Source of the DNA: Chiloscyllium plagiosum
Lineage: Eukaryota
Direction: 5' to 3'
Assembly: GCF_004010195.1 (NCBI RefSeq)
Contig: NC_057749.1
Span: forward strand, 10,813,646 to 10,877,645
DNA length: 64,000 bases
Of the stretch, positions 1 to 64,000 are shown piece by piece. How positions within the stretch are numbered: position 1 is the stretch's first letter; every line of letters begins with the position of its first letter. Both the position numbers and the translations under genes were made by a program. A model generated the notes under the pieces. It saw nothing but the letters and a program-made list of their open reading frames with translations. It was not told the DNA's origin and did not search any database.

Positions 1-324
1 GCAAACTCGACTGTCACTGGTTATTCTACAGCAGCTCATATCTTGGTGTCTCCTTCCTTTACAGCCCCAGTAAACAGGCTGCATTGCCAGGCCAAGCTGT
101 TATCGTCAATGTTTACATTGAGCTGTAATCAGGAATTAGATCAGCTGTATCGAAGGGACCAGGAAAACAGCCACGATCCCATTTATCTTCACATACAGCT
201 GAGCACATCAGTGTTCGTCTTCATTATAACACTCCTCAGTCCCAATCTGACAGCTGTGGACATTTCAGCTTATTCCCAGCAGATCATTGACCCTTGAGCT
301 GATCCATAAATAAAATGCATTGCC

Positions 325-622
325 CAAGGTTGTGGCTTCAAGTGCCACAACAGAGACTGAAACATGTTACCTAGTGCTGGCACTCCAGTGCAGTGCTGAA
401 GGAGATGCTGCACTGTCAGACGTGCTGTCTTTCAGATGAGCCAGTAAACCAAGGCCCTACCTTCCCTCCCAGCTGAAGGTAAAAGAGACCTTGGTGCTAT
501 TTTGAAGGACAGCTGGAGAGTTCTCTCTGGTGTCCTGGTCAATATTTAAACCTTAATCAAGATCACAAAAACAGATTCTCTGGTCAATTATCACATCGCT
601 ATGGGAGTCTGCTCTTATTACA
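325..622 (+). mobile_element. Deu-domain (SacSINE1/AmnSINE-like) SINE remnant
   Basis: GCTGCACTGTCAGA.GTGCTGTCTTTCAGATGAG...AAACC.AGGCCC motif. Related copies at ~12420-12790(-), ~28300-28530 and ~54940-55030. Confidence 0.6.
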
Positions 623-802
623 GTCTCAGTAGACCCCAGTGCCATTGTTAGTTTTTTGAAGAATCTGAAACTTTAGAGTTTACTCGAATTAAACCAACGA
701 GGGTCACAGTTTGAACTTTTACCAGGATCAAAAATATTGAATATTAATAACTTAATAGTCAGTTATGATAAAATATTAGAAGTACAATGAACAGTCACTT
801 AT

Positions 803-1115
803 AGGGTGGCACAGTGGTTAGCACTTTACCTCACCGCTAGGGACCTGGGTTCACATTCCAGCCTCAGGCAACTGTCTGTGCAGATTTTGCACATTCTCCC
901 CATGTCTGCGCGGGTTTCCACCAGACGCTCTGGGTTCCTCCCAAGGTTAGATGGATTGGCCATGCTAAATTGCCCGTAGTGCTCAGGGGTATGCAGGCGA
1001 GATGGATTAGCTGTGGGAAATGCAGGATGGGGGTGGGGGGGTGGGATGCTCTTCAAAGGGTCAGTGTGAACTTGATGGAACGAATGGCCTGTTTAACAAA
1101 CTGTAGGGATTCTAT
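803..1115 (+). mobile_element. HE1-type SINE (older subfamily)
   Basis: Same head and body; ends GGGATTCTATG. Confidence 0.8.
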
Positions 1116-1639
1116 GACCTAAACCAAACTTCTGAAATCAGATTTCTTTCCACACCTACTTGATTTAGCATGTAATTCAAGTCAGACATTTGTTAGAAAT
1201 TGGAAAGTTTAACCATTCAATCTGAGGACTGTTTTAAAGGTGAGATTTCCTCAACCTTCTGCACTGTTAGGAATTCTTCGGTTAAGAAGAGTTTTAAACT
1301 CTTTTTTTTGCAACACACCAGATGTCAATTGAATCATTTTGCAAGAGATATTTCCTCAACTAAGTTTGTTCAAAAACTGAAAAGCAAAACTTAAACTTTT
1401 TTTGCTACCCTCACAATCTACTCACTCCCATAATTAACTTCTAGTTGTCACTGCTATTCTACTGTTGATCTACCAGGCAACCTGGTCAAATATTATTTAT
1501 AGAAAGCTAGATAATTTACCAGAAATCCCCTTTCAAAGAATTGAAAGGGACCATCAACACCATCACTTAAAGCAGTTCTCTTTTCACAACAGTACGTAAG
1601 CACGACACAGAAATTGGTTGCTGCATTTCTGATATTTGT

Positions 1640-1955
1640 GGGCGGCACGGTGGTACAGTGGTTAGCACTGCTGCCTCACAGCACCAGAGGCCCGGGTTCA
1701 ATTCCCGCCTCAGGTGACTGACTGTGTAGAGTTTGCACATTCTCCCCGTATCTGCGTGGGTTTCCTCCGGGTGCTCCAGTTTCCTCCCACAGTCCAAAAA
1801 TGTGCAGGTTAGGGTGAATTGGCCATGCTAAACTGCCCGTAGTGTTAGGTGCAGGGGTAAATGTAGGGAATGGGTCTGGGTGGGTTGCGCTTCGGCAGGT
1901 CGGTGTGGACTTGTTGGGCTGAAGGACCTATTTCCATACTGTAAGTAATCTAATA
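1640..1955 (+). mobile_element. HE1-type tRNA-derived SINE
   Basis: GGGCGGCACGGTGG.ACAGTGGTTAGCACTGCTGCCTCACAGC head with A box and B box (GGTTCAATTCC), conserved body, CR1-like 3' end, TAATC tail. Confidence 0.88.
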
Positions 1956-4142
1956 TTATGACACATACTGGGGTCAGTAAGCTCAGTTGGGCTGGTTTGT
2001 AATACAGAGTGACAGCAACAGCATGGGTTCGATTCCTGTGTCAGGCTGAGATTACCATGAAGGCCTTGCCTTCTCAACTTCTCTCCTTGCCTGAGGTGTG
2101 GTGACCCTCACGTTAAACTACCAGTCGGCTCTCTCTAATGAGAGACCAAAACACTAAAAGCTGGAATCCAAAGTAGATTCCACCTGGGATTCCAGCACCT
2201 GCAGGTTTTTTTTGTCTCTGACTAGGTTTATTTCACTGTGAAGTCTCTTCAAAGGATGCCCACTTTGAAGGAGTTCTCTGGCCTGTCTACTCTCTAATGA
2301 GACAGCAGACGTCTGGGACTATGGCAAAATGACCTTTACACTTCAAGGACAGTCCATTGGCTGTAAAATGCTTCAGGATGTCCTCAAGTCATAAAAGATG
2401 CGATGGAAATGCAAACTTTTTTTCTCTAGCAGAGAGATTAATCCGATCACAGCAGGCAGTGATACTTTTTCCCTTTCATAAACTATTTTTATAATTCTCC
2501 CTCCCTCCTGTCTCTCAATGTGCTAGCGCTACAAGTCAATTATGCGGCAAACACTCACAGCTCATTGTTTCCATAGCTGCAGCAGTTAACTACTGTTTTG
2601 GTGTCTTCTCTGAATGTAAATCGAAACAACCTTTTAACATTTCAGCTGTCACACGGCTTAATCATACAGATAATTAGAGATAATAGGCAGGCGTTAAAAG
2701 GTATTTTGTACAAGATCATAAAACCAAGAGGGTAGAGCATTAGTGAGTTATAAAGAGCCTCTGAACCTTTGAGTTTATAGCTTTAAACTTCCCATACACG
2801 TAACAGCAGCGTCGTTTACTCTCCAGTGAAAAATGGACTATTATCTCCCACCTCCTTTGTCGCTGCATACACTGCATTAAAAAAAAGCTTGAAAAGTCAT
2901 TGATCAGAAACACTAACCTACCCTCCCGCATTAAGCACATACGATGTGGGAATTGTTGAGTCCCACAGCAAAGTAGGAGGCCATTCAACCCATTAAACAT
3001 TTGCCAAGCAGAAGCTACAGAAGCTTGAACACATGCACCAACAGGTTCAAGAAAAGCTTCTTCTCTCCTGTTGTTAGACTACTGAATGGACCTCTCTAAT
3101 TCAATCTAATGTTGACCTTGCTTTTGTGTATCTCCTGTGCAGTCATAACCTTGTATGCCACGCTCTGTCTAAGCATCTTGTGTCCTTGTTTGTTATGATC
3201 TGACCATATTGCTCACAACACCAAACTTTTCACTGTACTTAGGTACATCTGATAACAATAAATCAAATCAAATCAAATCAAAAGAGCTCTCCAATCTGTC
3301 CTAATCATCTTTCGCCAGTTTCCTGCAAGTTTCCTTCACAAACATTCATCCATTTGCCATTGTATCCGGTTCCACTAACTTTTCAGGCAGCACATCATAC
3401 CCCACAGTGTCAAAAGGTCTCTGCATTTCTCCTCTGGGTCATTTGCGAAATTTCTTTTCCTTACTCTTTCACAGGGTTTGGGCGTCACTGGCCAGGCCAG
3501 CATTTGTAATCTATCCCGAATTGGCCTTGAATGGAGTAGCTTGCTATGCCTTTCAGAGGGTGGTTAAAGGTCACCTGTGGGTCTGGAGTTACATGTAAAC
3601 CAGGCCACTCAAGGATGGCAAATTTCCTTCCTTAAAGAGCATTGGGTTTTCACAACAATCGATTAGAGTTCTCATGGTCATCATTACTGAGAGTGGCTTT
3701 CAAATTTATTTTTAATCATCGAATTTGAGGAGACTGTGGCATGACAGTGATATCACCTAGATTAGTCACCCCCTGACTAAGAATACCAATTTGGAGAAAT
3801 GGGTTCATACCCTGTCAGGTGGTATTTGAAATCAATAAATAACATTGGAATATAAAGCGATGCCCAGCAATAATGACAATGCAACTACCATCCAATGTTA
3901 TAACAACTCATCTGGGTCACCAATGGCAGTTGAAAAGTGTGGCACTGGAAAAGCATGGCAAGTCAGGCGGCACACATGGCCCTCAGGGAAGGAAATCTAC
4001 CACCCTTACCCGGCCTGACCTGGATGAGACTCCAGATCATTCTCTGTAATTAGGGAGAGCAAGGCACTCTGTTCAAGGGGCAATGAGAGGTGAGCATTAA
4101 AAGCTGGTCTTGCCAACAAGGCTAGACCTGGTTACAATGGCA

Positions 4143-4366
4143 AAAGTGAGGACTGCAGATGCTGGAAACCAGAGTTTAGATCAGAGTGGTACTGGAAAAG
4201 CACAGCAGGTCAGGCAGCATCCGAGGAGCAGCAAAATCAATGTTTCGGGCAAAAGCCCTTCATCAGCCATTCCCGATGAAGGGCTTTTGCCCGAAACGTC
4301 GATTTTCCTGCTCCTCGGATGCTGCCTGACCTGCTGTGCTTTTCCAGCACCACTCTGATCTAAGCT
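4143..4366. mobile_element. hairpin (palindromic) PLE-derived short element, family A
   Basis: ~95-bp arms fold back around ~4268. TSD CTGGTWACAATGGCA at 4128-4142 and 4367-4381. Confidence 0.8.
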
Positions 4367-4746
4367 CTGGTAACAATGGCAGACTTCCTCCCCTAGAGGA
4401 CATTAACAAACCAGATAGGTTTCTGTGACAGTTGACAGTTCAATTGCCCATTGTTGAGGCTAGCTTTCAGATGCAGAGCTTTTCTTATTAGTCAATTGAG
4501 TTTTTTTAGCTGCTACAGTGGGAATTGAACACACATAACTCCAAGGATTGCTAGTCCAGTAACGTTATCATGTCCACCAACATTGCCTGTGCTGCATTGA
4601 AAGGCAAGACTTCACATTTATCGCAACCTCACAATGTCCTGCATTTCAACAGTGACCCATTTCAGAAAATACTTTGTTGGCTGTAAAGCACTTTGGGTTG
4701 TACTGAATTCATCAAAGATGCTATAGAAATTCAAGATTGTTTTTAT

Positions 4747-5500
4747 TCACTCACAGGATGTGGGCATTACTGGCTGGGTCAGCAGTTATTGCCTGTCTCT
4801 GATTGCCCTTTGAGAAGGTGATGGTGAGCTGCTTTCTTGAACTGCTGCACTTCACATGCTGTAGGTACATCCACAATGCTGTTACAGAGGGAGTTCTAGG
4901 ATTTTGACCCAGTGACACTGAAGGAATACCGATATACTTCCAAGTCAGGATGGTGAGTGGCTCGGAGGGGAAATTGCAGGGGGTGGTGTTCCCATGTATC
5001 TGTTGCCCTTGTGCTTCTAACACTGGTCACGGGTTTGGAAGGTGTTTTCTGAGGATTCTTGATGAATTTCTGCAGTGCATTTTGTAGATAGTACACACTG
5101 CAACTACAGAGCGTCAGAGATGGAGGAACTGAATGCTTGTAGACATGATGCCAATCAAGTGGGCTGTTTTGTCCCGCATGGTGTCAAGCTTCTGGAGTGT
5201 TGTTGGAGCTGCACTGGTCCGGCCAAGTGGGGAGTATTCCATCACACTCCTGAACTTGAACCTTGTAGATAGAGGACAGGTTTTAAGGAGTCAGGAGATG
5301 AAGTACTCATTGCAGGATTCCTAGCCTCTGACTTGTTCTTGTAGCCAGAGAATTGAAATGATTTGTCCACTTCAGTTTCTGGTCAATGGTAACCTAGTCA
5401 ACGTTAATTGTAGGGGATTCAGTAATTGCTATGCTGTTGAATGTCACAAGGGTGATAGTCAGATTCTGTCCTGTCAGAGATGGTGATTGTCTGGCACTTG
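4747..5500 (-). mobile_element. 3' part of a second LINE family (CR1/L2-like)
   Basis: Repeated at ~44060-44640(+) and ~60255-60700(-). Shares its 3' tail with the non-HE1 SINEs in the window. Confidence 0.6.
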
Positions 5501-6225
5501 CTACACATTGCTTTCTGCAAAATATAGTGAGGTGCTAATCAAACTGGGAATCATGAGGAAACAAATTTAAATCTCTTTCGGAATGCTTCTAACTCCTGTT
5601 CCTCCAGAAATAAGTTCACAATCAACAGGCTGCGTGGATCTATAAAGAATTTCGGAACGATTTCAGGCACTGACACCAGGTCTCAGCAAAAAATTAATAT
5701 TTCTCTGCAAAACCTGCAGCCACTGAGGGCCAGGGTGGTGCAAGGTCTGAATACTGTCAGCAACCACACACAATAAATGTTAGTTCTCCCGGCGACGTGC
5801 ACATTCTTCGCAATAAATAATGAAAATAACAGAGAACAATCCAGATTGCACTTTAGCCTTGCCATTAGGAAAAGAATCAGACGTGGTTGGGGCGGGGGAA
5901 GGGAAACTAACCCATAAATCCAATTATTTTGTAAGTGACTGTCACAAGGTTCATTGATTACAATTTGCCAGTAAATGAGGTGAGATTGATCTACTTCAAC
6001 GTGTAACAAGCGCTCCCTCTTCTTTGGCAGAGGTTTTACAAAATGCCTTTTCTGTGAAGGCAACATTTCAAGGCCACATCTTTTAATTGAAAAGGGAAAA
6101 GCATTGTACAGATGAACAGAGGCCTTCACCATCTGCCTTTGCCTCCTCAATGACTGTGCTCCTCCTTTCTCAATGCTAGGCAGAAAAGGTTCAGCTCTTG
6201 CCCTTGTTGATTCCATTCTGCTCAC

Positions 6226-6291
6226 CTTCTCCTCTTCCCTGACTCTCTGGAGTCCATACTCATAGCTGCCAGATGCCCTCTGATCCTGACA
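6226..6291 (-). CDS. possible further CCDC33 exon (66 nt; alternative donor would extend it to 6130)
   Basis: atgcag acceptor, open phase 0-0 frame CQDQRASGSYEYGLQRVREEEK, donor AAG|GTGAGC. Phase-compatible with the previous exon, but no homology support. Confidence 0.3.
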
Positions 6292-8629
6292 CTGCATATC
6301 GAGAAGGATAGTTTCTCAGTAACTACAATAGGATGGCCTAATCACCAAACCCATTCCAGAGACCCAGGTCATGCTCTGGGGACCTGGAATCAAGTCCCAC
6401 CTTGGCAGATGGTGGAATTGGAATTCAATAAAAATTCTGGAATTAAGAGTCTAATGGAACTGTTGTTGTTTGTCAGGTAAAGAACTCATTTGGTTCATTA
6501 TTCTCTAGAGAAGAAAACTCTGGTTTGACCTACACATGACTTCAGCAGGGAGATCTTATAGAAACGCACTAAATTAGGAAGGGACCAGATAAGATAGAAG
6601 CAGGGAAGTTGTTTCCACTGGCGGGCAAAACTCGAACTTGGGGCCATAGCCTCAAAATAAGGGGGAACAGATTTCGGACTGAGTTGAGGAGGAACTTGTT
6701 CACCCAAAGGGTTCTGAATTTATGGAATTCCCTGCCCAGTGAAGCAGTTGAGGCTACCTCGTTGAATGTTTTTCAGGCAAAGATAGATAGAGTTTTGAAA
6801 CAGTAAATGAATTAAGGGTTATGGTGAGTGGAGCTGAGTCCATGAAAAGATCAACCATGATCTTATTGAATGATGGAGCAGGCTGGAAGGGGCCAGATGG
6901 TTGACTCTTTCTCATAGAGTTGTACAGCATAGAAACAGACCTTTCGATCCAACTCATCCATGCTGACCAGATATCCTAAGTTAATTAGAACATAGAACAT
7001 AGAAGAATACAGCGCAGTACAGGCCCTTTGGCCCTCGATGTTGCGCCGATCCAAGCCCACCTAACCTACACTAGCCCACTATCCTCCATATGCCTATCCA
7101 ATGCACGTTTAAATGCCCATAATGAAGGAGAGTCCACCACTGCTACTGGCAGGGCATTCCACGAACTCACGACTCGCTGAGTAAAGAACCTACCCCTAAC
7201 ATCTGTCCTATACCTACCACCCCTTAATTTAAAGCTATGCCCCCTTGTAATAGCTGACTCCATACGTGGAAAAAACACCTGACCAATTAGGGATAAATAG
7301 TCAATAAATATGGACAATGTCCATATCCCATGATTGAACAAAACAAGTAGCCATCAAACAAAAATTTGGCAAGTCCATGTTTATGTTTCTCTTGAGTTTT
7401 ATTCCACTCACCTTCACCTTATCCTATCAGCACCCATATGGTCAGACTAACTCCCAATGCAATGCTTCTATACTATTCCCTCAGCTGCACATGCTTCACT
7501 CCCTCAACGCCCTTTCAATAATAATGGGGCCTGAACTTCAAAGCCTGAGTTTTACATTGGGTGCAGTGCCCCAACCACCCGGTGGAAAATCCAAGGTGAG
7601 CCCCCTCCATTTAGCTGGTCCTCCCTACATCCCAATGTACAGCCCAGCACAGCCTCGTGGGAGAGGTCCTGCCTGTGAGAGCTGCCCCCACATCATCCCC
7701 AACCCCCACCCAAATCAAATGGCCGGCTGCTCTCCAGTCTCAACATCGCCACTGGGATCAGTGGCCGCTGCTGGGACTGCAAGCTGTGTGTGACAGAAGC
7801 CTGCTGCAACGGAACCCATCAAAATGAAAAGGCAATGGTGTGTTGGTAACTGGGCTAGCAATATAGAGCTCCAGGATAATGACTGGCGATGTAGGTTAAC
7901 ATCCCAGCATAGCCAATTATAGAATTTAAATTCAATTGTTAAAAGTTAAAATCTAGAATCAAATCCACGGATGACCAAGAAATTATTGTCAATTGTTATA
8001 AACAATCATCTATTTCCCTTCAGGGAAGGAAATCTGCCATCCTCACCTGGTCTGACCTACATGTGGCTCCAAATCCACAGCAACATGGTTGTCTCTTAAA
8101 TGCCTTTGCCTGAGCAAGCCACTCAGTTTAATTCGCAATGGGCATCAAAGGTTAGCTTTGCCTGTGATGCCAGCATCTCAATAAAAAAAAGCAGGAGAAT
8201 TTTAAAATCAAGGTGTTAGATGGGCAAGAAGCCAGCTGGGGGTCAGCGAACACCGGGGCCGATGGGAGGGACAGGACTCACTGTGCAGCAGAATTCTGGA
8301 TGACCTTATGTTTCCCTCAAGTGAGAAGCCCCCCGAAGCAACAAAAATAAACTACCCCATCTGATCCAGGAAAGGTCCAAGCAACACTTAATATCCCCAG
8401 CCTGTTAGAGGAAAAACTTCCAGATTTCCACTACCTCTCATATGAAAAAGCATTTCTCGACGTCACCGTGAACGACTGATTTCTAAACTGCGTCTCTTCC
8501 TTCTTGATTTCTTGCAGATGAGCAAATCACTTGCCCAAAAACCCTTTTAAATCCATTCAAATCTCAAATACTTCCGTTAGATCACCCCCTTGAACTGCCA
8601 GACCCTTGAGAATCTCCATGGCGACTCAC

Positions 8630-8797
8630 GTGTGTGTAAGGAGGTCCTTCAGGCATCCTCACAGGAGTACCTGCAGGTGATGAAAGATGGAAGCTGGAAT
8701 CGCTTGGCAACCGTTGATGGCTAGTGCACTCCTCTGCTAGACTAGGAGATGGACTTTCTTCAGGAGGCTCCTGATTGGTTTCCTCTGCAGTTCCAGC
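8630..8797 (-). CDS. CCDC33: probable CCDC33 third coding exon (Pro/Ser/Glu-rich linker)
   Basis: Pyrimidine tract plus cacag acceptor; 168-nt open phase 0-0 frame AGTAEETNQEPPEESPSPS...DSSFHLSSPAGTPVRMPEGPPYTH; donor CAC|GTGAGT; unique sequence among repeats. No recognisable homology. Confidence 0.65.
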
Positions 8798-9289
8798 CTG
8801 TGGGTGAGATGTTGGAACAAAAGAATGTTATAAACAGTAAATGGTTAAAATCTTGGCCCTTCCTTCCCACCAGTTCTGTGGGTGAACTGTACACCATGGC
8901 CTGCAGTGGTTCATGAAGGCAGGTCGTTAGAGATGGGCAATAACTATTGGTTCAGCCAATGATGCCCTCATGCCACGAACAAATATCAATTGAAAGAGAC
9001 AGGGAGCAGTTTTCGTCAGGGTCCTTCAGATAGAAGACGGACCTGGCAAGTTTTGGCGAGGAATTCCCCAACACTGGCTAGAGAGCAGAAACTTACCATT
9101 GTAAGCAACTGAGACAACACTCTGTACCAACAGTCCCTTTGATATCAGTGACCATCTCATCTGCAGGGAGGTGGTGGTCTGGTGGTAATGTCATTGGACT
9201 AGTAATACAGAACCACAGGCTAACGTTCATGGGACTTGGGTTCGAATCTCACCATGAGAGATTGTGAAATTTGAATTCAACAAAAATCA

Positions 9290-9645
9290 GGGCAGCACGA
9301 TGGTTTAGTGGTTAGCACTGCTACCTCATAGCACCAGGGGCCCAAGTTCAATTACAGCCTCGGGTGACTCTCTGTGTGGAGTTTACAGATTCTCCCCGTG
9401 TATGCGTGGGTTTCCTCTGGGTGGTCTGGTTTCCTCCATAGTGCAAAGATGTGCAGGTTAGGTGGATCGACCATGGGAAATTGCTGTGTAGTATCCAAGG
9501 AAGTGCAAGCTAGGTGGGTTAGCCCTGGGAAACGTGAATAGGGTTTTTTTGGGAGGAGGTGGGGGATGGGTGAGATGATCATCAAAGAGGGTTGGTGTAG
9601 ACTCAAAGGACTGACTTGCCTCCCCATGTATTGCAGGGATTCTAT
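9290..9645 (+). mobile_element. HE1-type SINE nested in another tRNA-derived SINE (~9165-9900)
   Basis: Host sequence is interrupted after TTGAATTCAACAAAAATC and resumes at ~9646. Confidence 0.75.
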
Positions 9646-10179
9646 GGAAAGGCCAGACTAATGATGATCATGTAACCTCTGTGAACGGTGGTAAAGAGCT
9701 TGTCATGTTTACTAATGCCCTTTAGTGAAGGAAATTTGCCAACTTTACCTAGTCTGGCCTACATGTGACCCAGACCCACAGCAACGTGGCTTCCTCTTAA
9801 TCTCTTGAAATGGTCCAGCAAGCCATTCAGTTCCAGAACAATTAGGGATGGGTATCAAATGCTAGCCTTGTCAGCAACACCCACATCCCATGAATAAATA
9901 AATGTAAAACAAGCTGCATTTGGCTATTTGAAGCCTTTTTTCTTAATAGGCATATTCGTCATCCTTAAAATTATTTATGAACACTCAGCTGGTATCTGTA
10001 ACTGCTGAAGCTAAAATCGTACAATTGTCTTCTGGTATTTATAAATATTACACACAAGTGTTAGGCAGAAGCTAAGCCAATGTGTGGCCAAGCCTGGTCC
10101 TTTGTGATGATCAAGAAGATCCTAAGATGAAAACAACTCAAAACCATCAGTGGAGGTTTAATACCAACAAGTGTCAACA

Positions 10180-11100
10180 CAAAATGTTGGTTTGCAGGTG
10201 CAGCAGGTAATTAAGAAGTCAAATGGAATATTGTCCTTCATTGCTAAAGGGATGGAGTTTAAAAACGGGGAGGTTATGTTGCAGCTGTATAGAGTGTTAG
10301 TGAAGCCACACCTGGAGTACTGTGTGCAGTTATGGTCTCTTTACTTGAGAAAGGATGTACTGGCACTAGAGGGGTACAAAGGAAGTTCACTAGGTTGACT
10401 CTGGAGTTGAGAGGGTTGGCTTATGAGGAGAGATTGAGTAGATTGGGACTATACCCATTGCAATTTAGAAGAATGCGGGGGGGTGGAGGGTGGGTCTTAT
10501 AGAAATATATAAAACTAGGAAGGAAAGAGATAAGATAGAAGCAGGAAAGTTGTTTCCATTGGTGGGTGAAACCAGAACTAGGGGGCACAGCCTCAACATA
10601 ACGGGGAGCAGCTTTGGGACTGAATTGAGGAGGAACTTCTTCACCCAAAGGGTTGTGAATCTGTGGAATTCCCTGCCCAGTGAAGCAGTTGAGGCCACCT
10701 CGTTGAATGTTTTTAAGGCAAAGATAGATATAGTTTTGAACCAGTAAATGAATTAAGGGTTATGGTGAGCGGGCGGGTGAGTGGAGCTGAGTCCATGAAA
10801 AGAGGAGAAAGTGAGGGCTGCAGATGCTGGAGATCAGAGCTGAAAATGTGTTGCTGGAAAAGCGCAGCAGGTCAGGCAGCATCCAAGGAACAGGAGAATC
10901 GACGTTTCGGGCATAAGCCTTTCTTCAGGAATGATAAGAAGGGCTTATGCCCGAAACGTCGATTCTCCTGTTCCTTGGATGCTGCCTGACCTGCTGCGCT
11001 TTTCCAGCAACACATTTTCAGCTGAGTCCATGAAAAGATTAGCCATGATCTTATTGAATGGCGGAGCAGGCTGGAGGGGCCAGATGGCCTACTCCTGCTC
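10180..11100 (+). mobile_element. CR1/HER1 LINE 3' fragment
   Basis: LYRVLVKPHLEYCVQLWS and FFTQRVVNLWNSLP motifs. Similar fragments at ~6546-7275, 16340-16910(-), 39110-39548, 41266-41890(-), 45660-47310 and 57810-58550(-). Confidence 0.85.
10804..11022. mobile_element. hairpin PLE-derived short element, family A, inserted in a CR1 tail
   Basis: Near-perfect ~90-bp inverted arms around ~10932. AGCTGAGTCCATGAAAAGA is duplicated on both sides. Confidence 0.82.
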
Positions 11101-11898
11101 CTGAGTTCAAAGGATGGTAAAGAGTTAATCATAACTTGTCATTGGAATCACAGGTAGGTCAACCCAGGTCAGGATGGTGTGTTTCTCAGAAGATGAAGTC
11201 CTGCCAATATCAATGACATTTTTTCAACATGGTTACCACCTTCTGGAAGATGTTAGGAAAAGAGTTGGACTTTCAAACAATCTTCACACAAGAATAGTGG
11301 AAATCTAAAATTCTCTCCCAAAACCCTCCTGATAGACCAAGAATCGACTCAAAATTTCAAAACCCGGATGAATAGAGTGTTGGGTTTCTTTCAGCATTTT
11401 GTGTTACATTCTCTGTCACCATGTCCTCTCCCTTTCCCCCATTCCAGTGGGATAGTCTGTTCTTTCCAGTCAGCAAGTTAGATACACCATTGTCCTGCCA
11501 TTCTCACATTCCGATCATTGAATCTGCTCTATCATTCCCCTTTCTCCCCAGCACTCCATCTCCCCACCTCTGCATTAATGCTGCCCCCTTCACATTTTGT
11601 ATCAACTCTGATGAAGAGTCATCTAAACTCGAAATGTTAGCTTTCTCTCTCTCCATGAATGCTGTGTGGTCAGTCATGAATAGAGTTTTTTGAGGCTTGG
11701 TTCTTAAGGGTTAAAGTATAGATCAGCCATGGTTGAAATGAACAACAGTAGTACGGGTTGGAAAGGCTGAAAGGCCTACTCATATGTCTATATCTCACAT
11801 TGCTACTTCGACAACCTAGATTCACAATCCTTCTTCCAACTGGAGACACATCTCACATCAATCAAATGGAAACGCCATTGATATGTTCAGCTCTTTAC

Positions 11899-12344
11899 CT
11901 GAGGGATTGGTGAAGGCGATGCTGGAGTGGGCGCCCGTTGTTGTGGTGAGGCTGTTAAAGGTATGTCCGGCTCTGGCACTGGGCATGAGCCTGGAGCAGA
12001 GAGGTCAGGCGACCCTCCGGCCTTGCTCGGCAGAATCGAGGAGTCAGTCCGGGACACCACGTCCTTCGGGTGCCGCACCTCATGAAATGACACGTTACAG
12101 GCCATCCTCCCACAATGCATCGTGAGCTCGTCATCCTGGACACGCAACAGGGCCAGGATAATGCTGTAACAGTAGAAGTCTTCGTTTTCCTTCGCAAAGA
12201 TGTTTATCCTGGGGGCGTTGGTGCGAGGATAGATGGCAAAAAAGGCCTCCCCTTCCTTCGTTCCACTGTTCAGGGAAGTGCCAATTACTCGAAAGGCTTC
12301 AATACGTAACCGTACATCATGGTTCTTATCATTTTGACAGTAAC
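11899..12344 (-). CDS. CCDC33: CCDC33 second coding exon
   Basis: Acceptor ttttacag. Reads GYCQNDKNHDVRLRIEAFRV...GEAFFAIYPRTNAPRINIFAKENEDFYCY...LALLRVQDDELTMHCGRMACNVSFH..., matching human GFCKNDGQHDAQLHVEA...GEAIFPIYPR...HCGSLAYSVAFH. 446 nt, phase 1 to 0, donor CAG|GTAAAG. Confidence 0.92.
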
Positions 12345-14551
12345 CTGTAAAACAAAGAAAGGTTTTGCATTTTTCTTCGCCGCACTTTCCCCGAGCTTAG
12401 ATTCTCTGAAAGTACTGCACAATTAATTAAAGTTATGATTACAGTTGGAAACTTGGGCAGTCAATTTACATACAGCAAGCTCCCTTTAACAATGCTGAAA
12501 TAAATAAGATCATCTGTCTTGGGTGCTGGTTTTAGGATAAATATTGGCCCAGATATTGATGTGAACTCTCATCCTATTCTCCAGATAGTACCAATGGGTC
12601 TCTCACATTCAGCCAAGATGGACAGGACCTCAGCTTCCTGTCTCATCTGAAAGACAGCACCTCCAACAACACTGCAGTCACTCAGTGCTTTGTTAGGGTG
12701 GCAGGCTGGATTTTACATTCAGGTCTTTCAAGTGGAGTTTAAACCTAGCACCAGAGACAAGGGTGTAACTCACTGAACCACTCACTGAACCACATAAGGA
12801 ATCGGTATTGTGCTGAAACATCTTAATGCAGGAACCTTCACAAGCTGCATAGCATCCAACGACTGAATATTGATTATCTTGGGAGACTGTGACATGACCA
12901 ATAGTGTACATGTGTTTTCTCCTGCCTTCTCTTTGCACTAATGAGCAAATAAACATCAAAGCACCAATGAGGCATAAGGAGCCAAGTGACACACAAATAC
13001 ATAGATTCATTATTAAAGAATTGAGACGTTGGTGGCAGATTTTACAATGCTGGTGAACTATGTCTAACCTGTGTAGCTCCTCCCTCGCAAACAAAGACAG
13101 TCTGAATCACATGGTACATATCATGGAATCATATCAGCCCCAGTCAATTATACAGAAAATACAGCCTTGCCCATTTAAAGGTTTACCACGACATTGCTCA
13201 GACTGGTTGTTCAAGGCTTCTCCAGCTGAAGTCAATGGAAAGAAATTAGGAAGAGGTTTTCAAATGGAAGGCCAAGCAGTGGATTGGAGTTCTAAATTTA
13301 TTTCATATATATAGTGCAGTAAGAACAACAATGACTGGAATTGATATAGCATCTATAATATAGTAAAACAGCCCGAGGGGCTTCAAAGAAACATTATCCG
13401 ACAGAAGTTGAGCTGACACTCATTCGACATTACAAAAGCGATAAGGGACGCAGTTTTAAAGAAGGACTTAAAGGAGGAGAGTGAGGTAAAAAAAACCAAG
13501 TGGTATAAGGAAGGTATTCGCAGACCGTGCCTGGATCAGGGCCTTGGCAGTCTGAGATCCCAGGAGCGAGCCTTACATGGGGATGGAGGCTCCCCCCAAC
13601 ATCTGCCACAGTGTCGAGAGCAGGGGAGATGGAGCCAGTGTGCCAAAGCAGTAGAGATAGAGCCCGTGTAGGAAGTGCAGTCCCAGTATAGCATAGCACT
13701 TAAGAAAGATTGTCATGATTAAACTTTTAGCTTTATTTCTTTACTTTTCCACTCAATACTAGGAAGGACTGTAATGTTTAACTTTTAGCTTTCTTCTTTA
13801 TTTCTTTCTACGCTGTTCTTAACTTTTTGTACCTAGGTATTTGTACCTAAGATGGTGCCATGTGTGGCAAACATTGTACACTTTTCACTGTACTCCTGTA
13901 CTTGAGTACATATGGTAATAAAGTCTAAATCTAAAACTAAACTTAGAGCTCAGGCAACTAACCGTAGTCACCACTGGAGGAGTGTTAAGATCGAAGACAC
14001 CCAAAGGCCAGAGTCAGGGGTGTGCAGACCTCAAATGTTTGTAGGGCTGGAGGAGGTTACAAAGTTAGGGAAGGGTGAGGTGAAGGGGGGATTTGAGGAT
14101 AAGAATAGGGATTTTCAATGGAAGCATTTTTTAACAGGGTAACAAAGTCAGTTTGTGAACACAGGAACAGTGGGCAATTGGAACTTGTTGCGAGTTTGGG
14201 TTATGGATAATAGAGTTTGGAATGAGCTCAGGTTTCCAGTGGGTGCAAGGTAGAAAAGGCAAGCCCTGAAAACTGTGGATGGGCCCCTCAGTATTTGAGA
14301 AAGCAATCTGAGCACCATGAACTTTCATCACATTGTTGTCTACAATGGGCAATTACTGGCCCAGCACATGTCCCTTGAACAAAAGAACTGCATTCTTTGA
14401 ATTTTTAGTGTGTGTCATAAGTTACAGGAGCAGAAATTGGCCATTCAGTCCACAGAGTCTGCTCTCCCTTTCAATGAGATTGTGGCTGATCTCATCATCC
14501 CAACTCTACTTTCCTGCCTTTCCCTGTAACAATAGTCAAAAATGATTTTAC

Positions 14552-14822
14552 CTTTAGGAAGCCTGAAAATAAATTTCTTTTTGAGAACAGCCTGGATTTC
14601 ATTCACATTGGTCTGTTCAATGACATCAGTAACTCCAGTGTTGGTGGATAACACTTCACCATCATTCACCTGCAGCCAGACCCCCGTCCCAGACCCTTCC
14701 AGAAGCGGGTTTTCCACAGTCAGTCTCAAGATGTAATGTCCCACCTCATTAAACTGAACATTGACGATTTCAAACTCAAAGTCGAGCTCCTTGTCTTCAA
14801 TTCTCAACTGGGACCTGTGCAT
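14552..14822 (-). CDS. CCDC33: CCDC33 first coding exon (N-terminal C2-like region)
   Basis: Translates MHRSQLRIEDKELDFEFEIVNVQFNEVGHYILRLTVENPL...KKKFIFRLPK|G, closely like the human CCDC33 N-terminus as I recall it (..[31 protein letters not shown]...SKFIFTLPKG). There is an in-frame TGA upstream of the ATG, a (CT)n-CAG acceptor at 14920-14921 and a donor AAG|GTAAAA (phase 1). Confidence 0.9.
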
Positions 14823-14920
14823 ATTTTAGTCTTTTTTCTTGTTTGCAAAGACGTTTTGCAACTACTTTCCCCACTTCAAACGTCAAAACAGAATGACTCT
14901 TGGATTGATGCAAGTCCTAC

Positions 14921-14956
<36 letters not shown>

Positions 14957-15358
14957 TGTTGCTGCCTTTGAGTGATCTGACAGGAGCAACATTTCCAGGT
15001 CACAGATCTTTTTTATTTCAAAAACATATTTTATTCATAAAAAATGTCTACATATTTTATATATATACATACACACACATGTACACATAGTCATAAATGC
15101 AGTTGAGTTCTGTCTAATACATATTAAAAAAACGAACAACATTGGAGTTTGACTCTAACCAACAAATAAGCCAAAGGCATCTCTTCCTTGTACAAGACTA
15201 TATTTACATGCATTTGAGGCACCAGGAGGGTTTGATAACTGACAGACCCCATTTAACTTTAGCAGAAAGACAGATCCGAATGGTTTCCTCTGATCCATTG
15301 TTTGGAAGGACAATTATAAACAACAGAACAATTCCTAATTCAGATGGTGTAACGTTAC

Positions 15359-15540
15359 CTGTGCCTTGACTGCAGGAGAAATACTGCTTCAAATGGGATG
15401 ATAAACAGGCACTTTGTACTGAAATCCAAAAGCAGCCCTTGATCTCACATCGCTTGTTTTCAGTTTGGAAATGCGATTCACACAATCTGCTCAGTTTGTT
15501 GTCGTGAATCTAGGCAGCAACCACCAGCCAATCAAGCTGC
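15359..15540 (-). promoter_or_regulatory. candidate CCDC33 non-coding first exon / promoter
   Basis: Minus-strand donor CAG|GTAACG at 15359/15358, ~440 bp upstream of the 14919 acceptor. A CCAAT and an RFX half-site-like GTTGCTGCCTAG lie near 15510-15533. Inference only. Confidence 0.35.
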
Positions 15541-17201
15541 TGCACAAAACAAACAAAATAGACTTCAAAGTCAATGGATTATGTGTCTTATAATAACCAC
15601 GGTGATGTGTTATACAAAGACCGGTTCCTTTAGCTGCCAATGTTAATCTTTAAACACACCTTAAAAGTGCACACAGTTAAAAATGCAAGGATCTGGGTTC
15701 TATCTTATAATTTCAAACTTTGCTTTGATTGAATTTACCCAAATGGCAGCTTTATATCTCTTGATTAAAAACTCCATCCAGTCTGGCAAACTCTGGGCCC
15801 ATTCCTTTGCTGACTGTAGAGTCATAGAGATGTACAGCACAGAAATAGACTCTTCAGTCCAACTCGTCCATGTCGATCACATATTCAACATTAATCTAGT
15901 CCCATTTGCCAGCATTTGGCCCATATCCCTCTAAACCCTTCCTCTTCATGTACCCATCCAGATGTCTTTTCAGTGTTGTAACTGTACCAGCCTCCACCAC
16001 TTCCTCTGGTAGCTCCTCCTGTGATTTGATGAAGGAGCAGTGCTCTGAAAGCTAGTACTTCCAAATAATCCTGTTGGACTATAACCAGCTGTTATGTGAT
16101 TTTTAACTTTATATTTATCTAGCTCCTCTAGTGTAATGCAACATCCACACAAAAGCATTTATGGTGACCCCTAAGGAGATAATGAAACAAAGTTTGGTCG
16201 AAGCCCAGTCAAAGATTTAAGGAGCACCTTAAGTAGAGGCAAAAAGGTTTACAAAACTTGGAACTTAGGGTTCAGGCAGCAGAGTGTGGGATGGGGTGAC
16301 CTAAATGCTGAAGACTTCCAAACAGAGCTGAAAGAAGTGCAGATATAGAGTCACACAGCACAGAAACAGTCCAACTCATCCATGCCAAACAAGCTTCCCA
16401 AACTAAACTAGTCCCACTTGCCTGCATCTGGTCAATATCCCTCTAAACCCTCCCTATTCATGCACCCATCTGATAATTCATTCCACACATGAACCACCCT
16501 CTGTATGAAAATGTTGTCCCTCAGGTCTGTTTTCAATCTTTCTCCTCTCCCCTTAAAAATATGCCCCCTTGTTTTGAACTCATTCACCCTAGGGAAAAGA
16601 CCTTTACGATTCACCTTTTCCATTCCCCTCATATTTTATAAACCTCCGTAAGGTCACCCCTCAACTCCTATGTTCCAATGAAACAGTCCCAGCCCATTCA
16701 TCCTTCCTTATAACTCAAACCCTCCAATCCCAGCAACATCCTTGTAAATCTTTTCCGAACAGTCTCCAATTTCATTCCTATAATAGGGCGACCAGAAATG
16801 TACACATTACTCCAAAAGTGACCTCACCGTCATCCTGTATGAGCTCAACATGATGTGCCAACTCCAACACTCAATGGTCTGAGCAATGAAGGCAAGAGTG
16901 CTAAACGCCTTTCTTGTAGGACTGTGGGAGTGGAGGAGTTTACCCATTTAGGGAGGATAACCATGAAGAAGATTTGAGCATTCTTGTAAAATACTACGCT
17001 ATAATACTGTAACATTGCCTTCTGCCAGGACCACCTGGGATATCTTGGATGTGATGTATTGTAACTAAACCTTCTTGTTAGTATTAGTATGTGTTCCTGA
17101 TACCTAGTGGAGAAAGATACACACACAACATCTTAGACAACAGATAGATTCTGGCTTGGTTAATCCAGTTAATGTATTACCTAATAGTTAGTTACATTAC
17201 A

Positions 17202-18128
17202 GATGGAAATGTGTTGCTGGAAAAGCGCAGCAGGTCAGGCAGCATCTAGGGAACAGGAGAATCGACGTTTCGGGCATTAGCCCTTCTTCAGGAATGAGGA
17301 AAGTTGGTCCAGCAGGCTAAGATAAAAGATAGGGAGGAGGGACTTGGGGGAGGGGCGTCGGAAATGTGATAGGTGGAAAGAGGTCAAGGTGAGGGTGATA
17401 GGTCAGACTGGGGTGGGGGAGGAGAGGTCGGGAAGAAGATTGCAGGTTAGGAAGGCGGTGCTGAATTCAAATTCAGCACCGCCTTCCTAACCTGCAATCT
17501 TCTTCCCAACCTCTCCGCCCCCACCCCANNNNNNNNNNNNNNNNNNNNNNNNNNNNNNNNNNNNNNNNNNNNNNNNNNNNNNNNNNNNNNNNNNNNNNNN
17601 NNNNNNNNNNNNNNNNNNNNNNNNNNNNNNNNNNNNNNNNNNNNNNNNNNNNNNNNNNNNNNNNNNNNNNNNNNNNNNNNNNNNNNNNNNNNNNNNNNNN
17701 NNNNNNNNNNNNNNNNNNNNNNNNNNNNNNNNNNNNNNNNNNNNNNNNNNNNNNNNNNNNNNNNNNNNNNNNNNNNNNNNNNNNNNNNNNNTGCTGGTAG
17801 GGGAGGGGAGGGAAATATATCCTTGGTGGTGGGGTCCGTTTGGAGGTGGCGGAAATGGCGGCGGATGATGCGCTGTACATGGAGGTTAGTGGGGTGGTAG
17901 GTGAGGACCAGTGGGGTTGTGTCCTGGTGGCGGTTGGAGGGGCGGGGTTCAAGGGTGGAGGATCGGGAAGTGGAAGAGATGCGGTGGAGGGCATCGTCGA
18001 CCACGTCGGGGGGGAAATTGCGGTCCTTGAAGAAGGAGGCCATCTGGGATGTGCGTTTTTGGAACTGGTCCTTGGTGGTGGGGTCCGTTTGGAGGTCCTT
18101 GGTGGTGGGGTCCGTTTGGAGGTCCTTG
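17202..18128 (-). mobile_element. Penelope-like retroelement fragment with pseudo-LTR, internal fold-back and assembly gap
   Basis: Minus ORF FFKDRNFPPDVVDDAL...PLVLTYHPTNLHVQRIIRRHFRHLQTDPTTKDIFPSPP resembles the post-RT region of fish PLEs. 3' repeat carries a hammerhead motif. TSD GTTACATTACA at 17191-17201 and 18129-18139. Confidence 0.75.
17260..17296 (-). ncRNA. minimal type-I hammerhead ribozyme motif (family A)
   Basis: Minus strand CTGAAGA-A-GGGC-TAAT-GCCC-GAAA-CG-TC: full catalytic core, stem II and palindromic ACGT helix III. Stem I is weak. Confidence 0.6.
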
Positions 18129-18932
18129 GTTACATTACACCCAAGATACATGATTGTCTTTTGTGAGACCATGGGTTCAGCTGAATAAATACGTGTTACT
18201 ACTTTAGTTCCATGCTATTAGCATTGAGAAGAATGGCTAAAGCACTCCTCATTCCTGGGAGTACATGGAGAACTCATAGGACTGGTTAGCTCCTCCCAGT
18301 AAAAGTTATTTACATTTTGATAGGCAGAGTTTATCTCTTGTTGTCAGTTAACCCTTTCAGCTAATGACTGCCTTATACATACACACAGTTTAAGGTGGAG
18401 GCGTTGCTTGGCCAACAAGTGTCAGCAAGCTCAGAGCAAAGATGCTTTCATACTGCTCTAAGACTCTAAGTGAATCACAGCTACCAACAGGGGCCAGTAT
18501 AGTCACAATGGGGCGTATGGCCTCTTTCTGTTCCATAATGACATGGTAATTCAGTGACTTATCAATTCATGGCCATTGGTGGGTGGGTTTATGTGCATGT
18601 ATGTAGGTTTGTGTGTGTGTCTGCAGGTAATAGAGTAAGGATAGAGTGTGGGATGTGTGAGATTAAGTGAATGAGGGTGAACATCTGTGTGTTGATGGAT
18701 GGTATGGGTCTCTGTAAAACAGTAAAGTCACCATAGACTTATCAGACTGTAGGGCTGCTCTCTCTAATGAGAGAGACAACTGATGGTGGTTTGACCTGAG
18801 GGTTACCACGGGAAGAGGTTGAAAAGGAGAGTCCTTCACAGTAACTCAGCCAGTGTGGGAATTGAACCCACACTTTCACTATCACTCTGCCCTGCAAACT
18901 AACTGTCCTGCCAACTGAACTGACTGACTCTG

Positions 18933-19240
18933 CTGTGTGAGGTTGTGGGAGGTGTGGATGTGAGGGATTGTGTGTGCACAGATTTGGGTGTGGGGGGATG
19001 TGAGTGGGGAAGTGTGTGAGGGAGCGTGTGTGTGGGGACTGTGTGTGGGTGGGTTTGAGGGTGTGGTGTGTGTTGGTGTGTAGGGGTGTGTGGGAGAGTG
19101 GCGGGTAAGGATGTGAGGGGTGGGTGTGTGGGGAGAGTTATGAGTTGTGTGGGGGGAGTTATGAGTTGTGTGTGTTATGAGTGGGTGCGTGAGTATGGGG
19201 GGGAGGAGGTTTGTGTGGGGTCTGTGTGTAAGAATATGGA
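18933..19240. repeat. GT-rich low-complexity region
   Basis: Degenerate TG/GGG repeats. Confidence 0.8.
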
Positions 19241-19246
19241 AGGTTG

Positions 19247-21866
19247 TTGAGGAAGGTTTGTCTACTGAGTCAGTATGGGTGGAAGTTAGGAACAGCAAGG
19301 GAACAGCAACCTCATTGGGGGTTTTCTACAGACCACCTAAAAGCAGTAGAGAGATTGAAGAACTCAGGCTGGCAAATTCTGGAAAAATGCAGAAGTAGCA
19401 GGTTTGTTGTTATGGGTGATTTCAACTTTCCCAATATCGACTGGAACCTCCAAAGTGCAGACGGTTTGGATGGTGCCGTTTTTGTCAGGTGTGTTCATGA
19501 GGGTTTCCTTACTCAGTATGTAGACAGACCGACGAGGGGAGAGGCCATTTTGGATTTGGTGCTCGGCAACAAGCCAGGACAGGTGTCAGATCTCGCGGTG
19601 GGAGAGCACTTTGGTGACAGTGACCACAACTGCCTTACATTTAGCATAGCCTTGGAGAGGGAAAGGAGCAGTCACTGAGGGAAGATATTTAATTGGGGAA
19701 AAGCAAATTTTGACGCTATCAGACAGGAGCTGGGAAGTACAGACTGGGAGCAATTGTTCCACAGAAAGGGCACAGCAGACATGTGGAGACTATTTAAGGA
19801 GCAGTTGTTACAAGTGAAGCACAAATTTGTTTCTCTGAGACAGGTAAGAATGTGTAAGATTAAGGAACCTTGGATGACGAGAACAGAGGAACTTCTCGTC
19901 AAAAGGAAGAAGGCAGCTTATGTAAGGTGAGGAAGCAAGGATCTAACACAGCTTTAGAGGATTACAGGTTTGCTAGAAAGGTGCTCAGAAATAGACCGAG
20001 GAGAACCAGGAGGGGGCATGAAAAGGGCTTGGCAAGACAGATTAGGGAGAACCCAAAGGCATTTTACTCAAACGTGAGAAATAAGAGAATGCTCAGGGAG
20101 AAGCTAGGGCCAATCAGGGATAGCGGAGGGAACTTGTGCGTAGAGTCTGAGCAGATAGAGGAAGCCCTAAATGAGGTTTTTGCTTTGGTTTTCATCAAGA
20201 AATGGGAACTTGTTGTAAATGAAAACTTTGAGGAGCTGGGATACAGTCTTGACCAGATCGAGATTGATGAAGTTGATGTGCTGGAAATTTTGGAAAACAT
20301 TAAGATTGATAAGTTCCCCCGGGCCAGACCAGATTTATCCTCGGCTGCTCCGGGAAGCGAGAAAGGAAGTTGCTAAGCCGCTGGCGAGGATATTTACCTC
20401 CTCACTCTCCACGGGAGTCGTACCAGAGGATTAGAAGGAGGCGAATGTTGTTCCACTTTTCAAGAAGGGTAATAGGGAAATCCTGGCAATTACAGACCAG
20501 TCCGTCTTACATCTGTGGTCAGCAAAATTTTGGAAAGAATTCTGAGGGATAGGATTTATGACTATTTGGCAAAGCATAGTGTGATTAAAGGCAGTCAGCA
20601 TGGCTTTGTGAGAGGCAAGTCATGCCTCACAAATTTTATTGAGTTCTTTGAGGAGGTGACGAGACAGGTCGATGAAGGTCGAGCAATGGATGTAGTGTAT
20701 ATGGACTTCAGCAAGGCATTTGATAAGGTTCCCCATGGTAGGTTCATTCATAAAGTCAGGAAGTATGGGATACAGGGAGATTTGGCTATCTGGATTCAGA
20801 ATTGGCTGGCTGACAGAAGGCAGAGAATGGTTGTAGATGGAAAGCCTTCTGCCTGGAGGTCAGTGTTGAGTGGGGTCCCGCAGAGTTCTGTTTTTGGGCA
20901 CCTGCTCTTTGTAGTTTTTGTAAATGCCTTGGATGAGGAGGTTGACGGGTGGGCTAGTAAATTTGTATTTGACAAAGGTTGGAGGTGCTGTTGATAGTAT
21001 AGAGGGTTACTGCAGGCTGCAGCGTGACATAGACAGGATGCAGAGCTGGGCTAAGAAATGGCAGATGGGTTCAAACTGGATAAATGCGAAGTGATGCATT
21101 TTGAAAGGTTGAACTCGAATGCTGAATGTAGGTTTAAAGACAGGATTGTTGGCAGTGTGGAGGAACTGAGGGATCCTGGTGTGCAAGTACATAGATCCCT
21201 CAAAGTTGCCACCAAGTGCATAGGGTTGTTAAGAAAGCAGATGGTGTTTTGGCTTTCATTAACAGGGGGATCAGGTTTAAGAGCCGTGGAGTTTTGCTGC
21301 AGCTCTACAAGTCCCTGGTGAGACCACACTTGGAATATTGTGTCCAGTTCTGGTCGCCCTACTACAGGAAAGATACAGAGGCTTTGGAGAGGATGCAAAG
21401 AAGGTTTACCAGGATGCTGCCTGGACTGGAGAGCTTGACTTATAAAGAAAGATTTAGTAACCTTGGACTTTTCTCTCTGGAGAGAAGGAGGAAGAGAGGA
21501 GACCTGATTGAGGTATATAAAATAATGAGCGGCATAGATAGAATCAATAGCCAGACACTTTTCCCCAGGGCAGGATTGACTGGTACGAGGAGTCATAGTT
21601 CGAAGATATTAGGAGGAAGGTATAAAGGAGACGTCAGAGGTAGGTTCTTTACGCAGAGTGTTGTGAATGCATGGAATGTGTTGCCAGCTGTGGTGGTAGA
21701 AGCAGAGTCAATGGGGACATTTTAGCGACTGCTGGACATGCGCATGAGATAGCAATGAGTTGAGGGGTGCATAGGTTAAGTTACTATATTTCACATTAGG
21801 ATTAAACCTCGGCACAACATCGTGGGCCAAAGGGCCTGTTCTGTGCTGTACTGTTCTATGTTCTAT
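19247..21866 (+). mobile_element. 5'-truncated CR1-clade LINE (HER1-like), decayed ORF2 (AP endonuclease + reverse transcriptase)
   Basis: Frameshifted fragments VVMGDFNFPNIDW, ILDLVL, DSDH, QHGFVRGKSCLTN, YMDFSKAFDKVPH, SGVPQSSV, LYKSLVRPHLEYCVQFWSP, FFTQSVVNAWN; 3' tail of TTCTATG repeats. Confidence 0.93.
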
Positions 21867-22964
21867 GTATGTGAGGTGTGAGCATGGGGGGTTTGTGTGT
21901 GGGGTCTGTGTGTAAGCATATGGAGGATGGGAGGTGTGAGTGTGCGAGAAATGCAATGCAAAACATTAACTGTCTTTTCACCACCAGCCAAAAGGAATCA
22001 GCTATCCACTCTCCTCTCACACAAACATACAGAATAGCAGCCTACTCTACCATTCAATCAGTTTTTTAAAAATATTCCGATATGGGACATGGGTATTGCT
22101 GACCGTGACGATGTTTATCACCGATCACTAATTGTTGAGTCAACCACATAGTTGTGGGTGTGGACTCACATGTAGGTCTGACCTGATAAACCAACATTTC
22201 CTTCTGTCAATGTAATGAGTGAGCCAGGTGGATTTTTATAACAACAATGGTTACCATTAGGCTGGCTTTTTATTTTTGGATTTTATTGAATTCAAATTTC
22301 ACCATCTAAGATCTCAAGATTTGAACCGATATTACCAGAACATTATCCTGAGGGTTGGGATTACTTGACCAGAGACGGCACCATTACCCCATCACCTCTC
22401 TGTAAATAAATAAAACCTGAAAGAACTGCGGATGCTGGAAATCAGAAACAAGAACAGAATTTGCTGGAAAAGCTCAGCAGGAAGGACAGCATCTATAGAG
22501 AGAAATCAAAGTTAATGTTTCAGGTCATGACCCTTCTTAACTCTGCTTTCTCTCCACAGATGCTGCCAGTCCTGCTGAGTTTCTCCAGCGATTTCTGTTT
22601 TTGGATTTGTGCTTTGAAATCCATATTCCCTGGTAACATTTCATTTTGTGTCTAGCAAGAATGAATTATCAAATATCCTTCTGATGAAGGGTCACAGTGG
22701 ACACAAAACATTAACCTGTTTCTCTCTCTATAGATGCTACCAGACCTGCTGAGTTTCTTCAGCATTTTCTGTTTCTGATATAAATTATTGGGGGGTGCGC
22801 AGGGCATTACCCACACAGGATATGAAGCTGAGATAGATGATTCACGTGGGGAATCAATGTTATGGGAATTTGGATATGTGTAGTATCTGCCAATGATCCA
22901 ACTTAATGGTGGAATGGGTTTGGGAGGCCTGTTCCTGTCCCTTTCTCTTGCGGTCTTAAGAAGG

Positions 22965-24040
22965 TTATCTCAGGATCTTGATCTGATGGGCTGAGGACTG
23001 GCAGGTGGAGTTTAATTTAGATAAATGTGAAGTGCCGCATTTTAAAAAGGCAAATCAGGGCAGGACTTATACACTTAATGGGAAGGTCCTGGGGAGTGTT
23101 GCTGAACAAAGAGACCTTTTTTTAAGCAAAAAAAAACACACAGTAACGTTTCTACTTACCTCTTCCCATTACAAGAGCACAGAGACAACAGACTCTCTTC
23201 CAAAAGCGTCTCTTTGGGATACTGAAGTTCCTTGACACTACCTAAGGGACTTAGGGGGCAACCTTTTCATCAGGGGTGGTGGATGTATGGGACAAGCTGC
23301 CACAGGAAGTGGTGGCGACTGGTACAATTACAACATTTCAAAGGGGCAGCACGATGGCTCAGTGGTTCACACCGCTGCCTCACAGCTGCAGGGTCCCAGG
23401 TTTGATTCCTGCCTTGGGCGACTGTCTGTATGGAGTTTGCACATTCTCGCTGTGTCTCTCTGGGTGCTCTGGTTTCCTCCCACAATCCTTGCAGGTTCAC
23501 AGTTCCTTGAAAGTGGAGTCTCATGTAAAGATGATGTCTGGTATGCTTTCCTTTATTAGTCAGTGCATTGCTTATAGGTCATATCATGCTGTACAGGACA
23601 TTGGTTAGGCCACTTTTGCAATTCTGGTCTCCTTCCGATAGGAAGGATGTTGTGAAATTTGAAAGGGTTCAGAAAAGATTTACAAGGATATTGCCAGGGT
23701 TGGAGGGTTTGAGCTATAGGGAGAGACTGAATAGGCTGGGGCTGTTTTCCCTGGAGGGTTAAAGGCTGAAAGGTGGCCTTATAGAGACTTATAAAAACAT
23801 GAAGGGCATGGATAGGGTAAATAACCAACGTCCTTTCCCTAGGGTGGGGGAGTCCAAAACAGGAGGGCAAAAGTTGAAGGTGAAAGGGAAAAGATTTAAA
23901 AGGGACCTAAAAAGCAACTTTTTCAAGCAGAGGGTGGTGTGTGTATGGAATGAGCTGCTGGGGGGAGTGGTGGAGGCTGGTACAATTACAATGTTTAAAA
24001 GGGATTTGGATGGACATATGAATAGGAAGTGTTTAGAGGG
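22965..24040 (+). mobile_element. CR1/HER1 LINE 3' fragment interrupted by a templated insertion (23117-~23490)
   Basis: MEFNLDKCEV...VAEQRDL | VHSSLKV...LYRTLVRP...FFKQRVVCVWNEL are contiguous LINE sequence on either side of the insert. Confidence 0.8.
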
Positions 24041-24499
24041 AGGCGAAAATGAGGACTGCAGGTGCTGGAGAATAGAGTCAAGATTAGAGTGGTGCTGGAA
24101 AAGCACAGCAGGTCAAGCAGCATCCAAGGAGCAGGAAAATCGACATTTTGGGAAAAAAGCCCTTCATCAGGAATGTGGAGGGAGACAGAGGCTGACAGAT
24201 AAATAGGGGAACTATCCATTCCCACTGACCTATCACAATGATTTCTCACCTACATCCATCTATGGCCATTCCACTTTCCTGTGCCCCAGCCCCAGCCCAA
24301 TTTATCTCTCAGCTCTCCTCCCCCACGCATCTCTATGACTCTAAAGCTTGCTTTTCCTTAACTTCGTTATTTCTTGCGAATTGTCCTGATGAGAACAAGA
24401 CAAAACAAACGTGTCCTTTTTTTCCCCCCTAACAAAAACGTAGCTGAAGATTTTCAAAGAAAATACAGTAGCTGAAAAACTACTTTAAAGTCTTCCCCT

Positions 24500-24821
24500 T
24501 TCACAAACATAACGCACAAGATACCAGCGCCACGTCCGCGGAAACGTTTGTCTGTGTGTGTGTGTTCTGGAATGTTTCAGCCCGACCACTGAAACAGCAA
24601 TGCACCTTGATCCACCGCCACAGCCAGTGTACCTGGGCAATGGGGCACATCCTCTTAAAGCGCCCCTCCTCCTGGAATGGGTTATGTAACGCGGAGGGTG
24701 GTGGCCGTGGTTGGACTTTACCTTTAAGCCTCAGCCGCTCGGGAGGGTAGGGACTTCAGTATCCCAAAGAGACGCTTTTGGAAGAGAGTCTGTTGTCTCT
24801 GTGCTCTTGTAATGGGAAGAG
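24500..24821 (+). promoter_or_regulatory. candidate STRA6 promoter and non-coding first exon
   Basis: Locally CpG-rich unique sequence ending in a consensus donor GAG|GTAAGT (24821/24822) that points toward STRA6. D-box GTTATGTAAC at 24681-24690. Confidence 0.5.
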
Positions 24822-25729
24822 GTAAGTAGAAACGTTACTCTGCACTATTTTTTTTAAGCACAAAAATACACAGTTGGCAGCTTGTATCATATCATTCAAC
24901 TTTGTGTTAGTATGGAAGCTAATCTGGCCGTAATTAAGTTGTTTACAGAAAGTGGATAAACTTGTATTTTCTTCATTCAGTTCCAACCCCCACCCCAACA
25001 CACAAAAACAAAAACCTGTTTATTTTCCCCCTGTTTCTCACTGGCTTTCAATAACTAACTAAATATCCTCGGGTTTCACAGTGTGGAAAAACAAGAGGTT
25101 TTGTTCAATCCAAACTTTAAAGAGCCCCTTGTAGGAGTTGAAAACAGAACCAGAAAAAAATATGTTGGGAGTCTGAATTGAAATGGGTCGAAGATATCCT
25201 TTGGTTTAATTTTCTGGTTCCCCCACCCAAAAAAAATCCCTGCCAGATTGACCCACTCCTTTGTAATCCTGCGTTTAAAATCCCGGACTGAGTTTTGCTG
25301 AACAGGCTGGGAGGTTAGTCGGTGTGTGTTGTGATGGGTGTAGTGGGGGGGGAGGGGGGAATGATAATGAAGCATTATCCGGGAAATGTGGTGCAAAACT
25401 ATTTGTGTTCTGACTTCAGAGCATCCAAGTGATGGAGAAACTCACAGGTCTGGCAGCAATCTGTGGAGAGAGAAAGCAGAGTTAATGTTTAGAGTCCTCA
25501 TGGCCCCCTCTACTCTGAAACGTTAACTTTCTCCACAGGTGCTGCTGGACCTGCTGAGTCTCTCTAGAGGTCCAGCATTCTCGGTAGAGTCATAGAGCTG
25601 TCCAGCACGGAAACAGACCCTTCGGTCCATGCCAACCAGATATACTAAATTAATCTAGTCCCATTTGCCAGCATTTGGCCCATATCCCTCTTAAACCCTT
25701 CCTATTCGTTTACTCATCAAGATGCCTTT

Positions 25730-26040
25730 AGATTAGAGATTCCCTACAGTGTGGAAACAGGCCGTTCGGCCCAACAAGTCCACACCGACCCTCCGAAGAG
25801 TAACCCACCCAGTCCCATTTCCCTCTGAATGATGCACCTAACACTATGGGCAATTTAGCATGGCCAGTTCACCTGACCTGCATATCTTTGGATTGTGGGA
25901 GGAAACCGGAGCACTCAGAGGAAACCCACGGAGACACGGGGAGAATGTGCAAACTCCATACAGCCCAAGGCTGGAATCGAACCTGGGACCCTGCTGCTGT
26001 GGGGCAGTGGTGCGAATCACTGAGCCATCGTGCTGCCCCT
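25730..26040 (-). mobile_element. HE1-type SINE nested in a CR1 3' fragment (~25586-26215)
   Basis: Reverse-strand SINE flanked by contiguous CR1 3' sequence. Confidence 0.8.
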
Positions 26041-27089
26041 TTGAAATGTTGTAATTGTACCAGCCTCCACCACTTCCTGTGGCAGCTTGTCCCATACATG
26101 CACCACCCCTAAGTGCCTTTTAATTCCCAGGTTCGATTCCACTCACTGTAAACCTACATCCTCTGGTTTTGAACTCCTCTACTCTGTGGAAAAGACCTTG
26201 ACTATTTACCCTCTTACACTCTAGTTCTTTGCTTGATTCACATCCATTCCTTTCTGAAGGCTTCTAGTTTCTGGCTTACAATACAATCTTTCACTTCTAA
26301 TGTAAGAACCTACTCAGGCCATTCAGCCAGTCAAAGCTGTGCCAGTATTTTTGAGGCAGAGGCAGATCGATTACCAATAGAGTCAAAGATTAGACTTTCG
26401 ATTTGGTTGTCACATGTACTCATGTACAGGAGTACAGTGAAAAGTGTATAATCTCGCCACACATGGTGCCATCTTAGGTACCTAGGCACAAAAGAAGTGT
26501 AGGTATAAAGTAGTAAGAAACAAAAAAGTCAAAACGTTAAGCATTACATCATAGAATAGGAGCAAAATAAAGAAAAAGGTAATAGTTTAGATTAAAGTCT
26601 TTCATAGTTTAAACCAAGAAAGTGAAGGAATAAGGATTATTGGAGGGGTGGGGTTGTAAGTGGGTTTGTGGAGCTGAGGCTAAATCAGGTAAGCAATGAT
26701 CTAATTGAATGGCAGAGCAGGGTTGAGATGCTAATGCCTCACTCCTGCTCCAATTCGTATGTTCCTCCTCAATTCCATTCTCCCATGTGTGTTTTAACTA
26801 GTTTCTGCTTAAATGGGCCTGTTAGTTGCTTTGCATATTCCTTGTCATCTTTTTTTTTGTCATCTGAGTAGCATGTAGGATTAGCAACTACCTTATATTC
26901 ACGGCCCCGAGCTTTTACTTTCTTTCAGGTTGAGATATTTAATGGTATTGATATTCCACTGGTAAAACCTGCATAAGCTCAGGCATAATCTCATTCTGCA
27001 GAGATGTTAGAAAGTACTTCAACGTGCAGAGAGTAGTGAAGGTTTGGAACTCCCTCAAATGCCTGCTGATGGTGTTTCAATTGTTAAAT

Positions 27090-27421
27090 TTAGATTAGAT
27101 TAGATTAGATTAGATTACTTACAGTGTGGAAACAGGCCCTTCGGCCCAACAAGTCCACACCGACCCGCCGAAGCGTAACCCACCCATACCCCTACATTTA
27201 CCCCTTTTAACCTAACACTACGGGCAATTTAGCATGGCCAATTCACCTGACCCGCACATCTTTGTGACTGTGGGAGGAAACCGGAGCACCCGGAGGAAAC
27301 CCACGCAGACACGGGGAGAACGTGCAAACTCCACACAGTCAGTCGCCTGAGGCGGGAATTGAACCCGGGTCTCTGGCGCTGTGAGGCAGCAGTGCTAACC
27401 ACTGTGCCACCGTGCCGCCCA
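27090..27421 (-). mobile_element. young HE1-type SINE
   Basis: CpG-intact copy with (TAGAT)n tail; nearly identical to 31741-32068 and 47550-47871. Confidence 0.9.
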
Positions 27422-28600
27422 CAATCTGCCCTTGCCTGAAGCATTGATTTTCCTGCTCCTCGGATGCTGCCTGACCTGCTGTGCTTTCCCAACATTACTC
27501 TAATCTTGACTTTAAACTCCAGCATCTGCAGTACCCACGTCTGTCAAATTTACATCTGAGACAATTTTTTTTATTATTATTGATCAGTTATTAATCAATA
27601 TGGCCCAAGCAGGCATATAGAGTTGGGCCACAGACTAGCAATGATCTTACTGAGCGGCTGAATGGTGTACTCCTGTTCCTATATTTTGAATATTTCTAAG
27701 TTATTGAATCTTGATCTGATCTATAGAGTCTATTGGACCACAATCTTTGTACAGGAGAGATTTCTTGAGTCTTTCTGATTATTGTAATCTCTCAATTCTG
27801 ATCATTTAGAAATGGACAGATTTTAATCAGTGAGGGAATCAGGGATTAGTGAGACAAATCAGGAAAGTGGAGTCGAGGATTATTAGATCTGCCATGATCT
27901 CTCTGCATAGCAGAGTAGATTTGATGGGCACAATGGCCTATTTTTAATCCTATGATTTAAGGCTTTTTTTTTTGCATTTTCTCCAGTGCTATTAAGCCTT
28001 TGTGTGGTACAGAGACCAAAAAGTTTGCTCAGTACTCAGTGTCATGTGATTTATGTATCCTATCACCTTGGCAACCATCCATCTGTGTTCTGTGCTTGCA
28101 ACATTTATCATGCAACATTTTCAAAAAAAAATAAATGTTCTACCAAAGTTTAAAATGTAGTTATTAATTGACTACTATCTGTGAGCGACTGACCTACAAA
28201 GTCTTTATTTGATTTCTGGCTCCAGTTACACTGCACATTGTGAACAGGGAGACAGCCATCCTGGTTTATAAACTGTTAGCAACTATTTATCACTGAAAGC
28301 AGTCAGTAACGTCCCCTCTTTCCTCTGAATTAAAAGGTTGCAGTTTCACATCCTACTCCAGAGACTTGACCTTAAATCTGGGCTGACACTTCCTGTGCTA
28401 TACTGAGAATTTGTTTAATTGCCAAATGTGCCATCTTTCAGACGAAATGTTAGACTGCAGCCCCTTGTGTGGTCGATGAAAAAAATCCCATGGCCTGTTT
28501 TTAAAATAGCACCAAAGACTTCTCCCTGACGTCCTTGTCGCCCCCCCTCGCCCCTGCCCGCCCTCTCTCGCCTGCCCTCGCTCTCACCCTCTCTCGCCCT

Positions 28601-28802
28601 TAAAAATCACACACAACAGGTTATAATCCAAACAGATTTAATTGGAAGCACTAGCTTTCGGAGCACTGCTCCTTCACCATCTAATGAAGAAGCAACACTC
28701 CGATAGCTAGTGCTTCCAATTAAACCTGTTGGACTACAACCTGCTATTGTCTGATTTTTAACTTTGTACATCCAAATCCAACACCAGCACCTCTAAATCA
28801 TG
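28601..28802. mobile_element. hairpin PLE-derived short element, family B (degenerate)
   Basis: Fold-back around ~28680 of the same sequence as the 30938/32287 termini. Single arms also at ~16025-16110, ~29290-29430 and 46871-46990. Confidence 0.7.
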
Positions 28803-31025
28803 TCTCTCAATCAACATATGAGTCCAGAAAATCATGCTGATTTGGGAGATTTCTAGGTGTGAATTGGTTACCACAATTCCTACCTTACAACAGGAACCAC
28901 ATTTCAACGTGTATTGACTGAAGTTTCTGAACAAGCTGCTATAGAAATGCAAGTAACTTTGCTTTAGGTAAAACAAAATCTGTGTTACATCGATAGTTTA
29001 AATTATGTTCATTGGTGAGACTTGACTCCTGATTGGCCTCTTAATGATTACAGAGTTAAATACCTTTCAAAAAACACTTGCATGTGAGGGTTACATGACT
29101 TGAAATGAAAGATCAGGGAAAAGCAGCATTTATTGCCCATTCCTAATTGTCACGTGGGCAGTTATGATCAATCTTAAATATGTTCTCCAAATAATTCCAT
29201 TAAAGAACTGTTCGATTACAAACAGGAATATCCAACACTGAGACATTCTCGAAATTCTTACTGAACCATTAAAGACAGCTTTGTTTTAAGTGATGTGGAG
29301 GTGCCAGTGTTGGACTGGTGTGGACATGTTTAAAAAATCACACAACCCCAGATTATTGTCCAACAGATTTATTTGGAAGCACTAGCTTTCGGAGTACTCC
29401 GAACACTTGTACTTCCAAATAAACCTGTTGGGTAATTAGGGATGCGTGATAAATGCTGGTCTGGCCAAAGTCTGTGAATGAAAATCATTTGATATTGAAC
29501 AGAGAAGTAGAGGTTGGCTATTCAGCCCTTTATCCAGTTCTGCAGATGGAAGACCCATGGCTGATGGCTTGTGTGACAAATTCCACATTGCCATTTACTT
29601 CCCCCGATAACCTTTAATTCCTTTCCAAAACAGAACCCCTCTACCTCCACTTGAGAAATATTCAATGAGCCCCACCACTACCACCACCTTTTGAGCTAGA
29701 GGGTTCCAAAGTCGCTCAGACCAGGCAATTCTCTTCCTCTCTGACCAAAGGGATGATGCCTAATTTTAAAGCAGTGCCACCTGTTTCTATTCTCACCTAC
29801 GAAAGGAAATATCCCTTCCTCGTCTACTTTGTGAAGGTCATAGCATCTCTGCAGTGTGGAAGCAGGCCATTTGGCTCATTGAATCCACACTGACCCTCAG
29901 AGCATCTCATCTAGACCCAACCCTCTACCCCTGGATTTCCTATGGCCTATCCACCTAGCCTGCATGTCCCAGGAGACTATGGGCAATTTGGCATGGCCAG
30001 TCCTCTCTAAGCCACACATCTTTGGACTATAGAAGCAAACCGGAACACCTGGAGGAAACCCACACAGACACAGGGAGAATGTGCAAGTTCCACATAGGCA
30101 GTGACCCGAGGCTGGAATTGAACTCTGGTCCCTGGCATTGTGAGGCAGCAGCGCTAACCACTAAGCTACTTCTGATATACTCCAATCAAGTCACTCCTCA
30201 TTCTCCTCAACTCCAAGGGAAACAAGCCCAGTCTGCATCTGCATAACAAACCAACTCATTCCAGGTATCAGTCTTTTAAACCTCACTGAACTACCAATGA
30301 TGCACTTGTAACAAAGAGACCACAAATACACACATTGCGTTTGTCAGATCCTTGATGTAAATGGAGTACTTGAGAGACAATGAATCACTTTGGAGTTCTG
30401 TGACTTATTTCAGCAGGTAAGATTCCATAAATAATGACAAATGTGTGTAGACCAAGATTTATAGCACCGGTTGCATTGTCGGCAGGTTCTCAGGCGACAG
30501 AGAAAGTTAGCCCAGCTGCTGACATTTAACACTTTAAAGCTTGCTCTGAATTGAGGCACCTCCCCCCTCCGTCTCTCACTTGGTGGATACATCTCCTTCT
30601 AAACTGGGTGTTGGTTGGTGGCTTCCTAATGACCGTCCAATTTGAGATTCTGCTTACTGTCCCTCGATTGGGTGGCAAGTCCACCCTCCTGGCCAATTTG
30701 TAGAATGTTTCTTCTTAGTGACTGTGCGCCACCAAGTGTAGGGTTGTGACCCCTGTTTGACCCCAGCAGCTGAACACATTGGAATGTCATCAAGTGAGGG
30801 GGAGTTAGCCTTGAACTGGCAACCTTCTAACCTCGAGGAGAGAGTGGTAACACTGGGCTGATCAGATAAGGAGCAGCATAAATCAGATGCCCGTAGGAAG
30901 GAGACATCAGCAGCCATAGTGACCTAGAGGATTTAAGATTTGGAGATGCCGGTGTTGGACTGGGGTGTACAAAGTTAAAAATCACACAACACCAGGTTAT
31001 AGTCCAACAGGTTTATTTGGAAGCA

Positions 31026-31060
31026 CACTAGCTTTCGGAGCGTCGCTCCTTCATCAGGTG
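31026..31060 (-). ncRNA. minimal type-I hammerhead ribozyme motif (family B)
   Basis: Minus strand CAC-CTGATGA-A-GGAGC-GAC-GCTCC-GAAA-GC-TA-GTG: stem I CAC/GTG, 5-bp stem II, palindromic AGCT helix III. Confidence 0.7.
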
Positions 31061-31740
31061 ATAGTGGAGGGCTCGATCGTAACACAGAATTTATAGCAAA
31101 AATTTACAGTGTGATGTAACTGAANNNNNNNNNNNNNNNNNNNNNNNNNNNNNNNNNNNNNNNNNNNNNNNNNNNNNNNNNNNNNNNNNNNNNNNNNNNN
31201 NNNNNNNNNNNNNNNNNNNNNNNNNNNNNNNNNNNNNNNNNNNNNNNNNNNNNNNNNNNNNNNNNNNNNNNNNNNNNNNNNNNNNNNNNNNNNNNNNNNN
31301 NNNNNNNNNNNNNNNNNNNNNNNNNNNNNNNNNNNNNNNNNNNNNNNNNNNNNNNNNNNNNNNNNNNNNNNNNNNNNNNNNNNNNNNNNNNNNNNNNNNN
31401 NNNNNNNNNNNNNNNNNNNNNNNNNNNNNNNNNNNNNNNNNNNNNNNNNNNNNNNNNNNNNNNNNNNNNNNNNNNNNNNNNNNNNNNNNNNNNNNNNNNN
31501 NNNNNNNNNNNNNNNNNNNNNNNNNNNNNNNNNNNNNNNNNNNNNNNNNNNNNNNNNNNNNNNNNNNNNNNNNNNNNNNNNNNNNNNNNNNNNNNNNNNN
31601 NNNNNNNNNNNNNNNNNNNNNNNNNNNNNNNNNNNNNNNNNNNNNNNNNNNNNNNNNNNNNNNNNNNNNNNNNNNNNNNNNNNNNNNNNNNNNNNNNNNN
31701 NNNNNNNNNNNNNNNNNNNNNNNNNNTCACGAAGAACATT

Positions 31741-32068
31741 TTAGATTAGATTACTTACAGATTAGATTACTTACAGTGTGGAAACAGGCCCTTCGGCCCA
31801 ACAAGTCCACACTGCCCCGCCGAAGCGCAACCCACCCATACTCCTACATCTACCCCTTACCTAACACTACGGGCAATTTAGCATAGCCAATTCACCTGAC
31901 CTGCACATCTTTGGACTGTGGGAGGAAACCGGAGCACCCGGAGGAAACCCACGCAGACACGGGGAGAATGTGCAAACTCCACACAGTCAGTCCCTGAGGC
32001 GGGAAATGAACCCGGATCTCTGGCGCTGTGAGGCAGCAGTGCTAACCACTGTGCCACCGTGCCGCCCA
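31741..32068 (-). mobile_element. young HE1-type SINE
   Basis: Full-length copy inside the family-B element. Confidence 0.9.
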
Positions 32069-32199
32069 CGAACATGGCGTAATTTTTCAGCTCCTGGGAA
32101 AGGCTTAACAGACAATCAATTTTTCAATGTATAATTTCAGTTACATCACACTGTAAATTTTTGCTATAAATTCTGTGTTAGGATCGAGCCCTCCACTAT

Positions 32200-32234
32200 C
32201 ACCTGATGAAGGAGCATCGCTCCGAAAGCTAGTG
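32200..32234 (+). ncRNA. minimal type-I hammerhead ribozyme motif (family B)
   Basis: CAC-CTGATGA-A-GGAGC-ATC-GCTCC-GAAA-GC-TA-GTG; inverted partner of 31026-31060. Confidence 0.7.
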
Positions 32235-35200
32235 TGCTTCCAATTAAACCTGTTGGACTATAACCTGGTGTCATGTGATTTTTAACTTAGAGGATTTAAG
32301 CCAGTGTTGTGCAGTACATTAGCCGCATGTGGCTAATGGGTAAACCAGATGTGTCTGACTGACCAATGAGTAGAAAATGAGTAATAGATGGCTGTTGAGC
32401 ATCTGATATTTATGTTCTTATATTCACAGTCCATGAACTTTAACCAGTTTGTGAGCATGTTGATAAAATGGAAAACAATGTGGGTCACTGTTGGTTGATG
32501 TGAATCCCTTGCTTACTGAATCAGTAGACGTAATTGACACAATGTCCAGGTGCAATGTAAGTTCAACCTGGATTTTGAAGCACCCAAAATGCTTTGTACT
32601 GAAGTTTCATGGGGTTAGAGTTGAATCCATGCCTGTGGCCATTACATATTTACACTAATTATGTTCCCTGGGATTTAAAAGCTTAAGGGGCAATTTGATC
32701 AGCATTTCTAAATTATGAAGGGGAACGGTATCAGGTACGCTGCAAGAAACCATTCCTTCTGGTTGGAACATTCATAATTGGAGAATATCTAAAAATTAGC
32801 CCCAGACTTGGATGGATTGGAACTAGGAACACATTCTCCGTGAGGTGGGAGCTGGGAACTCTCTTCTGGAAATACCAATTATTGCCGGATAAGTTCACTT
32901 TAAAACTGCGATCTGATAAAGTTTTTGATAACTAAATATGGTAAGCGACAGGAGGCAAAGTTGAGTACGTAGTGTTATGAACCAAACCAAACCCCGTCAC
33001 AAAATTTTAAAAAGGTAGCCTAGGCTCTAACCTTTTCTTATTTTAAAAGTAGATGTGAAGTGCCGTGTTCCTGATGCAATGCATCAAACTTCTCCGTGTT
33101 AATCAAAATACAATTTATTTCCTGATTGGGCTGATGAAGGGCTTATGCCTGAAACACCAACTCTCCTGCTCCTCAGATGCTGCCTGACTTGCTGTGCTTT
33201 TCCAGCGCCACACTTTTTTACCTCAGCAATTTATTTAAGCTTTACAGTTTAAAATACAAACAAAACAATTTAGGATAACTTAGCTATTTAAAAAATGTAA
33301 TAATAGATGCAGTGCCTATTACTAATTAACTGTTCCAATACAGTAACACCCCATAAACACAGCCCTTGATAAAAAGGCAAATTCAGACACAGATTCTTAC
33401 ATGCAGTTCTTCAATCCAGGAGGGAAAAAAAATCATTGAGCGGCACGGTGGCACAGTGGTTAGCACTGCTGCCTCACAGCGCCTGAGACCCGGGTTCAAT
33501 TCCCGACTCAGGNNNNNNNNNNNNNNNNNNNNNNNNNNNNNNNNNNNNNNNNNNNNNNNNNNNNNNNNNNNNNNNNNNNNNGCGGGTCGGTGTGGACTTG
33601 TTGGGCCGAAGGGCCTGTTTCCACACTGTAATGTAATCTAAAATTCAGTGGAAGTAGCAGCCAGAAGTTATTCACTGAAGCTTCCAACTCTGAGATCCCA
33701 AAGGCCTCTGCTTAGAAAAGGCTGACTACACCAAGGCTGCTTCCATCATTCCAACTTTCAAAAACATACCCAAGGCCTCTCCGAATTGTTTACTTTCTTA
33801 GACACAACTCCGTACTTCTGCCTTACAACTTCTCTTTCTAAAAAAAAAAGGGCAAAATAACCTCTTAAGGTGATAGGAATGTCACATGGGAGTGAGGTCC
33901 CAGAATGGCCTCATGGAATGGCGGCATGAGAAGTCAACTCCAGTCACTAGGTTGTATTGCAAAACACTGCTTTGGAACAGGGTTCTCGTAACTGCAGGGG
34001 GGGGGTCATTAGCTGAAATTTCAGGGTCCCAAACACCAGTGCGTTTCTAAGTTTTTTTTTAATAAGAGCTGCTCCATATCAAAAATGCTCCCCCCCTCCC
34101 CCCAGCGCACCCTTTCATTGGTTCCCACTCCCATCATGTGACTTATCTTCTCCTGAGTTCCCGCTGAGTGGTCGCGACCATTTTAAAGCTTCCAATGGGG
34201 TCATGGTGAATGTGGGAGCAATGTTTTGGGGAGCAGGGCTCTGGAAACTGCAAACTCTGGTGAGATGCTACATGAACCGGTGATCCCCAAATTCAGTTTT
34301 TGGCCAGCGCTGAACTAGGGAGCTGTGGCAACTACTCCATTCTCCAAATTATTTTCGCAGCATATCTTCTCTCTTTCTAATTTTTGGCAAAGGGGTCAAA
34401 GGATTCCCCGGGCTGATTACCAGTCTGGTGAACTGTATTGTAGACATTTTATTTATCGTTGATTCCTGGGTTGGAAGTTGGATGTGGAGCTTCTAGCCCA
34501 GGAGTAGGGACGTAGAGAAAGAAGATCTTGTAACTCAAAATTGTAAGGAGAAATAAGTTGAGATGAGGACACATTTTAAAAAAAAACAGAATGTGAACTC
34601 TTGTGGTGCATGGAACTAAATCATAACAAGAGTCAATGCGTTGTAACGCATCCAAAACAGTTGATTCGGGGGAAAAAGAATTGAACAACTGAACTGAAGT
34701 GTGGGGACTGTTCAGTGGGTTTATGACCTTGCCTGCAGTGCAAACTAGTCCAGGTTCTGCATGATTAGTCCATTAGTTACAGCTGACACGGCAGAACAGC
34801 AAACATTTGACTGTGACCCTTTGCTAATTGTTAGGGTTATGCTTTAGAGAGAGAGGAAAATACACTCCGACTTCTTTGATCATCAGAGATGGTAGTAATG
34901 AAAACTTCATGGGTGACACAATCTGTGTTTTAACAATTTTCCCAAGAGTACTTGTTATTTGCATTTGAAAAGGGACCATCTAACCTGTGTCTGTGGAGAC
35001 GATACTGACTGACCCATCTCTCTCTCCCCACAGGGCAAGTAATTGAGTTTATCCCTCAGTTTGCCCTCCTTTCAGTGAGGGTGTGTAATTCAACTCTTAC
35101 ACAAATATTTACACAAGGTTCTGGAATGTCTTCTTCTAACTCTCAACCTTGTGCCATTTATCTCCGGTGACAAGATATTTATTGTTTCAGAGTCCTTCAG

Positions 35201-37763
35201 GAAACAGAATCTTGTGTAAAAAGTGCTCCTGCTTGTCTTCAAAGCCTTTTGTTTATGCAGCACCTTTGTTGGCCCCCAAGTTGTGCCAAAACATTTTAAA
35301 GTCATCTTCGAGACGTGACAGCTATGGGTTAATCTGCTTTTGATGATGTTGAGTTTTCAAGATAAAATAGACATCCAAAGCTATCCTCCCAGTACCCATG
35401 TCCAATACTCTCTACTGGAGTTTAATTCAGGTTCCATCATGAATCCTTTTGGGACCATTTCACCCTCATCCCTCCATACTGCATTGGAATGGCAGCTGGG
35501 GTTTCTGTGCTCAAGTCTCTTGGGTAGCTGGGTAAGTACATGAGGGAGAAATAAGTCGGAGGATGAGAGAGACTGGAAGGTGTCTCATGTGGAGGGCAAC
35601 TGTTGGAATTGGTCAGTTGAGTTGAATAGCTTGTGTTGTAGCTGTTATTTAGGAAGGTGTGTAAATTTGTTGATCTTTAATTCCTCATAGTTAAATCATA
35701 GGAACATTGGACCAGGATAAAGCCATTTGGCCCACTGAGCCCATTCTGTCATAAATCACATCATGGTTGATCTACATTGACACCATTTACTTGCACTATC
35801 TCCATCTCTCAAGATCTCTTTGAAAATCTATTAATCTCTGTCGTAAATATACTCAATGTCTGAGCCTCCACGTCTCTATGGGCTGGAGTATTCACTACAT
35901 TCTGAGTGAAGAGATCCTCCCCTCCCCCACCACCTCTGCCTTATTCCCAGATGATGTCCTCTGGTTCTAGGTACCCCAGCCAATAGAAGCATCCTTCCTG
36001 CATTAACCCAGTGGAACCCAGTAAATAATTTCATCTGAAGACTACAAAATAATACTCGTAGAAGCATCTCTTTCCCCTTGTGAACAGCCAATTTCATGTT
36101 CTACCAAAAGTCAGGATGGGAAGTGATGATCTAATGATATCATCACTGGACTGTTAAGCCAGAGACCCAGGTCATGTTCTGGGGACCAGGCTTTGAATCC
36201 TGCTACCGCAGATGGTGGAATTTGAATTCAATTTTGTTAAAAAATGGAATAGAGAATCTAATGATTAATCCAATCCAGAAAAACTCAACGGATTCACTAA
36301 TGTCCTTTATGAATGGAAGCTTCCATCCTTACCTGTTTCGTCTACATGTGACTTCAGACCCACAGTAATGTGGTTGACTCTTAACTGCCCTCTGGGCAAT
36401 TAGGGATGGGCAATAAATATTATCTAGCCAAAGACACCCACATCCCATGAATGAATTGAAAGAAGCGGTAATTCTGAATGCGATGTCCCATTGTCTTTTT
36501 GTTTTGAAAAAGAATAATCCTTGATCTCACCTTGTGTTACAGTCATTCCAGATCACAGACAACTGGAAATTTCCAGCTCTCTCCAGGCATTTTCCTATTT
36601 ATTCAGAATTTAAAAAAACTTCCTCGTTTTGTATTCTTCTTCTCGTACTGACACCGATAGCTGAATTAATGGGCAAGTTAGCAACCTGGAGCTATGTCAC
36701 CAACTCTGCACTTGCATCATGACATCCCCTGCACATCACCCAAGTACTGTATAATGTTAATGTTAAGTACCAACAGTAACAAACAAAGTTGGTTTCATAC
36801 AAGGTCTTCCATGATCTTGGGGTATCCCGTAGTGCTGCACAGCCAATGTGAAGCTTTGTCACTTACAAAAAAGGAAGTAACATGTCTGGAAAATTATGCA
36901 CAGCATGCTCCCGAACATGGATGGTTCTGCTGATCAAACATGAAGATCATCTTACGCAATATGTTGAGGCAGCCTTCAACTGGCTGCATCTGCCCATGAC
37001 TAGATGTGAAAGGTGATTGATCGCTAAGAATTCTTCCTTTTTCTTCCCTTGGTGTGAGTGGCTTGTGTTTCCTTCTCCATTTATTATAATGACATTTAAT
37101 CTCCTGCTCATCTAATTAAATACCTCAAAACTTTGATCGACCACTTCCTCCATTAAACAGAGAGTGAATCTGGCTCTAAATATGGCAGTCAGTGACTCAG
37201 AGTCATTTTGCCAGATGTCACAAACATTACAAATACAATTGAGCTAGTATATTTCAGCGTTCTGGTTTTATTGTCATGAAGTTAATTCTGCATTTTAGTG
37301 ATCATTGTAATTTTGGCGTAACATATGATTACTGGACTTGGAAGCCATTCTCTAAAGTATCTCCTTACTGTAAAATCTTTTGAATCTAATTGCTTTAAAT
37401 GGAACAAACCCTCCTTGTTATATTCACAAGTCAGGTCATGTTGAGTGTATTTTAGCATACTGTGTGTCTATATGAAACCATTGATCCTGCAATAGATAGG
37501 TTTGGCAATAAAGTGGACCGGCTATTTAACTGTGTGTGTCCCCAGTGTGAAGTTGGACTTGGAGGTGTTAAGCATAACTTGTAAGAGAAGGAGAGAGAGA
37601 GAGAGAGAAAACGAGAGAAAACCATTTGTCAAGGGGAGCTTTTGTACTTGACAGCTTTGGTCATTAATCCAGATCAGTCGTGCAAGGCACCACAGGACAA
37701 CAGACTAAGGATCTGAACAACTTGTGCATTGGCTTGTTGACCAAGGGAGATACAGTGCAAAGA

Positions 37764-37867
37764 ATGGATTTCAGGAATGATTCTTTGGACGTTGACGAGC
37801 CCGATTTCCTGGAGTACTCAGACTGGTACATTGACGATCGTTTGGATCCCACCACCCCTCCTGCTGA
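37764..37867 (+). CDS. STRA6: STRA6 coding exon 1
   Basis: MDFRNDSLDVDEPDFLEYSDWYIDDRLDPTTPPA(D); the Y..WYID motif matches human YSYGSWYIDEP. Donor GA|GTATGT. Possible acceptors at 37654 or 37672. Confidence 0.88.
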
Positions 37868-37966
37868 GTATGTTTTTCATTTTGACTCTGTTCTTAATTT
37901 CAGTTTATTTTTCCTTTAACTGTGACAAGTACTTATCACTATTTATTTGTTTGTTTTGTTCTGTAG

Positions 37967-38030
37967 TGTAACGTCCTGTGATCCCACTATCCCTGTTGAG
38001 TTGTATCATATGTGTGCCGCAGGGGTGTCT
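37967..38030 (+). CDS. STRA6: STRA6 coding exon 2
   Basis: tgtag acceptor; VTSCDPTIPVELYHMCAAGVS (human [21 protein letters not shown]); donor GTAAGT. Confidence 0.93.
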
Positions 38031-39878
38031 GTAAGTTTTACCTCTCTTTACTCCATTCAGCTCTTAGTGTGTGCTTTATAAGCAAATGTCTTTGATTCTC
38101 GAGTCAACTTTTTCCATTTCAAGTGAGACAGATAAGCAAACAAGAAGCATCGAGTCATTTCGATGTTTTAAAAGAAAAGGTTTGGTCAACTTCTTCTGTC
38201 AGTTGTGGGGCAATTTTTTTTACTGTTTTGACATTGCGTTGCAAGATTTTAAACTTCATTGCTTCTGTCTCTCTTGGTGCAGCACTGAGGAACTGCTGCA
38301 CTGCCAGAGGTGCCATCTCCAAAGACAATGGCTACACTGGTAATTCAGAGATCCAGGATAATGCACTGGGGTCATGGGTTCAAATCCTAGCAAGGCAGCT
38401 AGTGGAATTTAAATTAAGTTGATACAGTCTTGAATATAAGATTATTCTCCATTTCATAGTCGCTACTATCATCAATTGGCTTTTTTAAAAATATCTGGTT
38501 CACCAGTGTCCTTACTTACATGTAACTCCTGACCCACAACAATGTGGTTGACTCTTGACTTCCCTCTAAATTCACTAGCATTGAAGGAAATTGAGGATGT
38601 ATAAATTCTGGCCTAGTCAACAGTGACAATATTCCATGAAGGAATGCTGTCACATCCTGGGCTCCCTAGTTATGAAAAGAGGTGTTTTTTTTAAAGAACA
38701 GCAAGTCTTACGTTTCCAGTCCTCAGAAAGGCTTTCACCATGAACAGCAGAGATTGAAAGTCTCTCGCTGATTTTCTTTCTCCCCTTTCGCAACCAGTCT
38801 GATTTGAAATTAAAATTGGTGAGGGACGTTTGGAGTGCGGGACCCCTCGCTGAGGTGGGAATATTAAACAGGACTCTGTTCAGATTAACCCACACTATCA
38901 CCAGGAGTAGAGGCTTCAAATTAGCAACAGAGGGGAAACTGATGCTGAAATGAATTACCTTGTTTGGGAAAGTGGCATGGGATCTGATGGTTAACTAATC
39001 TGGACTATTTCTGATGGATTTGGGGGCAGGGGAGGGGTGGGGGTGGGGAAGAGGAGTGTTGGTGGTGGAAGGGGAGGTTAGGACTCCTTGTCCTTCTAGG
39101 ACTTAAAAAAAAGATTTATAAGGATGTCACCGAGACTGGAAATTTGGAGCTCTAGGGAAAGGCTGGGGCTACTTTCTCTGGAACGTCGGAGGCTCAGGGG
39201 TGACCTTATAAAGGTTTATAAAATCATGGGGAACATAGATAAGTTGAATAGCAAAGTCTTTTCCTTAGGCTAGGGGAGTCCAAAACTAGAGGGCACAGGT
39301 GAGAGGGAAAAAAATTTATAAGGGACCTAAGGGGCAACTCTTTTGTTCAGAGGGTGGTGCATGTATGGAATGAGCTGCCAGAGGAAGTGGTGAAGGCTGG
39401 TACAATTACAATATTTAAAAGGCATCTGGATGGGTATATGAATAGGAACGGTTCAGAGGTCTATAGGCCAAGCAAATGGTTTAGTTTAGAAAACCTGGTC
39501 AGTATGGAAGAGTTGGGCCGAAGGGCCTGATTCAGTGTTGTATGACTGACTAGGAGGCATTGTTTTCAAAATTTGAGCCAGGCTGGATTTAGGGAATACC
39601 TTTACACATGAAGGAAAAGACTGCAATTTGCAACCCTCTTGTGCAGACTGCAAGCAAAGTTGTGATGTTTGATAAATTTTGGTTTACCATAGAGCTTTGG
39701 GGATGTTATGGAAAGGCCCTTTTTGGTTGCAGATCGATCATTATCTCATTGAATGGATGTTGGAACAGGCCTGTTGCCATATTTTGACTGTTTGTTTGAA
39801 TGATCTGTTCCTGCATGAGACCCTTCAGCCGGGGTCTAGGTGCTCCATAAGGGACTGAGAATCCTTGTTTTCTTTCAG

Positions 39879-39964
39879 CTTGTTGTGCTGGTGTTCCTGT
39901 CCTTCTTTGTCAAGCGGAGCCGACTGTGCAGGACCTGCTGCAGTGGAGCGCCTGGTCTGTTGCA
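39879..39964 (+). CDS. STRA6: STRA6 coding exon 3
   Basis: tttcag acceptor; LVVLVFLSFFVKRSRLCRTCCSGAPGLL(H) (human [29 protein letters not shown]). Weak donor CA|GTTAAG, phase 2, matches the next exon. Confidence 0.88.
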
Positions 39965-40005
39965 GTTAAGTGTCTGCTGGCATTCCGGTCCCCTGGGTCA
40001 GTGTT

Positions 40006-40022
40006 TGAACCCTAAGTGAACT
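40006..40022 (-). promoter_or_regulatory. DR5 retinoic acid response element
   Basis: Plus strand TGAACC-CTAAG-TGAACT = minus strand AGTTCA-N5-GGTTCA, an exact RGKTCA-N5-RGKTCA match inside a retinoic-acid-inducible gene. Confidence 0.65.
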
Positions 40023-43000
40023 CGACTTCAGGCTTCCTCAGGTCAAACATTTGCAGTAAATACGTCACTGTGTTAAGTGTGCTGGGCATTCAGTACTGAG
40101 AGCTCTCCTACTTTGCAATGTTTATCCCAGTGTCTTTCAGTCTGGGTTTTTCTGCTGTCAACCTCATCCACCAGCTGAGGTTACTATGGAGATCACCTTC
40201 TGGGTTATGAGGCAGCCTCAACCTTGTTTGCGTATGGCCTGATTTGAAACTCATTCATGCTTTTTAATCTTTTTTTTTCCTCCTCCGAGTTCACTATAAG
40301 CTGGAACAGTGCAGGCTACTCTGGTTTAGCTCCCTCTAAGACAAAATGAAGTGATCTATTCATAAATAATTCTAATAAGGGGTCTGCTAGCTCAGTTGGC
40401 TAGACAGCTGGCTTGTCACGCCAAAGCTGTGGGTTCAATTCCTGCAGCAGCTGAGGTGACCATAACAGTTCCGCCTTCTCAGCCTGGAACCTCACCTGAC
40501 TTGTGGTGACCCTCACGTTAAACCACCACAGCCCTCACCCAGCTCCCTTTTGAGAGCTGTCCTGCAGTCTGCCAGGACTGTGGCAAGTTTACCTTGACTT
40601 AATTTTGAAATGGTTTGCAGCCACTGCTTATACGGTACCCCCCCCAAGACTTTGTGAGCTGCACCCGACAATAATGTATCACCGAGCCACAGGAGGAGCC
40701 GTAGGCAGAGACACAGTTACTGTCCAGGTCTGTGACCTTTCCTCAGAACACTGTTTCTCCTGGAGCACTGTCCGCTCTGCTGAGTATTTTCAGTGTTTAT
40801 TGTTTAATTACAACCAAAAGAGCGGAGGTGTGCAATGGCTGTTTCTTCCTCTAGAAATCAGCTTTCCTGATGGTATGTTCTGGAGTGTTTCAGTTTTGGG
40901 AAGGGTGACAGAATGAGATAATGTGACAGTTCTAATGTTAAACGAACAGCCCTGAAGCAGCGCACGTGCTCCAGCATCCCTCTCAGCAAATGGACATTGA
41001 AGGCAGCAGAACCTCTCCCCTTAAATGTTAACTTTCAGAGAGTTACAAAAGCAACTGGTCAGATCGATTTCAACCAATCCCAAACCAGTTTATGAAGCAG
41101 GATTGAGTCTTGTGGATCTGTTCAAGGTGAATTGCACTTCACTTCACCCCCAGATTCACTTGGGCACCTGGATTAACAGAAATATTTAAATCTAGGGGGA
41201 AGCAGTTTCTGCTTCACAACAGTACAAAACGTGGTGGTCTATTATTATAGGAAGTATCCCTATTATAGAGTCATACAGCACATAAACAGCCCCTTCGGTC
41301 TTACCAGTCCATGCTGACCATAATCGCAAACTAAACTAGTCCCACCTGTCTGTGCCTGGGCCATATCCCTCCAAACATTTCCTAATCATGAACTTATCCA
41401 AGTGTCTGTTTAAATGTTGCAACTGTACCCACATCCATCACTTCCTCTGGAAGCTCATTCCACACCCGAACCACCCTCTGTGTGAAAAATGTTGCCCCTC
41501 GTGCCTTTTCAAAATTTTCTCCTCTTATCTTAAAAAAAAAAAAAATGCCCTCTCGTCTTGAAGTCCCCATCATAGGGAAAAGACAGCTGCCATTCACTTT
41601 GTCTATCACTGTCATGATTTTATAAATCTCCGCAAGGTCACCTCTCAACTTCCTATGCTCCAGTGGAAAAAGTCCCAGCCTCTCCTTATAACACAAACCC
41701 TCCATACAAATCTTCTCAAAAATGACGGCCTCATTCCTGCCAACATCCTGGCAAATCTTTTCTGAACCCTGTCCAGCTTAATATCTTTCCTATAACGGGG
41801 CAGTCAGAACTGGATACAGTGCTCCAGAAGAGGTCTCACCAATGTCCTGTACAATCTCAACTTAACTCCGATACCCAAAGGTCTGAAAAATGAGCGTCCT
41901 TTGAACAAAAGATTAGAATAAATTTCTTTTCTTTCTTCCTCTGTGCTTCCATGAAATGTCCTGTCTCTCCATTAATGTTTCAGCCTGAGGGAGGGCTCAT
42001 TAAAATGGGATTTGAAATCTCTCCAAGAGGTTCCATGGAAAAAAAATAGGTTAATCCCCACTTTCAGCGTGTGATTCTGCAGTGATGACTACAGCCAAAC
42101 CTTATTTATGAGTTTCTACTGTTTGAGGCTTACCTCAAACAGTAGATGTTTATTCCTCTGCATAGATGTTTATTCCTCTGTCCACTGCCACTAGTATTTA
42201 GGTCCCTCAGGAACCACACGGCTTTTATTTAAAGCCACGTTTCCAATTTGCAATGGGGTTAAATTCACCTGTTGATCCAGGTTCCCAACTGAATCTGGGA
42301 GTAAAGTGGAGTGGGATTCACTGGGAACAGATCCACAAGGATCAATCCAGTTTTGTAAACTGGTTTGGAATTGGTTGAAACTGGGCAGCACAGTGACTCC
42401 GTAGTTAGCATTGCTGCCTCACAGCGCCAGGGACCCAGGTTCGATTCCAGCCTCTGACTCCCCAGTCTGTGGGGAGTTTGCACATTCTCCCTGTGTCTGC
42501 GTGGATATCCTCCAGGTGCTCCGGTTTCCTCCCACAATCCAGAGATGTGCAGGTTAGGTGGATTGGCCATGCTAAATTGCCCATAGTGTTCAGAAATGTG
42601 CAGGAATAGAGTGGGGGGGGGGGCATCTGGGTGGGATGTGGTTTGGTGTAGATCTGATGAGCTGCTTCCACACTGTAGGGATTCTATCATGCTGTGTTAA
42701 AGGTATTATATGGATTTCGAATGATTTAAGAATAGATCACTTAATTTCCCTCCCTCATATAACTACCCTCCATTTACACCTCCCTACCAACAACCTTCCT
42801 CTTTTCTCTTGTGTACTAATTACCACGGAATCATTCTTTACTGAAGAAACCCCTCAGCCCATCAAGTCAATACTACCACAACTACGCTCATTCTACACTT
42901 GGCCAGCTTCCTGGCAATGAATGTTATGACACTTCAAGTGCCCATCCAATAATGTTTTAAAGGTTATGAGATTACCTCCCTCCCACCCTCTGGGTGAAAT

Positions 43001-43117
43001 TTGTTTTCTTCAAATTCCCCTCTAAACCTCCCTTCCGTTCACCTTTAAAAGTGTGCCTCATTTTGTAACCGTGAGACCAGAAGGGTATGGGAGCAGAATG
43101 AGGCCATTCAGCCCATC

Positions 43118-43319
43118 TTGGCGAAAGTGAGGACTGCAGATGCTGGAGGTTAGAGTCAAGATGAGAGTGGTGCTGGAAAAGCACAGCAGGTCAGGTAGCA
43201 TCCGAGGAGCGGGAAAATTGATGTTTCGGGCAGGTTGCAGGTGAAGGGCTCTGGCCCGAGATGTTGATTTGCCTGCTCCTCAGATGCTGCCTGACCTGCT
43301 GTGCATTTCCAGCCCCACC
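43118..43319. mobile_element. hairpin PLE-derived short element, family A, in STRA6 intron
   Basis: Same GAAAGTGAGGACTGCAGATGCTGG head and fold-back arms; TTCAGCCCAT duplicated on the flanks. Confidence 0.75.
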
Positions 43320-43803
43320 TTCAGCCCATTTGGTCTGCTCCACCATTCGATCGTGGCTGATGTGTTTCTCAACCTCATTCTCCTGCCTTCTCCCCATAAC
43401 GTTTGGGTTATATTCAAGAGCCTATTTACCTCTTCTTTAAAGACACTGGGTGACTTGGCCTCCAAATTCCTCTGGGACAATGAGTTCTTCCAATTCACTG
43501 GCCTCTGGCTGAAGGAATTCCTCCTCATCTCAGTTCGAAAGGGTAATCCCTTCGCTCTGAGATGGTACCTCTGGTCCCAGGCTCTCCTACTGGGGTTGGA
43601 ATGTCTTCTGCATGTCCACTCTATCCAGGCCTCTCAGAATACTGACCCTTTGACTAAGGGGAACAGCTACTCTCTGACACATGGTAATCCATGAGTTTAA
43701 AGAAACATTGACCCTGGTAGTTTAATGCAGCTCAAAGTCATTTTAAGTAACGCATTTTCTCTGTCGCTTTATTTTAATTTGGGCAAATGCTGTGTATTTA
43801 CAG

Positions 43804-43940
43804 CCCTGTTGGGTTCCTCGAGCATGACTACCACAGAGGGATTGCTGCTGCCGTGTTCGGAGTGCTCTTCTGTTCCTTGTGTGTGGTCGTCATTGATGAC
43901 AACCCTTTCCCCTTCATAGAGTCCTCAAAAGGCACCAAAG
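43804..43940 (+). CDS. STRA6: STRA6 coding exon 4
   Basis: PVGFLEHDYHRGIAAAVFGVLFCSLCVVVIDDNPFPFIESSKGTK (human [38 protein letters not shown]); ag/gt boundaries. Confidence 0.93.
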
Positions 43941-44923
43941 GTAAATGGACAAAATTGGTTTTAGGAACTCCTTTGGAGGGGGTCAGAAGAAAGGATTAAA
44001 AAATACTTGAGTTCATTTGCCTCGTTATTTTATTAGAAACTTTTTCTGTGTTTGTTTTGGGAATGTTCCCATCACTAAATCCTCTAATTCAATATCTTGG
44101 GAGGTTACCATTGACCAGAAACTCAACTGGATTTGCCACATAAATACAGCAGCTACAAAAGTACGTCAGAGGCTAGGAACACTGCAGCAAGTAACTTACT
44201 TCATGACTCCCCAGGGTCTACAAGGTACAATTCAAGAGTGGGATGGAATACTCTCCACTTGCCTGAATGGGTGCCGCTCCAGAAACACTCAACAAGCTTT
44301 ACACCATCCAGGACAAAGCAGCCCACTTGATTGGCACAACATCCACGGGCACCCACTCCTTCCAGTAGAAGCAGTGCGTACTATCTGCACTGCAGCAATT
44401 CACCAAATATCCTTACTTGGCACCTTTCAAACCCATGACCACTTCCATCTAGAAAGTTAACAGCAGCAGATACTCGGGAACACCTCCTGCAGGTTCCTCT
44501 CTCAGCCACTCACCATCCTGACTTGGAAATATATTGCTGTTCCTTCATTGTCACTGGGTCAAAATACTGGAATTCCCTCCCTAAGGACATTGTGGGTCTT
44601 AACCGACAGCATGTGGACTGCTGCGATTCAAGAAGGCAGGGGGTGATGTATCCATGTATCTGCTGTCCTTCTAGATGGAAGTGATCGTGAGTCATGTGAT
44701 ACAAACTAAACCTTAACAAGCACACTGGATAATTTGTGATCTCTATTATGGCAAAGTGCTTTATGTCAATACTAAATGCTTTTGGACTGTTTTTTCTTAT
44801 GTAAATGTTTTTAAAAAGAAAAATCAAAAATGTGATATTTACAAGTAGATGGAATTTGGATCTATTGTGTATTTTGCAAACAATTGTGTTGCTAACTTGG
44901 AACTGTTTGTTTTTTCTCTAAAG

Positions 44924-45090
44924 AATACTGGAAGATTACTGCCCTGCTTTATTATCCAGCTCTGTACTATCCCCTACTTGCTTGTGCAACGGTCAAGACC
45001 AAATTGGGTTACTTTCTTGGCAGCCTCCTGTCCTGGCTACACTTTAGTGTTCTCCTCTGTCAGAAAGTTCAATGCCCTTTGTCATCCAAG
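44924..45090 (+). CDS. STRA6: STRA6 coding exon 5
   Basis: EYWKITALLYYPALYYPLLACATVKTKLGYFLGSLLSWLHFSVLLCQKVQCPLSSK (human [22 protein letters not shown]...LGSTLSWAH...ECPQVPK); AAG|GTAATG. Confidence 0.95.
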
Positions 45091-47549
45091 GTAATGATTT
45101 ACTTTGTTTTCTGTTTATGCAACCATCTTAAGTTTTAATCAGCTCATTCCAATTACTGTTCTGACAGAGTTACTATTGTTGCAATGTGAAACGATTGGTA
45201 GAATCGCAGTACAATGATCTTTTTCTCTCCTTATCTGGCAGGGGGGTGGGGAGCAATTTCTTCTACTCCTGAATGCTGGGAACCAAGAGGAAATCTCTCC
45301 CAATCCACTTTTGCCCTGATTGCAAAACAAAATTGTCTCTCCGATATTAGCAGTCTGAACGCAACAAGAGCTTGTCTCTATGACCTAAAATTAATTTAGT
45401 CTTGAAGCCCCTTTTATTGTTTGTGACGTCAATTGCGAGTGCTATATTCCACGAGGTTTTGTCGTCTGATTTTGCTACTGGCCTATCCCCACAATCACTG
45501 TGATTGGTTACCCAACACGGTCATCCTATTGGTGCGCAGCCATGTTTTTCATTATCCAATTGGATGGTAATTGTCTCCGTTACTTTAATTATTAATAGTG
45601 TCCACAGACAGGAAGATAAATTTACTTTTAAGATCCCTTTATTTTTCTCCAGTGGTATTGGTAACAAATACAGTCTAGCCTCTTTTTACTAAAGGAAGAA
45701 TATATTAGCTGTTAGAAAGAGTGCATTGAAGGTTCACCAGTTTGATCCCTGGCCTGGTGGGACGATTGTATGTGGAGAAATTGAGGAGACACTTCAGAAG
45801 AGTCATATCTGATTTGAAATGTTAATGCTGTAACTCTCTGCACAAATGCTGCCAGACCTGCTGAGCTTCTCTCTTATTTTTGAGTTTGTTTGAGGAGGTA
45901 GGGCCTATTGTTCTCTGGAGCCATAGAGATGTATAGCATGGAAACAGACCCTTTGGCCCAACGCATCTATGCTGACCAGATATCCTAAATTAATCTAGGC
46001 CCATTTGCTGGCATTTGACCCATATTCCTCTCAACCCTTCCTCCACAGAAGGCTGTGGAGGCCATATATATGATATTCAATATAGTATATATGGAGATAG
46101 ATAGGTTCTTGATTGTCAAGAGGATCAAGATCATGGGGGAAAAAGCAAGAGTCATGATTGAGTCTGCTCCACCAATCAATGAGCAGAATAGTCTAATTTC
46201 TGCTCCTATGTCTTATGGTCTTATTCATGTACCCATCCAGATATCTTTTATATGCTGTAATTGGCAGCTCAGTTTGTATATGCACCACCCTATGCACAGA
46301 AACGTTGCCCCTCAGGTCCCTTTTAAGTCCTTTCCCTCTCACCTTAAACATTTGCCCTCTCGTTTTGGACTCCCCTACCCTCGGAAACTAGTTTGGCCAT
46401 TTACCATGTCTACATCTCTCATGATTTTATATTTTTTTATACGGTCACTCCTCAGCCTCCAATGTTCTAGGGAAAATAGCCCCAGCCTATACAGCCTCTC
46501 CCTATAGCACAAGCCCTCCAAGCCTGGCAACATCCTTGTAAATCTTTTCTGAACCCTTTCAATCTTGCCTGCAGCAGGGAGACTTGAATTACACATAATA
46601 TTCTACAAGTGGCCTAACCAATGTCCTGTACAGCCACAACATTACCTCCCAACTCCTATACTCAATGCACTGACTAATGAAGGCAAGCATACCAAACCCC
46701 TTCTTCACTACACTGAGCGCCTCAGACTCCAATTTCAAGGAACTATGAACTGCACCCCCAGCGTCTCTGTTTGGTAACATTCTCCATGATGTTCGTATTA
46801 AGTGTATAAGTCCTGCCCGGATTGCCCTACCAAAATGTATGGAATAATGAGAGGTAATATCATTGAAATCCTGATGAAGGAGCTGTGCTCTGAAAGCTAC
46901 TGCTTCCAAATAAACCTGTTGGACTATAACCTGGTGTTGTGTGATTTTTAACTTTTGTACACCCCAGTCCAACACCGGCATCTCCAAATCTTGCAGAAAT
47001 CAACAGGTTAATTGCAGGAAGGTTTTCTCCCTTACTTAGGGTGTCTACAACCAGGGGCACAGTCTTGGAATAAAGGCCAGTTAGATTGAAGGTGAAAGGA
47101 ATTTATTCACTGAGAGGGCGATGAATCTCAGAATTCTCTACCTCAGAAGCTCAGTTACTGAATGTGGTCAAGACAGCGATCAATAGCTTTCTAACTATTC
47201 AAGTTATCAAGGTAAAAGAAGATTTTGCAGGAAAACAGCATTGAGATAGAAGATCAGATACAATCAGGCTAGAGGGGCCAAATGGCCTACTGTTGCTCCC
47301 CTTCCCTAATTTCCATGTGCCTGTGTCCTGGAGCTTGGCAATTAGGCTCACTGTCAACCCCCACTTGATGACCTAGTTTGTTACTGTAAGATGATCAGTG
47401 TTCCTGCTTAATCAGTTTACTGGGGAGGCAATGGCCTAATGGTGTTATTGCTATAGACTGTTAATCCAGAAATACAGCTTATGTTCTGAGGACCTAGGTT
47501 CAAATCCCACAATGGCAGATGGAGGAATTTGAATTCAATAAATGCTTTT

Positions 47550-47871
47550 GGGCAGCACGGTGGCACAGTGGTTAGCACTGCTGCCTCACAGCGCCAGAGA
47601 CCTGGATTCAATTCCCGCCTCAGGCGACTGACTGTATGGAGTTTGCACGTTCTCACCATGTCTGCGTGGGTTTCCTCCGGGTGCTCCGGTTTCCTCCCAC
47701 AGTCCAAAGATGTGCAGGTCAGGTGAGTTGGCCATGCTAAAATTGCCCATAGCGTTAGGTATAGGGGTAAATGTAGGGGTATGGGTGGGTTGCGCTTCGG
47801 TGGATCGGTGTGGACTTGTTGGGCCGAAGGGCCTGTTTCCACACTAATGTAATCTAATCTAATCTAATCTA
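47550..47871 (+). mobile_element. young HE1-type SINE nested in tRNA-derived SINE (~47420-48115)
   Basis: Full-length copy with (TAATC)n tail. Further copies at ~29850-30165(-), 33440-33640, 42383-42690, 55030-55365, 59412-59718, 62040-62360(-) and 63525-63810. Confidence 0.9.
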
Positions 47872-49800
47872 AAATATGGGGGGAATTAAGAAACTTCTAT
47901 TGTCCATAAATCCATTGTCAGGAAAAGCCTACCTGGCTGACTAATGTCCTTCAGGGAGGGAAATCTGCCATCTTCGCCCGGTCTGGCTTACCTGTAACTC
48001 CAGACCCACGGGTTAACTCTGAAATGGCCTGGCAAACAGTCCAGTTCCAGGACAGCTAGGGACGGTCAATAAATGCTGGCCAACTAACAACACCCAGATC
48101 CCTCAAGTGATTTAAAAAAAAGAGTTAAAATATTAGAGTTGTGCTTTACTTTTTATTCCAGTGCTGTGCTTATCCCAAAGCTAGCCATCCCAGGTGCTCT
48201 TCTTTCATCCTTTAAAACTTTGGCCAGTCCATACAATGCAAGGCTACAGGACTGAAATATATTGTCCTCCCTTTCTAAGAGTTGCTGTATTGTCTCTCCA
48301 AGTTCTGGAGCTGAAACCCTTAGTCAGGCCTGGCTCTATCCTCGCTGTGTTCGGTCCTAAGCCTCCACAAGCTGTTTCCTTAATGACCGAGACTAAGCTT
48401 GTCAGAAGATGGGCAGAAAAGTGGAGGAGATGAGCCATGATATTTTTAAAATGGCAGAGCAGGGGCTGAATGGCCTACTTCTACTCCTAATGTGGATGTT
48501 AGTAGGAAATCTGATGTTCTTAATGCCTCCCTGTGAATATACGAGCAGGAGTAGGCCGTTTGGCCCTTTGAGCCTGTGACCTGAAGACATCTGTTCTCCC
48601 CACCAACGGTGCAACTTCCCCTTGTCAGTGATAACAGTTAGAACTGACATGACCTTTGCTGTGGTTAGATATCCTGGACCTTCCATTATTAGAATGTTGA
48701 ATGGACTCTGTAGCCTCAAATAGATTTTGCTAATGTTGATCTCTCCCAGCGCACAACTTGTGGAATGTAACCTGCACATATCTCTAAGTATTTTTTCCCT
48801 GATCTGTACACTCTTGCTTGCTATGATCTGCCTGTACTACTCATAAACAAAGCTTTTCACTGTACCTCGGTGCACGTGACAATCGATCAATCATCTCGAG
48901 CTTGTTATTGGGCAGAAATCGGAACAGGTTTGCAAATTTGTTCCTTTGTTCTTCTGATTTTGTCCCGAATTAAAGAGACTGACCCAAAACATAACAATCC
49001 TTCAGTATTTGCAGGGTCATTCTGACATTGACTACACTTCCAAAGTTCTAAATTGGCTATATATAAAGCCCTTTGAAACACCCTGAGGTGGTGAATGATG
49101 CTATTAAATGCCGGGTTTTTCTGCTTTGACCCTTTGGCTGCAAGGTAGGTAACAAACTGAAGCTGTTCACTGGCTGGGACTAGAGTGAAGGCAGAGATTC
49201 ACAAAAATTGTCCTGAGGAGAGAACCAAGGGTGCTGTGAGAAAAAAAACAATGAGTGGTAAGGGTCTGGGATTCACTTCCTCGGAGGGAACTGGCAACAG
49301 GATTAGTCCAGGTTTTCAAGTGGATTGTCATCTTTTGCCACCAGAAAGTACAGGTTTTTGAGTAGAGTCCAAGTCCACACTTCTAGTGAGAGCTTTCATT
49401 CAATTACCACGTTCCATAAGCTAACTCCCTCCCGCTGATTGCTCGCTTCCAGTATTTGTACTCAGTTGACGTTTAAACCAGAAGGAACAATCAATAATTT
49501 ACGCAAAGACCTCAGAACAGTGATCCAGTTTGACCAGTGCATTCACTTCCAAGTATTACTGTTTTGGGATAGATTTCCCATTCCCTTGTTCCATTAGGTT
49601 TCAGACATCCCTTTGGAACATATTAATGATAGATTATCCGAAGAGAGAACATTTCTCATACAGGGAGTGAGACCCAGTGAGTTGCACAGACATGACAGAC
49701 CAAATGCCTCTTTCTGTGCTATAGTCATTGTGATTCTATCATTTTCGGTTCTTAACGTCCTTCCTACTTTTATTTTCTTAAATTTTGTTTGACTGCCCAG

Positions 49801-49926
49801 TTGCACGAATACTACTCACTGCTGAGAAGTCTGCCCCAGCTGTTATGCCTGGCATTTCTAAGTCTCATTTATCCTTTGTTGCTGCTGAGAAATGGCAGGA
49901 CATCACAATCTCTGCCCTTGCATCAG
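49801..49926 (+). CDS. STRA6: STRA6 coding exon 6
   Basis: LHEYYSLLRSLPQLLCLAFLSLIYPLLLLRNGRTSQSLPLHQ (human [28 protein letters not shown]); CAG|GTAAGT. Confidence 0.93.
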
Positions 49927-50261
49927 GTAAGTGTTTAAATTTATCTCTGGACAATGTGGGTTTCTGGTGAGGGACTTGGCAATGAGATTAAGTACTTGAG
50001 GTGTTGGCTTTATGGAGGTGGATTCTGGGTAAATCCAGGGAACTATTGCAGTCCTGAATAATTAAAGTTAGTCTCATTTCGAATCTTCGAGATCTACCTA
50101 TAGATTATTTCCATGTGAAAGTTTTCATTAGCAGGGCTACCGCCTCAGCACATCAGCTCTGGATTAGCCTGCATTACCTAGCTTAATATTTACATTCCAC
50201 TATGCCAACTAGACTCGAAACAGAATCTAACCAGGAGGATGACAAAGAAAATGGAGTCCAA

Positions 50262-50590
50262 CTATGCTGGTGGGGGAATGTTTTTCATGCAACACATGGT
50301 TGAGGGTGGTGAGGGAATGTTTCTCAAGCAACACATGATAAAGAAAGCAGGAGGAATGTTCTTCGTGCAACATGTGATCAAGGGTGGTGTGGAAATTTTC
50401 TTGTGACATGTAATAGACATAGTTGTGGGGGGAATGTTGTTCAGGTGACACATAATGGACAACACTGTGGGGAGAATATTTTCCATGTGACACATGATGG
50501 ACATAGCTGCAGAGGAAATGTTTTTCATGTGACACTGATAGATATAACTGGGGGAGGGGGAATGTTTCTCATGTGACTTATGATAAGTAT
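50262..50590. repeat. diverged ~40-bp minisatellite
   Basis: About 8 units resembling GGGGGAATGTTTCTCATGTGACACATGATGGACATAG. Confidence 0.75.
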
Positions 50591-50979
50591 CTGCAATGGA
50601 CTCCTGTAAGAGAATAAAAACCTTGGAGTCATCCAGGACAACCTAGGCAGCTGCAAATCTTTCTGATAGGAATTAAACATAGAAATATAATATAAGAGGA
50701 GGGGTAGGCCATTCAGCCTTTCGAGCCTGCTTCATCATTTAATCTGATCATGGCTGGTCATTTAATTCAGTGGTCCCTTACCTTCGAGCTATGTCCCCAG
50801 GTCATTGATCCCTTCACCAAGGTAAAAGGTTCCTCCCTGTTATCAGTGTTAAACTAGGATTTAATTTCTCAGAGTTAAACATTGAGTGATGGTGTTACCT
50901 GGCCCATTGTGAATGGTGGGAAGGTCTTACATCTGAACCTGTGCAGTCATTGCTCACCAATCTCTGGTTTCCCCCTCAG

Positions 50980-51047
50980 TGTCCGGTTGATAAATATTAC
51001 ACTGAGTACTTAAAGATTTTACTGAGGAAGAAACCGCGCAAAAACAG
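50980..51047 (+). CDS. STRA6: STRA6 coding exon 7
   Basis: CPVDKYYTEYLKILLRKKPRKN(S) (human SYSEEYLRNLLCRKK); ctcag acceptor; AG|GTTAGT. Confidence 0.9.
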
Positions 51048-52374
51048 GTTAGTGAATTACTGACTATGTGGTGTGTCTGTGTCTGTGTCTCTCACTCGTA
51101 AAATCACAACTGTGTAGGTAGAGGCTATTTGGCCCATTGAGTCTGCACTGATCCTCCAAAGGGCAGCCCCTCCACCCTCTCCCCAAAGCATGTATTTCCA
51201 ATGGCTTACCCACCTCGCCTACATATCCCTTGACATCGAGGGAATGTAGTATGGTCAATCCACCTTACCTGCACATCTTTGGAATAGTATTTGACTTGGG
51301 ACTAGCTCTGGTTTCTCGAGACTGTTGCCACTCTTTGGTAACTTGCCTCATTTACAGCTGCTCCATTCCACCACTGCCTGTTGCTGCCACCTGGGAGCGA
51401 TCTTCACAACTGGTTCAACCCCCACACTCTTACACTTTGCAACAAGGATCACTTCACAGTGAATGACATCTGAATCTGTCTGTCTGCCTCTCTTTGTCCG
51501 CCAAAGAGCACTGGAACCAATTACACCATCCTGGACATCAATTTGATTAGGATCAGTTAACTCACAATGGGCATAGTGCCAGGTCTGTGCAGCTCAGTAC
51601 ATGGTCAACATTGACTTTCTATCCTATTGTGGAAGCCTGTTTTTTTTTGTTTTAATAACCATAGTAAACATTGTGTTATCCGACATCTCTCCAACCAATG
51701 TTCTCTAGGAATCAGAATGTCTGACCGCTCCATTCAAGCTGGTCACTTGCAGTCTTTATGGAAAAGAGCCTATTAATAATAACAGGAGATGGCAATCAGC
51801 AGAGGTCATTCTCTTGCTCTGCGATGCAGTGATTCAGTCATTGGTCAGTTTTGGTTATTGTTCTCGATCGTAGATATTTCACTTGGAGCACCTGTCGGTG
51901 AAACTGACAGTTAAAAATGTCCTTTCTTTGTGAAAAACTGGTCAGATGGTTGTGGTGTCAATGTGGTCTGCAGTTGCATTGGTTTTACTGTGAATGCCTG
52001 GGTCTGCTGACTTAGCGCATTGTCTGTCTCCCTCTGTACCAGTGTGTCTGTCTGTCTGTCTGTCTCTGGCGCGCGCTCTCTCTGGCACTCTCTCTCTCAC
52101 GCTCTCTCACACACACGGACACACACACTCTCTCTCCTATCCAATTGCATCCCATCTCTCCCTCAACCCCTTTCAGACACAGCAGCACCCTATCCTGAGT
52201 GCTGTAGGTCCCCATTCTTTGGCATTTTGGATTAACCTGCATGCTACAGAACAAAGAGATCATTACTGTATTCCAATGGAATGGAGTTTTGTGACTTTGA
52301 GGTGGAGCTTCAAGAGCCTTGTGTGCATTTTGTTCTCTTGTATTTTTTCACCCTGTCCCCTCTTCTTTTTTTAG

Positions 52375-52451
52375 TATCAGTACAGATCAGCCAAGCCTCT
52401 GGTCCAGGATGGAGACCTTGATACGATTGTATGTCTATTTACCAATAGAAG
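52375..52451 (+). CDS. STRA6: STRA6 coding exon 8
   Basis: Long pyrimidine tract; ISTDQPSLWSRMETLIRLYVYLPIE(G) (human ...HCIYTPQPG); G|GTAAAG; phases fit both neighbours. Confidence 0.88.
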
Positions 52452-53065
52452 GTAAAGCCTTAAAGCTGCACTTGGTGTGTTGATGCTATTTTTGAGAATT
52501 CCTTGCGTTACCTCGGTTCAGTTGCTCAGGTTCGATCGCTCCCAGCTCCTGCACGGTCACTGATGATGAGTATGGTCTACCCCTTTGGTTCACTGGGCCA
52601 TTCAGCCAAAGAAGGAGGCCATTCAGCCTATCATTCCTGTGTGAGCTCTTTGAACAAGCCAAGCAATTAGTCCCTTCGCCCTTAAATTCGACCTGCATGT
52701 TTTCTTTTTTAAAAAAAATTGAGTTTCCTTTTTAAGAAATATATATCAGGTGATAAGAAGTCCCAGTGATACTTATCTAGAAGAGAACTTTCTCAGGTTC
52801 ATTTAAGCTGCCCTTTAAATTACTGATTCATCATCCAATGAAATGAATTACACCTTTTGTTTGTTTACTGTCTTTATCACTTTGCTAATTTATTTAAGTT
52901 TTCCCAGGCAAACTATCTTTAATGAAAAGTCCATCACTTTATGAAGGGATGCGGTAGGAATCAGAGTCGCTCCAAGGAAAGCCTAATTCTGTTAGTTTTG
53001 ATAGAAGTTTTGTTTAAATTCATTTATGGGATGAGGGCAATTAAAAGTCAACCATATTTCCTCTG

Positions 53066-53181
53066 GCAAAAGTGAGGACTGTGGATGCTGGAAACACTCC
53101 TGATGAAGAGCTTTTGCCCGAAATATCGATTTTCTTGCTGCTCTCATGCTGCCTGACCTGTTGTGCTTTTCCAGCACCACT
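53066..53181. mobile_element. internally deleted family-A PLE-derived element in STRA6 intron
   Basis: Head plus CTGATGAAGAGCTTTTGCCCGAAA arm. 14-bp TSD CCATATTTCCTCTG at 53052-53065 and 53182-53195. Confidence 0.75.
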
Positions 53182-53950
53182 CCATATTTCCTCTGTGGCT
53201 GGAGTCACTTGTAGCACAAATTTCCCCTCTCTAAAGGGCATCAGTGAACCAGATGGGGTTTTCCAACAATCACAATGTGATTTGTGATCGTCATTAGTTT
53301 TTTTTTATTGAATTCACATTCCACCAGCTGACATGGTGAGATTTGAACCCAGGTCCCCAGAGTATTGCCTGGGTCTCTGGATTGACAGTCCAGTGATAAT
53401 ACCACTAGGCCATCACCTGCCTGTAACCAACACCCAATAATCTCACTGGCCTGTGGCTGATCACTTCAACTCCCCTTCCCATTCCACCAAGGACATGCAA
53501 ATCCTCAGCCTCCTCCACTGCCAAATCCAAGCCATTGACAACTGGCAGAAGAATGCCTCATCTCCTGCCATGGGACCCTGCAACCAAACATCAACACTAG
53601 TTTCCAAATCCAAATCCAAATCCAATGCTGTGGGTCTGGAGTCACGTGTAGGCCAGACCAGGTGAACCTGCCAAATTGTTGTCTTTAAAGGGATCAGATG
53701 GATTTTTAAGATGATGGACAATGGTTACATGGTCACCATTTTAATTCCAGATTTTATTGAGTTCCGATTTTGCCATCTGCCCTGCTGAGATTTGCATCCC
53801 ATTACTTGGACATCTGGATCACTATTCCAGTGATATTATCACTTTGCCACCCCTTCCCCTTCCTTCCAAGCAATGTTATTGGGGAAATCGAGTGAAGGAA
53901 GTTCTTTGCCTGGTTTTTTTCTTAAAACCATCCCTTTTTTTAAAATCTAG

Positions 53951-54012
53951 GGTTCCGAAGTCCAACCAAACTGGTTCTGTCAATGACTGTGGCTGTCATT
54001 TCTGTCTATCAG
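53951..54012 (+). CDS. STRA6: STRA6 coding exon 9
   Basis: GFRSPTKLVLSMTVAVISVYQ (human [21 protein letters not shown]); CAG|GTAATT. Confidence 0.93.
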
Positions 54013-55777
54013 GTAATTATTGGTTAAAAATTGGATCTTAAATTGGTGTTGCCAACTTTATGTACAGAATTTGATAATTACCTGCTGTGCATTCAGAAAT
54101 TACAGATGTTGTAGCAAGTTTAAATCCGATCTCTCGAGGTCTCGTGATGCTGTTTCTGAACCCATGAGTTCTAGTTCAAGACCCGCTCCATGACTTCCTA
54201 GCTAAGGAAGGTGTGTTCATAATACAGACAGGTTGCGTTTGAACTTGTAAATATTTACATCAACACAGACTGGAAGGTGGGAAGAGGCAAGGACAGAATT
54301 CTGTCGAAACTGGGGATGGATACCTCCACTGTCACTATCCATAGCTCTGGGTGACAACATGTGGTTACAAGTGTATGTTGCTGTGCAACCTAGACTCTCT
54401 CTTATTTGACCACTGTGGATCAGATGGATGCCAGTAGCATGGTGTTCAATCCATGCTCCAGTTGGATCTGGGATCTGCCTCCTCATCCCTAGCCCATGCG
54501 GAGATAGAGCCTTTGGCCAGACCATTTGAGGAAAAGAAATCCAGAATGATTGTTTAATTTGGTGCCACGGGAAGAGGTTATTCAAAAGCAGTCCCGCACT
54601 TCTCTTTTCCTCATGGTAGATGTTTTTAACAACAATTCAGGCATATTACCACAAACCTCTGGAGCTGATGGGACTTGAGTCCAGCCCTTCTCGCGGAGAG
54701 GTAGGGACATGTGGAGAACATTTGGAAAATGCCTTCCCTTCAGGAAGGAGATGCTCATTTGTTCCCAATTAATTTTGCTTGCGGATGTTTCTCTCCAGTG
54801 GGAATTGTCACGCTAGACTTTGACCAATCAAATTATGTCATGGGAGGATGGTTCAGTTGGCATTGTGGCCAGCTGCGATCAAATGGACAGAAGAGCCTTC
54901 ATCATCGAGAGCCATCTTTTAGCAGAACCGCAAGAATTGGGATGGGGAGAGAATTCACTCGTGAGCTCAGACTCAGTACCCCATTGGTGGAAGTGCTGTC
55001 TTTTAGAGGCGATGCTAAGTCCCTGTCCGTGGGTGGCACAGTAACTTAGTGGTTAGCACTGCTGTCTCGCACAGCTCAGGGTCCCAGGTTCGATTCCAGC
55101 CTCTGGAGACTGCGTGGGTTTCCCTCCGGGTGCTCTGGTTTCCTTCCACAGTCCAAAGGTGTGCAGGCTAGGTGGATTGACCATGCTAAGTTGCCCCATA
55201 GTGTTCAAGGATGTTGGGCTAGATGGATTAGCCATAGGAAATGTAGGGTGTTATAGGGATCGGGTCGGCTGAAACTGTGCCTGGACGAGCTGCTCTTTGG
55301 AGGGTCGGTGCAGACACGATGGGCCAAATAGCCTCTTTCCACACTGTAGAGGCTCGATGATTCTAGGTGCATTGGTCTTCAAAGGAGACAAATTGTAAGT
55401 CAGTAAAACCGATTATCTGATAATTATCACTTCTCTGTTTATGCAAGCTTCCTGTGCACAAAACTAATTACCGCATTGCAACAGTGAGGTCCAACACTGG
55501 AAATGTTTTGGGATGTGGTAAGTTGCGTTGTATAAACACAGCTTAGTATTAAATGCAGCCATGAACTCAATATGCACTGGGTCAGTAACCACTGAATGGG
55601 TTAAGCCTGTGTGAATATTATAATTGCTCATCTATTAATTCAAGACTAGGTTTCTTTCTCTTCACATTCTTTGATCTAGCTGTCCCATTTCTCACTTCTG
55701 ATTTTTCTAGGTTTTATATTACTTTTGCTTTTATTGCATGTTAAATAATCTGAATTGGGTATTGCTTTCCCCTACAG

Positions 55778-55940
55778 TTTGCCCTTCTCCTCGTGTTGTA
55801 CCTTGTCCCTGTCCTACAGCGGATGCGGGCTGGAGTCCAGGAACATGTATCCTACACACTTGAAGGCTTTGGCGTCAATCTCTCAGAAGATAGGAGTGAA
55901 GTTCTGAGTATCGTTAAATATTATATTTGGGTTGTGGAAG
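55778..55940 (+). CDS. STRA6: STRA6 coding exon 10 (RBP-binding loop)
   Basis: FALLLVLYLVPVLQRMRAGVQEHVSYTLEGFGVNLSEDRSEVLSIVKYYIWVVE (human [54 protein letters not shown]). Confidence 0.95.
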
Positions 55941-57351
55941 GTACGGATTGAGTACTTTTTCTTTGGATTGAAAAGAATAAAATGATCACCGATAATATCT
56001 CATCGCTAACCAATACAATAGTTTATCGGGGTCTTGTTGCAGTAGCAGGGGAAGATACAACTTCCTAATAATCTGGCAACAACTCAGAAATCATTTAGAT
56101 TTTATAATGATTTACTATTCAGCTTGCACGTCTTTCAGAACTCCCTCAGTTTGGATCTGACTGACTTATTACAATTGAACATTGAGGAACCAAATACAGG
56201 GCAGTGGGATGTCTGTGCATTCTCAGAATGAGAATAGTTGCTGCACAAAAATAAATTGATCTGCACCAACGTTAAGTTGGCTCAGCTAATTTCCACAGAA
56301 GGTTCTTTAAATTCACGAATGAAAGATTTGAGTATTTGGCTTGGAAGGATTCATTTGTTCACTGCAAGGAAATTTACGTACAATTTGTCAAAATTGCAGT
56401 CTGCCTTGTGGCTATTGCAGCCTGGACAGTAGGCCCAATCTGGAACAATTGGTTTTAGGTTTGTCATCTACTGAGCCACAGCTCTACCTGTTCTTTCTCT
56501 TGTAATTATGGCAATATAAGGTAGAGGTTTCTTGTGAAGTGATTGAAACATATAAGACCCTGAGTGGTCTTAACCAGGTGGATGCAGAGAGGATGTTTTG
56601 TGAGAGAATCTAGAAGATAGGGGGTGACTGTTTAAAAATAACGGATGGCCCATTTAAAACTGAAGACAGGTGAATTTCTTTTCTCTGGGAGTCGTAAGTA
56701 TTTGGAACAATGTTTCTGAAAAGGCGGTGAAAGCAGAACCTTTGAATGATTTTTATGTCAAATGTGGATAGATCCTTAGATGATAAAAAAACCCCAAAGA
56801 ACTGCAGAAATCTGAAATGAAAACCCTCTCCTTCTGATATTCCAAGTAAGGAATAGATAGTGCTGTGGTTCACAAGATGACAACCCAGATACAGGTTGCT
56901 CTGGTATTGGGTGCATTATCCAGGCTGTAATGAGCCATGAGCAAGGTTGCAATTTTGATAAATTCTACGTCAGTTGCCACACAATGGAAAAGCTCAGCAG
57001 GTCTGGCAGCATCGGTGGAGAGAAGTCATAGTCAACATTTTGGGTTCAGTAACCCTGTTTTGAGGATGGGTCACTGGACCCAAAATGTTAACATGGATAG
57101 AGCCTTGGCATGGTAAGGGGATGAAAGGTTATAGGGGGGATGGAGGTGGGGGAGTTGTGGGGAGGCGGGATGTTTGGTCGATGGACTGTAACCTCAAATC
57201 CACATTCCCAATCAGTTGAGTTCTAATTGAATGGTGCAGCAAGCTCAACGGACTGAATGGCCTACTGCTTGTTCATGTGTGTAGTACCATTTGGATAATG
57301 TCAGAATAGTGCGGCAGGGGATAATTTGACCCCTCCTTTTTTCCTCAACAG

Positions 57352-57427
57352 TGTGCTACGTATCAGCAGTGGCTGTATCCTGTTTCATCACCCTCTCGAC
57401 ATTAATGAGGTCAATGGTGTTACACAG
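57352..57427 (+). CDS. STRA6: STRA6 coding exon 11
   Basis: VCYVSAVAVSCFITLSTLMRSMVLHR (human [26 protein letters not shown]); AG|GTAACA. Confidence 0.95.
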
Positions 57428-58235
57428 GTAACATTAAAAATATGCGATTTCTGGTTCTGTCATCTCACCTGGTGGTTTTCCTACCATTTGTAACTGGTTT
57501 AGAGAAAATCTCCCTGCTCATATATTTCCATAGACGCTTTCTCTTTACAAAAACAGCACTGCTCACTAATATTTCAAATGTACTTTTTAACTAGATCTGA
57601 TGCAGGACATACTTCTGAGGACACACACACGTTCCCCCTCCCCCACCTTCTAATTATGGATCATTTTTATTTTATATTTTCTGTTTGGGCTTCATAGAAG
57701 TCATGGGCTTTTTATTAATTTAATAGCTTTTAATGGAATGTATGTCTTGAACAATAACATTAATAGTTAAAGGTGCTGTGTAGCAGCAATGATGATCCAA
57801 TTGTATTTACTGAGCACCATTAGGAGCAGGAATAGGCTATTCAGCCCTTCAGCCCTACTCTGCTGTTCGTTATGATCTTGGTTGATCGTCTAATTGAGTA
57901 CCCCGTTGCTGATTTCTCCCCATACCCCTGAATCAGTTTAGCCCTAAAAAAAACTATATCTAACTCCCTCTTGAAAATGTTCAACATCTCAGCCTCAACT
58001 GCTTTCTATGAATTCCCCAGGGTCACAATAATATGGGTGTACATATTTCTCTTCATCTCAATTCTAAAATGGCCTACCCCATCCCCTTGTCACCCCCTAG
58101 GACTTCTAGTGCTGGACTCATCAGAATATCTTTCTTGTGTTTAACCCTGTCCAGTCCTGCTAAAGTATTATAGGTTTCTGAGACCCCTCTGCTCACTTTT
58201 CGAAAAACCAGTGACTATAGTCCTAACTGATCCAG

Positions 58236-58348
58236 TCTCTCGCGGTCTCACACTCTCTCGCGGTCTCGCACTCTCTCGCGGTCTCGCACTCTCTCGCGGT
58301 CTCGCACTCTCTCGCGGTCTCGCATTCTTTCGCGGTCTCACGGTCTCC
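58236..58348. repeat. 18-bp tandem repeat (TCTCTCGCGGTCTCGCAC) x ~5.5
   Basis: Directly visible; sits within a CR1 fragment. Confidence 0.9.
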
Positions 58349-58625
58349 TGCCATCCCAGAAACCAGTCTGATAAATCTTTGTTGCATTCCCTCCATTGCT
58401 AGAACATCCTTCCTCAGATAAGGACACCAAAACAGAACACAGTACTTCGGACGTGGTCTCACTAACACCCTGTACAATTGCAGCAAGACATCCCAATTCC
58501 TGTGCCCAAGGATCAACAGAACCATTTGCCTCCTTTGCTGCCTGCTGCATTCATATATTTAATATCTGTGCCCTTAATTAGACAAAGACGATATTAAATC
58601 TGACTTGGTCTTTGCTCTGTTACAG

Positions 58626-58759
58626 GGACAATCTGCAGGCTCTTTTCAGAGGCGACACACGAAAAGTCTTCAATCATGACAGGCCGGTCAGACTCTCCCG
58701 CTCTGCTGTTGTCTGTTGGATGAGCTTCACCAGTTACCAGGCTGCATTCGTCTGTTTAG
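58626..58759 (+). CDS. STRA6: STRA6 coding exon 12
   Basis: DNLQALFRGDTRKVFNHDRPVRLSRSAVVCWMSFTSYQAAFVCL(G) (human TNLRALHRG...[22 protein letters not shown]). Confidence 0.95.
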
Positions 58760-61741
58760 GTATCTGCTGATGGGCTGCAGTTTGTTTGAATATGGAATTA
58801 GTTTTGTTTCTAGATATTCTCTGCAAAAGGCCAGAGTTGAGATAGAGAGCATACATTTATTTTTGATCCCAATAACATCACTTGATCAATTGTCACCCTC
58901 TGCCAGGAGGTGAAGGTGGTGGGGTGGGGGGTCCTTGTGGTGCAGTGGGGAGTGACTCTGCCTCCAAACCAGAAGCTCCAGGTTCAAATCCCACCCCAGG
59001 ACTTAACGGTCATTTGAAGATGTGTTCATAAACTTGGCCGAACAGGGTGAGCATCTTGTATGTCCTTAGAACATGTGCCAAAAGCAGACGAAAGATTCCA
59101 GGTCACTCATGCTCAATGCAGGGTGTTGCTTCTCGAAGTTAGTGTCTGGCACCAGCTTAGTGACTGAGGGAAAAGCTGGCTGTGGAACAAGACCCACGTA
59201 CATGCTTTGTTGGCCTGGTACATTACTAAATGTGGGAAAATCCGAAGCTCACTGAAGGTTTACAATCTCTCTCCTCTTCCATCAAATATTCCCATTGTGG
59301 ATATAAACTAACTTTGCCAATTTCTCTGTTGGAACATCCTATTTGACTGAGCTGCTCTGTCTATGCTCCTCCCAAGCTGCCTCCCTCCCCTTCATCAAAC
59401 CCTAATAACATGGGGTGGCCCGGTGGCTCAGCGGTTAGCACTCCTGTCTCACAGTGCCAGGGACCCGGGTTCGAATCCAGCCTCGGGTGGCTGTGCAAAC
59501 TCCATACAGATATTCTCTCCAAGTCTGTGCAGGTTTCCTCCCACAGTCCGAAGATGTGCAGGTTAGGTGGACTGGCAATGCTGAGTTGTCCATTGTGTTC
59601 AGGGATGTGTAACTTAGGTTGATTAGTCAAGGGTAAATGTAGGGGAATGGGTCTGGGTGGGCTACTCTTCGGGGGGTCAGTGTCGACTTTTTGGGCTGAA
59701 GGGCCTGTTTCCACACTGAAGAGATGCTGTTCCATGAACATCTCCTCTATTCCTTGCTCTTTCATGTCTTTGCCTAACTTTCCCATTTACTGCATTATTT
59801 TTGAGGCAATTGGAGGATTCAAATGTTTGAAGACTTGTTACGAATCTGGTCACGAATGAACAAAGGTTAAAACTCCCTGGAATCCAGTAGTGCACTGAAT
59901 AACTATCTTGTTATTTAACCTGCACAAAATTCTTTTGTTTGTTTGTAGGGAAAGGTTTCACCTGTTTTAGAAATGATCTGCCTTATTCTAGCAAGCATGA
60001 GACTTACACGTGTGCACATGTGAATGGACAATGTGCACACACATGAGCCTGTGAAAAGGGTCACTTGGTACATCATTCAGTTCCTCAAGCCTGCTTTGCC
60101 ATTTGACAAGATCACTATCGATCTCTGCGGCCTGCGATCTACGGTCTTAGCTCCCCTATTCTCCTTTGGATTGTCTTTTTAGTGTAAAGAGTTTCTCTAT
60201 CCCTGTCTTAAATATTACATGATCTTGCATCCCTGGAGAAGAGAGTTATTTTTTCATTTGTTCAAGGGCTGTTGTTGTGGCAGATTAGGTCAGCATTTAC
60301 TGCCCGTCCCTTGTGAAGGTGGGGGTGAGCTGCCTTCTTCAACCGCTTGCAGTCCAAGTGCTTGAGGTTGACCCACACTGCCCTTTAAGGAGGGAGTTCC
60401 AGGATTTTGATCCAGTGACAGTGAAGAAATGGCAATATTTCCAAGTCAGGATAGTGAGTAGCTTGGAGGGGAACTTGAAGAGGTGGTGTTCCCATGTATC
60501 TGCTGCCCATATCCTCCCAGATGGAAGTAATCAGGGATTTGGAAGGTGTTAGGAACCTTGGTCATTTTCTTCAGTGCATCATGTAGATGGCTCAACAAGT
60601 GTGAATGTCAGTGCTGGAGGGACTGAATATTTATGGATTTGGGCTGCTTTGTATTGGCTGGTGTCAAGCTTCTTAAATGTTTAACTGCAGTCATCCAAGC
60701 AAGTTCCACATGCTCAACTCTGAGAGAGAAAACACTTGTTTATCTCAATCACAAATCCGAAATGCTTTCTACTCCTCGACTCTCCTACAAGAGAAAAGCT
60801 GCTTTCAGCATAGTTGGCGAACTTTGCGTTACAGGGCGATCCCCATATCTACTGAATCGTTTTCCACAGTTTCAGTTACCCAAGGTTTACTACATCCCGA
60901 ACATATTATAGGGAACTTTCCAGAACCAGGGACCAGGCAGCTGCCGGGAAGGTAAACTTCCCATCGAAATGAATGGGTTCGCTCCTATCCATGGTTTCAG
61001 GCTTCGGTGGTGGGTCTTTGAACGTATCCCCAGGGGGTATGGTGGGGGACTACTGTAATATTGACACTTCACGCCTTGTTGAGATAATTAAATGATTCTG
61101 GAATGAAGCTGAAAGGAGCCACTTGGTCTGACCTTGCTATTAATTTGCTTGCGATATAATTTCTTTTAACGCTCAGGCTATTAAGTCTATGTTACATTTT
61201 ATTGTTTAAATTATAATCCCCTATTCCTAAACTGGTGTGATGAGCATTTTACTGCAGTTGGGAACATGGTGAGTCTGTTGTACGTCTGTGGATAGACTAG
61301 CGAGGGGACAGTGCTCCCCTTCAGCACGAGGTTAGCAGAGGACCAACGTGGACGCTGGAATAATCTGACTTTAACCATGTTTCTCCAACAACCCAAGAAA
61401 GGAATTGAATGTATTTTCCTTTGTCTGTCCAGCAATTCTTTTCGCTCTCTTTTGAGCTCTATCCCCATTGATCATTTCCAACTCCTCCACCCCATCTTCT
61501 GCACACAAACTTCCCTAGCTACCATCAGTTCTGAGGAAGGGTCACTGGACCCTGAAATGTTAAGTTTGATTTCTCTCCACCAATGCTGCCTGACCTGCTG
61601 AGCTTTTCTGGCAATTTCTGTTTTAGTTTCTAATTTATAGCATCTGTAGTTCATTTGGTTTTTATTGAATATATTTTGTCTCGCTGTATGTTTCAAAACT
61701 AAACCATCTCACCCTCTCGTTCCTGTGAATCTCCCATTTAG

Positions 61742-61859
61742 GCCTCCTCATTCAGCAAGTGGTCTTCTTCATCTGCTTCCTACTGTTTGCCTTTCTTATT
61801 GTCGTTCCCATTGTCTACAGACAAAACCTGATCATTCTCAGGATCCTGGAGAACATGTG
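61742..61859 (+). CDS. STRA6: STRA6 coding exon 13 (gene continues beyond window)
   Basis: GLLIQQVVFFICFLLFAFLIVVPIVYRQNLIILRILENM(W) (human GLLVQQIIFFLG...GRNLLLFRSLESSW); TG|GTGAGT. Confidence 0.95.
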
Positions 61860-64000
61860 GTGAGTGCAAATGCGCCAAAACTTCTTGCTACACAAATGAA
61901 TGGATGTAGACAAGACAGGGGCTGTGGTACTTGGATTTTGCTCTCCAACTGGCAAGAATATGGTCGTATTTTCTGTGCTGTTTGGAGAGATTTGCTTAAT
62001 TCTCCATCCAAAGGTCCGGGCTTGCTCATAGACCCCCTATAGTGTGGGAGAGGCAATTCAGCCCATCGAATCCACACTGACCCTCTGAAGAGACTACCCT
62101 ATCCCTGTAACCCTGCATTTCCCATGGCTAACCCCACCTAGCCGACACATCTCTGGACATTAGGGGCAATTTAGCACGGCCAGTCCATCCTAACCTGCAC
62201 ATCTTTTGGCCATGGGAGGAAACCGGAGCACCCTGATGAAATTCACACAGATACGGAGAGAACATGCAAACTCCACACAGACAGCCCGAGGCTGGAGTCA
62301 AACCTGGGTCCCTGGTGCTGTGGGGCAGCAGTGCTAACCACTGAGCCACTGTGCTGCTGTGGTACTTGGCTTGTAAATGTTCCTCATTGGAATATTGGAT
62401 ACAAACTCTCTATCAACATTTTGACAGGTTTGCCTGACATATCTTCATGAGTAAGCCATTTCACCATTTCAGGTCAGCTCCACATCATGTCTGATCTGAT
62501 GTTTCAGTTTTAAGAGGCTATTTCATATTCAAATCTACATTATTTGCCAATAGAGAGAGAGAGCGCGAGACAACCAGTAGACAACATCAGCCTGGACTGG
62601 AGTCATTTCTGTTTCCCATAAGTTATTTCCTGCCGGTGTAACTCCCAGTTGATGGGTCCGGATTGGTAAATTTCCCCTTTTGTGTTGTGTTTATGTCACC
62701 AATAGAAACCACTTCCACCATCAAGTAGTTCAAAGTTAATCCATAATTAATCTCCATTTACCCATCTCCGTTCCATAACCTCCATCAATCTTGCCAAATA
62801 AATCTCTCAAACCCCACTTCAGTCAACTATTCTCATCATCAACAACTCTATGGGGGATGTGTGTTCCCGGTTTTCTCTAAGCTTTGTGAGGCAAAGTACT
62901 CCCAGCGTCATTTCTGAAAGACCTGACTCTAAATTTCAGGTTCAAATTAATCAAAAAAACCTAATTTAATCAAGTGAAACAGCTGAAGGTGTTCACCCCT
63001 TAATGTCTCCACAACCATTCCTCAGACTCCAGTCCAATGCTGACAGTGTGTTACAATTCACAGTAAGTTCGAGTTGTGCACTTTAATCGGAATGTTGCGT
63101 TCTGGAGCAAAGGACAGCTGTGATGATGGAGGCTGTGAGTCTCTGTCCATCACACAGGACTGAGCAGGACTCTCTCCCATCGCTGTTTGTTGGAGGGATT
63201 TGTAATTGATGCTCAACCCATTTACCCTCCTCATCACTGCATCTGGATGTGTTTCTGGGTCAGAGGCAAGGACGCTGCCCATGTTGCTAGGCAGTGTCCT
63301 TGGTGTCTATTTTGAAGGGTTTAATTCTGAGTGGCCCTTCCAAAAGAGATTTGTGCATCAAGCCCAATTTAAGAGGAAGAGCCTCCCACTCAGTTCCTGT
63401 GGTTCCTTCTGATGATCAGCCTTCCCAAACAATCAACAAAAGGAACAAAATGTAGAAAATTCTAAACTTGAGTCCATTCGATTGAATTTACCCAAACATA
63501 ATAAACATTGGGGCCAGTTTCAACACCAGGTTCGATTCCTGCTTGTGTGACTGTATGGAGTTTGCACATTCTCTCCCAGTGTCTGCGTAGGTTTCCTCTG
63601 GGTGCTCTGGTTTCCTCCCACAGTCCAAAGATGTGCAGGTTCAGTGGATTGGCCATGCTAAATTGGCCCATAGTGTGCAGGCTAGGTGGATTCGTCATGA
63701 CTTAAAAATAAAAACTCATGCAGGGTTACAAGGTTGGGATGGAATGCTCTTCAGTGCACACTTTTGATGGGCTGAATGGCCTCTTTCTGCTCTTTAAGGG
63801 ATTCTACAACCAAAATGAGATCTCTGTTCAACCTGATTTGCAATTCTGAAAGATTGGTCGAGGCTAACTTTAATAAATTTGAAATTTGTTGGTGTATGAA
63901 TTTGGCCTTTCCTCACTCTGTAAGGCTACAGTATGACACTTGATTTGGGATCATTGCATCGCGTGAGGGGGAGGTGATGGCCTTGTGATATTATCGCGAG

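What the first reader, a model, noticed from the sequence alone, without database searches (positions are those of the whole stretch)
23142..24839. Exact 87-bp inverted duplicate of the putative STRA6 first exon/splice donor now faces CCDC33
Seen: 23142-23228 is a 100% identical reverse complement of 24753-24839, including GGGAAGAG|GTAAGTAG. The adjacent co-copied SINE/LINE piece has diverged by roughly 10% plus indels. The two copies flank the CpG-rich candidate promoter symmetrically. Inference: the unequal divergence suggests gene conversion, selection or a separate later event. Antisense transcription from the promoter could use the minus-strand donor at 23160 and splice to the CCDC33 acceptor at 14919, giving both genes the same 5' leader from one bidirectional promoter. 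The pair could also mediate inversion of the promoter.
Basis: partly seen in the sequence, partly recalled or inferred. Interest (0 to 1): 0.7.

Follow-up and report, generated by a model that had tools for sequence, protein, structure and literature searches.

The report
DNA-repair scar copying STRA6 splice donor
Between two head-to-head genes of a bamboo shark, a DNA-repair accident pasted a patchwork of nearby sequence into an old repeat, including a backwards copy of a likely splice signal of the vitamin A receptor gene; nothing yet shows that the copy is used.

Summary
The 87-bp exact inverted pair is real (23142-23228 = reverse complement of 24753-24839) and is the longest exact repeat in the window. 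The window is whitespotted bamboo shark DNA between CCDC33 (-) and STRA6 (+). The left copy is one piece of a 372-bp patchwork (23117-23488) dropped into an old LINE whose flanks stay collinear. In order: a direct copy of 24849-24876, a fold-back at a small hairpin into the 87 bp, 10 nt matching the host's own right flank, and an inverted copy of a LINE/SINE junction 2.6 kb away. This is the signature of a multi-template repair insertion (MMBIR/FoSTeS or Pol-theta type). An antisense transcript would have to cross over 1.1 kb of repeat and an AATAAA before it reaches the copied donor. No reads were laid on the locus, so use of either donor, gene conversion, inversion and assembly collapse are all untested. 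Most likely a neutral scar.

The parts
14553..14919 (-). First coding exon of CCDC33 (ATG at 14822), acceptor at 14919 behind a (CT)n tract
15359..15620 (-). Candidate own first exon/promoter of CCDC33: donor CAG|GTAACG at 15359, CCAAT at 15528, X-box half-site at 15516. Weak: 1 of 22 minus-strand donors with 8 or more of 11 U1 matches in 14900-26500
   Evidence: motifs recalled; inference
22960..23116 (+). Left half of the host LINE (CR1-like; label recalled)
   Evidence: 23038-23112 aligns with 46837-46764 of another copy
23117..23144 (+). Piece A: direct copy of 24849-24876; 24 identities, 2 mismatches, one 2-nt internal gap
23142..23228 (-). Piece B: exact inverted copy of 24753-24839; copied donor with last exon base at 23160
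23226..23235 (+). 10-nt match to the host's right flank 23501-23510, entered through a shared AGT: read as an aborted re-annealing to the far break end
   Evidence: 0.4% of random 20-mers of the window share a 10-mer with these flanks
23236..23271 (+). 7 unassigned bases, then LINE 3'-end-like sequence that is not preserved in this form at the right-hand LINE
23272..23488 (-). Piece C: inverted copy of the LINE/SINE junction at 25890-26110; 14 mismatches in 210, two indels
   Evidence: a 24-nt junction word occurs only at these two places in the window
23489..24045 (+). Right half of the host LINE, collinear with the left half; about 5 nt lost at the site; carries AATAAA on the minus strand at 23557
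   Evidence: 23490-23615 aligns with 46754-46607
24300..24752 (.). Weakly CpG-rich unique stretch, candidate STRA6 promoter/first exon; also holds possible acceptors (AG ending 24623, 24734)
   Evidence: promoter role is inference
24753..24839 (+). Original of the 87 bp: candidate end of a non-coding STRA6 exon (to 24821), with an ATG at 24812, donor GAG|GTAAGTAG and 18 intron bases
   Evidence: exon status not tested
24836..24878 (+). Imperfect hairpin (about -4.3 kcal/mol as DNA) at which the copy turns from the + to the - strand; template of piece A
25584..26212 (-). Second LINE, inverted relative to the host LINE (70-78% alike), with a whole SINE (25728-26038) inside; template of piece C
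37655..37868 (+). First coding exon of STRA6 (ATG at 37764) with CAG acceptors at 37655, 37673 and 37678

Best explanation
The 87-bp copy is a passenger in a single multi-template repair insertion, and is most likely neutral. Inferred steps: (1) a germline break opened an old LINE at 23116/23489, with loss of about 5 nt; (2) the free 3' end primed on DNA 1.7 kb downstream, just inside the intron behind the candidate STRA6 exon, and copied 28 nt forwards; (3) at a small imperfect hairpin it turned onto the other strand through AGT microhomology and copied 87 nt backwards across the donor and exon end; (4) it annealed briefly through AGT to the far break end, added 7 nt and let go; (5) it jumped to a related inverted LINE 2.6 kb away and copied about 220-245 nt across a LINE/SINE junction; (6) it rejoined the host LINE. 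Shown: the pieces, their templates, order, orientation and junction bases. Inferred: one event, the enzymes (MMBIR/FoSTeS or Pol-theta end joining), and neutrality. The copy stayed identical most simply because the original is a constrained, CpG-poor exon end and 87 nt is short; a later gene conversion between the arms is possible but not required. The copied donor faces CCDC33 by geometry only.
For: Host LINE halves are contiguous in another copy (46837-46764, then 46754-46607). All larger pieces have templates within 3 kb, in both orientations. AGT overlap at the A/B turn, inside a hairpin, and at the B/filler junction; the 10-nt filler match lies 12 nt inside the right flank, chance about 0.004. 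The LINE/SINE junction word occurs at 2 places in the window, and the right one has the whole SINE. Piece A, continuous with B, has 2 mismatches and a gap. Of 8 differences in the first 129 nt of piece C, 5 arose on the copy and 3 on the template; with 3-5 copy-side changes per 129 nt, zero changes in 87 nt has p 0.13-0.03. Longest-run test p 0.08-0.10. Three-template germline insertions with microhomology are common in humans: 33 of 103 and 26 of 99 filtered calls in two people were 'complex' (PMC8421209, section 10 part 1 read).
Against: Zero mismatches in 87 nt remains low under plain neutral drift of both copies: Fisher p 0.013 (0 of 87 vs 14 of 210), Poisson p 0.003. The outer junctions show only 2-4 shared bases (CCTT occurs at both), and 23236-23271 has no clean template in the present sequence. 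The copied stretch happens to carry one of only 4 donors with 9 of 11 U1 matches on its strand in 14900-26500. No reads, RNA or second species were examined at the left copy, so neutrality is not shown.
Confidence: 0.7

Rival explanations
1. Same origin, but the arms have since been homogenised by gene conversion or recombination, with or without occasional inversion of the 1.5 kb between them. An inversion would turn the CpG-rich stretch towards CCDC33 and give it a ready-made exon end and donor.
For: Identity is higher than in the co-copied pieces; the arms are only 1,524 nt apart; conversion of near-perfect to perfect inverted repeats by local template switching is documented (PMC7954356, passages), though over tens to hundreds of nt.
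Against: The host LINE halves are collinear, so the assembled haplotype is not inverted. 87 nt is below the 200-300 nt usually cited for efficient homologous recombination in vertebrates (recalled). The identity is within reach of chance in three of the models tried.
Confidence: 0.1
2. One reading: antisense transcription from the CpG-rich stretch uses the copied donor at 23160 and splices to CCDC33 at 14919, so one promoter feeds both genes.
For: Strong donor (9 of 11) on the right strand, 8.2 kb above a strong acceptor (pyrimidine fraction 0.95). Identity would follow from selection on both arms. U1 sites are known to protect transcripts from nearby poly(A) sites within about 1 kb (PMC4085477, section 5 read), and the AATAAA lies about 400 nt from the donor.
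Against: The exon would be over 1.1 kb of antisense LINE/SINE, with 22 ATGs between 24750 and 23160, an AATAAA at 23557 and an earlier donor at 24250. The shared ATG would open a 16-17 codon out-of-frame ORF. CCDC33 starts at the same Met in sharks and rays far older than this insertion, so it already had a leader; a candidate lies 440 nt above the acceptor. In Xenopus ccdc33 is an Rfx2 target of multiciliated cells (PMC12796433, passages), unlike retinoic-acid-induced STRA6 (recalled). Selection on a donor would not need all 87 nt.
Confidence: 0.06
3. RNA duplex switch: a transcript that starts outside the pair (STRA6 from an upstream start, or CCDC33 from beyond 24.9 kb) holds both arms, which pair over 87 nt and hide the donor, causing skipping or editing.
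For: Computed duplex -167 kcal/mol against -12 for an 11-nt U1-like helix; possible acceptors at 24623 and 24734 could make the right copy an internal exon. Selection for pairing would keep the whole 87 nt. The same STRA6 protein has 2 RefSeq accessions in C. plagiosum and 3 in C. punctatum, which may reflect alternative untranslated exons.
Against: No transcript that spans both arms is known from these calls; any perfect 87-nt pair has such an energy; the acceptors are mediocre (pyrimidine fraction 0.65); the CpG-rich stretch between the arms is the simplest start site.
Confidence: 0.04
4. The perfect identity is an assembly effect: a few real differences were merged in a short-read graph.
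For: The window has three sized N gaps, as short-read scaffolds do. One published assembly of this species used Platanus with k 29 and bubble crushing at 0.2 (PMC7677710, supplement passage). Which assembly the window comes from was not established.
Against: A bubble needs k-1 shared bases on both sides, so with k of 29 or more only the central third could be merged and at least 56 nt must truly match (inference). Two full-depth paralogues are normally not crushed (recalled). The junction bases are mechanistically coherent and pieces A and C have diverged, so the insertion itself is not an artefact.
Confidence: 0.05
5. Two events: piece C came first, and pieces A+B were added later at its left edge, so B is simply younger.
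For: 0 of 87 against 14 of 210; 23236-23271 is untidy.
Against: Piece A is continuous with B and has diverged, though it lies in mutable A/T runs. The filler after B matches the host's right flank 12 nt from the break, which fits an open break there when B was copied.
Confidence: 0.05

Closest known systems
Complex templated insertions from microhomology-mediated template switching (MMB-TI, class 'complex'; PMC8421209, passages and section 10 part 1 read)
   Same: Insertion made of three or more nearby templates in both orientations, 3-nt microhomology and interrupted microhomology at switches, germline, involving a quasi-palindrome.
   Different: Templates lie 1.5-2.9 kb away (that study searched within 100 bp); the event is old and fixed in a reference; it is in a shark; it captured a strong splice donor.
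FoSTeS/MMBIR junction insertions in human rearrangements (PMC5120786, abstract and passages read)
   Same: Templated insertions of hundreds of bases at junctions (376 and 815 bp are listed), breakpoints often in repeats, inverted pieces.
   Different: There the insertions accompany large copy-number changes; here the flanks are restored with about 5 nt lost.
Short-range template switching, four-point model (PMC7954356, passages read)
   Same: Strand turn at a hairpin-prone site that leaves a perfect inverted repeat; events enriched in introns and regulatory elements.
   Different: That model has one switch and one return within tens to hundreds of nt; here there are at least four switches over 3 kb.
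U1-poly(A) axis of promoter directionality (PMC4085477, section 5 read)
   Same: A 5' splice site placed on the upstream antisense strand is what this model predicts should lengthen antisense RNA.
   Different: No antisense RNA is shown here; the donor lies over 1.1 kb from the CpG-rich stretch and downstream of the first AATAAA.
Invertible promoters flanked by inverted repeats (bacterial fim and hin switches; recalled)
   Same: A candidate promoter between two perfect inverted arms and two divergent genes.
   Different: No site-specific recombinase is known for this; the promoter is off-centre; no inverted allele was seen or tested.

Membership tests
Complex templated insertion (MMBIR/FoSTeS type) | Inserted DNA is copied from nearby templates | tested here: met
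   Pieces A, B, filler and C map to 24849-24876, 24753-24839, 23501-23510 and 25890-26110; 7 nt unassigned, 29 nt LINE-like without an exact template
Complex templated insertion (MMBIR/FoSTeS type) | Several template switches, with change of strand | tested here: met
   Order direct, inverted, direct, inverted; not a nested inverted duplication
Complex templated insertion (MMBIR/FoSTeS type) | Microhomology at junctions | tested here: inconclusive
   Clear 3-nt AGT at 2 junctions (A/B, B/filler); 2-4 nt at the two outer junctions; the filler/C junction is not resolvable
Complex templated insertion (MMBIR/FoSTeS type) | Made by break-induced replication rather than Pol-theta end joining | not testable with these tools
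   PMC8421209 itself says Pol-theta may account for a subset (passage)
Retrotransposed (processed) copy | Spliced RNA, poly(A) tail, target-site duplication | tested here: not met
   The copy includes intron bases; the T run is part of template A; about 5 nt are lost and at most CCTT is shared by both junctions
Staggered-break inversion with duplicated breakpoints | The segment between the duplicated pieces is inverted against its flank | tested here: not met
   The host LINE reads on in the same direction on both sides of the insertion
Bidirectional promoter of a head-to-head gene pair | Two divergent start sites within about 1 kb (definition recalled) | not tested
   No RNA was laid on the locus; the CpG-rich stretch is 9.4 kb from the CCDC33 coding exon and 12.9 kb from the STRA6 coding exon
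Gene conversion between inverted arms | Arms more alike within a species than between species | not tested
   No second genome of the locus was examined
Known structured RNA family | Rfam match at gathering score, or a fold better than shuffles | tested here: not met
   2 matches, E 0.5-0.57, far below gathering scores; fold z = -0.61

The most novel reading that the evidence does not exclude
A repair accident gave the STRA6 promoter a second, mirror-image exon end and splice donor, and the shark put it to use: either CCDC33 gained a leader from the STRA6 promoter, or the 1.5 kb between the arms flips so that one promoter feeds STRA6 in one orientation and CCDC33 in the other, with recombination between the arms keeping them identical. 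That would be an invertible promoter in a vertebrate, and a natural test of the idea that gaining one U1 site turns antisense promoter RNA into mRNA.
Probability: 0.07. Interest if true: 0.8.

Novelty: new member of a known kind. Interest (0 to 1): 0.25.

Why it matters
As it stands this is a clear, well-preserved record of iterative template switching in a shark germline, including an aborted attempt to rejoin the far break end; it is a teaching-quality example rather than a new mechanism. It would matter more if the copied donor is used: it would show in one locus how break repair can create a first exon for a neighbouring gene, couple the retinol receptor STRA6 to the cilia gene CCDC33, and make the U1-gain model of new transcript origin directly testable. 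Two unchecked notes of this scan describe similar backwards copies of splice donors in other shark genes, so a genome-wide count could show whether donors are captured more often than chance.

Tried and rejected
No whole genome is held for this window, so genome-wide copy number of the 87 bp is unknown. Run search for 24180-25400: 20 of 24 rows hold some words; 8 rows in 2 studies of one organism hold 0.65-0.82 (one may be the source of the window); this concerns the right-hand region only. No RNA holder listed. No reads were laid on the locus, so assembly, splicing and cross-species questions stay open. A global MAFFT alignment across the insertion failed and was replaced by local alignments. 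The LINE label could not be confirmed by Pfam (0 relevant hits for 3 fragments) or by protein search (0 of 23 candidates); 'CR1-like' and 'SINE' are recalled labels resting on repeat copies within the window. Rfam and folding gave nothing. The bacterial promoter scan is irrelevant to a shark. An apparent frameshift in the first STRA6 coding exon was my misreading; the frame is open. The STRA6 rows of the upstream-ORF test were one base off and were redone. Shark STRA6 and CCDC33 proteins all start in the coding exons named here, so they do not locate the upstream exons. Rejected: retrocopy, staggered-break inversion, simple nested inverted duplication. The polarity count used the first 129 of the 217 nt of piece C (8 of its 14 mismatches). 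Not found in print in these searches: STRA6+CCDC33+promoter (2 unrelated papers), STRA6+shark (22 papers, 15 listed, none on this locus by title and abstract start), shared first exon/inverted duplication/bidirectional promoter/head-to-head (2 unrelated); searches gave nothing specific. Most subscription papers are outside the library, and bioRxiv supplements were not visible.
Full report
Observation. Bases 23142-23228 are the exact reverse complement of 24753-24839; the match cannot be extended at either end. It is the longest exact repeat in the 64-kb window, ahead of an 82-nt hairpin and a 68-nt match between SINE copies. It holds the donor GAG|GTAAGTAG, with the last exon base at 24821 on + and 23160 on -. 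The neighbouring duplicated piece, 23272-23488 against 25890-26110, differs at 14 of 210 aligned bases plus indels of 7 and 11 nt. The two arms do not flank the CpG-rich stretch symmetrically: 24300-24752 has 19 CpG in 453 nt and touches the right arm, while 23490-24299 has 4 in 810 nt. The stretch is a weak island (GC 0.49, observed/expected 0.66).

Setting. The minus-strand exon at 14553-14822 is the start of CCDC33. Two further exons match a Chiloscyllium plagiosum protein at 149 of 149 and 59 of 59 residues, against 97% and 92% for C. punctatum, so the window is whitespotted bamboo shark or a very close form. STRA6 lies on +: 6 of 14 fragments tried hit Pfam RBP_receptor, and a C. punctatum STRA6 maps in 12 segments from 37764 to 61860. 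Shark proteins of both genes start in these exons, each behind an untranslated stretch and an acceptor, so upstream non-coding exons are likely. The donor at 24821 is 1 of 4 plus-strand sites with 9 of 11 U1 matches between 22000 and 37760 and the only one next to the CpG-rich stretch. That makes it a fair candidate for a STRA6 first exon, but this is inference.

What the left copy is. It lies inside an old LINE. The flanks 23038-23112 and 23490-23615 align with consecutive parts of another copy (46837-46764, then 46754-46607); two comparator copies put the loss at the site at about 5 nt. 'CR1-like' is a recalled label; Pfam and a protein search did not confirm it. The inserted 372 bp (23117-23488) is a patchwork. 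Piece A (23117-23144) is a direct copy of 24849-24876, the intron just behind the donor, with 2 mismatches and a 2-nt gap. At AGT it turns onto the other strand and becomes piece B, the 87 bp; the turn lies in an imperfect hairpin (24836-24878, -4.3 kcal/mol) whose arms read CACAGT and CAGAGT. Piece B ends in AGT, and 23226-23235 matches 23501-23510, 12 nt inside the right flank; 0.4% of random 20-mers of the window share a 10-mer with these flanks. Seven bases are unassigned, 29 are LINE-like without an exact template, and piece C is an inverted copy of the junction between a second LINE and a SINE at 25890-26110. A 24-nt junction word occurs at these 2 places only, allowing 4 mismatches, and the right-hand place has the whole SINE, so the right side is the template throughout. 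The order (B then C on both sides) is not that of a nested inverted duplication, and the collinear host LINE rules out a fixed inversion.

Mechanism. Shown: pieces, templates, strands, junction bases. Inferred: a break in the LINE, a 3' end that primed on nearby DNA, folded back at a hairpin, tried the far break end, jumped to a related inverted LINE (70-78% alike to the host) and rejoined. This matches the 'complex' class of templated insertions, which made up 33 of 103 and 26 of 99 filtered germline calls in two people and included a three-template example with a change of direction (PMC8421209, section 10 part 1; passages). Junction insertions of 376 and 815 bp are listed in PMC5120786 (abstract and passages). 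Whether break-induced replication or Pol-theta did it cannot be told from sequence. A retrocopy is excluded: the copy holds intron bases and has no tail or clear target-site duplication.

Is the perfect identity special? Only mildly. Zero of 87 against 14 of 210 gives Fisher p 0.013; 1 of 91 against 16 of 237 gives 0.049; a mismatch-free run of 87 or more somewhere in the patchwork has p 0.08-0.10 (with 14-17 mismatches placed at random in 297-328 nt). If both copies drift, the Poisson chance of zero is 0.003. In the first 129 of the 217 nt of piece C, 5 of 8 differences arose on the copy and 3 on the template, by 10 outgroup matches in the window; several sit at CpG-type sites. If the original exon end is constrained and only the copy drifts, at 3-5 changes per 129 nt, the chance is 0.13-0.03. 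So constraint plus chance is enough, conversion is possible, and the range of p values is the honest result. Piece A, copied in one run with B, has diverged, which argues against B being a later event, though A lies in mutable A/T runs. Assembly collapse is not excluded: the window has sized gaps, and one published assembly of the species used Platanus with k 29 and bubble crushing (PMC7677710, supplement passage; main-text passages). Which assembly this window is from was not established. By graph logic such merging could hide differences only in the central third.

Shared leader. An antisense RNA from the CpG-rich stretch would run through more than 1.1 kb of LINE and SINE, past a donor at 24250 (8 of 11), an AATAAA at 23557 and most of 22 ATGs before reaching 23160. 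Only the last 69 exon bases would be shared with STRA6. In favour: the copied donor is strong, the CCDC33 acceptor is strong (pyrimidine fraction 0.95), and U1 can shield poly(A) sites within about 1 kb (PMC4085477, section 5). The ATG at 24812 would give out-of-frame ORFs of 16-17 codons on CCDC33 and 23 or 17 on STRA6, and an in-frame extension only through a third acceptor at 37678. CCDC33 begins at the same Met across sharks and rays, so it had a leader before this insertion. A candidate lies 440 nt above the acceptor (donor at 15359, CCAAT, an X-box half-site), but it is 1 of 22 comparable minus-strand donors and the motifs are weak. In Xenopus ccdc33 is a direct Rfx2 target in multiciliated cells (PMC12796433, passages). 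No RNA evidence was obtained for or against.

Other functional readings. If a transcript starts outside the pair, the arms would form an 87-bp duplex (-167 kcal/mol) over the donor, and possible acceptors at 24623 and 24734 could make the right copy an internal exon; no such transcript is known. Recombination between the arms would invert the candidate promoter towards CCDC33; the arms are short for that (recalled) and no inverted allele was tested. The 87 nt are not a known RNA family and fold no better than shuffles.

Known and new. It works like, and on the features testable here belongs to, the complex templated insertions of MMBIR/FoSTeS type; the local strand turn resembles short-range template switching (PMC7954356, passages). 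I found no paper on this locus in the searches (listings only). Earlier notes of this scan had nothing on this place or its relatives; two unchecked notes describe backwards donor copies in other shark genes, which I did not test.

Verdict. The feature is a well-resolved repair scar, probably neutral (0.7). Conversion or inversion 0.10, shared leader 0.06, assembly effect 0.05, two events 0.05, duplex switch 0.04. No reads were laid on the locus, so exon use, identity in raw data and the state in other species remain open. Interest 0.25.

Noticed in passing
window 10838-11023: Perfect 82-nt inverted pair with a 22-nt spacer in a CCDC33 intron, made of the head of a repeat that also occurs at 17201-17297; a 10-nt flank word (CTGAGTCCAT-type) repeats at 10787 and 11023, which looks like another fold-back insertion or an inverted repeat end.
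   Followed up: no
window 30763 (-) and 40022 (-): Two perfect DR5 retinoic-acid-type elements (motif recalled) in the 5' part of STRA6; 0.33 expected from half-site density. A near match lies at 32482 and a DR2 at 38369. The 30763 site is near a strong donor at 30416, a possible alternative first exon.
   Followed up: partly
window 15359-15620 (-): Unique stretch 440 nt above the CCDC33 acceptor with donor, CCAAT and X-box half-site; candidate real CCDC33 first exon.
   Followed up: partly
window 26111-26142: The right-hand LINE is altered just beyond piece C: a stretch is missing and a 14-nt word resembling the nearby SINE (25973-25986) stands there, perhaps a second small templated repair.
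   Followed up: no
window 30972-31124 and 32136-32288: 96% identical 153-nt inverted pair on either side of the 602-N gap and a young SINE; may be an assembly trouble spot.
   Followed up: no
window 37668-37763 (+): The frame upstream of the STRA6 start Met is open for 32 codons; splicing 24821 to the acceptor at 37678 would put the ATG at 24812 in frame and extend the protein. No listed shark protein has this extension.
   Followed up: partly
window 22449-22603: 67-nt inverted pair, 82% complementary, 21-nt spacer, a short hairpin-type repeat about 500 nt left of the insertion.
   Followed up: no

Follow-up and report, generated by a model that had tools for sequence, protein, structure and literature searches.

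The window analyzed here is a 64,000-nucleotide stretch of the Chiloscyllium plagiosum genome that contains exons of a STRA6-like gene on the plus strand, with RBP_receptor matches from position 43784 and a weak one at ~39858, and, upstream of these, an insert bounded by a target-site duplication. The duplication, TAGAGGATTTAAG, is an exact 13-nt repeat visible by reading the sequence and by repeat search at 30925–30937 and 32288–32300. Within it, the repeat search returns a single inverted pair, 30972–31124 and 32136–32288, composed of two 153-nt arms that are 96% complementary and spaced 1011 nt apart, as expected from the preliminary description of a duplication-bounded insert with reverse-complement arms. 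The arms differ at six of 153 positions (30987, 30988, 31016, 31043, 31044, and 31079) and are unequal in extent: the left arm reaches 35 nt beyond the right, to 30938, and the right arm stops at 32287. A run of 602 N (31125–31726) occupies the center of the insert. Neither a direct repeat of the unit nor a pseudo-LTR (pLTR) tandem was found by repeat search in 30700–32500. In Penelope-like elements (PLEs), the direct partial tandem that forms pseudo-LTRs is frequent but not obligatory, according to the sections of Craig et al. (2021, PMC8557442) used here.

The insert comprises two pieces of one PLE in opposite orientations. The main copy lies on the minus strand and has a complete 3′ terminus at 30938, including an AC-rich 35-nt tail (30938–30972) that is seen at the left end only and is missing from the right arm. 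Its 3′-terminal 187 nt (30938–31124) are 93–97% identical, over all 187 nt, to family 3′ ends elsewhere. On the other side of the N run, two minus-strand coding-region pieces, 31727–31739 (antisense on the plus strand) and 32068–32100, flank a secondary SINE-like insertion (31740–32067). The first piece, TCACGAAGAACAT, is contiguous with the second in the longer family copies L064, L065, and L067, a continuity that the SINE-like repeat splits. This repeat is flanked by an imperfect 8–11-nt duplication (ACGAAGAACAT / ACGAACAT), occurs at 72–94% identity in many unrelated loci, contains no tRNA detectable by ARAGORN, and entered the main copy later. The second piece forms the 5′ end of the truncated main copy, in the open reading frame (ORF) between the reverse transcriptase (RT) and endonuclease parts, ~1,330–1,360 nt from the tail-less 3′ end; positions 32070–32100 are 97% identical to L064:1747–1777 and to the matching places in L065–L067, in an orientation opposite to that of the right arm. 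The main copy is cut off at 32100, ~1.4 kb from its 3′ terminus, and owing to this 5′ truncation it lacks the RT part.

At this cut-off, the main copy is joined head to head, with a 3-nt microhomology, GAA (32098–32100), to a plus-strand, tail-less copy of the same 3′ region. This inverted partial copy (32098–32287) is 190 nt long and corresponds to the interval from 225 to 35 nt before the element's end. The arms are not two pLTRs but the 3′ end of a 5′-truncated main copy and a 190-nt inverted partial copy from the same insertion. We infer that the main copy is continuous across the N run. The homology flanking the run lies 187 nt and ~1,330–1,360 nt from the 3′ end of the element; a copy free of internal deletions would have ~1,160 nt of element in place of the run, and the gap is about half that length.

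Each arm contains a complete minimal hammerhead motif, CAC-CUGAUGA-A-GGAGC-NNN-GCUCC-GAAA-GC-UA-GUG, at 31026–31060 on the minus strand (loop GAC; pattern match with 0 mismatches) and at 32200–32234 on the plus strand (loop AUC; pattern match). As first described, there is one motif per strand, and a direct comparison of the sequences shows that the two copies are identical except for the stem-II loop. Chance does not explain the motif: a search with a 29-nt pattern, allowing up to 3 mismatches, returns five places in the window and none in 100 shuffles. Both copies have the catalytic core, C3 U4 G5 A6 N7 G8 A9 and G12 A13 A14, supplied by CUGAUGA and GAA. The segment GAA-A-GC-U-A provides the A15.1–U16.1 pair and A17, a non-G at the cleavage site H17, which places the predicted cut in the minus copy after the A of GCUA, between 31029 and 31028, and that in the plus copy between 32231 and 32232. 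Helix II is formed by five Watson–Crick pairs, GGAGC/GCUCC, in both copies and is closed by G10.1–C11.1. An extra unpaired A follows CUGAUGA, between A9 and G10.1, and a palindromic AGCU replaces helix III; the extra nucleotide and a palindromic 15.2–16.2 are listed in PMC4209133 as recurrent features. In helix I, just the 3 bp of CAC/GUG pair, the next positions being U–U and A–G.

The Rfam hammerhead models expect a helix III hairpin, and minimal motifs have none. A search with these models, which the preliminary description had proposed as a check, yields no match at gathering scores across the whole window, nor even at E ≤ 10 in 30800–32450; an abundant class of minimal hammerhead motifs is thus missed by these models. 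The two ribozymes had also been called intact, a description that is apt for the sequence but not for the predicted fold. In an 81-nt context, the energy model gives a minimum free energy of −22.0 kcal/mol for a structure in which an upstream CCUCC pairs with stem II. The hammerhead-competent fold, at −16.0 kcal/mol, is 6 kcal/mol worse, and the probability of the stem II pair is 0.003. The monomer motif is therefore predicted to misfold or to be trapped. In a read-through transcript, the arms are predicted to pair with each other into a ~153-bp duplex.

The coding capacity of the family comes from its long copies. In L064–L067, the 3′ unit runs without interruption into sequence coding for the RT and the endonuclease, and all four copies have broken ORFs. 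No intact full-length element is present among the seven long loci (L031–L033 and L064–L067), in which the longest open frame is 360 aa. The segment L065:1733–2665(−) matches Pfam RVT_1 barely above threshold (E 6.2e-7; 29.8 bits against a cut-off of 29.6). A 292-aa ORF, L064:1256–2131(−), matches 31 longer proteins at E ≤ 0.001; by precomputed domain assignments, most of these carry RVT_1 and three also carry GIY-YIG. RVT_1 is present in the homologues P0001, P0004, and P0017. In P0017, residues 647–931 align to the L064 ORF with 33% identity (E 3e-41), and the alignment crosses into a Pfam GIY-YIG domain at 870–954 (E 4.9e-6). The family's own ORFs have no direct match to Pfam GIY-YIG; by homology, a GIY-YIG endonuclease would lie C-terminal to the RT. 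The earlier attribution to PLEs is thereby strengthened, as the arms represent the 3′ terminus of a family in which longer copies code for an RT and a GIY-YIG-type endonuclease, and the sequence relationships support a retroelement insertion of the Penelope-like, probably endonuclease-positive, kind. The family has two classes of 3′ ends, at unit position 225 (47 of 92) and at 186–201 (41 of 92), with the hammerhead ~90–125 nt from the 3′ end.

We consider the stretch, with a probability of about 0.9, to be one endonuclease-positive PLE insertion that was dead on arrival. An origin not from an autonomous PLE but from a non-autonomous hammerhead retroelement, either a non-LTR retrozyme or a SINE-like element, would account for the many family copies that are merely 90–350 nt long, and PLE-derived retrozymes occur in vertebrates including one cartilaginous fish, as stated in the part of Li et al. 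(2026, bioRxiv 10.64898/2026.07.22.740005) drawn on here. This origin is very unlikely, because the left copy runs on into PLE coding sequence (31727–31739 and 32068–32100), the 3′ unit is continuous with RT/endonuclease-coding sequence in L064–L067, and the region has only inverted arms and no tandem direct repeat. Inverted arms and a target-site duplication are likewise what a fold-back DNA transposon or a MITE with terminal inverted repeats, carrying a hammerhead-like string by chance, would display. The termini are not symmetrical, however, differing by 35 nt; the inner ends of the arms lie at different element positions; the arms derive from the 3′ end of an element that codes for an RT; and the target duplications of family members are not of fixed length, varying from 9 to 15 nt. 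A DNA transposon is accordingly an exceedingly improbable source.

The same architecture is found elsewhere in the genome. In 25 of 27 head-to-head pairs, one arm has the tail and the other stops 27–39 nt short. An exact flank string of at least 9 nt is common to both sides in 18 of the 27 pairs, compared with 4 of 702 mismatched controls. These pairs bear on the possibility that scaffolding across the gap created the inverted duplication. Such an artefact is suggested by the 602-N run between the arms and by the N runs that adjoin copies at many family loci, and PLE inverted structures are known to upset short-read assemblies, a difficulty noted in the consulted sections of Craig et al. alongside inverted 5′-truncated copies and a 30–40-bp tail that is often at one end only (PMC8557442). 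It is nonetheless a very improbable explanation, in that the arms differ at six positions, unbroken sequence spans the junctions that join the right arm to the main copy and to the duplicated target, and the architecture with its duplications recurs in N-free loci such as L006, L015, L018, L020, and L064.

A single PLE insertion of this form may have arisen by a route adapted from experiments on the anole element PAc in vitro (Frangieh et al. 2024, PMC11167929). The RT-endonuclease would nick both target strands, ~13 bp apart; from each nick, cDNA synthesis on element RNA would be primed at one of two internal start sites; and the two cDNAs would then be joined. In that work the tail is the stretch between the two RT start sites (PMC11167929), and priming of this kind would explain why the tail is present at one end only. 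Since the hammerhead is near the 3′ end, the inverted duplication gives each strand a motif of its own. Hammerheads of active elements are believed to work on multi-copy transcripts, as dimers or with protein help. The relic is expected to have no ribozyme activity, given that no second same-strand motif for a dimer lies nearby, the monomer is predicted to misfold, and the arms would form double-stranded RNA. For annotation, the locus is an example in which an assembly gap together with inverted arms and a 35-nt tail on one side indicates a single PLE insertion and not a fold-back element or an LTR pair.

Dimeric hammerheads were reportedly described by Forster et al. in 1988 (as cited in PMC4209133 and PMC6765202) for newt satellite 2 and some viroids, where helix III is said to be too weak for a monomer and a two-motif dimer was proposed. 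In contrast to these, helix III at the locus is only a 4-nt palindrome, and there is no nearby second motif on the same strand. Animal non-LTR retrozymes were reportedly the subject of work by Cervera and de la Pena in 2020 (PMC7229834). Similar to the locus, retrozymes have a type I hammerhead, a weak helix III, a relationship to PLEs, and a short non-coding unit, but in the available portion of Li et al. (2026) they are tandem direct repeats that give rise to circular RNAs, whereas the locus has inverted arms and PLE coding sequence. Endonuclease-positive PLE units (PMC8557442, in the parts used; PMC11167929) share with the locus and its family 5′ truncation, an adjacent inverted 5′-truncated copy, a 30–40-bp tail at one end, a hammerhead near the 3′ end, and an RT followed by a GIY-YIG endonuclease; the locus differs from the units in those parts of PMC8557442 by having no direct pLTR tandem. 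The ORF of the anole element begins within stem II (PMC11167929), whereas at the locus the frame opened by the AUG of CUGAUGA runs for 8 codons before a UAG ends it at the cleavage site.

A close correspondence is with the PLE minimal hammerheads of Cervera and de la Pena (2014, PMC4209133), insofar as the sections used here describe them. Like the locus, these have a CUGAUGA...GAAA core with an extra unpaired nucleotide between A9 and G10.1, a G10.1–C11.1 pair, no helix III hairpin, a palindromic 15.1–16.1 (AGCU), and a short helix I, and they occur in thousands of copies per genome, mostly in truncated elements and with some pairs on opposite strands. At the locus, helix II has 5 bp, as against 7–8 bp in the Schistosoma families, and helix I has 3 bp; for helix I, these sections give 4–5 bp for most families and 2 bp for D. 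virilis, and they make no mention of sharks.

The plus-strand motif had been placed inside the STRA6 pre-mRNA on condition that a 24.8-kb exon is real. This proposal finds no backing, as the first coding segment that could be detected begins ~7.5 kb downstream of the insert, and the 145 of 192 open frames scanned include no RBP_receptor match located upstream of the insert. The insert may lie in a 5′-UTR intron of the STRA6-like gene. A host-adopted ribozyme that cuts the STRA6-like pre-mRNA or another host transcript would fit the orientation of the plus-strand motif, which matches that of the downstream gene, and its intact sequence. However, the coding match at ~7.5 kb is weak, and the first above the Pfam cut-off is 11.5 kb away; 45 of 71 family copies are equally intact in the motif, so intactness here needs no selection; and the predicted folding is unfavorable. 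In addition, PLE minimal hammerheads are poor cleavers in vitro, as far as the consulted part of PMC4209133 goes, and the anole hammerhead cleaves only with the element's protein (PMC11167929). Host adoption is extremely unlikely, and there is no reason to expect an effect on the neighboring gene. The insert is an ordinary truncated PLE copy of an already known kind, one of tens of thousands of decayed tail-end copies.

Across the 3.56-Gb genome, the pattern CTGATGAN{12,18}CGAAAGCTA has 14,295 + 14,028 = 28,323 matches, compared with 0 + 2 for its backwards control. These exact matches, for this family alone, exceed the ~4,000 copies in coelacanth and ~9,000 in Xenopus, obtained with a different descriptor, in the material used from PMC4209133. 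The same core is found with three other versions of stem II, GGGC/GCCC, GAGC/GCUC, and GAGUC/GACUC, all noticed initially in a stem-blind text search; subsequent counts were 41,716 and 2,690, with controls of 0. The three exact patterns together give >72,000 minimal hammerhead matches, which makes this assembly good material for the role of the motif in PLEs. That stem II pairing is kept with different letters across families argues for selection on the fold between families, as judged from sequence. Among copies of this young family, conservation of the hammerhead is unexceptional: its non-CpG divergence of 1.46% compares with 3.00% for the flanks, and the window holding the motif is ~33rd lowest of 191.

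Head-to-head junctions concentrate within ~15 nt upstream of C3. Core pairs with a 0–30-nt spacer number 7,228, compared with 1,171 at 31–61 nt, and family junctions per bin number 3,496 covering the 5′ edge of the motif, 363 within the motif, and 315 around the cleavage site. It is possible, though doubtful, that the hammerhead is the turning point of PLE fold-back insertions in the C. plagiosum genome. If so, the stretch from hammerhead to tail would be an RNA module held by the RT-endonuclease and copied from both nicked strands, and the conserved role of the motif would be structural, as a boundary of the ribonucleoprotein, rather than cutting, because almost no genomic copies start at the cleavage site.

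The window (C40:10813646-10877645, C40 being the handle of contig NC_057749.1) belongs to an assembly of 3.56 Gb in 101,977 contigs. As stated in the preliminary description, the insert is bounded by a target-site duplication and has reverse-complement arms: identical copies of the 13-mer TAGAGGATTTAAG lie at 30925–30937 and 32288–32300, and a repeat search finds a single inverted pair between them, 30972–31124 versus 32136–32288, which is 153 nt long and 96% complementary, with mismatches at six positions. The left arm, on the minus strand, extends to 30938 and is the element's true 3′ end, including a 35-nt AC-rich tail that is absent from the right arm. A run of 602 N (31125–31726) stands between the arms, where ∼1,160 nt would be expected if the main copy is free of deletion. 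Right of this run, a piece of the Penelope-like element (PLE) coding region, located ∼1,330–1,360 nt from the tail-less 3′ end of the element and oriented as the left arm (minus), is split into two halves, 31727–31739 and 32068–32100. The split is caused by an abundant SINE-like repeat (31740–32067) with an imperfect 8–11-nt duplication on its flanks and a doubled 16-nt unit (AGATTAGATTACTTAC) at one end, in which ARAGORN found no tRNA. The main copy meets the inverted copy at 32098–32100 (GAA), and the latter, which covers element positions 225 to 35 as numbered from the 3′ terminus, occupies 32098–32287 on the plus strand. The insert combines a 5′-truncated PLE copy that lacks RT coding capacity with a partial copy in inverted orientation.

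With the right arm as query, copies at 95–97% identity are found on many contigs. A SINE-like unit of 225, 318 or 347 nt was considered and rejected, because each apparent 5′ end was merely the end of the query copy, and stepwise extension upstream, through fresh queries and flanking sequence, led to copies that share more than 2.7 kb and contain ORFs. Interrupted ORFs on the sense strand of L064, one of the long copies, show reverse-transcriptase and GIY-YIG-like motifs. Decay is evident in every long copy examined, and no open frame exceeds 360 aa. One family ORF matches Pfam RVT_1 at 29.8 bits, barely above the cut-off of 29.6; four ORF pieces from L064 gave no Pfam match at E ≤ 0.01, and a direct Pfam match to GIY-YIG was not obtained on the family's own ORFs. 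A 292-aa C-terminal ORF matches 31 longer proteins at E ≤ 0.001; uncharacterised shark proteins rank highest among them, and the majority carry RVT_1. This ORF aligns to residues 647–931 of one homologue, P0017, across the Pfam GIY-YIG domain of that protein (870–954). From the RVT_1 match, the 31 homologues and the P0017 alignment, we conclude that the family is an endonuclease-positive PLE. The earlier classification of the insert, a PLE with minimal hammerheads, is confirmed, the RT and GIY-YIG evidence coming from the family. Its arms, belonging to a truncated main copy and an inverted partial one, are not a pair of pLTRs. Fold-back PLE insertions with minimal hammerheads are a kind already described (PMC8557442, PMC4209133). 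Separately, the annotated shark host proteins P0006, P0014, P0019, P0024, P0026 and P0029, among them isoforms of septin 5a, PPP1R12A-like, XRCC5 and a muscarinic receptor, hold 24–57% of the PLE ORF query at 43–94% identity, which points to either exonised fragments of PLEs or artefacts in the gene models.

The architecture of the insert is typical for the PLE family. Among 92 family 3′ ends, taken from loci fetched for other purposes, 47 have the tail (unit position 225) and 41 stop 24–39 nt short of the tail end (positions 186–201). Head-to-head pairs combine one arm of each 3′-end class in 25 of 27 cases, and an exact flank string of at least 9 nt is common to both outer junctions in 18 of the 27 pairs versus 4 of 702 mismatched controls. 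Several head-to-head loci are free of any N, which argues against an assembly artefact. In PLEs, as described in PMC8557442, an inverted 5′-truncated copy lies beside the main copy, and a 30–40-bp tail is often found at one end only. The protein of the anole element PAc nicks and extends both strands, and its reverse transcription uses two internal start sites whose spacing equals the tail length (PMC11167929). By analogy, the insert may have formed by a PAc-like route in which both strands were nicked and extended from two internal start sites. Of the first 30 loci, 12 have N runs, 182 to more than 1,400 in length, directly adjoining a PLE copy: L001, which is the window's own, and L002, L005, L007–L009, L011, L013, L016, L017, L028 and L029. 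These runs fit the difficulty that PLE inverted structures are reported to pose for short-read assemblies (PMC8557442).

Each arm contains a complete minimal hammerhead motif, CAC-CUGAUGA-A-GGAGC-NNN-GCUCC-GAAA-GC-UA-GUG, at 31026–31060 (minus) and 32200–32234 (plus), with the loop as the sole difference between the copies; the original observation is real and its description accurate. In each copy, the core is complete, A15.1 and U16.1 are present, and A17 stands at the predicted cleavage site; helix II has 5 bp with the closing pair G10.1–C11.1, an extra A follows A9, and the palindrome AGCU takes the place of a helix III hairpin. Helix I has 3 bp only. The full core, G10.1–C11.1, the extra nucleotide after A9 and the AGCU palindrome are shared with the PLE minimal hammerheads as listed in PMC4209133. 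The motif pattern matches five times in the window versus none in 100 shuffles, and 28,323 times exactly in the genome versus two for a backwards control, an occurrence far beyond chance. Rfam hammerhead models, the search proposed in the preliminary description, give no match either at the gathering score or at E ≤ 10, a miss that is attributed to the models and does not count as refutation. Lunse et al. (2017) is reportedly a study of dimeric PLE hammerheads. Among copies of the young family, the motif shows somewhat better conservation than the flanks, with non-CpG divergence of 30/2,053 versus 356/11,882, but other 35-nt windows are better kept, the motif ranking ∼33rd of 191. Each arm is ∼2.1% from the family's modal sequence. 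The motif is intact in 45 of 71 family copies, and two intact motifs in one insert are therefore unremarkable.

A text search of the sequences collected for the analysis, blind to the stem, finds further families that share the core and the extra A, but in which the stem II sequences are different yet still complementary. Stem covariation across genomic copies, which the preliminary description had looked to, is thus seen between families, and because the letters of stem II differ while complementarity is kept, the comparison offers evidence for selection on the hammerhead fold. Two further stem II patterns have 41,716 and 2,690 genome matches (controls 0), counts that measure abundance and not covariation, as both stem strands were fixed in the patterns; the three patterns together give 72,729 exact matches in the genome. 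In the window, minimal motifs of other families are located at 4243–4266 (minus), 11608–11634 (plus), ∼33131 (plus) and 53100–53123 (plus), with stem II GGGC/GCCC or GAGU(C)/(G)ACUC and a helix III ACGU decayed at CpG.

In an 81-nt context, the energy model gives a minimum free energy of −22.0 kcal/mol for a fold in which the upstream CCUCC pairs with the 5′ strand of stem II and the core is buried; the hammerhead-competent fold is at −16.0 kcal/mol, with a stem II pair probability of 0.003. For a single RNA across both arms, predicted arm pairing amounts to −269.7 kcal/mol versus −70.2 kcal/mol for the arms folded apart. Cleavage by published PLE hammerheads is weak and requires either a dimer or the element's protein (PMC4209133, PMC11167929), and in anole PAc, motif mutations were without effect on insertion in vitro (PMC11167929). 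Because the predicted folds are unfavourable and the published relatives are weak and dimer- or protein-dependent, both motif copies would be expected to be inert. The AUG in CUGAUGA opens a frame that ends after eight codons at a UAG spanning the predicted cleavage site (32205–32231, and in family copies), whereas the ORF of anole PAc is reported to start at this AUG (PMC11167929); no ORF start was found for the present family.

The junctions of fold-back copies are unevenly placed with respect to the motif. In a sample of the first 20 places of the genome motif-pattern list (L068–L087), selected by the exact motif only, homology to the reference is lost 1–6 nt upstream of C3 in nine copies, and in most of these nine the upstream DNA is an inverted copy of the same 90–125 nt. 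Genome-wide, head-to-head pairs of the core number 7,228 with a 0–30-nt spacer versus 1,171 with 31–61 nt (controls 0). A marker 3′ of stem II gives 363 pairs at 0–30 nt versus 3,496 at 31–61 nt (controls 0), and one just past the cleavage site gives 315 pairs at 0–30 nt (control 0). Since the spacer counts differ by marker position, junctions appear to be most frequent at the motif's 5′ edge, within ∼15 nt upstream of the core, and to be rare inside the motif or at the cleavage site. This is a lead rather than a measurement, because the counts presuppose arms that are roughly symmetrical and depend on exact markers. The window itself contains a tight head-to-head pair of PLE 3′ modules, 28602–28679 (minus) and 28678–28766 (plus), with the arms joined a short distance upstream of CUGAUGA, two solo 3′-module fragments that start at the motif, 16027–16108 (plus) and 46870–46953 (plus), and a further fragment at 29330–29394 (minus). 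These short fragments are 84–90% identical to the reference.

The plus-strand motif had been placed, on condition that a 24.8-kb exon is real, inside the STRA6 pre-mRNA, a placement that the surroundings do not support. RBP_receptor (STRA6-type) exons are found on the plus strand from 43784 onward, and a weak match to profile positions 14–49 at ∼39858–39965 scores 18.6 bits, below the cut-off of 25. As this is the first detectable coding match, the insert is at least 7.5 kb upstream of detectable STRA6-like coding sequence. Of the 192 plus-strand open frames of at least 35 aa between 18000 and 43800, the scan covered 145, all but 43 with a start before 23535 and four located in the SINE-like repeat, and no RBP_receptor match upstream of the insert was found among the scanned frames. 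A location in a STRA6-like 5′-UTR intron, although possible, is unsupported. At gathering score, Rfam gives a single match in the window, a tRNA at 18847–18929 (minus), which scores 32.2 bits, has a 28-nt insertion in the variable part of the model, and may represent a pseudogene or the head of a tRNA-derived repeat.
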